Assembly: GCF_001949145.1 (NCBI RefSeq)
Contig: NW_019091361.1
Location: 2,837,825 to 2,901,824 of the forward strand
Source of the DNA: Acanthaster planci
Lineage: Eukaryota
Reading direction: 5' to 3'
DNA length: 64,000 nucleotides
The position numbers and the translations under genes were made by a program. Under the pieces are notes generated by a model. That model was not told where the DNA came from. It did no database searches and saw nothing but the letters and a program-made list of their open reading frames with translations. This document shows positions 1-64,000 of this stretch, one piece after another. Positions within the stretch are counted from its first letter, which is position 1. Every line of letters starts with the position of its first letter.

Positions 1-1517
1 ATTCTTCCCCGTGGCTGAGACCTTGTTACTAACTAACATTAAGCCCATACAAAGTTCAATATTGACTGTTAACTTGATTCAGCTTGAAATTTTTATTTCA
101 AAATTGGCCTACCCATTACAAAATTCCTCTAAAATATTGAAAAATTGGAATTGGTAGTTTTGTAAAAAAATTGGCATTATCAAAGTTCGACTATACTTTT
201 GCAGCCGCAAACATTCATTATGTATTTGGATGAGAACTTGATGCTTCAAACGAATGGATATACTACCATTTACGTTTCTCAAAACTTAAACCTTGTTAAA
301 TTGAAGCATCGTATTTGACGTATTTGTAACAGGTTTATTTATGCAGTGTTTAATTATAATTACAACCAGTTTTTGGGCAGTGTATGCTGACTTTGTGATA
401 TCAATCACTTGTAATTTTTAATGATGTACTTGTGAATTGTGCATGAAACTAAATTGTTGAGAATGTATAGCTGACTAATTATTGGTGGCGCAGACTAATT
501 ACTAGTTTCGCAATACGAATGTAAAGATCAATTAATTTTACTTAATTACTAATTAATTTTTAGAGATTACTACTTAACTTTCCGGCATGACTAATCGTCC
601 AAAAGATTAGTCAAATTAAACCTTTTTTGAAAACTAATTATTATCAGTCATCGCACCAACGTAATGACTAATCTTTCAACTCGTGTGACTAACTAAATAT
701 TGGTTAAATTATACCATGGATTGACTACTTTGTTTTGGTCAAGTGACTGTGTTGGGTTTTGCTGAAATATATGTATAACGTTGAGGTTTTTTGGTCGGAA
801 TGACGTTTATGTGATGTGAACTTTATTCGCTAACGATGCCCAAACACCCTTTAAATTTCCGAAAAACCTAAAATAAGTTTAATGCGGAAACAAAGGTGCA
901 TTTTTACTGGTTGCTTTGAACAGGTGAAAATCGGACGCACGTTTATCAACTATATAACTGCACATATATTTCACACAATCGTATTTTTCAATAGATTTCA
1001 AATCGCCCCTCCGTACTTTTCACAGCAGGACAGAATGTTTTATTTGAAGCTCCTCTCTCTATGAAAAACCTTTTACTTATAATCTGGCAGAATGGTCAAC
1101 CCATTTCTAAGTGGCAATGTTTATTTCTCTTTTCACTCGACTATGTATTTGAAGCACACGTACTGCACGTTAGAAAAGTTTGCAAACGGGGTTTCGAGGT
1201 ACGTCATTTCCCTCCAAAGTGAAGGCAATGAAAGAGTTTCACTTCAAGTCAACTCAATTTGTTGCAGTTTCGGAGTTGAGAAACTGATAGGATTAAGATC
1301 AGTACTTCCACGTCGCATTCCCTTTTAACTATGGAATACTTGTTTTCACACCATACTTAATAGTGGTAAACCTGACTTATAAAACATTTAACGTGTTTTA
1401 GTTCCAGCGTGTAAGTCTATAATTATCAGGTAAATGTCATTTTCCACAGTCATTTATCAAATCATAGGTGACGAGCTCTGAGAACAAACATAAGACCAAA
1501 ATCTCTGAACCAAGGAG

Positions 1518-2740
1518 ATGAGCTATACCGCAATCAATTACGGACTGAAGGACGAACAGATCAAGCTCTACGAGGCTGACACTCACTTGCAACATAATAA
1601 TGACACGTCTCAGACTATAGCTTCACGATAATCGCACCTTTTGGTATCCTCTTGAACCTCGCCTTCTTCTTCGTCATCGTCCGGGTGAAGTCCATGCGAA
1701 CTGTCTACCAATCCAACCTGGCTGTCGCCGATGGACTGATGCTGATCTTTTACCAGGTCAACACGTGGGCGCCGCAGCCCAACGAACCATACAACACGAT
1801 CATCAATATTGGATTCGCTTATGCCATGGAGTTCGCTTCCTACTCCTTTGTAGCAGCCGTTGCTTTTGAAAGATTTTCTGTAGCGCAGGATCCTCTGGGT
1901 TGCAAGGAGCTGCAAAGATTTCAGTGGGACTTTGGACACTCTTACTCGGCATGGCATTGATTGTGATATTTTTGGTCTTGCTTGGTATCGGAGACACAGT
2001 AAAAATATCGATTGCTGTATTGGTGATCACATTTTATACATCGACTCTTATCAATCACTTTGTCCCTGTATATCTACATAGGTCTAAAGCTTTGCAAGCA
2101 GACTGAGAGTTCGGGGCAAACCCTCAGCAACTTGGTCAGGTCGTCCGTGAGCTCATCATCAGTCAGGTTGGCGTAGTGGCTCCTTCCTCCCCTGCCACCT
2201 CTGCGGTCCGGGTTCGAATCCCGGCCAGGTCCCTACCTGATTGCGTGGGTTTTGCCCAGAATATTCCTCTGGGGTTTTTCCTCCCACCTCTAAATCTGCG
2301 ACTGCTTCTCATTGTCTCCTCTCTACAGGTTTCTTCAGGCTTGCGAGAGTGCCCAGGGCGCTTTGGAGGAATCCTTAGTGTTATTACTAGAAACGATTAG
2401 GACCTTAATAATAATAAAGTTGGTGTGATGTTTCTGATGGATACCTTGCCAACTATATGATTCAGATCAACACGGCCATTTTTTCTTAAAGAATTCTTTA
2501 AATATCGCCCTGTCAGTCCTGATCATCGACGAGGTGATTGCATTTGCACTTAACTGTTAGAAAGGTACACAACTTACTTGAATTAAAAACTCAAGGATTT
2601 ATAGGGTTGAACTTCTTTCGTTTATCACGTTTACCCCTTCTTGGACTTCATATCATGAATTCGTCTCTCTCATTTTCCCTTCCCAATACATTTATATTCT
2701 TGTCTCCTTGATAAAGCTATCAGAATGGAGGAAAACAGAT
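1518..2740 (+). pseudogene. Rhodopsin-like (class A) GPCR pseudogene, intronless, frameshifted and interrupted by a SINE
   Basis: Motifs are visible across frames: TM1 GILLNLAFFFVIVRVKSMRT, TM2 NLAVAD, TM3 AVAFERF (E/DRY-like), TM4 ISVGLW (shifted frame), TM6 QVVRELII|VGVMFLMDTLP split by the SINE at 2161-2417, and TM7-like HIMNSS near 2650. There are multiple frameshifts and stops. The 3' end is approximate. Confidence 0.75.
2161..2417 (+). mobile_element. tRNA-derived SINE
   Basis: A-box-like TGGCGTAGTGG, B-box GGTTCGAATCC, unrelated body and (TAA)n tail; inserted in the GPCR TM6 coding sequence. Confidence 0.8.
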
Positions 2741-2877
2741 AAGTGAAATGAATTGAGCTATGTTTCTGCAAGAAATAGAAAAAAGGGGTTGCAATCTCTG
2801 TTCTGCAGGCTTCTCACGAACGCGGTTATTCCTTCAGTACCATTGACCTAAGTGTAAAAAACTTTCTAGTCAGCGCC

Positions 2878-4356
2878 TGTCAACACGGCGTATGCGCTTC
2901 GAGCGGAACAAAAAAAGGCTTATTTTTTTCTGGTACTCACCGCATGGGCGCGCGTTTATGATGGAGATCAATGGTGCGTTTGAGGCGGCGCATGCTGAGT
3001 GCGCGTAACGAATTTACTCTGTAATGTCTGGTTTTGCCATTGTTACTGTGCAACCAGTGTATGAATTGAATGTGTGTTTCCGATTATGTTTTTACTGTGT
3101 TCCGTTAATTGTTTTTATTCTGAGTATAAATTAATCTACCCCGAAGGTAATGGAATCGTCCAAAAGTTTTAGCCAATCAACTGTTCGTCATTCCCGCGTA
3201 AACGTAACTCTGCCATTCAGAGAAGGCGTTCGCGAAGTGGGAAAACGCCTTCCCGTCTTAAGCAACAGTATTTTGTTCAGGCCGTGGTAATTGTCAGCAC
3301 GCCCATCGTATTATTGTGAATCAAATCATGCTAGTCGATGACGAATAGGTCGCATTGTACAATCGGACACAATTAGAATCTTTGGGTGCATGTTGGAGTT
3401 TTCTTATGTCAGAGAGAGAGAGTCAGGAGTCATTTTTGACTTGCTCGAGAAAGACAGAGGTTTGGAGAGTGACTTGTGATGCAAGACCGGTTTTGACTCC
3501 CTAGCATCAGAAATCTGAGCCAGCAGATTAAGCTTTGTTGTGGATCTGTTTTGACCACTTTGGAAAAGGACGGGTAAATCTGTTTCCGTGAGAATAAGGC
3601 AAACTAGGGCCTAATTCCAGCCACATAGACGTCCGGGTCGGCATTAACGACTTCATGGCAATAGTTCACCTCCCAAGACAGTTGTTCAGCAAATTACCGT
3701 AAGTGTTGTAATATTGATTACTTTCTTGCTTTTAAGTAATCGAAGTAAAAGGCTGCAGATGATGAAGTTTCGTCGTCATTGTAGTAGCAAGACTATTAAG
3801 CTGATCTTGGAGACCGAGGCTGATGATTTTCGAGAAGATCGGAAATTTACATTTATGAAAATAAGGATAATGATATAAGATTTGAGGTAATTTGGAATTG
3901 TGGAGATCGAGGTTGGAAAGGAAACAAATTGGAGCATGCTTGACCGAGTTTTGGGCTGATCTACTGCGGTTTTGTTAGACGCCAGATTCAGGGGGCTACA
4001 GAAACTTCAACAGATGGTGGACCGATTAATTTTGCTATTTCAATAAATTAAAATGGATATCTAATGGAACCTTTCTTTTTTATGATTGATGTGATGATCC
4101 CAGAGTCACTTGATTGACTAATTGAGTATAATTGAGATTTTATGACTTAATCACAGACCTGTAAGTAATTAACTAATTCTGTCAGAAGTAAACTTTCTAA
4201 TACCATATCGAGCTCGTGTTGTAAACATTGGAATGGAGAATATTGGAATTCCAGAAGACCGTTTGATCTTGTTATTTATTTTGATTGTCGATGCATCCTA
4301 TAGGATCCGGGCTTGCCATTCCTAATTAAGAATAGCCAAATGTCAGAGCCCTGACA
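2878..4356. mobile_element. Possible solo LTR or other interspersed repeat
   Basis: TGTCA...TGACA inverted termini around about 1.5 kb of non-coding sequence with AATAAA near 4043. Only a 3-bp GCC flank match, so the TSD is unconvincing. Confidence 0.3.
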
Positions 4357-4658
4357 GCCATACATATCAGAAGACTAAAAACAACAGATGGGAAGCAAGC
4401 CCGCACGCCATTGCTTGTGCAGAGAATGTTCTCGCCGTGCGTGGACGCGCTAAATAGGTCATGTGAACAGGGCGACATTTATTCTTTTGATATCTATGGC
4501 TGCAATTTACGGACTTGGCGTGCATGCAGGCCGAATACGTGCAAGAACTTAGTTGGAAAACTTAGTACCAGTCTCTCTGTCTTTTGCCGGTGAGGTCGCA
4601 CTTCAACTCGGGGCGGATTATGAGGGTACTGAAGATAATACGTCACGGGCACAATTAA

Positions 4659-4868
4659 GGCACCCTTCCATATGCACGTCAACAATTTCGCCAAGCGTTG
4701 CCTGTCTGTCAGCACCGCTCCCCGGGCGATTTTGGCGGCCGAGCGCAACGCATACACGTGTTATGTTTATGGAGTCGATTTTTGTGTCCGTGAAAGTGAA
4801 ACGCATGAAAGCATCGTGTACGCAATGCAACCCCAAAACGTACATGTACATAATCTTGGAAAGGCGCC
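4659..4868 (+). mobile_element. MITE (PIF/Harbinger-Tourist-like), copy 1 of 3
   Basis: TIR GGCACCCTTCCA ... TGGAAAGGCGCC with TAA on the left; internal sequence homologous to 19655-19822 and, reversed, to 27072-27278. Confidence 0.7.
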
Positions 4869-5746
4869 TTTATGTGTATAAAAAGAATTAGTGCGACAAT
4901 CAGCGCGTGAACTAACACGCGTGTGTACTCCATTCATTTGCACACTTCCAGTCCACGTCACGTCACACTTTGTGGGGCATGCGTGCTTAGTGTGGGTCAC
5001 TCCATGCGAGCCCAACACACCTTTTGACCTTAGGTCTTCAGATTTTGATAAAAATTGATGTACTTGTAGACATCAATGATTAATAAATACACGCCAATTT
5101 TTAGTGGAATCCGCTCTTCCATGTGGTCAGGGCAGGTCAAGAAATGGACAGTTTTCACTTTAAAAAATCCACCCATTTGGTAAAAATAACACAACCCTCT
5201 CATTGTTTATCAAATATATGCAAATTTGGTATCAAAATAATCAGAAGGACATGCTCTTTTCACTGATGTTGTGGAAATGTAGCTTTGTGAATCAAATATC
5301 AAGATGACCTTTGGCAGGCATCTGTGACCTTTGACCGTATTTTAAAAATAAAGTATCTTTTTGCATTTTTTACCAACTGTTTTTGAAAGTATGGTTTCTG
5401 CTCTAGAAGAATCCGATTAAATCTTTTTAAGTTTTCAACACTGAATAGGAGTAGGAGTAACGCCGATTGTCTCAAGAGCCTGATTTACTGATGAAAGTGA
5501 TGCTGTAGCAGCCACATCCTGAATGGGCGTTTGTAATGAGTAGCTTGACTAATTGATTATTCATCAACTGCAGAGGAATCGGTACCGTACTTGAAAACAT
5601 TTGAAGTTCAGAAACAACATGCACTGCTGTATTCTTAGAATTGATGAACGACAATTCCGGCAGAGTTTCTGTCCAGGTATAAGGCCATGGTGTCCATATG
5701 TTTCCGATTAATGTAATGTTATCTCACGCAACCCTTTGGAAAGTAC

Positions 5747-8700
5747 TGTGGCAGGACAACGGACACCTCTTGTGGCGGACCCAGTAGACCGGCCTGATCG
5801 AAGATGGAATTGACCTGGCCTAACCCCACAAATATATTTATTAACCTTGCGCAAGGATGAGCGGCTACTGTGCCAACAGCCGTCCCCTTCCGAAGAACCC
5901 ATTTCTCTCTATTTGGATTTAAAATCCGTAGAGGAAGAACCTCCGCCTTCGACTGGACCATTGTTCTGGCTAGCATTAGATCTCACTCAGCCAATATACC
6001 TCCACTTTCCACAGGCTCAGTGCTTGCCGGCTGATCAGCTGCCTTACAGGTAGTCGGTGCCTCGCCACGCACAACAGCCTCATGGCCTGCCGGAATTTAA
6101 ATGGTTTCGGCGACTAGCACCCTTCCAATGAACAGCTCTCCGGTACTGCTTTACACTTCAGCCGCTCACCATTCAGTCTTAATTTGAGACTCTGGAAATC
6201 TAGGTTTCCACCACTAGGCAACAAGAAGTCCATACCCAATAAACCGTCATATTTGTTTGACATCGGCAAATATTACTTGCACTGGGTATATTGTTTTACC
6301 CAGTTGACTGCCATCAACCTGTCGAATGTTGGTGCTCTCCATGTCCAACACAGGCCTCCGTTCTTTGGTCATTTCATGGTAGACTCGACTACTGACCAAT
6401 GTGTCTGTAGACCCTGAGTCCACCAAGAACCTACAGTTTGCCCCTCGCACAACACCATCAATAAACAACCCGTATCTAGGTCCAACACAAAAATAGGTTG
6501 AGTGCCTATAGAAGGATCCCAATACGACGCTTTTAGCGTCGATCTGCGCACTTCCGCGTTTGAAAACGAGGCTGTATGTGTTAGTTTCAATTCTTAATAC
6601 GATCAGACTATTGAAAATAAGGAGTCAAGACACAAATACATAAAGGTATGTTAAATTCAGACTTTTCAGGCTGCAAATTTTTATGGAAGAGTCTTTCAGG
6701 ATGACTCGACACGTAAAATCAAAAGAAACAACGACAATTTACCGCAAACTAACGTACGTGCGATGGTCGTGTATCTTGTGCAGTGGGCGTGGTTTAAATT
6801 GAAGTGGTGTCACACTTACGAACGGGCTACTGTATGTACTGTGTTGACTCCGCGGGCGGGCGCGCGCGATGAAGTTCAACACAGAGAGCCTTGGTTTCGA
6901 TGGAGATATGCGCAGACGGCGCTAATGTGAAATTCCTCTTTTGGGTCGATCTCCGCCTTCTGATTTCTGCCTTCTTCTATCTTCGGTTGTTTCTGGTTTG
7001 GACCCCCTGTGGAACATCCAGCCTTCCCGCGGGCCCTTCGGTCGGCTGGCTGGCATTTCCCTGCTCCTTCCTTTGGTTGCCACGTTTAGGGCATTTCCGA
7101 GAGAAATGACCAATCTCACCACACTTCTAACACTTCGACTCACTGGGCTTCTTTTTCCCAGGCTGTGGTGACAGCCTATGAGGAGAATTTAGCCTGTTCA
7201 CCTAGATTTAGACCTATTTGGCGAGTCCTGTAAGTAGCTCAACCACTTGGTCTATCTTCTTTGATTGATGACTACAACTTTCCTCCAGCTTCTGAAGACG
7301 ATGTTCCATGTCTGAATCAATTGCCCTCGCAAACTTTGCGGGCTTTTTTCAGATTTCCTCTCCGCCTCAATCTTTACAAAAAATTCGGTCTCCGGGGCGG
7401 CCTGTATTGCTTCATCCAATGTTCCCGGACGAACGTGATGTATGCCTTCCGTCACGGCCTGACTACCAACCGCGTCAACGAAGTGGTTTTTCCTAAGGCG
7501 CTCTCGTGCCTCTTCAGGGATAAGCCTTCACCGTGAGATCACGGACTGCTTGGCTCAACTCCTGTAGAGTTTCTTTAGGCCCCTGTCGCCTTTTTTTCAA
7601 CTCGACAAGATAATTCTCGGCCTTATGACCAGGACCGAATCTCCTCTTCAACACCTTGACGAGTTCACTGTAAGTGAACTGTTTCGAGCCATTACCAAGA
7701 CTTCGCAGGGCATCACCCTGGAGACCAGCAGCCAGGAATTCAGCTGCCTATTCCTCACTCCACAAATTCACCTTCCTGTGTGCCTCAAAATGTCGGTAAT
7801 AATCGTTCCACAGAACTTTAATACCATTGTATCGCTCGGGAGTAATTATAGGCCTGCCAGGCTTACCTGGAAGTTTACCAGAAACCTCACCACAGACAAC
7901 CAGTGACTCCTTCTTGAGTGACTAAGGTCCCTCTCCGGGCGAATCAACCTCACCACCAAAAACTGTATGTCTTCACCACTTTTGGAGTTGTGACAAAACT
8001 ATTAAAGCAAGTCACAATGTAACCCTTGTTCCCTTCAACCATCATCTTCATTGTTCGCAAAGGGACTCGTGCAAGGGCTAACTACTGGTGTTGGGGTTAA
8101 CCCCATCTGACATATACTCCCACGCTCCCCTGCCCCCCCTCCCCCTTGGAACCAATTCAGGTGATGTACCAATATTGGAAAGATCTCGTGCCTTCAATGA
8201 GGCATACTTGGGAGGTATCCTCTGGCAACTTCCAGCCTACTTCCGACTCGACTTTCACACGAGGTATATCCCTGCCCTTAGGTGTATATGCCTCACTTAC
8301 AATCTCAGAGTGTGACCTTTTTCTAACAGCCTCTAGCTCAGCGGAGAGATGATCCTTTTCCCACTTGAGCTACTGAACTTCCATTCTGGAGAGGTTCAGG
8401 TCATCAAGGACAGAATCCTTGTCATCCTCTTTCCTAGAGGTGACCCCACAGCCCTTACTACTACTGTTTCGTATTCGTTTGTGCTAGTGCTCCTCTGAGC
8501 TAGCAGCCAACGAATTCCCCTTTTTTGTTGTTGGACCACGAGCCAAATCCAACAGAGAACCACAAGGACCAGGGCAATGCAGAACAGGCCAAGGACAATG
8601 ACTACAATTGACCATCCGTCCAGCATAACACAGCGTGACCTTGTAACAATTAGGCCTAATCCTCTTTGAGGTTTAGTGCGAGACTTTTCGGCAAGAATTT

Positions 8701-9858
8701 CCCTTATACTATTACTCTCTACAACTAGTTAAAACCACAACAAATCAAACCTAAGCATATAACTTCTGACACCATTGTGGCGGGACAACTGACACCTCTT
8801 GTTGCAAACCCCATAGACCGGCCTAATCGGAGATGGAATTGACCTGGACTAACCCCACAAATATATCTATTAACCTTGCGCAAAGGATGAGCGGCTGCCC
8901 AGGCACAGGGGGCGGGGGGGATATCAGCTAAGTAACGGGGGAAAAAGCCTAGGAGCAGTTTATTGGGTGGACGTTTACCACCACTTATGAAAGACAGGAT
9001 CTATCTGGCAACAGAGCAATTAAATACAGGGAAACCTAAATAACCTTCACAATGATACGGGGTTTCAAGGACAACAAATTAGTGCAATAGGTTTATTACA
9101 ACAAATTAGTGCAATAGGTTTATTACAGATATAAATCAACGAGATATATATCAAGACACAAGGTTTATCTGTATAATACACCTCACAAGGCAACTCAACA
9201 TGCCTCACGTTATAAACCTAATCACCTTGCAACTCTAACATAAGCTAGACCACTACGAACGGTACACACTACTAGTAAGCAGTGATAATCTACGTGGAAT
9301 GTTAATCAAGGGATAATAACCCTCACTATCCAGGGTCACTTAATCCAAGGGATAATAATAACCCTTACAGGAACCAAAGCACTCTAGGCAACCCAGTTCA
9401 ATGATACCCGGATCGCAACGCAGCCGTCACCCCACCTATGGTGTTCACAGACGGCAAGCAATTCGCAACGAATCAGCGTACCACGAGCTCCTAGCCAAGG
9501 GTTAACAACCTACGCTCTAGACTGTTCCCACACTAGCCAAGACCCAATAAACAGTTCATTACTACATGTACTACTCCACCTTCCAGTCGATTCAACGCAG
9601 CGCTCTCCGGTTCAGCGTCCACAGTACCTCACACAGTCACAGCACATACACTACGTTCTATGCAATGCTGCCACAACACGACCTTCCCGTGAACTAACGT
9701 CTGCAATGACCGTTCTCCAACAGCGAACCAACAGTACACGCCCCAAGCACGCCACAAGCGCCCAAACCGAGTGCTCTACAACACCGCTGATTGGTCAACG
9801 CATACATTAATAATTAATGACTTAAACTGGCATCCATGCCTACCCCTGTTTCACTACA
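5747..9858 (-). mobile_element. Ty3/Gypsy LTR retrotransposon, internally deleted (gag and protease remain; RT, RNase H and integrase lost)
   Basis: 5' LTR 8776-9858 (TG...CA). PBS TGGTGTCAGAAGT at 8774-8762, complementary to a tRNA-Leu 3' end. Gag remnants (RPGTLDEAIQAA; zinc knuckle C*KCGEIGHFSRKC about 7090-7135). Aspartic protease FLVDSGSTDTLVS (6247-6522). The post-protease region is fused directly to a 120-bp remnant of the 3' LTR (5747-5866). Flanks are GTAC/ATAT. Confidence 0.9.
6522..6940. mobile_element. MITE-like insertion between gag and protease
   Basis: Imperfect inverted repeats of about 60-70 bp (TTAGCGTCGATCTGCGCA...GAAAACGAGGCTGTATGTGTT versus the reverse complement of 6878-6925) enclose AT-rich non-coding sequence. 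Ends are approximate. Confidence 0.5.
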
Positions 9859-11385
9859 ATATCTTGCCACTGTGTTGATGAAGAGGATCACAGCATTTCT
9901 GCTGATTCACAGAATACATATTTTGTAATCGTTTATAGTGTAATTTGCAGATACTGGTTACTGTTTCACAACCTGATCTAAGAGGTAGACACAGTAATTC
10001 ATCGTCACTTGGATGCAGGTAGTGTTCAATGTCATCAGAACAAGCCTCGCTGAGGCACTTTCCCACTTAACACTGGGATATTGGTTTACCGCGTCCAAAA
10101 ACAAGACTATTGAGTTGGTCGCTAAAATCAGCAAGGAAGGATGTTCACTAGTCTTCACTGGTTTACAAGTACAAGTGACCAAACAAAACAAAATTCTTAC
10201 GTGCTGTTGACGGTCTAGCTGTAGACTTCCCATGTGCCAGGGGTATATATTTTGTGTGAGGTTGGACGCCCTCATGTGTTACATTTTGTCCATTAAGTAC
10301 CAAAGCACAACACTTCATCAGAGCTCAACTCAATTCTGTTACAGAATACTAATGAAATAGCCTCTTCATACAAAAAATACCTTCTGTTGCCCTGTATTCT
10401 ATACGAAATTCATCAATTATTTTGTTATTGTTTGAAAAAGGGGCCAAATGTTTCCGGGAATTTTCACTGTTGTGTGGACTAAAAATAGCAACAAATTGCC
10501 TAATTTTAAAGATACAAGAAAGATTTAAAAAGATTCCAATAGGAAAGGAAACACACTATAAAAATAATTAAATTCATCAATTTTCTGAATGATACTTTAC
10601 TTTTAAAATGAGGTCTAATCAGCACTGTTGATTAGAGCAAGTTAATTATTTTGAAACCAAATTTAAAAGTATTTGGTGAACGATAACGTAGTTGTCATGC
10701 AATATTTCTTCAAGGGTGGTGCTTTTAGCTAAAATTGGCCATTTTTTTCGAACTCCGCACTAAAGTATCCACACGGAAGAGCAGATCGCGTCAAAATCGG
10801 TGTGTTTTTATTGCTCATCGATACCAACAAGCACAGCATTTTTATTAACATCGGAAGACTTAAGGTCAAAAGGTGTGTTGGTCTGATATGGAATGACCCG
10901 TATATCATTTGCAGAGGGCTGTGCGCAGTTTATTGTGCTGCGAGTTGGCGTAGTGACAGGATCGTTGGACGGCAGTACCTGGGGGCTCTGCGTACACACA
11001 AGTGGAACGATCGGTAGGTTTATTACAGGCGTTTTTCTAGTTCCAGATCACTTCTTGAAATGCAAACTGTTCTGTCTTAATTGTTCTTTAATACAACATT
11101 CTAAAACAAGTTCTGTTTGAAAGGTAAAAAGTAAGCTTCTTCTTGTACAAAAAAATTTCTTCTCGGAAAATTTCTAAGAAAAGGTATTTTGGCTAAACTT
11201 CTGCTTCAAACCGTGCGGTTTGACGGTTTTCCTCCAAACAAAATCAAAAGCTCGAGCCTAATTTTGCTTGCTTTCGGAGGCAATTCTGACTGTAAGTTCG
11301 GACGTTGTGTATTTCTTTTAACATACTCGTAGACACCTGCATGTATTTCCTTTTGAAAGAAGTGGATGGTGTGAGGTTTTACTAT

Positions 11386-12616
11386 TGTGACGGGACAACG
11401 GACACCTTTTTGTGGCGGACCAGCAGACTGGCCTGAGCAGAGATAGAATTGACCTGGCCTAACCCCACAAATATATTTATTTAACCTTACGCAAGAATGA
11501 GCGGCTATCCAAACGCAAGGGGGAATATCAGTTAACCAACGGTGGACTATGCCTCAGGGGCTGTTCGTTTGGTGGAAGTTTACCACCGCTCTGCGATTGA
11601 GTAATTGATTCCCATGTCAATAAAGATGACCATAAATGNNNNNNNNNNNNNNNNNNNNNNNNNNNNNNNNNNNNNNNNNNNNNNNNNNNNNNNNNNNNNN
11701 TTATCCTTTATACAAAATGATCCCCACGGGGAGGTAGTCCTACGTGGTCAACTGCACCACGAAAGTGATTAATCAACCTTATCCTTAACCTACACCAGGG
11801 GTAACCCTCACGATGATCAGGGCAACCCTCAATGTCTAGGTAACCCTCCAGTCTAAATAAATAATCTACCAATGGCAAATACAATCTTCGTAATTATACA
11901 GCACGACAGGGTAGGCTTATATAACAATAGTCTCTACTGCCTTACGAAGCAACACAGTTCCCAAACTACAACAAGGTTCAAGAAGACTAAGTAACCCTCA
12001 CCCACTTCAAGTTATTACGAAATAACACAGGTAAGTTGATTAATTAAGAAGGCGATTATAATAGTCCTTAACGGACTCTAACGGAAACCTTCACCCACTA
12101 AACCTCAGACCAGGACTGCAACCAACCGTCGCTATGCCAACAAGCATGGAACAACGGCACGCAATCCTTCTAGTCTAAGCTCCGCTAATTCCCCAATTAA
12201 CTGGTTCACACGGGTTCCCTAACCCTATAATCTACCACTTCTTTAATAAACGAGACTAACAATCCCCTAATCTTCAATAAGATCTGATATAATCGGCAGC
12301 TCCGGCAACTGAGAAAAAGTACCACACTAACCGATCGCACCAAGCACACTTGAGGTAGATCCCCAACCACCAGCAGTCGTACGTCAGAGTTAGCACTCAC
12401 AACTCAGATAAGAAGACAACGCAACTCCGCAGAGCTCTGTTAGCACGCTGCCATCTTGAGAAGTTCTGGCAACCCACGCAGCCAGCGCCCAGACCTAAGG
12501 TTACGCACGCCTCTGATTGGTTGCCGCGCGCATGTTTAATGCATGATTTACACGTTCCTGAATTATTAATGACCCAGACTGAACACAAGTCTGCGCAGCT
12601 ACCCTGTTTGGCCACA
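11386..12616 (-). mobile_element. Solo LTR of the same Gypsy lineage (spans assembly gap 11639-11700)
   Basis: Starts TGTGACGGGACAACGGACACC, matching the LTRs at 5747 and 8776; ends CCCTGTTTGGCCACA, matching 9843-9858; flanks CTAT/ATAT. Confidence 0.8.
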
Positions 12617-12650
12617 ATATTCGTTTGCTTTCTCGCTGTACATGGGCCTA

Positions 12651-12888
12651 CACTGCAAAAACTAGGGTGTTAAATTTACCCCCCCCCCGATGTTACCAGA
12701 GGACTACACCAACACTTTTCACTCGTGTAAAAAAAGTTGGTGTCATTTGGTGGTTCTTGTAACATCCTCCAGTGCATTGTAACACTTATAGGTGTGCAAG
12801 TAACACTATCGGTGTTAAAGTAATACCCTATGGTGTGGTCTAATAACACCAAAAAAGGTTGATTTTAAGCACCATGATTTTTGCAGTG
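12651..12888. mobile_element. MITE with CACTGCAAAAA termini (EnSpm/CACTA-like non-autonomous)
   Basis: TIR CACTGCAAAAA ... TTTTTGCAGTG with internal AACACC/GGTGTT repeats. Confidence 0.65.
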
Positions 12889-14060
12889 TTTGCTATACAT
12901 TCATATATGTGACTAGGTTGTGTTGCAAATTATACTTCTTATTGGCAGGGCCTCTACGAGGGGATTACGTGTTATAAACCTGATTTACCGGTATGACTGT
13001 GGAGGCAGGAAAAAGATACCTCTATTGTTTGACCGCCAAAGACAGAGCATTGTTGCACTGTTTTTGAAATTCACCTCGTTTTTCATTGGGACCCATTTTC
13101 GTCATTTTCCGTGATTTTTTTTTTTACTAGTGCCCAATTTTCACACTTGATTTTTTGTTTGTATTTTTTGTTTGCAATTTGTTTGTATCAGCCCATTTTT
13201 TTTCAAGATTGAGAGCCATTGTCTGAAATGCGGTGCGTTTTTCATTGCGGGTTCAAATTTCCGCGCTGAGTTTGGCAACGGTCAAAAATGAGATGTCCGA
13301 ATATTGGGCATGGTGCACACATACTCGTACACACCCCTGGATATGAGTACGTTTGGGTACGAGTTGGCCTACTGCATTGCACGAATGCGTACAATCACCT
13401 CAAATTGCCCGACTAAAGGCACAAACAAAAACTTTCCGTTCTCATTCATACGGTTTCCTTCTTGTATTATAGGGGCCTACTTTCTCATTAGAGCGTTCAT
13501 GATATTCCTCACCATTCACAAGTGAAGAAATTTCAGGGAAAACCCGGCAAAACTGAAAAAATCCCCCCTAAAATGTTAACACTTCAGCTACTGACTCTGT
13601 TACTTCGGGGGTACGTGACAAAGACGGGCAAAAATGCGGCAGAAAATAAATGTTTAAAGTTTGCAAAGTTAGCAAAAGGGACTTTGAGTGTTTAAATTGT
13701 AATTGGTAGGAAAATGAGGGGCAAACAACTTTATCTGAGGTTGATGTTGATCGATTACTTTTGGGGTCCACCTGCCCGAGTCAAGAGCCATTTTACTGGC
13801 TTCTGGCAGTGTATTGAGTGGGATTCAGTGCGCATGCACACCAACTAAGAGAGGGGCTCGAACATACGTGCTGGAAGGCCACAAAGCTTCCAAGAGGCCT
13901 GACAGCCTTTACAGAGGTCGCTTATGGGTCACAGGCATATCACAGGCCATGGGCAGCTAGTCAGCCGTTGTGTAAACAATCCTTGATGTCTGCTATCTGG
14001 TAGATATTTGCAAACATTCCTATGGGAATTGGCCAGACTCTGGCTGGAACATTTTTTTGG

Positions 14061-15199
14061 CTATTGGCCAGCCAAGAGCCTGAAAAAAGAACTTAAATGG
14101 CATTTTTTGCTCAAAGCTGGCAACTATGCTAGAAAGTATCACTAAAGTCTAAGATTTTAGAACGCCCCGTTCCCAAAATTGCACTTGACCTTGAAGGTCA
14201 AAAGTTAAGGTCAAATGAGGTCAAATCTTAGGGTGCCCCCAACATGATCTATATTTTGAAATAAGGTGAAGTTTGTCTCAAAGTTATGCTAAATAACCAA
14301 ATTACAGAGGTTTGATTTGAAAAATGATAGTGAAATATAAAAGAATACATGAAAAGATTGCAAATTACTCCTTAACGCACGGCCCTGCGCAAAACATGTG
14401 TGAACACCAATGTTAACTTGCTTATTTATTTTCAAAGGTAACAGTCACACAAAATGTATTAGTACAATCTAAAGTATAAGATTCACCGAGTTGCCACAAT
14501 GATCTTTGACCTTGAAGAACAAATATACTGAGGATCAAATGAGGTCAATTTTACATTTCTTATGTCGTTCTACTTATATTTTAACAAGAAGCCACATTTC
14601 AATACAATATAGGCTCGTCAAAGAGATATTTCAGTTTTCTCCATTACCAATTGTATATGTATTGTGAAGTGTTTTGTGTACTATGATCGCTAAAGACTAG
14701 GCTATCCCCATAACTTTTATTACTGTGTGTATTTTCGCCACTAGGGATGTATCTAATATGTCACACATTTTTAATTAGCATAAATTTCTCACTGGGTGAA
14801 GGGTGCGGAAAATCTATCACAGAGCTGTTCAGGGACACATCTGGACTCATGAAGCTTTAATTGTGCAGGATTCTGTTTGCGGCATGCATCGGAACTATCC
14901 ATTGTCCCACTTAGTTTGGTAAATACAAAGAAGAAAATAATTTGGTTATTTGCCAGAATTTTGAGACCAGTTTCACGTTATACAAGAATATAGACCGAGC
15001 TGGAGACCCCTGAAATTTGATCTCATCTGACCTTTTGACCTCGATTTTTAATCTTCAAGATCAAGTGTCATTTTTGCACCCGGATGTTTCTGGAACTTTA
15101 GACCATAGTAATAATTTCTAGCATGGTTGCCAGCTTTAAACAAAACACGCCATCTAAAATTTTTTTAGCCGTATTTTAAGCCGATGGCCGGCCGACTAT
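14061..15199. mobile_element. Non-autonomous DNA transposon with imperfect TIRs of about 250 bp (foldback-like)
   Basis: 14066-14304 is an imperfect reverse complement of 14937-15195 (e.g. AAAGCTGGCAACTATGCTAGAAA versus TTTCTAGCATGGTTGCCAGCTTT; AAATAACCAAATTA versus TAATTTGGTTATTT). Confidence 0.7.
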
Positions 15200-16054
15200 G
15201 AGAGGAAGCCCCCACGTTTACAGCAACTAAACAAGGCTATTCAGCATGAGCAGAGGTGGGAATAGATAAGAGGTCATTGCAGTTGGCCGTAAATCTTACT
15301 GCCAACAGTATGAATTTAAAGCTTTGTCTATAAAAAGAAGTCAATAAATGGGGTACAATTGTTACCTGTACATGTTGTGTTCATACCTATAAAAGGTTGT
15401 GAGGCCACAACATTATACGGTGTCAAGCTGTTATATTTAATGAGAAAACATCGTGTAATTTTACAGTATTTCTTCAAGTGTACCCACCATATCAATTTCC
15501 AGTCAACGATACAGAAACGGGGGTCAAATTCGTAGTGCTCAAGCTAGCTGATCGATATAACATGCTGTGACTGTACTGTTTGCCACACGCCACTGAACTC
15601 AGACAGATGGCTCGAAGAGGACCCTTCCAGCAGGCGTAATTTTTTTCCTAGTAAGGTTGGGGTGATTACTATATACGGGCGTGGTTAACCTCAAGCTCGA
15701 TCAGGTTAGTGGACACTTGTCCACTGCTAAGGTAAATGTCGGGCTCTACTTTATATTATAAAAATTAATTTCCCAACAAGAAAAAAACCTACATGTAGAC
15801 TCAAACCCTCGGCTCTTGTACCAGAGCTACCATGCAAGTCAGAAAGGCAGTTTTGTTGTGTCTTATACTTAAAAGTTCGTGTACCCAATTTATGATCATA
15901 TTTGTTAATATATACGCCCATTTTATTATGATTACCCCCAACACTATTTAGAAAAAATACGTTCCAGCAGGCACCTAGCCTATTTATTCTTCAGGTCCAT
16001 TTTGTGTGTCTCAATCCAGCTCCCGAATCTCCTGTCCGCCGCTCAGATACAACT

Positions 16055-19000
16055 ATGATGTCCTCAGCCAGATCGCCATTCATTCCTTTCATCAGCTCGC
16101 GAGAGGTGGACAATGTCCTTAAGTATGAGGACCTGATTCCAGTGATAGAGCACGCCTTGGCAGATTTCTCTAGAGGCAAGGAAGGGGGCGTGGTACAGCC
16201 ACTACGTACAGTGTGTCCTGTAGAAGACCGCAACGGGTAGGTTGGGGTCGGCGCTATACGTGGTATAGACTTATTTAATGAGATTTGTCTGATCAAGTTT
16301 TGCTCATGAAATGAAATTCAAATTCAATGAATTGGGAAAGTTGGGTTGCTTTGTTTCATCTCGGAATAGATTTTGGGACTCTAGGGGCGGCGCTGTTCGG
16401 CTGACGTTTTCCTTCGGAAGTTTCCAATGGAGCTTGCAATGGTTATGGCAGAACTGTTTCTTTGCGGTGTTTGGATAGCGGCCAGAACAAACAAAACCGT
16501 GGTACTGTGCACCTTGAGTTTTCACGATCAAGGGTTTAGCAAAAATCGAAAACATAAAGAAAAACACCAAAAAATTCCTGAAAAGATAGAAAAGGCCACG
16601 TGGCTGCACCACTCGTGCATGTTGTCTCCGGTCCAGTCGCTTTGCAGTTACACAAATCCCAGAGACGAAGGCCTTGACGGAAGGCTATGAAACGTGTTGA
16701 TGCGCAATGCAGCTCCAAAATGTTATAAAGTTAGCATCAAGTCTGGATAATGCCCCTCTTTACTCCAACATTTTTTGTGTTCATGCGGAAGATGGCGAAA
16801 AAAAATCATAAGTGGATTGCATCGTTAACTGCAGGCTCTGTTAGTCCTGCGAACATACTAAATATAGGAAATCTTTCTTTAGTTTGTCTGAAAGAGGCGG
16901 GGATCACTTTGCAAAACCAGCAACGATGTGTGAGCTAATTAAGAACTGAATAAAGAACCTGAAGTTAACTAACCTTTCTCGGCCTTTACTGTGTTGTGCC
17001 GCCCTTGTTAACTTGTATCAGCAGACGGAATTGTCTGCCTTTTCCTCCTTTGCTACATAGGAGATTCTTCACCATGCCTTGCTACAGCAAGAACATGGGC
17101 ATCATAGCCTGCAAGCTTATGACCAGTGCCCCGTGGCCGTCAGAGGATGATGCACCGCGTGTCAAGATCATCACAGCACTGTTTGGCGCCCACAACGGAT
17201 CCCTGCAGGCGGTAAAAAGACGTTAGGTTTTTAGTCTTAAAAATACAATGTCGCGTTGTGAGCCTATAATTATAAAACCCGCTTCGAGCAGAAGCACGCC
17301 CACATCGGTTGAAAGGAGCCATTTTGGTCGGGAGTGTTCATTTTGTTAGTAGATATGTCATCGTAACGCATACATTTCATAGTCGTTCATAAACTAGCGA
17401 AGCTCATTTCCGACCAGAAAATGTTGGAATGAAGCAGCCTTTCCTTCCGTTCATTTTGATATCTCACTAGTTACAATGCAAAACGACAGATCCGTGGTTG
17501 GTCTTAGCCATGTACCCATACAATTATGAATGCATGATGCAAATGTTGACTAACTTTGACACAAATTGGTCATTAAGCCAGTTTACCTTGGACAGGTTGT
17601 AATTTAAAAGTTAAATTCCGCCCTTGGAAGGTTTCATACCTCTGCGGCTTACAAGCATCATGAACAGGNNNNNNNNNNTTGAAGAAAATGTCGGTTCAGT
17701 CTCACTTGATTATTTTCTGTTGGATTCTAAAAATTAAATGGTGCACCGGGGAGGATCTAGCTTTCAGGAAACGGGGGGGGGTCATGATAATGGGCTAAAG
17801 TGGTCAAAAAGCATCATGCACCGTTCCCCGATGGAAAGGAAACTTTAGTATGGATGGATAGATGGAAGGTGCAATCCTCGTTCAGGATTTTTTTGGTACT
17901 CATTTTCTGTCATATCACTGGTAGTTCCACTTAGCCCGCTGTTGAACGGGGGGGGGGGGCGTGTTGCAACCCCCAACCCCATCTAGATCCACCTCTGCTG
18001 GCTCTCCCCCCAAAAGGACTACTTTATGTTTGGGATGCGTACATACTGACTGAGCTGAATTTTCTTAACTAACATATAGGAAACGACTGAAGATGGTTTT
18101 GATCTGTAATGCATCCCGTGTCTTCACATTTTACGCCAATCAAAAAACAATAAATGTGGTTTGCATCTCTACGAGCGTTTCACAATAGTGCGCCTCCAAG
18201 AGTTTGCCACGCGTTGACCAATCAGTGTGTGCGAAATTTGTCGACCCATTGGTCACTGACACTGCTTGCTACACTCACTGCGTGCACCAGAGTGCACCAC
18301 ACCCAAATACCCACCACTGTTAAAATTAATAATAAGACCTTACAGTTAAATACCAAACAGGTATAGGTCTACTATAGCACTTTAAAACAGGTCCCCGAAT
18401 GACATATTGCCTGGAAGTTTCTTCTGCTCATAGTGCTGTTACTGCTCATCCTCAGTGTTTCCCTGTTCGAATAGACTAATTTTGAAAGGTCGTTTAATTT
18501 CCAAGCCAAGGTTTTTTTTTAGCCTTGTTTCATTCAAGGGAACAACGCTCATTTTCAACACGGTATTGAGGCGTCGATTTGTGTTATGGTGCAAAATGGA
18601 ACCTACGGTGTATAACTTGATCAACACAAAAGATCCTGTTTTAATTCTTAGAATCCAACAGAAAATGTTGGAATGAAGCAGTCTTTCCTTCCGCTCATTT
18701 TGATATCTCACGAGTTACAATGCAAAACGACAGATCCGTGGTTGGTCTTAGCCATGTACCCATACAATTATGAATGCATGATGGAAATTTTGACTAACTT
18801 TGGCATAAATTGGTCATTAAGCCAGTTTGCCTTGGACAGGTTGTAATTTAAAAGCAAAATTCCGTCCACGGAAGGTTTCATACCTCTCAGCGGCTTACAA
18901 GCATCATGAACAGANCTGAAGGAAATGTCGGTTCAGTCTCACTTGATTATTTTCTGTTGGATTCTAAAAATTAAATGGTGCACCGGGGAGGAACTAGCTT

Positions 19001-22000
19001 TCAGGAAACGGGGGGGGGGGGATGATGGGCGTACTGAAAGAATGTCCTGCTAAGGCGGTCAAAAAGCATCATGCACCATTCCCCGATGGAAAGGAAACTT
19101 AAGTATGGATGGATAGATGGAAGGTGCAATCCTCGTTCAGGATTTTTTTGGCACTCATTTTCTGTCATATCACTGGTAGTTCCACTTAGCCCGCTGTTGA
19201 ACGGGGATGGGGGGCGTGTTGCAACCCCAAACCCCCTCTAGATCCACCTCTGCTGGCTCTCCCCCCAAAAGGACTACTTTATGTTTGGTGTGCGTACATA
19301 CTGACTGAGCTGAATTTTCTTAACTAACATATAGGAAACGACTGAAGATGGTTTTGATCTGTGATGCATCCCGTGTCTTCACATTTTTCCCAAATCAAAA
19401 AACAATAAATGTGGTTTGTATCTCTACGACCGTTTCACAATAGTGCGCCTCCAAGAGCTTGCCACGCGTTGACCAATCATTGTGTGCGAAATCTGTCGAC
19501 CCATTGCAGGTTTGGAAAGGGTCGACAAATTTTGCGCTCTGTGATTGGTCAACGCGTTGCAAACTCTTGGGGGCGCACTATTGTGAATCTCCTGTATTTG
19601 TCTGATTCAATATCATGAACTACTGTAGCCTGGTTTCCATATGGTCGTTTGTAAAGACGCCTTTCTATATGCGCGTCAACGCGCCAGGCGTCAGGGTGTC
19701 CGTCAAAATCACTCCCGGAGCGATTTTGACGGCCCAACGCAACGCACACGTATGTTAACGGGATAGAGCGCATCGTGTACAGTACGCAACGCACCCTAAA
19801 AACGTACATATGGATGGGCACCTTAATGACACAGACGGCCAATCAAGACGTGAAGACGCAGCGCGAACAGAGGAGACGGTGCATGACGTCATTCCACCCA
19901 AAAATTGAAACAAAATGGCGTCCGAATATCCCTGATTCCTTTTTTCCGGAACATACCCGTTTCGATTGACTGTACCGCCTCATGATGCCAAACCTCTACT
20001 CAACTTTCATGCATTTCAGTTTCATGCATTTCATTGATGGTCAGCTATGTAGTTGATCATAAGGTTGTAATATTAACAGAGAATGGGCAAAATGGGGAGA
20101 AAATGGGCGCAATTCATGGAACTCGTTGCACGCAGGCCATGCCAGCGTGCGTGTTCGTATTGGGGATACTAGGGCTACTCGACGTAGACAGTCGAGCCAG
20201 GCTCAACTTTGCCGATCGTTCGCGGGCTGGTTTGCGTTTGTCTGCGTTGTCGGCGACACCTCCGTTTGGTATGTTTCCATATGTCCGCGTTGCAATTTGC
20301 GTCTTTATTGCATTGCTCTCTGTTTTTCTTACGTCGATATGGGAAAACAAGCTTAAAAGACGTGAATAAAAATGAAAATAAACCATTTTTATTTTCCCCG
20401 CGCTTGTTGGAAAATGGAAAATATCGTTGCAAATACGATTGCAATAGCCTCCAAAGATACACCGTTAAGTACATTATTCAGTTAATCAAATCGTAAAAAT
20501 TGAGGTGAATGCTATTAGTTTCTAATCTAAGCGTGAGATTTAGTGCTCTGTAAAAAGACTCTGCAATCGTGATTTCTCCTATGCATGCGCACGAAATTGC
20601 CCTATCTAAGCCGGTCTCCTTTCGTGCTGTTTCATAGCAAAAACGATTTAATTGGATTTTCTGAAGAAACACTGAACAAAGCCGGAAAACCTGAGAGAAC
20701 ATGATCAAAATCGCACCCCTTCACGTTTTCAATGGCCCGCTCACACTTCTTACCACCAAGGCCATTTTGTGCCCTTGCGTGCATAATTTTATGAATATAT
20801 TAGAGAAAAATGTTATTGCAACCAAGAACACAGACCTCATTAGAATTAATCTGGACCTATAATGACATTAATCAGTAAACAGTGGTAATTGAAGTCACCA
20901 TCGGCCATCTTACAAACTGAGTTCCGAATACAAACGTAATCCCAAGGCTTGCTTATCAAATTGTTTATCAAATTCGGTCGTGGCATCAAGAGTTACTATG
21001 GCAAGCGAGCCAACCATCGCCTTTGTATTCGACACCGTAAAATGGCTGTCAGTGAATCATGGCTCCGATTGGTAATAAGGCATCGCAAGTCAAGTTTTTT
21101 TTAATATGACGTCCAAGGCCAAGACTAATATCAAACTGGAAGTGAGGATACCCCCCCCCCGAGAATATATTGGGTGCGTGTGAAGGGGAGCCTTGCATGC
21201 CTTTTGATGTTAACCAGGTATTGAAAATAAGTATATTCGAAATTACACATTTCAGATCGTAGATTCTGAGACGCTTACAAGTATGCGGACTGCAGCTTCC
21301 TCTGCGGTAGCTACAAAGGTAACTATGTCAAGCATGTTATGGTTCCAGCTTTTTAAAAAAATTAATTGCTCTCTGTCGATTGAAATAACAGGATTGGCCA
21401 CTGTGCCAAATTCTAAAACATTCGGATAAAACTTCTGTTTAGAGTCCTTATTTTTTCCCGGTGATTTTTGGTTGATTGTGTACAGTACCTAGCGCCGACA
21501 GGCAGCCGAATATTGACCATTTTGGGAGCAGGTTTGGTCGCTGGAGCTCACTTGGAAGCGCTTGCACAGGTCATCCAATTTTCGGAAGTAAGTAAATGAA
21601 CCTTAATTCAGTCGTATTGAAGCCACATACCATCCTGGATGCATCCTGTCGGGCTATAAAACACACTCCCTGTGAAAATTAATGATACCATTTGTAATAA
21701 TAAAAATGATTGTTCGCATTTGCATGATTTTCAAGGGAAGGAATTCGAGAGACAAATTTTGCCTTCTGAAAATTGCGCAGTAGGAACGCTTGTCGCTAAT
21801 CTTGTGCCCATTTCCTTCGACACAAACAAACGTCTATGTGTTCGTTGCTTTGAGGTCTTTGTTGATCGAATGGGCTAAAAAAAATTGGCATTGTTTTATT
21901 TATTGACTTTTAAATGTTTTCTGTTATGTGTTGAAGTTAGAAAATAGGAACTTGCAAACCACAGTGCCCGCGGCTGGTGGGGCCGGTACGCTTAGCTGGT

Positions 22001-24926
22001 TAACTGGGCTCGGACCCGAGACTACTTCGCATACAGCTTGTGCACTTACGTGTACGTGATATGATCTGAAGAAACTCCAAAGTGCTACAAGCTAGTGTAA
22101 GACACGGTTGCATAAAAGAGGCCTTAGACTGCGCCAATACTTATCTGTAAAGAAGAAATTGCTGGCTAAAAAATAAGGACGATTGCAAGGGGAAGACGTC
22201 AAAATGAAGTGTCTATGGCGCCTGTCCAATGTTTGTAGTCAGTGGGGCGTAATTATTTGACGGCTTATATTTACTGCCGGAAAAAAACGCATTCGCAAGA
22301 TTTAAAATGGCTGCCGCGTCAGATGTGAACACACTTGGTTTATCATCATTGCTCCTTATATATTAAACGTCAGGTTGGTTTGGTTTCAGCCAGATCATTG
22401 AAATATGTGAGTACTGAACAATCTAAAACATGGATTTGTTGGCAATTCTAGGGCGTTGCGAACATTTTATTATATCATTTGGGACTTTCGTCTGCATGCT
22501 TTTGTTTTATATTCTGGTTTTTATTGTCGTGAAGGAAGGCCTTGTTTCCTCTGATAACAGCGGGGTTTTTGCAGTGTATAACGAATGTCTTTTTAAAAAG
22601 GCCTTTATGCAGCCAGAGCGCCAAATCAAGGTTGTTGGCCTACTTTTGCGTTAATAAAGTTAGTCTAAGGCATAGCTGAAACGATGACTGTTAGAAGGTT
22701 GTTATTACAATGCTCATCATATCTAAGTTTTACCCCTATGGTTTGTCAGATTCGTGTTTGGACTCGAACCTTTTCAAAAGCCGTCACGTTCGCCGAGAAG
22801 TTCGGTTGTGCGGCCTTCGAGACGGCAGAAGAGGCGGTTAACAATGCGGACGTCATCGTAACTGTCACGCGCAGTCACACGCCTGTTCTAATGAGCGATT
22901 GGGTCAAAGACGGAGCTCATGTCAATTGTAAGTGTTTCAGCATCCCCATAATAAGAAGCACTTGATCGTCTGTGTCAGGAATGTGTCAATACGATGTTCA
23001 CTACAAGCTTCCATAAACAGCTTTTGATTTCAAATTCTTAGACCAGTTAACCCTAATTTTAATCAACTTTGCAATCTAAAACAGGTCAAAGTATTTCGGT
23101 GTATGCCTAGTTACATTTGTATATCTTTTCATCTCGAACTGACCCTCTCTGTGTGAGGATAGGAATAACCAGGGGAGGGGTATTGAGATACCAAGGGTTG
23201 AATGTATGAACTGGTCCGCCCCACACTTGACACATGTGTCACTCTATATTGGTCACTTTTTTCTCATTCAGCTTCAAACATTTAATTAAGTTTAAGTGTT
23301 CACTGATCTTCACCCATGCTTTGTCTGGCTGTTGTCTTACACCTTGATATTGGGACCTTGAAGTGAACAAACCTGATATTGTGCTGTGCTTCAAAAATTA
23401 AATTTATCAGAAATGAAATGATGCCAACTACAGTAATACTGATGATTTTTTCTTAAACGGCAAAAAAGATTGTATACCTGCCCAAGACCCGTGCCGCAGG
23501 CTGAAGATGACAAATCTCCTTGGCATGGGCCCTGAACATGGAAAACACACTAAGACCATTTTTATGTCTAAGAATCATCGAAACTTCCATTCTCGGCCTC
23601 GTAGGCGTTGGCGCTATCACACCTGTTCAACAAGAACTTGATCCCGTTTTGATTCGCCGTGCTGTCATCTACGTTGACAGCGTCCAAAGTGCATCTACTG
23701 AATCTGGGGACATTGTCAAATCTGAGGTAAGTCAGTCAATAGTCATGGTCACAGTCGTGACTACAACGACAAGAGACTTCTGGCCGTATCAATGTGGACC
23801 AACTGAACAGTAATAGATTCATAACAAGCACGGCCGCGCAACATGAACAAGTTCATTCTAAAAACTGGAGATTTTGTTGAACTTGGGAAATTGCTGCAGT
23901 AGATAATGGAAACATTACATCTGGCGGAGCAGATTACATCTATATACCACAGAATGTATACCGAAAATTCTCATATAGACAAATCCGAGGAGACGCCATT
24001 CCTGCGGGGCCATCGCACTCACACACCTTCTTAATTTGAGCGCGCGTGCGCACTTTGGAAAGTCACGATACCCAGTTGGTCAGAGAGAAATGTAACGCTC
24101 GCGTACCACCTGCATGCCAATAGGATGGCCCCGCTGTCATGGCTTCTAATTCCTCTCACCGAATTTGTCTATATGTTTAGGATTTTTTGTGGTCAACAGG
24201 TAGCAACTGAGAAACAAATATTAAAAATCAAGATGCCACCTGTGGTGTCTGGGAGAATATTTTCGTTTTAGCCATGTTGACGTCTGGAGGACTCTAAACG
24301 GTATTTCCAATTTAAGAGACACCGGCAATTATATTGCAGTTTTATTAGTGGCCATGCACAAACAAACCCTATTCTCCATACTCAAAACTGAGGGAGGATA
24401 TTATGTACTCCATACTGGCTCTTATGTTTGAACCCTATTTTAATAGATATGCCTATTCTGTTTTTCCAACAGGCAAACATTTTTGGAGAAATTGGTGAAG
24501 TCGCTCTGGGGAAACTCCCAGCTAGGAAGAATGAAACGACAGTGTTCAAGTCTTTGGGTACAAAGTTCTACAGTTTTATATCCGAATTCAGTTGTTTGAC
24601 CTTGCCGATCTCGATGGAATGGTTGAAAGCTAGGATTGCACTTTTCAAGTAGGAGAACAAAAAGAGACAGATGAATGCCTCTCATCAGTCTGTGACACCA
24701 ACAATTGCAAAGCGTTACAAGTTCGCTTCGTAAAAAGTCCCACCTCTGACAACATTGTATCTAACGCAGATAAATGTGTATTGATCATTTAAAAGGGACA
24801 TCAAAAACTTAAAATCCTCTTTCAAACAGCTCTCTTGCACTTTTTTTCTCAGGGTTGGCCATAGAGGATGCTGCGGCTTCCAAACTCGTGTATGACAAAT
24901 ACTACAAGCCAGCAGGCGGGAACTAG
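16055..24926 (+). CDS. CRYM: Mu-crystallin / ketimine reductase-like (ornithine cyclodeaminase/mu-crystallin family), 8 exons, about 318 aa
   Basis: Exons 16055-16236, 17061(or 17064)-17211, 21256-21318, 21486-21587, 22750-22927, 23605-23726, 24473-24557, 24853-24926; all GT-AG with consistent phases. Motifs GGVVQPLR, TMPCYS, CKL, LTSMRTAASSAVATKYL, ILGAG (NADP Rossmann), ADVIVTVT, WVKDGAHVNCVGA, ELD, YVDS, ESGD, TTVFKSLGLAIEDAAASKLVYD. Confidence 0.95.
17415..19506. repeat. Tandem duplication of about 840 bp (17415-18251 and 18659-19506) in CRYM intron 2
   Basis: Near-identical copies from CAGAAAATGTTGGAATGAAGCAG to TGTCGACCCATTG; both carry N bases at the same relative position (17669-17678 and 18915). 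Confidence 0.9.
19433..19588. mobile_element. Palindromic (hairpin) MITE
   Basis: TTCACAATAGTGCGCCTCCAAGAG...GTCGACCC is mirrored by GGGTCGAC...CTCTTGGGGGCGCACTATTGTGAA. Only the left arm is present in the first duplicate copy (about 18178-18251). Confidence 0.7.
19655..19822 (+). mobile_element. MITE (Harbinger-like), copy 2 of 3, internally deleted
   Basis: Homologous to 4659-4868 (ATATGCGCGTCAAC, GCGATTTTGACGGCC, CGCAACGCA, GCATCGTGTAC); ends GGGCACC-TTAA. Confidence 0.65.
23972..24175. mobile_element. MITE with inverted termini in CRYM intron 6
   Basis: CATATAGACAAATCCG ... CGAATTTGTCTATATG termini plus internal GCGGGGCCATC / GATGGCCCCGC inverted match. Confidence 0.6.
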
Positions 24927-25282
24927 ACGCACCGGAATATGTCCAGCTCGTAGTTCTTGAATAGCTGTGTTTGATAGACTGGCACATTTTGCTCTGAGCT
25001 TCAGCTTAAGAGAACTAAACTCAGTATGTGAATAATGTGACCACAGCTTGAGAACTTGGTAGATAGAAGGCACGGTTTGGTGTTCTCCTCCCCTAATTTG
25101 AAGTGTAAAATAATTTCAAGATCAACATTAATGTCGGTTTGAAAGTTGTGCCGGGAATATATAAAATGAGATGATAGGTTTGCACTTCACCAGCGAAGTT
25201 CATTCAGCACTGGTTATTTTCTTTTTTTTTCTGGGAGTTTGTGGGTAAATTGCTAGCTTAGGGGAGGGGGGTTGAATCAATC

Positions 25283-25445
25283 AGCCGGAATTTGCTTACT
25301 GGTTGAATGGTTAAAGCGTCTGCACTAGTAAGCAAGAAGTCGTGTAAGTATGAGTCCCGACTGAGCAGTCTTGTGATTTCTCCAACAAGCTCCTGGGAAA
25401 ACACTGGTAACATCGTTCTTAATAAATTACAGTATAAATATCCAA
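25283..25445 (+). mobile_element. Degenerate tRNA-derived SINE (related to 51620-51780)
   Basis: tRNA-like head TGGTTGAATGGTTAAAGCGTCTGCACTAGTAAGCAAGAAGTCGTG...GAGTCCC followed by a GTGATTT...CAAG body similar to the reverse complement of 51620-51780. Confidence 0.55.
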
Positions 25446-27071
25446 ACAGTCATTTCAGGGCAACACAATCAGAATTGTGGTCATCAGTATTGCCCTTTTT
25501 GGATATGCTTTCCTTTCATATAAACCTTTCCTTGCTTTCATTATGTATCGTCGATTGCATCTTTATTGTGGAGGTGTTTATGTGATATACTGTGTAGTTG
25601 ATTTTCGAGTATGTTATATCTAACGAGATTTTTGTTTCATGTACTCTTGAATGCATTGGGTTATGTTTTCAGATGATTTCTTTATTGTGAAATAGAGGTT
25701 CCTCTACAGTAGCCGCCGTGCTGTCGTACTAGGAAAGAAAATACGAATTGTATTTTGGTTTTAAAGGTGCCATGAAAACCCTTCAAATCAAGATTTCTTG
25801 AGGAAAGACGCCAGTCTTGTTCGACAAGCAACATTTCCTCTGTAAAACAAGAATTTTTTAAAGAGAAGCGCATTTTGCTTTGGTATTGTGAAACGCAGAT
25901 TAGGGTTAGCGTTGAGCGGTCTTCTCGTCGGTTGTTGTCCTGATGTAGGCTATATGTTCCACGTTTGAAATAATTTTTGCGCAGCTGTTAGTCTTATCCA
26001 TGAAATTTTGTTTTTGACTTTTTCCATTAGGTACCCAACCCGAACGATATTAAATTTGCTTTACTTCCCATTTACTCTGTCTGTTCAATAAGCCGATAAT
26101 GACTGTACTATTCACCTTGATATGTGTGTGTCCAGCTCTGAATTTGATCAATTACACATCAAACCATTTCACCTATCCATTCTTTAGTGTCATTTAACAC
26201 ACTTGGGGGAAGTTGTAGTATGGGAATGGTGCATATCAATGTAACGACCTGTTTTTCATTGCACTATGAGCCCCAAAGTTTCATTAATAAGTTATCAGAA
26301 AAAATGAATGATCTTTATTATTGTTTCATGTCACATAAACTACATTCTGCACTAATTACAGTTTCGATGTTATTGTATAAATCTTTTCACTGATGTTTGG
26401 AATTGAGTTTTGGTTCTTTTACTCAAAAGCTGTGTTTTTTTACGCGTGGATTCCATCCATTCCGTCATTGGCCACATATGAAAACAGATTTATCGAAACT
26501 TGTAAACTCCCGTGCTCTGTTAATCAGCAAGCTCAAACCAAATCGGAATTACGGATTTGTTTCTCTGACTATATTTCAGTGAATTCGCACATACAGCGTC
26601 GGAAATTTGACAGCCCGCAAGAATGGATCAAACGAACGTTAGCAAGACATCAGTCCACAGACTTGGCCCAATTTGGCGCTTCTAAGCACAAAAAATTACG
26701 TTAAAAGAGGAAAGTCTGCGTATTTCACTGAGACCGTAAGCTAAGCACAGTAAAAGGCACGCTAACCTCCAAAGAAACATTTTCTTACTTAAACGTGGTG
26801 ATATAATAATGGAAATCTCCGCGCGCACTTTCGCGGTTTTTGTGCTAAAGCATAGCAACTGTGAAATATTCACTGTGAAGTACATGTATGCGCACTGTTA
26901 AGAAAATGTTTATGTTATGGTAGGCCCTAAGCAAAAAAGTTGCTAAACGGTAAGCAGCGTCTAGAAAATGGGCACAGTGAATGATTAGTGACGATATCAC
27001 AAAAATGGGAAGCGGAAGGACAGTCGGAAACTTTCACAGATTTCCATAGCCCCCGTTGGGAACATTCCTAA

Positions 27072-27278
27072 GGTACCTTTCCATGCGTGTGTTTTGGGTG
27101 CGTTGCGTACGCGATGTGTTCATTCATTTCTTTAAATTCACGGACACCAAAATCGACGCCATTAACATATTACACATGCACGTTGCGTTCGGCTGTCAAA
27201 ATCACCCCGGTACTGATTTTGACGGATACTCAACGTTTGTCACAAGTGTTGACGTGCATACCAATATGGAAAGGTACC
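27072..27278 (-). mobile_element. MITE (Harbinger-like), copy 3 of 3
   Basis: Perfect TIR GGTACCTTTCCAT ... ATGGAAAGGTACC flanked by TAA/TTA; reverse-complement homology to 4659-4868. Confidence 0.75.
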
Positions 27279-29021
27279 TTAGTACTTCGCTTGCCGTAAA
27301 GGTAACGATTTATCACGAAGTTCAGGCCGTATTTTAGGGCCTTATGTCATTGTCATTCTATCCACCCCGACCAGGACCAATAGAGGGCACAATTTTACTA
27401 GCAACGGAGGCTCCTTTGGGTGGGAACTGCACTTTGCCGGTTCATTTTGAAATGCCTGAGTTACGATTGCGTCGCTACGGACAAATTGAGTACTCCCCAC
27501 CAACTTGGCTCTTTTCCATAAATGAGGGGGTGCTTTTACTCATCTTGGATACAAGTTGTCGCTGCCACCGTGGACGTAGCTAATTTTGGGTTTTGTTTTG
27601 CTGAGGCTGGACTTTTATTTGGAGGGGATGAGTACCCGGAGACGGCACAGTATAAAAGGGGGTCAATGCCTTGGATTGATGATTTTCACCCCTTTTCCTT
27701 CTTTTCCCCTTTCTCTCGCCTTTTCCTCATTATTTTTATTTATTATTTCGGGAGCGGGAATCGTCTACATCCCCCTCGCGACGCCCACGGCTGTGACCCC
27801 ATTTATTTGGGAACTAGTCGGGTAGGCGGATCATTGGAACAACCTGCAGATCTCAATATGTGAAGGCCCGATTGTTAAAGACAGACTGGGTCTCAAAGGA
27901 GACATGTCTGTTTTCAGAAGCAATAAAAGAAATTCAGAAATGCAGATTTACAATTAAAGGTAGTATTCTATACTTTTTAACGTAATGAATCGTCTACTTT
28001 GCGGCTGTCTCAAGTTTTTGTATTTTTATTTTGGGCGGGCGTAAAGGACATCACAACCTTTCACCAAGTTACCATTCTTAGCTCAGTGTTATTCATTGTT
28101 CCGGACTATCCACTGAACACCAGTTTTTTTTATTATAGTACATGTGCACAATAATGTATTGAGATCTTATTCAAATTGTTGCATAATCAAATTTGGGGTA
28201 GCCCTTTAGAAGCTGAATCTCATGAGATCATTCAAGTGTTTTTACCGGAATGTGAAAATCGTGAATTTGTAAGCAAACCCCTACTGAAAACCGTCCCAGT
28301 GGACATTAGCAGGCAAAGACGGTGCTTTAATCTAGTGCTCGTGTGGTGTTATTCTGTCTCGGCAATTGTTTAACTGAATCGAGGATCTACTTGATATTCG
28401 AATAAAATGCATGGTTTGAATGACGTCGATGAACATGACATGTCCATGGAAGATGCTGGCTTTACGCGACCATGTTGCACATAAGTCACCGAATAATCAC
28501 CGGTTTGATCATGTACACGTGTTTTAGGCGATGTCCTTTGTCAAAATTTTTTCTGGGATGAAGTATAAACCAGTGTATTAAAGGAATATTTCGAACAGTT
28601 CATGTTGTCGTAGTTTACTTTGTTGGCAACACGCCTGGCGGGGTTTCCATGTACGACTACGGTATTCATTTGTCTTGAGCATTGGTATCAGTGACTACGA
28701 CTTCTCACTGCAACTCGCCAACGACATAATATTCGAAGCTGTAGCCGTTCGAGACCGGACCTGTGCATGGCTCGCGTTACCTGTGCCAAAGCCCGGTTCA
28801 CTGAATGATGCAGTACTCTGAAAATATACGTGGGCTAGATGTACACACAGCCTACCGGCAGGCCCAAACCATTGTTAATGCTCTCTCAGCTGTTGCCCTT
28901 TTCATATTGTTAAGGAAATGAATCCTGTACATGTGAGATGAGCGACCATTATACAATGGTACCTTTTAGATGCAGCTGTACGCTCACGTATCGCATTAGT
29001 CCTGTAGGAACGGAAGCAAAC

Positions 29022-29118
29022 ATGGCGCTCAGTCGCAGAAAATTGGGTACTGCAATTTCATTAGTGCTTTTCCTGTTGGCGATGATGTCTGTTGCCTTTC
29101 AGAAGCGGTATGGCCAGG
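29022..29118 (+). CDS. Probable first coding exon of the UGM gene: signal peptide or type II membrane anchor
   Basis: Strong Kozak context AAACATGG; encodes MALSRRKLGTAISLVLFLLAMMSVAFQKRYGQ+G; perfect donor G|GTGAGT (phase 1) compatible with the phase-1 acceptor TTTTGCAG|GC at 33438/33439. Confidence 0.7.
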
Positions 29119-30899
29119 GTGAGTACATATAATTATTTCTGAAAGAGGGAATTAAGTACATGCCAGATTGTGGATTCTGTATTCATGCTGTGCAGTGTTA
29201 ACAACCAATACGCCCTGCATAAGTGTAACGTTAATTTCAAATAATACTTTGACCCACATAGGGGAGACTGGGGAAGGATGCTACAAAATTGACGTTTTAG
29301 ATCATATCACCCCAATGAAATACACCCGGTCCTATATCTTGCATCTGGTGATATCCCACTTTGTTAGCTATAAAATAATGATAGTAAAACTTCCAATCAT
29401 GTAACAGTAATTAATAATTAACTAATTAATGAAGCCAGAAGATCGTAACAAATTACCCAGTATACGGGGTACATTGATACAACATGCAGGGTAAGTTGTT
29501 ACATTATGTTAACATGTGTGCTTTTCATCATGTAAACACAGTTATCAAGCAATTGCTTTTAGCAAACAAAAAGAATATACAAAATCACTTGTAGTTTGAG
29601 CAATATTGTATTACTGGTCATTTGATTCATTTATTGAACCATTAACTGACTTTCATTCTTGAACTCTTAAAATGTCTCTATAGGCCTAATCCTTGTTAAA
29701 GGAATACTTATATACTTATGAATTTTTTCCAAGCAACCACGGAGAAACAACACACAACCCTGAAAGGAGGTGCCAAGGGGACCGAATTGCTGCCCTTTGG
29801 CATGCCCTGCTCGGGGTTCCTGGCAGGCTGAGCGACCTTGAGCGTAAAAAGCGTTGATCTGAAATGTGAAAGTTCTGGCGCTATAAATACCGGGCCGGGT
29901 GTGAACGTTCCAGGCCAAATATTTGTAACGAAAGCATGCACATCAAGAAAATAAACTGGTGCGTGAAAACAACCTGCCCATCACATTTTAAAACCCTGGT
30001 GGCAATCCCGTGGGGATAAAAGTCTCCACATATCACCAAATATGTTCATAACCTTTATTCCAGTGGACCAATTTGGCAACCATTTCATATAATCCTCACC
30101 CCAGGCATACACCACAAGCCTGCAAACTCCCATTGGCCAGACCCCAACCACTGCAGAGTAAGAATTTTTGAAAGACCAGTATCCCCAAAACGCCCATGTG
30201 ACCTGGAAATGACTTGGTTGTAAAAACATCCACCTCGCAGCTCGGAGTTATTTTTGGGGCGTGGCTACAAATGTACTTCACAGCAACGTAATGAAATGTA
30301 GTTAGAGAGGGGACCTGAGGGATGTATTGGCTCCGCGTGGAGAAAAGGTCCCCTTTTTTCCGTTGCGGGGGTTTGTGTCGATTAACCTCACCATTGATGG
30401 ACGCTAGTCAAGACGCACCTGCAACTTATATATCTTATGGTAGATATTGTTGTACTAAGTGTACAATTAAACTATCAACAGAAACATCTACTATGCTCAC
30501 CATAGTTTGTCACCAGGCTAATGAATGGTAAATCCTATTAAGATTTTGGAAAACACATGATCAGGGGTAATTTTCTTAAGCAACCAGGGCAGAACTTGAT
30601 TACATTCTTGGGTTGGCCATATAGAAGTTGAAAGCAAGGTTATCTCATAATTTTTTAGTGGAAATGAAAACAATACAAAGTGAAATGTCATGGCAAATAC
30701 TAGCTGGTGAATAGTTTCAATTTGTTATTTTCTTTTTTAGTTATTTGTTACATTCAGGGAACAAGACGACAATGGCTGCCACGTGAATACGATCCATTAA
30801 GCGCATTCATGGCACACATCAAGTGATTTGCCCACTTTGACACGTAATTGGGGACATAAGTTTTAAGACTTAATGCAGCTTGGTGCAGCTTCGTGCAGA

Positions 30900-32050
30900 T
30901 AATGACTGCGTTTTAGAATGCCACGCCTTTTAGATGTGAATCTCTGCGGAAATTTCATTCTTTGTTTGACATTTCATCCTTGATGTTTATACGTTCCATC
31001 ACGTTTTGCCTCTCCATGAAATCAGTGTGTCCCCGCATTGGGCTTCGCCTCGCGGTTTGGAACATTCCATCTGTCACCTCATGATTTTTTTCCTCACCAC
31101 TGCACCCATAGAAAATTAATTCCTTAACCCTGGTTGCGTCTTCAAAAATTATTACGCAGGCAGGAGGACAGCAGCGCACCCAAAGATAGTGTCAAATAAA
31201 CTGTTGGTATTTGGAATAATTTTGTTTAACAGTTCATTTACAGATTCGGCAAAATCTATCCAATGAGAACTGGAAGAAATTAGGGACCATCGACGAACTC
31301 TATGTACAGAGCGGTGGATACCAGCGCTGACAAAGCCCGAACACAATGCCGGCCATGCAAATGACGAACAAAGTTCAATTTCATCTCTGGTCTTATTATT
31401 AGAATAGGTTGGTTTGGTTTTGTATCAGTTTCTGCAGTACTGGCGTTAGCATAAGACGAGAAATTCACCCTTCGTCGAGACAGTAAGGTAAATTTTATTG
31501 CAAACCTGGTTCCTCTTCGTGCTTTCAAACTCTTTGGTAACCCAGGGGTGTCGGACACTTTGTGGCTTTCTTTGGCAATATAATCACGATTGGAGTAGTA
31601 GATAATGTTCTTCAGTTAATAAAGCAGTGCACTGTAGTTGGGTATAATTTACTCGAGTTTACGATTCCGTTGAGGAACTTAGTTAAAATAATTGCCAGCA
31701 CTTGCACGATCACCAAGATTGTATTGTATTCTCGCGCAGGTGACTGCTTCATGCATAAAATTACATGCAGTGAGGAAATCGGACTCAAAACTTAATCTTG
31801 AAGTCGACACCAGGGTCGCCGTTGACCAAAATCCCGAGCAGAGGAAACCTCCACGCACCCGCTCTCTTCTTGCTCCACCCCTTGTTGCGATTCTCGCGCC
31901 ATCTGGCCGGTGACCACAAATGAAAGTATTCATGCGTGGAATGTATAGCTCGCAAGCTGAAATACCCGGGAAGGATTCCAAAGATACGATTATAAGTAGC
32001 AAATGAAGTCATCGAACACACCGTTCGGTGTTTTTGTCGGTGACCTGAGT
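30900..32050 (-). mobile_element. Highly degenerate LINE (non-LTR retrotransposon) ORF2 fragment in the UGM intron
   Basis: Fragmented minus-strand ORFs with PWVTKE and AESVNELL segments typical of the linker between LINE endonuclease and RT; boundaries approximate. Confidence 0.35.
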
Positions 32051-33438
32051 AACTGTTTTGAGAGGTATCGGCTGCGTTAACTGTTAAACCGAGAATTCGG
32101 CACAGAAGTTAAGAGTCCTTTTAAGCAATACTAGATTTGTTTGATGGCTGATTTTGCTTCGTTTATATGAGTGCCATGCTTATTATTAAAGGAACCTTTT
32201 CCTATGCGCTTCAAAGCACATCATTGAAACGGGAACGTAATTTTGTGTCGCTGTAACTTGCGATACAAAGACAACTGCTCCTTATTTATCAGAGGGTTTA
32301 TAACAAGCTATTTAAAGATTCAGTAAACAGAAATATAATCTCAAATCATATTTGTCTCATTTTATGTTTTTTAAAGTGTTTACTTTTAATCATGGCTCTG
32401 CAGCACCTCCTAAACAAATCCTTAACGAAGGAATGTTAAAGACTCGACTTTGGCCACTGTACAATGTATCTAGGTCTACAAGATAAGATACAGGTGGTCT
32501 GGTAGTTTTCTACAGTTTCTGTAGACTTTGCCAAGCGATTGCCGCCATCACTGAATTTAGTCTATGTATGCATGCATATAGTCTTTGCCCAAGACGTCAG
32601 TAACTGATAGGGGATCGCCGCTCAAAAGGCGGATTCAGAACTAATTTTTTTGGGGGCACTAAATTATTTTTGGGAAGGGGATCGGATGAGGGCGAGGTTG
32701 GATGCCACTGAAGTACATTTGGCATCTCATCAGATTAATCTGCCTGCCTAGGTAATTAGAACTGACACCGGTGACCGCCTGCTGCGCTGAATAATTATTG
32801 GTCAAGTCAGGCTCTAGAAATATTGTACACGTTAATCTCTTGTGAAGCGCCCTGCACAATGCTACTTATCGGCAAAAATGTTCAGTCACTCTCTGCAACT
32901 TTAACGCATTTGTCCAGAACTTACATGTTGAAAACACCAAGTTCTCAATATGTCAAACAGTTTTTTGTAACATGATGTAGTAACCCAGTCATATGAAGCA
33001 AGTACAATAGTTAAGATGACCTTTGAAAGTTAGGTATTTTTTTCTTGAACTAATCTTGTATTTGTTAGAAAAAAAGGTATATTTACCATGATTTCGAAAG
33101 AAAATGTTAAATTGGAATATTTTGGAACATTTTTCTACGTCATGCATCCGCTCTATTTTTGATAAAACGATATCTGTGGTTGTCTGTTGTTTTAAACTTT
33201 TTCTTAAATCTTTCGTAAAATACTGCCATGAGGCGTTTTGAAAAGCAAGCCGCTTTTCCCCTACGCATTTAGAATTGTTGATGAGAGAAAAATGTTTAGG
33301 GTTTGCACAAAATTTGCGCAATAATGTGTAAGAATACTTTCATGACTAATTTCTTTTATAGGATTTTGCCTTTCCCCTGATCCAAGCTGCTCTGTTGTTT
33401 TTAATACTCATTGTTTTTAAAATGTTACTATTTTGCAG

Positions 33439-35069
33439 GCTGGCTTCAACTTGTGGCAATATCAGACGTCTTTGATGGTACTCCGAGAACTTTGAGGGGT
33501 AAGCTTTACAAACACCAAGGCACAATGTCGATTGGCATTACTCAGGAATCCAGCGAGCATAGACAAAGACGTATTATCATCATCGGCTCGGGTCCAACGG
33601 CACTGGGCGCGGCTCGACGTCTCGCCGAACTGAGAGACAAGTTCAACTTCAGAATCACAATCTTGGAGGAAGCAGCCCAGCCCGGAGGGCTTGCCTCCTC
33701 CGAGCGAGATGACAAGGGCTTCCTCTGGGATATGGGGGGACACGTGGTCTTTTCCCACTACGATTACTTCGATAAGACGCTGGATCGGGCCGTTGCGCAC
33801 TGGAATCAGCGAGTCCGGGCTGCTTTCGCTTTCATGATGGGGTCGGACGGCCAGCGGAGGTTCATCCCGTACCCGGTCCAGAACAATATCGAGGTCATGG
33901 ACAAAATCGATCAGAACAAGAGCCTAGCCGGTCTGAAAGAGATCACGCGGAACCCGTCCCAGGGCAAGCCCCGCAACTTCGACGAGTGGCTGCTGCAGCA
34001 CTTTGGAGTCGGCCTCTGTGACGTGTTCATGCGGAAGTACAACAAGAAGGTATGGACTGTTAACACCACCGAGATGAACTCAGTGTGGGTGGGTGAGCGA
34101 GTCGCTGTGCCGGACATCAACAAGATCCAGGCCAAGATCAAAGCCTTCGACCAGGGCACGCCGGCGGAGGACTCGGGGTGGGGTCCCAACCGATTCTTCC
34201 GGTTCCCGAGGTTCAACGGCACCGGGAACATCTGGAGAGGGGTCGCAAGGTTGGTCCCCCGCGAGTGGTTCGAATTCCGGAGACAGGTGACGAGTGTCAA
34301 CTTTGACACCAAGACCGTATCTGTAGAGAGCGCGGGGAATGAACATCGCCTGCTGCATTACGACACGCTCATATCGACTGCACCGTTAGACGAGTTTGTG
34401 CACTTACTCCAAGGTGACGACCCGTCTCTGGCAAGAATGAATGTGTTGGCGTCACAGCTGATCTACTCTCACACGCACGTCATAGGCATCGGCCTTGTGG
34501 GCCAACCGCCGAAGATGTTGTCGGATAAATCGTGGATGTACTTCCCCGACGCCGATTCTCCGTTTTACCGGATCACCGTCTTCTCGGCATACTCAGACGA
34601 TCACGTGCCCAAGGCGGGCGAATATTGGTCCTTGATGTGCGAAGCGGCCGAACCTAAAGACACGCCGGACCGAAGCCATTGGACCCAGGCAAATGTAGTC
34701 GATTCCACAGTCAAGGCTTTGATCACGTACGGTTTCATTTCTGCTGACATGGTGGTCTCCAAATACTACCGACGGCTGGATCACGGCTACCCTGTTCCTT
34801 CCATTGGAAGAGAAGGGATCTTGGAGGTGGTTCAGCCCTGGCTGGAGGCCAAACACATCTACTCCCGCGGCCGGTTCGGGGGGTGGCGGTACGAGGTTGC
34901 AAATCAGGACCACTCTTTCATGCAAGGGGTAGAGCTTGTAGACAAGCTTTTACGAGGGATACCGGAGGAAACATATCCCAACCCGAACCTCGTCAACTCT
35001 CGCAAAAATACGGGTCGCTTCCTTGACAACGATGACTCCAAGAACAAGTTCATCCTCTTGCGCAATTAA
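33439..35069 (+). CDS. glf: UDP-galactopyranose mutase, eukaryotic type (FAD-dependent; UDP-Galp to UDP-Galf), catalytic exon; about 575 aa with exon 29022-29118
   Basis: All signature motifs of fungal, trypanosomatid and nematode UGMs are present: IIGSGPTALGAA (FAD), GGLASS..GFLWDMGGHVVFSHYDYF, PYPVQNNI, FDEW, FMRKYNKKVW, WVGERVAVP, WGPN.FFRFP..GTG.IW, YSHTHVIGIG, WMYFPD..SPFYRITVFS.YS, WSLMCE, HGYPVP, SRGRFGGWRYEVANQDHSFMQGVE.VD. Confidence 0.93.
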
Positions 35070-37712
35070 GAAAAAGCAAAACTTCCAAAAGTACATGAAT
35101 ATCGACATTTTTCCAAAAGGTCGTATTACATATACACGTCAATAGGTAATTTTCCTTATTCAGTTATCAACATGTATTTCTTGTTCAAACAATCGAATAT
35201 GTTTGTACCGCATGGTGCATGAGGTCAGGAGGAAACTTTTCCTGCCCTTTGTAAAATTTGAATATGCAATGAGCAAACTTTCCCACTGACTCCTTAAAGC
35301 AGTTCTATATGTCGGGATATCTTCCCATAATGAAACTAATAATTCCCAATGGTCTGGCTGATCGCCTTTTATCTGTTAAAATCATGTCATTTTACTGTAA
35401 ATAAATAAACTTGATAGCAGTGAACAGGTGGCAATTTTTTATTCAGTGGATGAGAAAGTTCCCGCTTTCAAAAAAATATTCGGATTTTTATAAATAATTA
35501 GCAGTGCTTTCTCGCACTGTCACACTTTTTTACTAAATTTAAGAATTGGACATAACGTATGAAGGTGCAAATAATTATTCCGTGAAACGCTTTTTACATG
35601 CAAAGACGAGGTTTTTAAGAGATTATAGCACGCGTTAAACTAAGATTTCATTCATGGATCACCGTGTTCTTTTTTAGTTTTATGTTAAACCTCAAACATC
35701 GTGCATGAAGTTATAAAGCCTCTCAGATAGTATCCGGATTCGTGTTTTTAATTAGTTTTTTATGTAAAGAATTTAGACTAAAAATTTAAAGCTTTCCTCA
35801 CTGAAAAATCTCTCTGGTTAATACCATATTCTTTGGTAAGCTGAACCAAAAATTGAATCTGTAAACAACGATCCAGGTTTAGTTTAACATGAATACGTAT
35901 AGTTGGGATTCACCCTATTTCAGTTGAAATTAATCGAGGCAACTTTGGATTGTCGTTGACTGTTTTAATTGTACCATTGTTTATGCAAATAAATAGTAAT
36001 GATTGAAAGAAGGAGAGAAATCAATTCTGGACTTGGGTTAACATGTTCTTCTAACGAATCCATCAAAGGCAACGTGAAATGCGGTGAAAACAGCTAGGGC
36101 TGGAATGAACGTGTTGCAGAGATCCTGGTACACCGTATCTTTAATTAGCACCAGTGCTGCGTATTTCGAAGATATTGCTAGTTTTGAAGTGTTCCTCAAA
36201 TTGGAAATTTAGAGAAAGACTGTGAAACTTTAAAATTCCTTAAGTAGGGCCTAAGGATTTTTTGAACACTGTGATGTTGGCATTAATTTTGGTGGCTCCT
36301 GAATTTTTAGTAGTAAGGCTGGAGACTGTGCCGATTAGATATTCCGTTCCTGGTAAAAACAGACTGACATATCTCGTGAATTTGATAAAGAGTGTGGAAA
36401 CGAGATTTTGCATATGCGTTATACACATCCTTTCCACAGGTCGACATTATGGGACATTAAGGTTAATTCTTACGTATTCTGCCGTGTCAATAAATTCCCC
36501 TCAGTTCAACGGATTCCACACTCTTTTGAATGATGTAGTCTATGTTCGTTTAATGCTTCCCCCTGAACCAAAACATTGGAACAAGCTTAAAAAATTATAT
36601 GGTCATTTTAGCAGAAATTTGGCCAAAGCTGTTACTTTTCCTGTGCACTAGGCGGACATTAACATGGCAGCCTACAGGTAGTAAATCTTGGCCAACTGAG
36701 GTAGTCTTGTCAACAACTCCCTCCGTAAACTCATCGAACACGAATACCGGCCAACGGAATGGAACCCATGTGGTAGTGAGTTGGGATTCGAATCTCCTTT
36801 TCGGAGAATTTTTTGAAGTACGGTTTCTTATGACCTGTGAATATTTTGTCTGATCCCATTTCTTGTAAGTCATCTTTTTCTAATTCGTAGCTTGGATGGA
36901 AACGGTCTAACAACTCAACTGGATATTTCAACGTCACCCGACTCAAGATTCCATATAGGAAAGTGAAGTCAGAATTTCATAAGGCAGAGGTCTTATCCAG
37001 GCCGCGTGAATACACACCCGTAACGTTAACGCTGGTGCACATGCGCCGAACCAGCCTGACTCTATATGCAAAATGGCCGCAATAAGGGGTAAGTTCTGGA
37101 GGGACACATTTCTCAACAACTGGTCGATTTTACTTGGTACCCGGGCCTTACTGTAAGCACAGGTTACCAGGGACAACTCAGCAGTAGCCTATTGTCTCTA
37201 GAACTCGCCCAAGGCTATACTTGCCCACCAGTTCAGAGTGAAAACTCCGTAAACAATCAAAGGCCCAAGAATGGCTGTGTATTCTAGTTTGAAAGACTCT
37301 AGAGTTCAACTTCGATTCGAAATACCTTTAAAATATACAAATTACACAATTTAACAAAAGAGCACCAAGGAACGACAATCAAAAGATTGTAAAAGGAAAT
37401 TGCAATTAGAAAAGACAGAACGTTAATTCCACCTTGGACACAGGCGAGAAAGCCATCAGGAAGCATTGTAGATGCCTGGCAAGATAGATATTGACATTGG
37501 TGGGAAAAGAATCAGCAAGAGTTTTCCCTGAATGCCTTATTTTGCCTACAAGCTGTATTTTGCTTACAATGAGCGCAATGCACACGCGGCCGTAAAGGAC
37601 ACTGAGCGCGGTATATATTTACAGTAGTCAAATTACATTCATTCCGGTTTCCACTGGTTGTGGGGAAGTTACCACGCTATACCCGTCAAAGATATAGTGC
37701 AAGAGCCAAAAG

Positions 37713-38810
37713 TATGGTGTTCCATATGTGCCAGTCGCATCTTTCGACGGGCGTCGCATTTTTCAGGCGGCGTCGCATTTTTCGACGGGCGTCGCATTTT
37801 TCACCGGGCGTCGCATTTTTCAACAGGCGTCGCATTTTTCAACCGGTGTCGCATTTTTCAACCGGTGTCGCATTTTTCCGCCGGCGTCGCATTTTTCACC
37901 GGGCGTCGCATTTTTCAGCCGGCGTCGCATTTTTCAGCCGGCGTCGCATTTTTCTCACTGCTACCGTATTTCAAGACGTTCTGTTATCCTTACCCGCAAA
38001 CTTATTAGGAACCTGTTCAGGGTCAAGTCGTCAGGACTTCTTCTCCTAAGATTCAATTTGCGGAGAATTCGGTGCAGCGTTCTCAGGCTGACAGTACAAG
38101 GAATAAAAACATATCCATCTCTATAAAACAATACACAAGTGTTATTTCCACGCATGGGCCGGAGGAAAGCGATACTAACCGTTCAACCATGTCAACATAT
38201 ACAAATAAAGTTGGCCAATACCTGATGGTTATTCGATGACGAATGACCAAAATTGAAAGAACCTCATCGTAGCTGTACCCTGCTTCAAAGTAATGACGGA
38301 CCAATCGGTCTCGTTGTAGGATAGTGTCATTGCCGTCATTGTTAAAAGCATGTTGCNGGTTGTAGCAACGTATACATTTCTACTCAGGTCGGAGGCTACA
38401 GCATGTAGGCTACAGGCTGTGTTATACCAGGCAAGGTATGGGACGGAGGGGTACCCCCTTACCTGTCCAATCCCTATACACACTCCAGACTATTGTTACC
38501 TAACACATCCCCCCTGGAAGTCTGTACAGAATTTCTGGGATTCCGATTAAAAAATAACCAACACAAAGGCGGGGGTTCTCTCCGTCCAATAGCTCCGTCA
38601 AATGGGCTGTCTGGAGGTCAAAGTTAATGCTTTTCTTCCACAAATGCGACGCCGGCTGAAAAATGCGACGCCGGTTGAAAAATGCGACGCCGGTTGGAAA
38701 ATGCGACGCCGACTGAAAAATGCGACGCCGGTTGAAAAATGCGACGCCCGTCGAAAAATGCGACGCCGCCTGAAAAATGCGACACCGGATGGCACACATG
38801 GAACACCATA
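37713..38810 (-). mobile_element. Non-autonomous IS3EU-like DNA transposon with subterminal minisatellites and a truncated, intron-containing transposase N-terminus
   Basis: TIR TATGGTGTTCCAT(A/G)TGTGCCA at both ends with AAAG flanks. GGCGTCGCATTTTT arrays (18-19 bp unit) at about 37731-37952 and, inverted, at 38642-38790. Spliced ORF RHYFEAGYSYDEVLSILVIRHRITIS|LRTLHRILRKLNLRRR (intron 38088-38221, GT-AG). The superfamily call is tentative. Confidence 0.75.
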
Positions 38811-38998
38811 AAAGCCCTATGTCACTGATTTTTTGAACCCTGCTCGAACTCTGGAGGTCAACATTCCACTGACTCAGTGCCATGATTATCGTCGAATCTG
38901 CAAGCATACCTACGAACCTACGCATTGCACAACTGCTGCAAAACTAAGTTGTGCGCTGGTGTTTGTTGTGCGTTGACAAAGTGGTTTCTGTTGCAAGC

Positions 38999-41900
38999 AT
39001 GTTTGCTTCTACTCGCATTTTGCAGACGGCATTCGTCTTGTTCGTTGTGTGTCTTTCCCTTGGCTTCCTTCGGGCGACTTCTGATGAAGTGGGTAAGGCG
39101 GGATGTGGCCTGCATTGGGAGGAATGGAAAGAGGCCCACGAAAAGAAATACGACAGCCTGACAGAAGAAGTCGACAAGAGGCAAGTGTGGGAGAAAAACA
39201 TAGTCGTTGTCAGGGAACACAACTCAAAGACAGGGAGAAGCTTTGATCTCGCCATGAACAAATTTGGAGATCAGACTCATGTAAGTTTTGTCAACACCTG
39301 TTGAAAGTAGTGGCTGCTTGCTCTGATGTTCGATTTGCCATTGTAAAGGTTAAGCCCAAAACAGAAGCTGCAATGTTATTTATGTCCGTGGTCAATTTGT
39401 GCCCCTCTTTCCAATCGGTAGTGTCATCCCCGACCTTTGCCAACTGGCTTGCCATTGCATAGTTTATTCAAGTGTAACATCTGGTAATAAGAGAATTAAA
39501 CATGGAGACATTATTTCAGTGAGAATACCACAAATAAATATGGAATGATGCTCAAGCTCTAAAAGACGATATAAACATGCTCAGCAAATGGAAGTCAAGT
39601 TGGCAGATGAAATTTAACATTGAAAAATGTTATACTATATGCATATTACTCACAAGAAAAAACCTATGTTGTCGACGTGCATAATGAATGGAAGACCACC
39701 TTAGAAGATAAGTAGCCATACTTGCCTGGAAGTAGAAATAAATCACAAACTGAGTTGGGCTTATCATATAAGCAATGTCTCTTCAAAGGCAAACAAGATG
39801 CTTAGTTTACTCCGTAGAAACCTTTAGCTGCTCTCCAAGGGTGAAGGAGATCGCCTACAAAACCCTAGTCAGACCTGGAACATTGTGCTAGTGTCTGGGA
39901 TCCGTACCACCAAGATCACAAAAACAGACAAGAAGCAGTCCAGCGGAGGGCGGCAAGATTTATATGCACAGATTTTCGATAAAAAAGCAGTGTTTCCTTT
40001 ATGATTCAAAACCTGGGATGGAAATCTTTAGAGGAGCGTAGAGCCATCGGTATGGTATAGACTCACTTTATTGAATAAATCCATCCATCATCGAGCATCA
40101 GTGAACGCGGATCATTACCGGTTTAAATCTGAAAGCGAGGGCATTACAACAGGGAAACATCTTTTGTTTCCTTTTCCCATCAATCAGCACAAAAAGACTG
40201 TTACAAATTCTCCTTCATACCTAGGACCCTTGTGAAATGGAATTATTTACCCGGTCAAGATAAGGGAAGCTTCAAACATTGATACCTTCAAAACAAAACT
40301 GCCTATAGTATTGACAAATTATTCATTAATAAAGGGGGCCCACCACATGTATTGGAGTCCGCGAGCCACCACCCACCTGCAACTTAAAAGATTCCATAGT
40401 GGAGGTTGTTGCAGTAATTAGAAGAAAAAGAAATATTCCCTTTAATGTCTCAGTAGAATCAGTGAAAAAGTATTGGAATAAGGTTGCAAAAGTATGGAAT
40501 CTACACATAATGTACAACACGACGAACGTCATCTTTTTGTGTGAAAAAATTAAGCCCTCAAACCCCTAAATTTCCAATTTTCCCACTTTCAACACCGGTA
40601 GATTTGGGAAATCACACTTCATTATTCTCCTCCATTTGCAGGCTGAGATGATTTCCCAGATGAAATATCCGGTGGATCCAATCCAAATTCCCATCACGCC
40701 GCTCCTAAACGGGATCGCCGAGCCACCGTCTAGTGTGGATTGGCGCACCAAAGGCTACGTGACTCCAGTGCGAAACCAGGGAGCGTGTGGCGGATCGGTC
40801 GCTTATGCTGCTGCAGGTAAGTTGATTGAGCGTTAACCCTCAGTCCAAACTTTCTTGGTTCCCCAAAACTGGAAAATTCACCTTTTGAAGGTCGACTGGT
40901 TTTATGCAGACAAGCGTTATGTATCAAGATTTTATGATTATTATTATTATTTTTGGTTTTTAAAACACAATGCATTTGTAGCCCAAAGGCTAAATTGCTA
41001 CATCGTTCAATATTAAAAAGAACACACAACTGCAAACAATTGTTATAAAATAAATAACAGATAAGAACAAGAACATATCGTAAAATGCTAATAAACAAAA
41101 GCATGATTTAAAACATGTGGAAGAAAAGGCTATATGTGATTCAAAATACTGACAAAGTAGGGTGTTGGACTACCTTTATATCTGTTAGTGTTACATTTGA
41201 TGACGGAAAGTGTGTTTGATTTTCGTAATTGATATCGCACACTAGAACTTCTGGGCTGAGGCAACCACTGTCGGAACAAGTCAGAACAGTTAAGTTTAGA
41301 GGCAAAGTCAACGCAAAGGCCTCTTCTACGATCATAGAGAGAGACCATGCAAATTGCACTTCAATAGTGAATATTCGTAATCTCGATAACCCTGGCCCAA
41401 GATAATTTTAAGGGCACGCTTTTGAATACTCTCTAATTTGTGCGCTAGTTAAACCAGCATTCCAACGGGCGTTGCATATTCCGTCAGTGGTCTTATATAT
41501 CCCTGATACACAGTCAATAAGTCATCAAGAGATAAGTGGAATTTATCTTAGCAATTTAAGCATGTACATCTTATTGCTAGCTTTGCGATAAATCTGATCA
41601 ATATGTTTGTCCCATCTAAGATCTGAACTAATTAAAACACGGAGAATCTTTACACAATCGACTTTGTGGAGACCGGTAGAGAAAATCTGTAAAGGGGGAA
41701 ATTGTGGAATATTTTTCATAAAGCATACAGTCATGCAAGCACATTTATCTGGGTTGACTTTCATATTATTTTGTACCACCAATTGACTAAATTCGTCCAA
41801 AACAGATTGAATTGTATGGGGGTTATTCCCTCTACTGTTGTCCACGATAGTCATGTCATCATATTTTAGACTAAGTAATCGACCATTAGTGTCAGTTGAA

Positions 41901-44244
41901 TTATCAAGACGAACAGCGCCATTAAATTTAGCAAGAAAACCCAACGGGCCAGATTTTGTACCTTGCGGTAGTCCACATTTAAGTACATTAACCCTAACCC
42001 CCAAGGGTGAATGTAAAATCGTATTGAAATTGGAGGATTTGGGAGAGTTAGGGTTAAAATAAGATTTTGTATCTGACACACTACGCTCTCTCGGTCAAAA
42101 AGCTGCTAACCCAAGGAATGATTGAGGAGAGTGTGCCCAAGTGAAGCAATTCACGAATAACAATGTTTTGATGAATAAGATAAAATGCCTTACTAAAATC
42201 TGTAACAACCAAAGAACTGTGGCTTTTCGAAAAGTCAGCATGAGCAGCTAAATGATCAATCAGGTTAACCAAATAATGAGATGTTGATACTCCGTTCTTA
42301 TTACCGAACCATTAGGATCCAAGTTCACTTCAATGTCTGAAGATATCTTACTGGTAGCCCTACATACAATGTGGATATACCCACTCGCACAGAAATTTAT
42401 GTATACATTCCGAGTTGACACAAACACACAAGCAGAATGGAAGGCCCGACAAGGAACCACAAGACTCCAACCGTGATATCCTACCAACCGCTGTTGGTCA
42501 AAACTCGCTGTCTCTTTGCGATATATTTCAAAAATTACCCAGGTATTTCTAAAAAGCAGCAGTTCAGTGCCCAATCGTTGCCGGAAGCTGAAACAAGTAA
42601 ACTGTAGACTGAATAAAAAGTACAACTCCTTGATTTTAACAGATACCGTGGCAAGTCGAGAGGCCATCCACGAAGCTAAGCCAGCCCGGGTTCTCAGCGC
42701 CCAAGAGATCAACGACTGTTGTGCAATAACACACAGAGCCTGCCTTCCCCCGATAGTGCTGGACAAAGTGTTTGACTGCATCCATTCTATTGGCGGTCTG
42801 TGTATGGCGGATTCATACCACAAGTCGAAGAATTTCACTTGTAACAACGGAACATGCAGTCCATTCGCAAAGGTATTTCTAATCAAACTCAACCTTTACT
42901 TAAACTTATCATCACAATAATCGCATGTGTGTATTTTAGAATGCCAGATTCGACAAACTATAATGCTCGTTGTAGCTTGAGAACTGAGGTGAAATCACAG
43001 CTGGTTCGATTACCTCCCTCGCGATTTCCTGTCACGTGGTGTCGTGACTGTTTAAACAGGCATGCGCAATATGTGGTGAACGAACGACCTCGAGTTTCTG
43101 ACCAAGTCGAAGGGTCATATCGATTCGGTTTCAAACGTGCAAAAGTAAATCCAAATGGTCAAAAGCAACAGACATCCAAATACACTTTTCTAGCCTTTCT
43201 TACTTAGTTGATGAACCAGATTTGCCACTATTCAAGCATTTTCTGCATCGTTTCTCCGCCAAGTTCGACTAAGCTGACATGTTTTCACATTGTATGGAGG
43301 AATATGCCCTTTTCTCCAAGTAACCGGCTTTGCGGGTCGGTTCCTAATGGACTAAGCCCGAGTAAGCACGCAATATTGCACGTGAGTGTCGAATCGAACA
43401 CAATCTGGCTTGCACGAGCGAGCGCCTATATAGGAAGCGACTCAACGCGCTTCTAAAGAAAACGTTTCACTTCATTTGGGCGCTTTTTGTAATACCAGAG
43501 AATAACCTTGCTCCACAGGTACCGAATGGAGGGGTGCAGGTAGCAACTGGGGATGAGAAAGCCCTAGCCGCAGCCGTAGCCATTGAACCAATACTGGTCG
43601 GCTTGGATGCAAATCATACATCGTTCTTCATGTATCGTAGCGGTATTTACAGCGAGCCGAACTGTAAGACTAAAGAACCCAACCATGCCATGGTCTTGGT
43701 CGGTTATGGTAGCCAGAACGGACAGGATTACTGGATCTGCAAGAACTCTTGGGGTAAATAGTTAACTAAGAGTCCATTTCACTTGCACCTTGTAGTTCTC
43801 TTGGAATATCATTTAAGGACCCTTTTAAAAATCAGATCCTAGACTCTAGATGCTGCTGGTAGCATACTGGCATATGAATGTGATTGTGAGTTAAATTCAT
43901 TTCTTATGTCTCCTCCAACGTGCCTTCCACTCGCAATTATCGTTTTACTTTTTCCAGAATTTCTTCCTGTGGCTGTGAATATTTATTTTTTTTGTTATGA
44001 TAGACATTCCGGACTGAGAGTACAGCTGTTTCACCTCTTGTTTAATTTACCTCTGACTGACGCATACTAGTGTCTATACTCACCATTCCAGATTTTCTTT
44101 GTCAGCCCCCAGTTGAGTTAACTCTTATTTACCTCTTCTGTCTCCTCTTTAGGGGCCGATTGGGGAATGCAAGGATACATTCTAATGGCACGTAACCATG
44201 GCAACATGTGCGGTATAGCTTCCAATGCCACCTATCCAATGTAG
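38999..44244 (+). CDS. Cathepsin L-like papain-family (C1A) protein with catalytic Cys replaced by Ser (silicatein/testin-like), 5 exons, 337 aa
   Basis: Exons 38999-39280, 40642-40816, 42643-42872, 43519-43753, 44153-44244 (GT-AG, phases consistent, 1014 nt). Signal peptide; I29 propeptide (WEEWK..H.KKY, ERFNIN-like E..KRQVWEKN...V.EHN, AMNKFGD); mature [79 protein letters not shown]. Confidence 0.92.
39540..40330 (+). mobile_element. 3' fragment of LINE reverse transcriptase (CR1/L2/Jockey-like), degenerate, in cathepsin intron 1
   Basis: [63 protein letters not shown] across frameshifts. Confidence 0.85.
41200..42280 (-). mobile_element. LINE reverse transcriptase fragment, with a small TIR element (about 41889-42079) inserted
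   Basis: DFSKAF.LI.Q..VI..L..LG.....[16 protein letters not shown] (decayed YxDD), [47 protein letters not shown]...CTGACAC termini around the insert. Confidence 0.8.
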
Positions 44245-47200
44245 GTTGGTTGTACCAGATGGTCCAGGGCTGGGACGTTTCTGTGGCAAAACTGAGGAGG
44301 GCATGTGGATGGAGATTTTCAAAGTAAACTCGGAACGATGATGAAACTTTGAGGCAAAATCGTGAGAGAAAATTTATTGCAATTGTCAGTTTGAGGCGGC
44401 AAGAACAGATTATAAATCCAAAAAATAGGCTGTTGAGAGACTGATCAAAACAGCATTCATAATAATGTATTTCAAATGCATGCTGAAAACCGACAAGGCC
44501 TCTATCACTTCAACGGTGTCTGCAAAGCCTTTTGAAATTGAACCTTATCGGGACGAACGTTTTATTCTAAAAATACATGGGCCAACCAGACCCTTACTTC
44601 TCGCCTACGTTTGCGTTGATACCGTGGCAAATCCATTTCAGTGAAAAGGGCGCTCTGAAGTGAGAGAGGCATTGGAGGCTTGACAGCGTGGTCTTAGATG
44701 AACTGCATGCTAACATATACTGACTACAAAACTGCACAGTGCGTCTTTCCATCACTTTTGCCACGAATCTGTACCCCAAAACACTTTGGTTTAACGGGCT
44801 TATAAGATCTTCGACCAGCAAGCCACATTTCCAAGCGAGCATGAGCCCCCGCGTATCCAGGCATCCCTGGCACTCAGCAAACCTGAGTACGGAACACCCT
44901 GGCCACCTAGTGAAACAGCGAGCCTGCCAGACAAACACCAACCTTCCATATTACAAGGGCAACTTTTCCTACAACCCATCTTCATCCAAGGCAACATCAA
45001 CGCTACATCATCCCTGAAAGGTCCGAGTCAGATATGACGCAACATCCAATGCAATTAGAGCACGAATGAGGCAAGGCATACGTCAGTGAAACAGATAAAA
45101 TTTTCATCGCCTTTCTCAAGGCGCATCCAGCACACGGCTGAAAAGACAAAACTGAAACTGAAAATTTTTTGACTTATACAGTCCACACGTTTTGAATCAA
45201 AAAGTACTTTTCCCCTCAGGCGAATGCGCCCTTGAGTTTCAATACTCTAAAGCCCCACATATTGTGTTTTACTGTGCGCCTGTGCGCTTTCGTCATAAAG
45301 ATAGAATTCTCAAATTACAATTTCCAAACTGTAGCCATTGTGAGGCTTACGACCTCCTTCGAAATAACGTGTTGTAATGACCATGTGCCATTTAGCTTTG
45401 GAGGCAAATATAGATCGGGAGATTATTTGAAACTTTTGGATTAAGACGAATGATGTTTGTGCCCCTTTGCGAAGAACTGTCTCCCCGGTGCGCCTCAGCA
45501 CCTTTTGATAATACTATTAGAATTCTCCATTTTTATTCATACTTCTGACCTTTTGTGCACTGAAAATCGTCAGTTGCCATTTAAAACAAAAAGTTAACAA
45601 ATCATTCGTTTGAAATTTACAGCTACTGAATGGACAGCGCAAATAAACTGTTTGTTTGTACAGTTCTTAAATTGCATGTAGTATCAAGGAAGTGTAATGA
45701 TTATTTCTTAATGCAGTATAATGTAAAAAACAAAACAAAACGTTAACTAATAATAGGGCACAAAAAATTAAGTATAAACACACCTCGTGAAATGAATCTG
45801 TGTGTCTTCTCTTACTTTATTTCGTTCCTTGTATGTTTTTCTTAAGGATGTGCCTAAATTTGAGCAAGCTAGACAGAATATCATTTAGGAGGAAAGGCCA
45901 TTTGACACAATAAATGTCACCCTATTTCCATGCAAGGAGGTTACATGATTTCTGACCATTTTCCTTTGCACCTTTTTGACTAGTAAGTACAGATAGGCGA
46001 ACACACCGCTGTGTGCAACGATTTTTTAGCGTTTATATATCAAACAGAAATATGATCCCTGATCCAGCATATAACAACAGCGCCCTCAGATCAAGTGGAA
46101 AGTCCCTGTTACGATGTGTACTAAAAATAGCAGTTTGCCGGCCATGATGAGTTAGTTGGTATTAAGCATGGTATTAAGTGTAGCTGGAATAATTTCAAAG
46201 TCATTTTGATCTCACGGACAAACAGGCAAAGGTGTTATAGGTATGGTTTAGACTAAGTTTATTTCCTTACTTCATGCACACCAGTCGTTTTTGTACACTC
46301 GTGGCTACATTTGGGAGTGAAGGTGACACAGCAACACTCCGTGCAGTTTGGTTTAATAGCTTGAGAAACTCAAGCCCTGATATATTGGGCCTGTTTGTCA
46401 TCACACGGATCTGGATCTCAACCAGTGGTCCCAATTGGAGCTGGTTCACTCCATCCATTTGGCTTGTTTTGGTATAAATGAACCAATGCGCAAACAAACG
46501 GGCCCTTAACATAGGGATATTTGCGTTTATGGCTGGGGCCAAGAATATGCCCTTTGCTGTTTTATCTGCTCAAATTTCAGATGTAATGTTTGGGTATAAG
46601 TCCTTCTTTCTGTTTAGATTTGATTTTGACCCTGACAAAACTCATCTTAAATCTTGCAAGGATTAAAATTCGGAAGCCGTTAAAAGAGTCACTGAACATT
46701 GAAATAGGCCTACAGTTTTATACGGAAAAAAACGGCATTTGGGGTCCAACTTCCGGACTTTCCGGACATCAAAATGGGAATTACCATGACGTCACAATGT
46801 TGCATCTCATGTGTAGTTGGTGCGTTACACACACAAAAATTCATGACACGCGTGAATAACCTGTCGGACTCTGTTACACAATGCACCTAGTATACACCCA
46901 CAATTTTTCCCGATTTAAAAGATGGCAGTTCCAGGAAGAAATTCCAGGAGTTGCGCCAAAGATATCATTTTTCGTGTTCAAGTAAAGTATGTTACACTTT
47001 GAGTGACTCACGCGCTGTGTGTCACCCACGCAATATTATGTGAGTTTTGTTGGGGTAGATATTAAATTTGGCAGAAAGAGAAGACGTCTGCAATCTGAGT
47101 GGATTGTAATGGAAATTCGAATTTCCCGATGTCATAGATATTACGGCTTGTACTGAGGTTAAGTTTACGAGGCAGTACTTTGCAAATGAAAATGGTGATT

Positions 47201-48953
47201 TTTGCCTCTGTCACGTGGATGGTGTTATAAATCCCCCAAAACAAGAGTGTGAAGAAAGTGAAAGATGTTTGGTGCATCTGAAGACGACACCTTAATCATC
47301 ATTCCAATATCATAAACATTGGGATGATTATGAGCAATGTCCAGACATCGCTTTCATGGTAGATTTTAAAAAGCCCTTTCACCATGCTTTTTTGGCCAGT
47401 GTTGCAATTACAGTATTGTAATCGTTGAAGTTTTTTTCAGCTGTTCCCAAATCTCAATTTGGAACAGCTTTTGTAATTGTTTAAGGTTTTTTTCCTTTTT
47501 TTTCTTTTTCTGCTACTTTTTCCTAAGGGGCACTTTGGCAATTTCTTTCAGTCAGATCAATTTAAAACTTGGTAGAGTAATTAACAAAAGACGTTCCCCT
47601 AATTTTTTTTGTAATCGTGACGTCATCAGGGGGTCACTTGACCTCAATTCAAATGTTCATTCGTTACAGTCTAAAAACTTGATTTAACTCAAATTTTGTA
47701 TGCACGTACTCAGGGAGGGGTTATAAATGATAATTGATATCTTGACCTCTATCTTGACTTCTACTTTCGGTTTGACCGGAACTTGTATTTTAACACACAA
47801 ATTGTCATGTCTCATGCACCATACGTTCAATTGCAGTGATAATTGGTTTTTCGTTATATATGCCACTTTGGCAATTATTTGTAATCCAATTCATTGCAAA
47901 CTTATGATACTCGTTGATATGCTTTAAAAGACAATAAAAAACATTTTTGGAACAGCTATGTGTTTGTTCACAAACACCACCTCTAGTTGTCATTTTTATC
48001 ATTAAGGTACAAGACCTAACCGCGCCCTTACAAGGAGAGGAAATAAATGAACTTCAGTTGGTGAAATGTGCCATAGCAAACGCGTGCGTGCGTGCATTGC
48101 AGTATTTAACAAGAGGTTTTTAGTAACTTTATAATTTTGACGGTCAGCCCACCTTTGAGGTCTCTCAGCATTCTTGCGTACATGACGTTGCTAATTGAAG
48201 GACAAAGATTCGACAAACGCACGCTTCCTGAAATGTCTTTGCCCGTCAAGTGACGTCACGTGAGAAACCGTTTTCAGCCTCGTCATTTCTCGGCCTGCCA
48301 TCAAAAATTATTTTTGTGCAAAACCTGTGCTTAGCAGTCAACACTTTTCTAAACACTGTCTGGTTTTCAGTTTGTAAATGTGTTTTACTTAAATACTGAT
48401 CACGTTTATAGTGTGGATGGATACTTGGATAGTTGTTTAGCAATTGAAGTTGACGTTTGGCAATTGAACATGTATTTTCGCTTTTAAACGTACCTACCAA
48501 ATACTGTAATTAGTTCTTAAAAATAGTTTTAAGAGTCCACTAGAAATAAACAACAAAATTGCACCGCTAGTTTTGTTCCCCAAGGTTACCGCTAAGGCTT
48601 TTTATCATTACACTAAGTAGACTGCTGCTTTCTGTGTAACTGTAAACTTGGTTGCTTCTGTTTTATAACTCCGGTTTGGATGAGATCAGCCGTTTCAGAT
48701 TATCAAAAGGGTAAGTACTATTGGGATGGTGGAATAAAGGTGGAACACGGAGGCGGATAGCTTGTGAGGACTACGTCATGGTTGCATGTTTACTCCATAA
48801 ATTGCCTGCATGGGCAGACATCCTCAGCGCGGCTGCGCTGTACACATTATGCAGGGTTATTAATATTCATATATTTCCACAAATTTGAAACAACCGTGTC
48901 AGAAAAAGTATTATTTTAACCCATAAGGTTCAGTCCGTCTTACAAACCGAGAC

Positions 48954-50252
48954 ATGACGAGCAAACAGTGTGGTGCAGCTAGCTCTTCCCAAGGAACCAA
49001 TGTATCCCAGCAAGGCAAGTTAGTTTATACATGACATCTTAGATGACTGCCCTAAAGAACAAAATATATTTTGATTATTGCAGTGTTGTTGGAAGCATCT
49101 ATAGCTATTGCACTCGTTTTGTGGCCTTAGTGATTTTTGGTACTTCATGTGCTTCATATCCAATTTTTGCACCGTTTATTAGTTTACTTATTTACTTTAG
49201 CTGATCAATTATATACATAAATTTATTTATTTATTTTTTTTTTGGGGGGGGGTTACAGGGTAATAAAAAGGAAATACCTCTACCACTTGTGTAGGTATTT
49301 ACTGAAGGTTTTTTTACATGTTCATCTGATATTCGCGTTCCTATGATGTTTAAAATGGCATTTTATTCTCCACTGTAGATGGAATCCCAAATTACCTGAA
49401 AGGTGAAAGCCTGCGGAAGCTTGCAACCGATTTGGGTAGAGATGGATGGGATTTAGGCTTGGTGCTGGGATTCACGGTGGGTGAACTGCAAATCTTCAAG
49501 ATAGATAACAAAGATAATAAACGGGAGGAGACAAGGAGCATGCTGGCAGAATACATCGAACGCACTGCCAAGGGCGACGTGCTTGGTGGGCTACTTGGGG
49601 GACTTAGAGCAATTGGTCGCAACAACTTATGCATCAGTAAGCGTTTCCCCTCTCTCGTCGGAAGCATTGCGACCTGATCCTTCGTTAGCAGTTAGTTTCT
49701 TCTCAAGCCGTAGTATTTTCTGTTTGGCAGTTCCCCAGAAATTCGGTGGGAATGATAGTAAAATCCATGATTGTATAGCCTTCGATAGCAAAGTGGAGGT
49801 ATCCAGCCGATATTTGTTATTTCAGCAATATTTTATGAAATTGAAAGTGCTAACGCTTTAGAAATTGTATTCCGACCTCTCTTTGACACGATTCCTTCAA
49901 AGATAAACATTGTCAATCTTTTTTAGAAAACTATTCCCATTTTGCCCCGGACTCAAAAAAGCTCTGCGTTACCATGAAAAAACATTGAGAACTTGGCGCG
50001 AAAGCGAACTTAAACGGGTATTTGTGACTTCAAATAAAATATTAGCATTGCAAATTCGTACATATTGATCACATTAAAACTCAATCGAAATTTAGCTACA
50101 ATTCGTCGTGACTTCAAGTTTACTTCACTTTCGCGTGAAGTATGAACCGGCCTTCAGTCAGACTGTAAAAAACATAACAGTGCCGATTTCGCTTTTTTTC
50201 TTCATTCATAGAACTGGAGAAAGCAGCTGAGGACGAGGGTGATTTCAAGTAG
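48954..50252 (+). CDS. DEATH-domain-only protein, 3 coding exons, about 119 aa
   Basis: Exons 48954-49014 (GC donor AG|GCAAGT), 49379-49636, 50212-50252 join in frame: MTSKQCG...QQDGIPNYLKGESLRKLATDLGRDGWDLGLVLGFTVGELQIFKIDNKDNKREETRSMLAEYIERTAKGDVLGGLLGGLRAIGRNNLCIKLEKAAEDEGDFK*. It matches the death-domain pattern L..LA..LG...W.LG..LG....L ... ML..(W/Y) ... L..IGR..L. Exon 1 is the least certain. Confidence 0.75.
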
Positions 50253-51619
50253 ACAACTACAGATGCCACTTCATTAGTCTCATAGAGGTCTAGTAGAAGT
50301 AGTCTTTTTAATATGTAAGTGATTTTTTTACACGTATCTTCTTAGTGACAGATCGTTAGATTTTGTGCAATCCCATGAAAATTCTAATTTAGAAAGTAGA
50401 CTCATTGCAAACTTTCTCCTTCAAATTTTACATTAAAGTATGCTGATATCAGTACCCTCTCTAAATCCTCGACAGAGTTGCCGTCCCATACGTCCCGGAC
50501 AAGGTTGTTTTTTTTTAAATCTTTTAACAACATAGGTGGGAAAAAACAGTGTCGGCTGAGATTTTACTGCCCACCCGCAACGATTCTTGCATGATTTGTG
50601 TCCAACTTGAGTCATTTACCCAACAATAATAGAATATGTTTCTTGCACCAAAAACCAAGTGTTTCGATTTTTTCCAATAGTCAAGCGAAATACTTGTATC
50701 CAATGTTGGAAGAAAATGGCCCACTTCTCTTGCACATCCTTATTCAAGAAGTGAACGCACAAGTCTCAAACATTACCTGTTTCAGACAAACACATATTTA
50801 TTCTCTTATTCTTTTTACTAATTGTTATGCCCCAGTTGTTTTTTAATAACAGCTGCAGAATGGAGAGGACCTATCAAGCATCTGACATTTTCGGCCATTG
50901 ATTCAAGCATTAGTGAAACTGGAAATATTGCCAAAGTCCTCTTTCATAACTACAGTTGATGAGGAGGGGTAGACATACTGGCGCTGCGATAGACTTAGCT
51001 GGAAATAAGGCCTCAACTTGCACTTGACACTTGGAGAAAGTAATAAGGCAGGATTATTCATAATTTGTTCTTAAAGAATGATTAATGTTGTAATTTCGTT
51101 AATAATGAGAATACAGAATTCCTAAGGGTTTTAGGCTAGACATATTGCAAATGAAGAGGCAACATTCTTAAGTACATAGAATATTATCCAGTACGTCGTA
51201 AACCAAAAGTGGTACTTTGTCCAACTTTTTTTTGACGGCAGTCTAGTTAACATTATACATTACATTTAAATCGTTTCAACTTTTCTATGGACGTCCTACG
51301 CATTCTTTTTTATTCTCGTTTTGCATATTCATTCCAGTAGCAGAAAAAAATAGAAAGATTTTACTATGAGGAAGTCAGAGTCAGTTTGGCATAATCTACT
51401 CACGACAAACAAGCTTCGATCATTACATCCTGGCTGAAGAATTCCACTTAAGGCTACAAGAAACATGTACACGAAAGGGGTCTTTTAAGAAGCCGGGAGC
51501 GAAAAGGTTAATTAAAAAGAAGGGGCCAACCTCACTTATTGCCACTCTTTGGTCAGATTTGAAAACGACAAGGCTCTACAGCCCATCAGGTGTTTTGCCC
51601 TTCACCACCGTTCTTTTTT

Positions 51620-51780
51620 TTTATGGACACTGGATTAAATCAATGTTCTTCCAAATCTTGTGAAACAAATCACCACCTTTCTTTGGTGGGACTCGGACCC
51701 ACGACCTCCTGCTTACCAGTGTAGACGTCTTACGACTCGACCACTGAGCCTGCCGGTACTGGTGGGCCGGTTCGAATCTG
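51620..51780 (-). mobile_element. tRNA-derived SINE
   Basis: Minus strand GGCTCAGTGGTCGAGTCGTAAGACGTCTACACTGGTAAGCAGGAGGTCGTGGGTCCGAGTCCCACC (A/B boxes, tRNA-Thr-like), followed by an unrelated body and A-rich tail. Confidence 0.65.
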
Positions 51781-54700
51781 AAGAGCAACGGGTGATGGTT
51801 AAGATGGTTACAGTGTTTACACAATAACAAATACACGTCGGTGAAGGGTAAAGCATCCGACATTAAACTTAGCATCTTCACGACTCAAAACAGTTTACCA
51901 GTACTCTGTTATAATTGAAATGAACTTACAATCTCTGTACAGCAGGTGTATACATGTAGTTGTCAATTCTTTACAATGTGACAGTTGGACAGCACCGCCA
52001 TGTAGAAGTATTTTTTTTCAGAAAATATAAACTACTACAGATTACGTGGGGTATTGTAGATAAAACGGGAGGTTGCGCAGTGCAAGTTGTGAATTCTCAC
52101 CGCGATATACTTGTATTAATAAGTCCGTGGAAATATTTTGATGTTCAGCATTGGTAAAATTGTATTGCAATATAAAAATACTGCTCGTGCCATTTTTTGA
52201 CAGAAACCAAAAGCCCTGGCTTAAAAAGGTTTCCCTACCATGCCAGTAGGATCTGATGTCTCAAAGTAGGTCTTTAATGAAAAATTAGGTTGCTCATTTA
52301 AATATAGTAAAGCAAAAAAGCGTATAAACGTAGTATTAAGAGTAGTGAATCATCTGAGGTTCCAGTTACAAATAAAATTATAATTAGCATTATCAAGTTA
52401 GTCTCAAAATTCATAAAATCAGAAATATTTGGCAGGTTATTTAAAACTGTAAGCACCGAATTGCAGAAAGAATTACCCTCTTTAGAAAAGTACTTTATTA
52501 TTTCAAACCATGTCACTTCCTTCGCAGATATTGTCCAACAGTAATTTAGAGTACATGTAGGAGTACGACGACTGAACTACGACTATTGTCACTAATTATG
52601 GCGGACGAAACAACATGGCAAACCTGCAACATGAATGTAATAAGTACCTCAACGGCATTTCGGTTCAAATTTGTCATAAGTACATAATACCTGAGAACAG
52701 GCAGCATTTGCTTGAGTTTATAAGTTACCTATACTTGACATTTACAAATTGGCACAAATAAAGATCAGTAAGTAGTTAGCGCACATACTTTGTGTAAAAT
52801 GTTTCACTGATAAATACTTCTGTGGGAGTATATCTTACTAGGTCTTCAATTTTAAAAATCGATATATTTGACAGTGTTTCCCCTATCTCATTAAAACCAC
52901 TGTACACCTTTGCATCGCACATCGCATATTCATAGCCAACACATGATGTAATACATCTGTACAAATTAAGGTTTCAAATTTGTCATATATCTGTACACAT
53001 TTCTTCGTAAAAATCCTGAGTGTTGAATTCTATCTTTAATAATAAAAAAGATAAAATATTAGATGGCAATATTTAAATGACGACGTACCTTAAACATGTA
53101 TGGACTAGGAATACGTGTGGCAAGCCACGTGCACGCAGACTCTTGACCAATCAGAATCGATTTAAATTGTCTCGTATCCAGGTGCCAGCGCGTGATTTTT
53201 GCAGCGGGTATTACTATATCATTCTCAGCGGCCGGGCATTATCAAAATGTTGATACGCGGTCAAGTTGCATGATGTTGAATAGGGAGACTGTCTGGGGTA
53301 TTTATGAATTTAGGTGAATGGTCCCTTCTGTCTTTCCAAAGGGCAACTCACTAGTTGGCAAACTTGGCAACGTTTTCATAACAATTAAGGTAAAACAAGG
53401 CCTTACCTTGACATGTTTAACGCATCGTTTACATTGCAAACAAAATTTTTGAAACTGGAGGTGTACACATTATGATGTCTTGTACACCTTGTTTTTCTAC
53501 TCGTCTTTCAATTTTCATTTTGTCGATGTACACCTAAGATTCTAAAGCTAGATTCAACAAGGTGTGATTGGTCGGGAGAAGGACCGTGTAAATTGTTACA
53601 TCAGCTAATTCTTTCCTCGGCCAAACACCGGTGATGACGGTGCAAAATCCTACACAAGATATGATACAGCTGCAAAAGACTTGGCCAGATCTAATTGTCC
53701 CATTGGGTGTTGTTCAATGTTGCAATTTCGATACAGTTACTTCTAGGCACCCCTCGTTCCGCTTTAAAATACTTTCTGGCAGTATTAATTGATTCAAAAC
53801 ATACTTTCATAAGACACAATACGCGTAGTACTCAATATCTCCCACATGCATGGTTTACACTCACAGGTTCATTAAAACGCATGATTAATGTATATCACAT
53901 AAAAGGTTTCACTTACAAAAATACCAACACAAGTTGTAAGTTTACAATCAAATTTAAAGAACTTCACAATTTGAAAGAAAAAATCGAAATGACAATCTTC
54001 TTTGTCCGAACACAATATAAAACTAATAGATTTTCCTCATTTGAGCTGCTTAGGTTTGACATCTGCACATAAAACCACAATGAATGTTCACAGCTAAATA
54101 AGAGCAAACAGAACTTATATTGCACATACATGTTTAAAAAATCAACAATGGGTCTTTAGCACGAGACACACCATCACAGTAAGCACATACTTCACGGAAA
54201 GTAACAGTTTTCAATGGTGTACTGAAAGGAAAATACATGTCCCAAAGGAATCAACGGTCATGTTGGACAGTGCACTGTCTAATACGAATGTTGATTCATT
54301 TCGGAGTGAATTTGTACATAATCTATGTACACATAAATGATACTATAGGCCAACACAGGCCAAGATCTGACTAAACCAAGCGCTGCACAGACACTCAGAA
54401 GCAAAGATGTTGCTCAACCTTTGAGTATCATGGAACAGTACTACCTGCTGGCGTATTTTTCATCTTCACCGCAGCCTAGGGTGGTGGTACCAATTTGCGC
54501 ATGAAAAGAGACTAGTGCTGAGTATGTATACACAAGCGCATAGGATTTAACGTGGTGGCGGAAATATGACATAATTGTTCAGACAGTCTAAAGGGTTTCA
54601 CTGCATGTCACTAAAAACTGGAAGACGTCTCGTTATTGCAAGGCTTCAGATGCTGCTAAATGTTATGTGAGAGCTCCACTAGGAATCATGGTAGGCCTAC

Positions 54701-55749
54701 GCAATGCAAAACGTGAACCAAACGTAACTTCACGACCGAAATACTAAGCTCATAATGAGTAAAAGTTTTATTGAGTCTTTCAACGGTTTCCCTTCTTCCA
54801 TGCTTCAAATGCATACAGGCAGTGGCGCACCAAGGATTCGAATTTTTGATATCATTCTTTGCTGTGCTATACAGTGCACTGCAGCTAACAGTAATAATTT
54901 TTGATATTGGGAGACTTTTACCATAGGTATATGAAGCATTATTGACGCAATTTGCTGCAAAGCCATAACCCGTCTGCACATCGCACTTGTATTTTATCCC
55001 CTCCCCCCGAAAAAACTAATGCTAAAAAACAAGGCATGCGGTTGGCTACCCTAGCTCATCAAGCCAGAGATCACAGTAGTGATATAACTTCTACTTTTTC
55101 ACATAAATCAAAGAAAAACTTGACCATCAGAGGAAGAGGAATCGCCCCAATAGAATCCATCGGTCTATCACCTCTGAAGTATCAACTTTCGGGACTAAAT
55201 ACAGATATTTATTTGTTGTAGTACGGGCACCATCGTTTCGTGTTTTCGCGCGCTCTCTCTGACTGGTTCTGTCAGCATTAGTCTTTTTCAAGCGCGAATC
55301 AGCACTACCAGAGCAAAAACCCTAGACTACGGTGTAAATAAAAAAAAAATACCCGCTGATATATAACAAAACCAGGTAGTCGTTTCGTGACTGTCTAACT
55401 CAAGATGTCACTTAACCACAACGTGGTGTGAAAAGTGGAATGTGCTACCAGTCTAAGACCTAAGATCTCAGAGTGATGTACTAAAGTGAAGAATACTTAT
55501 TATGAGCTGTCCACAGTGTGACAGAACATGTCGTCCTGCGAGATACACTACTTAATACCGCAAATGCTCAGCTGCCTCTAAGGTAGCAGAACTGATGAAA
55601 TGATAAATGTGTTCAGAATGACGTAGTCACGGACAAACTCGATGTGTCAGTACAAAATTCAAGGAAATACTACACTGATTTCAACGAGTCACGGGCGAGA
55701 CAAACCCATCTTTGTGTCATCAATAATAAGTACTACATTCCTGAACGTG

Positions 55750-58700
55750 TTAAATAAAGCAGCTGGCTGATTCGTTCAGAGACAGGCACCTAGCGATATG
55801 CTGCTTATCCTCCCCCGTTAGAAGGCACTCCTGGAATCGAAGATTACAAAGATGCTTCATCTGCTTCAGGTGTGGCGCCCACAATGCTGCAGAGCCACTC
55901 AGCGCCTCATTGCCGGTAAGATCTAATTCGGAGAGGGCAGGCATCACGCTGCATGCCTCGGCAATGTGCTTCATATCACTGGGCATCAGTGAGCAACAGC
56001 TTAGGTGCAGCTCCTGGATATGCTTCACGTGGTACAAAAAAGGCGCCCACACATTGCAGGCACCGCCCAATGCCATATTCCCTGACAGCTCCAATGCACG
56101 AAGTGAGGGCATGCTACTCAAAGTTAGAGTAATTTGTTCCACATCTGATCCGAGCATTGAGCACCGATTCAGTACCAACACTTGGAGGTTCTTCAACTGT
56201 TTCAGATGGAAGGACCACAGAGATGCCGAGTTTGCCAGTGCATCATTACCAACAAGGCTTAATTCGACCAGGTCACTAGACCTAGAACTCAAACCCTCCA
56301 AAATATCTGCTAGATTTGTGCCCGTCAGTGAATAGTCACTCAGGTACACATGTATCCCAGAACTGACGGGCTGAATTGAAAACTGGAACCTGCTGCCCAT
56401 GTAATTGCTTCGGACAGAGCAGTTTACAAGGTTTCTCAGAAGACCGATTGATGCAGCAACATACTTGAATTCCTGCCTTTTGATATTGCACTCATCAAAT
56501 TCCAGCATCTCAAGATGGTTCAAGGACTGCAAAGGGACGGACCACAATGATGCTGTGCCACCCAGAGAATCATTATCGGAGACTTTCAACCCTTTCAGAT
56601 TTGGCAGATCACACAGTGACACAGAAATATTCTTCATGTCAACCCCTGTCAAATCACATGAACTCAAGTCCAACATTTGTAGATGCTTCATGAGCTTCAG
56701 TTGGGGTGCCCACAGTTTGCCTGAACCACCTAAGGTGTCATTCAGGGACAAGTCCAGCTTGGTCAAAGATGTCATATCCTCAAGCATCAGAGCAATGTGT
56801 TCGATGTCTTTGGGCTGCAAGGAGCAGTGATGTAATTCCAATCGTTCTAGTCGTCTTAACTGCTTTAAGTATGGCGACCACAGTGCTGCCGAGCCACTAA
56901 CTGCGACATTTCCACTGAGGATAAACTCCACAAGGTCATTCCTGTTGCTCACTGCTTCAAGGATGAAGGCTAGATCTTTGCCCGTTAAAGAGCGCTGACT
57001 AAGGTCAAGCCTGATGCCAGTTTTAGTAGGTTCAACCAGAAATCGCCCGCTCAAGTAAGCACTCTTAACCAAACAGTTAACCAGATTCGGCATGTAGCTG
57101 AATGATGTAGCAAGATGCCTCAAATCCTGTTTGTTCAGATTGCAACCTAGCAATATCAGGTTCTTAAGATGATGCATGCGCCTAAGGTGAGGGGACCAAT
57201 TGCCTGCCGAGGCACTCAGCAGTTCATTGCTAGAGAGGTTCAAGTCCTTGCAGCTGGCCATACTGCTCAGGGACATGGCAATGTATTTTACATCCTTGCT
57301 TGACAAAGCACACTGGCGTAAGTATAGCTTTTGAAGTGACCTCATCTGGTCAAGGCAAGGAGCCCAGACTCCAGCCGAGCCACCCAGAGACTCGTTGAAA
57401 GAGAGGTCCAACTTGGTAAGGTTAGCCAGACAACTGAGCGAAATTGCTAGCAGCTTTGCATCTTCACCAGTAAGTGAGCAGTACTTAAGGCTCAGCTTCT
57501 GCAAGTGCGTCATGATCTGAAAGTGAGAGGCCCAGGAACCACCCAATCCACCCAAGCTGTTCTGTGACAGATCCAGTTTTGCCACTAAAGGCATTCCACT
57601 CAACGATACTGCAATGTATTCAATGTCACTGTCTTTCAGCAAGCAGTTACTCAAGACCAACTCTTGGAGACTCTTCAGATGCATGAGAGGATTAAACCAG
57701 AGAGTTGCTGAACCACCCAAACCATTATTTCTACTTAGGACCAACTCAACTAGGTCTTTTCGTCTGGTCAAAGCCTCCATTATTTCTGCCATGTCTGAAC
57801 CAGTCAACGAACACTCAGTTATATCTAGCCTTATACCACGTTTCCTACTTGTTTCTTTTTCAGTCTCACTCACTAGGCGGTTGGTAGGCCAAACAAGGTC
57901 ATCCGCTGGGGAACGACGATGAACGTCAGTTTGGACAGAACAATCGTGAAGACTGCCGATATGTCCAACTGACACAGCCAGGCTTCGAACGTCTTTCCTA
58001 TTTAAATGACAATCTTCTAAATTCAGCTTCTCCAGCCTTTTTAGAACGTGTAGGTGCAAGACCCAAGATGGTACTGAGCCACCTAAACATTCATTACCTG
58101 ACAGGTCTAGCAAGGTCAGGTTGACTAACTTGCCAATCGATGCTGCAATATGTTGCATATTTATGACAGAGAGAGAGCATTCTTTAAGCACTAAGATGGA
58201 TAAATTACTCAATCCCTTCAAACAGTGTGTGAGAGATGTATCCCATCTCTGCAGGTTACATCTGCATACAGCCAATTCTGCTACGCTGGCAAGCTTGGCA
58301 TTGGCATGTCCCTCTGGCTGTTCCATGACCTGTTTGACAAACCACATATGCGAATTCAGACTATCACTGTTGCAGTCTTCAATGTGTACTGCACTCGACA
58401 GCACTGCACTCACAAGGTCTTGGGAAGGTATACTCTTTGACTGACTCTCAAAGAAGCACATCAGGGCCAGTTTTAATGCCGAGTTGCTAAATGTATTCTG
58501 CAGCATTTTCAAGATTTGAGCAGTGCATCCCTGGCTGTCACCACAACAAAAGCGCAGTAGATACTCAAAACCAGCTGGATGGTTCTTGATTGCATTCTCA
58601 AGTTGTTTCAGTATCTTCTGAAATTCTTCAGGGCTGGTTTTTAACAAGCTCTGAAAATATTTGGCTGCGCTGAACTCTTGGAATGTCATATGCATAAACT

Positions 58701-61700
58701 GAATGCTGTCAAGTGTGTCCAAACCCTTCATAACCCTCTGACTGGTTACAAGACCTACTCTTAATGCTGTATTTAATGTACTATTCACAAACTCGCTCTG
58801 TTTAAATGAAAGCAGCTGCACTGGAGATATGAGACCATGAAAAGCAATTTTCCCAAGTTCGACGACAACCTTAGACACTTCATGATTTGAAATGCCAGCT
58901 TTCCGCTTGAACATGTATCTCAGTACCTCACTGTACAGACGATACATTGTGTCTGGGAGAGAAGAATCTTCTCTCCATAAAACACACATCACAAGAAGCA
59001 GCATGGGGCTCCTGGCCAGATCACGCAACACATCAGAAGACTGAATTCTCTCACAAAGCCGCTGAGCTTTCTCAGGCTCCTTGGAGTAGAACTTGCTTAT
59101 ATAATCATTAACATCTTCTGCACTGAACCCTAGGACTCGGACGTGGGTGAAAGGCTTCTGAACCAACAACTTGTTCACCAGTTTGCTTAAGTGAGAGGAG
59201 CGGGTTGTCACCACCACACAGCAATCTCTACACTCCTTTCGATTCAGGATTTTGAGGATGGAGCCAAACGTAGACTCATTCAGGTCGGTGGTCGTAAATT
59301 CATCGAAACCATCCAAGAGAATGAGTACCTTCTCAGGATTGGTGTTGATGAAGGACTTTAAAGCACACTTATCAATGGGGGTGTCTCGGTCCAACAGTTG
59401 TGCAAAGACTGCATCAACAAGCTCAGAGCTTTGCTCAAGAGAGTGCATTTTCAGAGCAAACACAAGTTTGTACTTAAGCAACACACTGACACATTTCATG
59501 GCCCAGTCATACGTTACTTTGGCAATTAAGGTTGACTTCCCAACACCAGCTTGACCATCCAAAATGATCCGCTTGATAACATTACCCTCCCTGGTTTCAA
59601 CAAGGAAAATTCCCTTATATGACTTGAGCTTCCCTTTGATATAATCACCTACAACCTGCAGGCCTGTATAGATATCCATGATATGTTTTGTGTCATCTTC
59701 AAGCCACGGGATGATTTGCACATAACTCCCTGTGGTGGTGTACCGGGATTGCAACGCTTTCTCACAAAGATCAGCAGCAGCTTCAGCAAGTGTAGCCTCT
59801 TGAAGCTTCCTGGTGGCACTGAGTTCTTCATATGGGCCAGGCTGTCTGTCAGAATTACTGCTTGCAACTGGCATTTCCGCTGTAATAAAATGAGGAAAGT
59901 CCTTCAAATCGGAGGCAAGAACACATAGGAACATTTGAAGTGACTATTGGAAAATACCAATGAGGACATAAGAACACTGTCTTTTGAAATCAGTAACACA
60001 AAGCGTTTAAAAGCAAATTTACCTGATGTTTGAATTTTACTACTCCGTCTATTGGTGTCCTCCGGTGAGATTGGTAACTTACCAAAGACAGCATCATGAG
60101 AGTGTATTTCCCGTTTGTCTTCTCCTTGGTCTGCAAGTTAACACAAGAACACAAATGACATTGTTCCCTGAGACTAGGGCCATGTGGAGAACTAACCACT
60201 TAAAGGAAGCATTATTTTTGCCCACAGTTTTGATTATGAAAAAAAGGCAGGACACATTGCCAAACTAACTCGTTGAAATCATTTGGGCAAAATTTTTATG
60301 ATAGTTCTCACTTCAGCCAAATTTTGGAACACACTTGGGTGCCATCATGGAGCAATATTTGCAGTGATATCAACCTGTCCCAACTTCCTGGAATATGTGT
60401 GCATGTTTAAAACAAGTCAGGGGTAATATAACATTGTATGTTCACTGCCAGTGGCTTGGGAATGTGAAGTAGTATAATGCAAATGTCAGCAGTCCATATG
60501 TACGCTGATCGCCAGTTACCATGGCTTGACTTGGCTAAGAAGTCTTGCCAAGGTAGACATTTGGTGTTCATCATTAATACCTTTTGGCGCAGAGACAACT
60601 GTGAGGTTGAACGTCGGCCCATACATTGGTCCAAAGAAACAAGGATTCTCATCACCAGTGACGTTGAGAGTCTCAACATGACAAGCACTTCGCGGGGAGA
60701 AATGAACGACAGCAGCTCTGTCTGGCTCGACTTGATGCCCAAAAAAGGGAGGGATTAATGAACTTAGATTAATACTAAATAATTCAAAGAAGTCGCAAGT
60801 GTGTACGCTCAATTGGTTCATATTTCTGCAGTAGTCAAGTCTATGACAAAAGTTCTTCAACAAATCCACTCCTTTCACAAGATCAGTCATGAGTAACAGG
60901 GTGAACACTGCTCGGGGAATGCTTTCCTTAAAGTTCATTTAAATAGCTTGTGACATGGCTTAATACACTAAAAGACATGGGATGAACTTGACAAAAGTGC
61001 TACCTTCAGACCTTTATGCATAAACAAATTACATGTAAGTTCCTTCACAGACCAGTCACAAGCTTTTCACAAGACCAGTCACAGATAGCAGGGTGAACAG
61101 TGACAAAGAAATGCTTGTGATTGGTCAAATTTCACTTAACGGCTGCTGACTTGGCTTAGGACTGGATGATTGTGGGGACTTTTGATGGACTCGACTGCGA
61201 CACTGATACCAGCTAAGTATGCATATTCCAATGCTGTTATAACTGGAATCATGAAACATGAAGGCATCAAGTCAGGAAATCCTTCCTTTCATCTGACAAT
61301 ATTATTGGTAGACAATGTTGCAAAAGACAAATAAAACTTTCTCTGGTTTGGAACAAGACTTCGAAAATTCGGTCACAAGTTTATTTAGACACAAAATGGC
61401 AAAGGGAACACTATAAAGTACAAGCACAGTTCCCTTCCGTGGATGATCACAGTACTGTCAACAACACGAAAATGATAAACGGCAACCAGAGTCTAATGGA
61501 TGTTCAAAGACACCTGGACACCACGCTGGATAAAATCTTGCATTCAAACTCTTTTACATTCCAAAAAGAATCAAGTCAAACTGTACCTGGATGAGAACCC
61601 TTTGTCAGCACTTGTTGTGTTGACAGGTCAACCTTCTCCTCTCCATCTGAGGGCTGATCATGCTTATTAGATTGTACTGCCCTCTGTCCAGAGCTTTGTT

Positions 61701-62561
61701 CAACGCAGACCCCGGGCATTCCTTCACAATCCTTTTTCTTCCTGTTGACCTTGCGCAGAACTGACTGTAATCTGGACGAGGGCTTCTTTTTGGCTGAAGG
61801 CAAAACTGCATCAACATCAGGCTTTCAAAATGACTCACTGAGTAGCTAGCTTATTCTCAAACAGCCCTATTCCCATCTTCGGCTTTACCTGATGTTTATG
61901 TTCCCCGACTTATGCGATTCTGGCTCAGTCTGAGTCAAAGCTTTGTCACAAGTGGGAGTTTTCTAATTTCAAAATGCAAGGGCTAGAGATATTTACTCAG
62001 CCAGTTAAAGATGAAGCCATTGCTTGAGACAAGTCAACTTACTTTTAAGAAAGAGTAGTCAACTAACTTTCAAGAAAGACACATAACATCCACAGCATTT
62101 GGCCTTTTGCAAACCTAACTGGACCCCCCTTGTTAGCACCCACTTGATCACACAGAACTGTAAGACTGGGTGAAATCTTTATGACTTTCCTCTAAAGACT
62201 AAACCTGACACTGCCTTCACTGCCTTTCCTGATGAACTGTTTGTGGTACACTGATGACAGTAAACTGTGAACGAACCTTGACCCACTGCTCTAATCTAAT
62301 CCACCAAACAATTGACTAATGTTGTTTTCTTGTTTCAAAATGAGAGACTGTTAACTCAATCATTACCTTGCAAAATTTCTGGTGCCTGATGATGTCTTGG
62401 TGAGGGTCTGCTTGGGATTTCAGCTAGCACTTGGGATGTCATCTCATCTCTCTGACACTGCTGTCCAATGGAGCTGGGGCCTTTGTCACGTTGCTTGCTC
62501 CTCCAAAACAATCTGGAGAGTACTGATTGCATTCTGGATGGCTTTTGTGCAGACTGGGCTG
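55750..62561 (-). CDS. NLR immune receptor (NACHT + ribonuclease-inhibitor-type LRRs); 5' end not identified
   Basis: Terminal exon 55750-59879 (acceptor TTTTATTACAG|CG) has Walker A GQAGVGKST, Walker B LILLDGFDEF, VVTTRS, LGFS, SPMLL, WH motif FMHMTFQEFSAAKYF and many LxxLxLxxC/N repeats. Candidate upstream phase-1 exons 60083-60130, 60581-60721, 61587-61805 and 62367-62561 encode a low-complexity linker. No N-terminal effector domain was found in the window. Confidence 0.92.
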
Positions 62562-64000
62562 CTAGGCACAGACAGAGAATATTTTGAAAATCTCAACAGC
62601 ACGTATGCCTGATATGTATAAGTCATCCCTGTCACGAAACCAAAGAGTAGGCACACCTCTGCTCGAAGCTGTACATGCATAAACTGTTTCTGCTTTCATT
62701 CATTTCTGTTTTCCTTGAGGGCTTTCATGTGTAGATCTATCCCAGAGCAAATCTTTATGATGGACTGGAGTTATACCAGGAGTCATACACTGTAACCTTT
62801 GCAACATTGAAAAGCAATGTCTTCCTACATGTACAGAACAAAGTCACAAAAACAATTTGATTTACAGGATCTGCTTTCAGATAAATGCCTGACAGATCTC
62901 ATATACCTCCCATTCAAATAGTCAAAACTTACAGGTACAGTCTCTGTTCTTCATAAACCATGCACATGAACAATATTAGAAGTTATCCTAAATAGTTATA
63001 ATTTTGGTCAAGCAAGAGCATCAATCCATTTTGAAAAGTGTGGGGGCGGGGAACATGGCCCTGATCAGAGTGAATGTGAGCACAAAGTGAGAAGCCCTGA
63101 GTGGCATGGGGTCCAAATAGATGCTCTGTGGTGTGATCTGAGACAAGTTCTGGCTACTTTAGCCAGTTTTTTCAACAAAGACTTTTTCAAGGTATACATT
63201 GTCAATTAGGTTTTGAAAAAGGGGGGGGGGCACGTCCCCCCCCACCTGACACCAATTGATGCCTATGGGGGTCAAGTGATCTGTGGAAAGATGTATCAGA
63301 CATAATTGCTTTGGTTGCTGCATTTGAAACAAGGACTAAATCGTGTAAATGTTGTATCTTCCAGTGCAACTGCAAACAAACACCAATTCAAGCAAAGTTA
63401 CAAAGCAATGCATACGCTGTTTGGTAAACACAAAGGAAAGTCTGTGACCTTGTAGTCGCCAAGTCCCTAATTTCGCCACCAATTGTCAAGGCTGATTGGT
63501 TTTCACATTACATGGTGAATTAAGGGGCCTGGGTCACTCACGTTACATATCTAACGTCAGGATTTGGCTATGTAGTGAGTGAACAGCAGGAGTACGCATA
63601 CAGCAATAGATGGTGGCCATTACTTCACCTCTGTCATGTCGGTGAGGTTCAATAAATTACACAAGTACCAGCAGATGTACATATAGCTCCCATGGGATAT
63701 TTATGATAAGAGCTATCCGTTACCCCATTTATTCTTTAAAGCACTAAGGGCAAAATAGTTCTTTGCCCTGCAGCATGAGGATTCTTAATATCAACTCAGT
63801 ATAAATACATGCAGTTCACGATGATTGTTTCAGTGTGGGCAAAGGTTCACATTATAAAGGCCAAATCTTCAGTGAAGATACCCATGATAACAGGTGGTCG
63901 ATGATATTTTCACAATAATTTTAGGATCTGGCCTACCATCCACCCAGCAAGTGAATTTATCTACTTAAGTTTTTACCCAAGCAAAACTAAAGCTCAGCGA

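Follow-up and report, generated by a model that had tools for sequence, protein, structure and literature searches.

UDP-galactopyranose mutases (UGMs) that have been characterised are typically soluble and have no targeting sequence, and passages of PMC7278926 describe the known ones as cytosolic and accompanied by a Golgi transporter, in agreement with a preliminary description of the locus studied here. In animals, UGMs are represented by the nematode GLF-1 family (C. elegans glf-1, surface coat) and by the horizontally acquired, bacterial-type UGMs of Ciona; the Ciona UGM paper counted the IPR004379 domain of these enzymes in only six metazoan species and makes no mention of "transmembrane", "signal peptide" or "DUF" (PMC13390645, PMC3494510). 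Plant UDP-arabinopyranose mutases (UAM/RGP, GT75), with their Golgi UDP-Araf transporters, also provide furanose donors for Golgi glycosylation, although they are unrelated, flavin-independent and, in the part of PMC6861824 that treats them, cytosol-facing; a lumenal plant UDP-xylose 4-epimerase (UXE) is covered in the same paper. Chemists have for decades known furanose sugars in the gangliosides of sea stars and the glycolipids of sponges: according to sections of a 2021 review, beta-Galf or beta-D-Fucf terminates the gangliosides of Acanthaster planci, Patiria GP-3 carries Galf and Araf, and the furanosyl transferases were merely supposed to exist (PMC8228791).

We found that LOC110988922 of A. 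planci is a UGM gene with a hydrophobic leader (Table 1). Its spliced open reading frame, read from the sequence, runs from 29022 to the stop codon at 35067-35069 and encodes 575 amino acids without an internal stop. The preliminary description had placed a perfect phase-matched donor about 4.3 kb upstream of the UGM exon and had joined the two in one model, and both points held. The 3' end of the 4,320-nt intron reads TTTTGCAG, the phase-1 join leads into the open frame of the next exon, and the 29118/33439 joint was present in five of eight runs, from five studies, where only X14, X17 and X18 of the eight are on record as RNA and none is a DNA-record control. X1, X2 and X9 show this joint in contigs, X17 (4 reads with 3 starts) and X18 (8 reads with 6 starts) in raw RNA reads; it was not listed for X3, X4 and X14, and expression of the gene was low in the runs read. 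The RefSeq model P0003 (603 amino acids) is 100% identical over the 575-residue query and shares the junction, and it starts 28 codons earlier. Contigs of X1 and X2 start at positions 28970 and 29007, each an AG acceptor-like site; no joint upstream of the anchor exon was seen in transcript contigs or reads, and the ATG at 29022 is the first in-frame one inside the assembled contigs. A second joint, 31487/33439, was seen in X17 only (4 reads with 4 starts), equalling the anchored-joint read count in that run. The alternative first exon has an in-frame TAA just 5' of its donor, and none of the ATGs in 31000-31487 gives a frame that reads through the junction; the minor transcript that begins there could, from its sequence, yield an anchor-less isoform. 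An out-of-frame ATG at 33475 is abolished by a T>C variant at 33476 in six of the eight runs, and an AATAAA lies at 36489, past the end of the 3' untranslated contig. Contamination or a symbiont gene was ruled out, because the gene is spliced, is flanked by intron-containing animal genes and has orthologues in other sea stars. The phage collection gave no match, nor did Rfam at 26000-38000. The GC3 of the gene is 0.70 against 0.50 in the neighbouring NLR, which we report without explanation.

Table 1. Features of the LOC110988922 locus; positions are those of the window, the whole stretch of 64,000 nucleotides that was analysed.
Feature	Positions	Strand	Basis or remark
Upstream in-frame extension of the RefSeq model, 28 aa; doubtful	28938..29021	+	RefSeq start at 28938
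Anchor exon, coding part (from the start codon through the basic residues and hydrophobic helix into the stem)	29022..29118	+	97 nt, phase-1 donor, GTGAGT
Predicted signal anchor or signal peptide, residues 8-26	29043..29099	+	Kyte-Doolittle hydropathy, charge count
GT-AG intron, 4,320 nt	29119..33438	+	Sequence and transcript joints
Alternative first exon, 3' end	31458..31487	+	Joint 31487/33439, GT..AG; non-coding in the UGM frame
Single exon with remaining stem and whole eukaryotic-type UGM domain	33439..35069	+	Similarity to UGM structures
Internal ATG in frame, from which a 514-aa soluble isoform could start	33525..33527	+	No earlier in-frame ATG in exon 2
Gly-Gly-His histidine loop typical of eukaryotic UGMs	33735..33743	+	Alignment to AfUGM
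Last eight residues with the stop codon; likely what remains of the first strand of a lost DUF3431	35043..35069	+	Likeness to linker/first strand of fused paralogs
3' untranslated region	35070..36475	+	Continuous X9 contig to 36475

By sequence comparison, the starfish protein is a eukaryotic-type UGM with an intact canonical site, as the preliminary description had recognised. All 14 PDB matches at E<=0.001 are eukaryotic-type UGMs (Aspergillus and Trypanosoma structures; best E 3.8e-115), and the identity to Aspergillus felis UGM is 40% over 513 columns. The protein shares a marine deuterostome host and an uninterrupted catalytic coding region with the Ciona enzymes, but unlike these bacterial-type UGMs it has no match to TIGR00031, nor to GLF. 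Like AfUGM (PDB 3UKA, 3UTE) and TcUGM (PDB 4DSG), which it matches over the full length, it has the GGH loop, and 24 of 26 substrate and NADPH site residues are identical to AfUGM, including H63, F66, R91, Y104, Q107, N207, W315, Y317 and R327. The substrate-binding Q107, N207, W315, Y317 and R327 are all kept, as are R182, Y419, Y453 and others, which we take to be substrate-binding positions too. The two changes, I65V and S93A, fall in the NADPH-binding set (I65, F66, H68, R91, S93, Y104, Y317; five of seven identical), and Ala at position 93 occurs in 36 of 58 animal-clade rows versus 2 of 20 bacterial rows. The FAD-binding motif, which is GxGxxG in characterised enzymes, reads GxGxxA (Pfam NAD_binding_8, E 7e-11); its final position is G or A among relatives, and nematode forms deviate further. 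The histidine loop of eukaryotic UGMs is described in a section of PMC3624792, and parts of PMC7662398 state that W315 reads the hexose C5 substituent, that AfUGM accepts UDP-arabinopyranose and that reduced eukaryotic UGMs make several hundred turnovers before oxidation.

The main transcript adds to this domain a spliced hydrophobic leader and a stem, which, with the GxGxxA motif, S93A and the DUF3431-fused relatives described below, set the protein apart from AfUGM and TcUGM. Judged by hydropathy and charge count only, the protein opens with a brief basic stretch and a single hydrophobic helix, whose best 17-residue Kyte-Doolittle mean is 2.39, and continues with a stem and a catalytic domain at the C-terminus; the net charge is +3 ahead of the helix and +2 behind it. 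Such an N-terminus resembles a type II signal anchor, in line with the preliminary description, which had also put a stem of roughly 50 residues before the FAD motif; the stem is there, but its length is about 55 residues, and the motif is not GxGxxG. KDEL is absent from the 575-residue protein, as had been noted. The three sequons (N192, N241, N292) are present as well, but their use as a sign of lumenal location was dropped, as there is no enrichment beyond the bacterial and fungal-like controls: the animal clade had observed/expected ratios of 1.14-1.19, bacteria 0.93 and three fungal-like rows 1.01, and the latter carry as many per domain (4.0 against 3.1). One sequon site is common to 25 of 58 animal-clade rows and to none of 20 bacterial rows, while the three overall occur at a chance-like frequency.

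The anchor is not peculiar to this locus. Of the 32 named models from sea stars, sea cucumbers, corals and sponges, 22 have a hydrophobic N-terminal segment, and 19 of the 22 are more basic before the helix than after it, with stems of 20-97 residues; the controls, 44 nematode and 11 Aspergillus-cluster homologues, had none. The GLF-1 family is likewise animal, and the starfish protein is 41% identical to a nematode-like representative, but no anchor occurs among those 44 homologues and DUF3431 is listed in none of them. In corals, transcript-derived and genome-called proteins part company at this same phase-1 position; starfish and corals both have the anchor on a phase-1 exon of its own, one sponge model has a hydrophobic N-terminus, and the protists Carpediemonas and Mataza also have anchored UGMs. 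Because corals have the same exon arrangement, a recent, locus-specific exon gain was ruled out, and a new retargeting of the gene or its lineage to the secretory pathway, as had been proposed, is not supported. A search for earlier accounts had been named as a possible refutation; anchored UGMs indeed proved common across the family, but no account of an anchored animal UGM or of a UGM-DUF3431 family was found in the literature searched, and the databases label its members "uncharacterized" or "amine oxidase domain-containing". This family of sea stars, corals and sponges, unlabelled in databases, likely works inside the secretory pathway.

Trees were built from subsets of 164 (with about a quarter of the bacterial loci), 58, 54 and 32 rows, the last being named or source-labelled rows analysed without a mixture model. 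The starfish UGM is sister to Patiria P0004 (100/99), and the next sister is the fused pair P0005/P0006 (96/85 in the 58-row and 90/82 in the 32-row tree), within an echinoderm and coral clade (100/100, 58-row tree). The nematode rows, which included C. bovis and not the C. elegans protein itself, fall with the marine family and viral fusions into one supported clade (98/93 in the 32-row tree, for which a long-branch warning applies to viruses, nematodes and the marine clade; 100/100 in the 54-row tree). Monophyly of the nematode and marine animal forms was not rejected (p-AU 0.24, 32-row tree); this test superseded a first AU test (p 8e-6), because a nematode-like row had been left outside the constraint of the latter. 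A viral origin is not claimed. Animals and Aspergillus as one clade were rejected (p-AU 0.003, 32-row tree, with groups named after earlier trees had been seen). A transfer from echinoderms to corals was unsupported: corals nest among echinoderms in two trees, but echinoderm monophyly was not rejected (p-AU 0.44).

The preliminary description missed the family's usual fusion to DUF3431, which is the strongest clue to mechanism. A C-terminal DUF3431 is present in 107 of the 120 best matches; the starfish UGM is among the 13 that lack it, and no DUF3431 match was found elsewhere in the window. Fused paralogs include LOC110978385 and Patiria LOC119745892. The Patiria orthologue ends in the same way as the eight-residue stub of the starfish protein, and from sequence likeness LOC110988922 likely lost its DUF3431, as a derived trait at the locus. 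The Pithovirus LCPAC202 "flavin-containing amine oxidoreductase" (A0A481Z5S5, P0597) is a UGM-DUF3431 fusion of the same clade, although viral, uncharacterised and without an anchor; a second anchor-less fusion lies at viral locus L003. The pairing recurs in bacteria, where UGM and DUF3431 are adjacent genes, but only in 2 of 80 UGM loci; as only 14 of 148 distant representatives carry DUF3431, the two need not go together. The DUF3431 fold is predicted to be GT-A-like (model pLDDT 96.8): all 41 Foldseek matches listed are of GT-A or nucleotidyltransferase type, at E 5e-3 or worse, and the best VIA match is middling (Z 8.6, rmsd 3.7, 154 of 206 residues aligned), and only three chains reach Z>=8, which the tool rates as common. 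The strand at the expected DxD position, assigned by eye, mostly ends in F-L-Q-G-x (F-L-Q/P-G-x); GT-A families without DxD exist. The Atlas search returned only DUF3431 itself, followed by DUF4422 and unnamed clusters under 0.9. At four columns, cysteines occur in 29-44 of 54 fused rows versus 0-8 of 56 stand-alone rows, and this conservation is a hint of disulfides. For DUF3431, which is found in fungi, bacteria and viruses, the role proposed below for the family would provide a first function.

A reading that we hold with slightly more confidence than doubt, on the basis of sequence features, is that the starfish UGM is a type II membrane protein whose flavin domain lies in the ER/Golgi lumen, where the mutase would supply UDP-furanose to Golgi transferases. 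The leader would insert with its N-terminus in the cytosol, and the lumenal enzyme would contract imported UDP-galactopyranose, or a sugar of the same configuration, to the furanose donor. UDP-Galp would enter by ordinary nucleotide-sugar transport, so that no furanose transporter would be needed; compared with the plant UAM/RGP enzymes, this model would skip the transport step. Attack on C1 by reduced FAD would follow the fungal and trypanosome UGMs, and lumenal NADPH, with hexose-6-phosphate dehydrogenase as a possible source, would occasionally re-reduce the flavin. Animal UXS1 and plant GAE are Golgi type II nucleotide-sugar interconverting enzymes, and like UXE they make a donor sugar in the lumen, but these enzymes have tightly bound NAD+ and take no outside reductant, whereas UGM needs reduced FAD. 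In the fused paralogs, DUF3431 would transfer the furanose and thereby pull a roughly 11:1 unfavourable equilibrium, and the DUF-less starfish copy would feed a lumenal furanose pool in trans. Among the products would be the Galf, Fucf and Araf that terminate sea star gangliosides. The lumenal type II reading is weighed down by the weak charge bias (+3/+2), the control-level sequons, the weak DUF3431 fold matches and non-obligatory DUF3431 link, and the anchor-less transcript in X17.

Some of these points fit an enzyme that is cytosolic like the characterised UGMs, with the helix tethering it to the cytosolic face of the ER/Golgi by a transporter, or with the anchor-less 514-residue isoform as the working form. 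The alternative first exon without coding capacity, the basic residues after the helix as well as before it, the kept NADPH-binding residues in a compartment where NADPH is plentiful and the anchor-less viral fusions all agree with this, but the anchored junction was found in five runs and the alternative one in a single run, 19 of 22 anchored models show the type II charge pattern, and the cysteines of fused DUF3431 hint at disulfides; we regard a cytosolic enzyme as unlikely. A little less probable still is that the leader is a cleaved signal peptide, which would make the protein a soluble lumenal or secreted flavoenzyme (mucus, gut, coelomic fluid), still a mutase if kept in the lumen. Small residues at the helix end (S-V-A, then F-Q) fit the signal-peptidase pattern by eye, there is no KDEL, and the N-terminus of Apostichopus P0312 is signal-peptide-like with no basic residues before it; most paralogs, however, have longer helices followed by the aromatic and charged stems typical of uncleaved anchors, and UDP-sugars and NADPH are scarce outside the cell, which counts against a secreted UGM. 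To a lumenal protein with another substrate or role, whether it acts on some other nucleotide sugar or is a flavoprotein without mutase activity that assists DUF3431 partners, we give the least credence. There are at least 7 paralogs in A. planci and at least 10 in Patiria, several with altered site residues (e.g., G62V, R182Y, N457S), and some family members may therefore not be mutases; the identity to characterised UGMs is only about 40%; against this, the starfish copy keeps the whole canonical site, including W315.

Beyond the type II mutase itself, we speculate, with considerably less confidence than doubt, that sponges, corals and echinoderms share an undescribed, self-contained lumenal furanosylation machine, in which a signal-anchored mutase fused to a new glycosyltransferase family, DUF3431, makes Galf, Fucf or Araf and transfers it immediately. 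The cassette would also be present in giant viruses, the expanded sea star paralogs would encode different ganglioside furanose linkages, and LOC110988922 would be the free mutase subunit feeding them, with a cytosolic isoform via the alternative first exon. The family could explain the unusual furanoses of sea star gangliosides, a link that is a coincidence of species and chemistry. Because the literature on coral-mucus arabinose yielded nothing relevant, no coral product is claimed. An undescribed animal route had been proposed for this locus, and this stands for the route; the likely products are not new, since furanoses are already known chemically in A. planci.

A 2026 survey found UGM to be rare in animals when counted by the bacterial-type domain, which may be because this family is hidden under uninformative labels. 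If the domain is lumenal, the family would break the pattern of fungi and plants, in which furanose donors arise in the cytosol and are then imported, and how reduced flavin is kept in the lumen would become a question. The family supplies candidate genes for the donor-making and transfer steps in a species with known furanose products, and the question thereby becomes a direct cloning and assay job.

The UDP-galactopyranose mutase (UGM) gene is real and expressed, and the gene model of the preliminary description proved right in all coordinates, both in the sequence and in transcript junctions. Its product has 575 residues with no internal stops in the window sequence, and a search of protein databases gave a match of 100% identity, the Acanthaster planci product of LOC110988922, labelled 'uncharacterized', whose 603-aa model has the identical junction and starts 28 codons upstream. 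The junction of anchor and catalytic exons was present in five of eight runs, from five studies: contigs show it in X1, X2 and X9, and unassembled RNA reads show it in X17 (4 reads) and X18 (8 reads). Of the contigs, two span most of exon 1; they start at positions 28970 and 29007, each at an AG acceptor-like site and both downstream of the RefSeq start, which makes 29022 the likelier translation start; no upstream joint into exon 1 was seen in the runs aligned to the window. An alternative junction from 31487 to the acceptor of the catalytic exon was found in 4 reads of one run (X17) only, and since this alternative first exon ends on an in-frame stop and offers no ATG that reads across the join, it would give a predicted anchor-less protein of 514 aa. 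Upstream of the internal Met there is an out-of-frame ATG (33475-33477), lost through a synonymous T>C at 33476; the variant occurs in 6 of 8 runs and could alter translation of the anchor-less isoform. Low-depth X18 RNA reads of both orientations at 30600-32450 in the intron may be unspliced RNA, the alternative exon or a separate transcript.

Features of the mutase gene and its neighbours in the window
Feature	Position	Strand	Evidence or remark
Rhodopsin-type GPCR fragment, weak	1604-1960	+	domain search
Retroelement aspartyl-protease fragment	6247-6624	-	domain search
Ornithine cyclodeaminase/mu-crystallin family gene, spliced	about 15900-26245	+	Pfam E 1.7e-11 (one exon); joints
Mutase gene, coding exon 1	from ATG 29022, 97 nt	+	phase 1 join
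Mutase gene, intron	4,320 nt, GT-AG	+	sequence, spliced contigs/reads
Mutase gene, catalytic exon (single)	ends 35069	+	open frame
19-bp unit arrays, 11.6 and 7.7 copies	37734-37954, 38642-38788		~700 bp apart
Cathepsin L-like gene	38948-43761	+	I29 and Peptidase_C1 exons
Reverse-transcriptase remnant in Cathepsin L-like gene	41543-42094	-	
Further Peptidase_C1 match, weak, inside Cathepsin L-like gene	42477-42920		
Death-domain fragment	49354-49677	+	window
NACHT + leucine-rich-repeat (NLR) frame, 1,397 codons, unbroken	55750-59943	-	domain search

The ornithine cyclodeaminase/mu-crystallin gene lies directly upstream of the mutase gene, and no link between the two was seen. The two 19-bp arrays appear oppositely oriented, resembling the ends of a foldback element.

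In the PDB sequence search, all 14 matches of the window protein were UGMs from Aspergillus or Trypanosoma, the best at E 3.8e-115, and Pfam labels its enzyme domain merely 'amine oxidase', as it does fungal and nematode UGMs. The mutase site is intact, as had been proposed: mapped through Aspergillus felis UGM, 24 of 26 positions are identical, and the two changes, I65V and S93A (AfUGM numbering), both lie in the NADPH site. Beyond thirteen positions with a published source, the numbering is one we take to be correct. The FAD motif reads GxGxxA, and the sequons are no distinguishing feature, being equally many in fungal-like rows. The thirteen positions are named in passages of PMC3624792 and PMC7662398.

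The anchor is not confined to this gene. Named relatives were identified in Acanthaster (7 loci), Patiria (10), Asterias, Holothuria, Apostichopus, Desmophyllum, Oculina, Acropora, Montipora and the sponge Geodia. An N-terminal hydrophobic segment is present in 22 of 32 named models, and charge is more basic before than after it in 19 of these; the other 10 are unscorable, being fragments or starting inside or within 40 residues of the catalytic domain, and some may be genuine anchor-less forms. None of 44 nematode and 11 Aspergillus-cluster homologues has such a segment. In corals, transcript-type and genome-called proteins part at one point, just before a Gly codon, where the genomic loci have a phase 1 acceptor, which indicates, at the level of sequence, that the layout of an anchor exon plus one catalytic exon is common to corals and the Acanthaster gene. 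Carpediemonas and Mataza show that anchored UGMs exist outside animals too, and some unnamed proteins combine an anchored UGM with an epimerase. Other UGM fusions (P0386, P0411, P0419, P0451, P0478, P0484, P0505) are anchor-UGM-DUF707-UGM (Carpediemonas), UGM-GT90-DUF3431, one with a GT1-group domain and four with NAD-dependent epimerases, two of these four with hydrophobic leaders. Site residues are changed in proteins P0023, P0032, P0037, P0046, P0047 and P0039: the second loop Gly is Val in a sea star subclade, one member of which has lost several site residues, and the flap Arg is Tyr in a Holothuria paralog. These alterations may reflect either diversified specificity or decay.

Marine animals, nematodes and two viral fusions form one clade (98/93), apart from Aspergillus, Carpediemonas and bacteria. 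A single clade of animals and Aspergillus was rejected (p-AU 0.003), animal monophyly was not (p-AU 0.24), and long branches meet in this tree. The family may descend from a gene of early animals that was later lost many times; it may also have been exchanged with giant viruses. The proteins of corals and echinoderms group together with strong support, the sponge protein falling outside; they are ~62-72% identical, which is high for such distance.

DUF3431 follows the UGM domain in 107 of the 120 best matches. The window protein and its Patiria orthologue end after eight residues like the first strand of DUF3431, which is found nowhere else in the window. As their sister group is a pair of fused proteins from Acanthaster and Patiria (96/85; second tree 90/82), loss of DUF3431 from the window gene is the simplest reading. 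Sea stars also have stand-alone DUF3431 proteins, one of them itself anchored (Asterias rubens P0241). Anchor-less UGM-DUF3431 fusions occur in Pithovirus LCPAC202 (P0597) and viral locus L003; locus L099 was not counted apart from P0597 because it encodes the same mutase domain. The L003 fusion (L003:706-5914) lies on a 301-kb viral contig, two genes from a collagen-like protein that is a possible glycosylation target. UGM adjoins a DUF3431 gene in 2 of 80 bacterial loci: a Planctomycetaceae bin has the two in tandem on one strand, with DUF3431 fused to a second region bearing a DxD-like motif, and in a Polyangiaceae bin the genes are divergent with overlapping starts. The bacterial long-form UGMs adjoining DUF3431 are at L014:1-2211 and L036:678-2883. 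For a structure model of a paralog's DUF3431 (pLDDT 96.8), all 41 Foldseek matches listed were GT-A glycosyltransferases or nucleotidyltransferases, none reaching E 0.001. In a wide structure search, heparosan synthase scored Z 8.6 with 154 residues aligned at rmsd 3.7, and 48 of 50 rows had titles of GT-A/nucleotidyltransferase type, those of 3d5n and 6caj not saying. These middling scores suggest a nucleotide-sugar-binding fold, which does not imply function.

Our favoured explanation, which we rate somewhat better than even, is that the mutase would face the lumen as a type II membrane protein and would make UDP-furanose for transferases, probably the DUF3431 domains of its paralogs. The splice, site and family architecture are observed and the DUF3431 fold is predicted; topology, activity, substrate, partner and product are inferred. 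Hexose-6-phosphate dehydrogenase would be the source of lumenal NADPH. The reductant problem in the lumen is real yet modest, because reduced eukaryotic UGMs perform several hundred turnovers per reduction (PMC7662398). UGM and plant UAM are described as cytosolic, followed by transport into the Golgi, in parts of PMC7278926 and PMC6861824; here, a working form that faces the cytosol or lacks the anchor, such as the 514-aa product would be, seems unlikely. A leader that is cleaved, leaving the protein secreted, is slightly less likely, and another substrate or another role is the least likely of these.

D-Gal, D-Fuc and L-Ara have a common ring configuration. Gangliosides of A. planci are typically furanose-terminated, with beta-Galf in AG-2/AG-3 and beta-Fucf in AG-1, and Araf and Galf are listed for Patiria GP-3, in sections of PMC8228791 that also suppose furanosyl transferases. 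Elsewhere, beta-Galf on Protoreaster gangliosides (excerpt of PMC3509529), Galf on a sponge glycolipid (excerpt of PMC7278926) and UDP-Arap as an inefficient UGM substrate (excerpt of PMC6861824) have been reported.

In the openly accessible literature, with subscription papers mostly outside the search, no account of UGMs that are anchored or fused to DUF3431 came up, and no paper that brings UGM and DUF3431 together; the DUF3431 papers among the matches listed all concern Aspergillus. The marine anchored family is not described in the accessible portions of PMC6994554, PMC11304992, PMC8724618 and PMC5561611. Ciona UGMs are bacterial-type, unlike the window protein (portions of PMC13390645 and PMC3494510), and a supplementary tree of PMC13390645 includes an echinoderm sequence. 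The interest lies more in the exposed family than in the window locus, as the family provides candidate genes, open to test, for how animals make furanose glycolipids.
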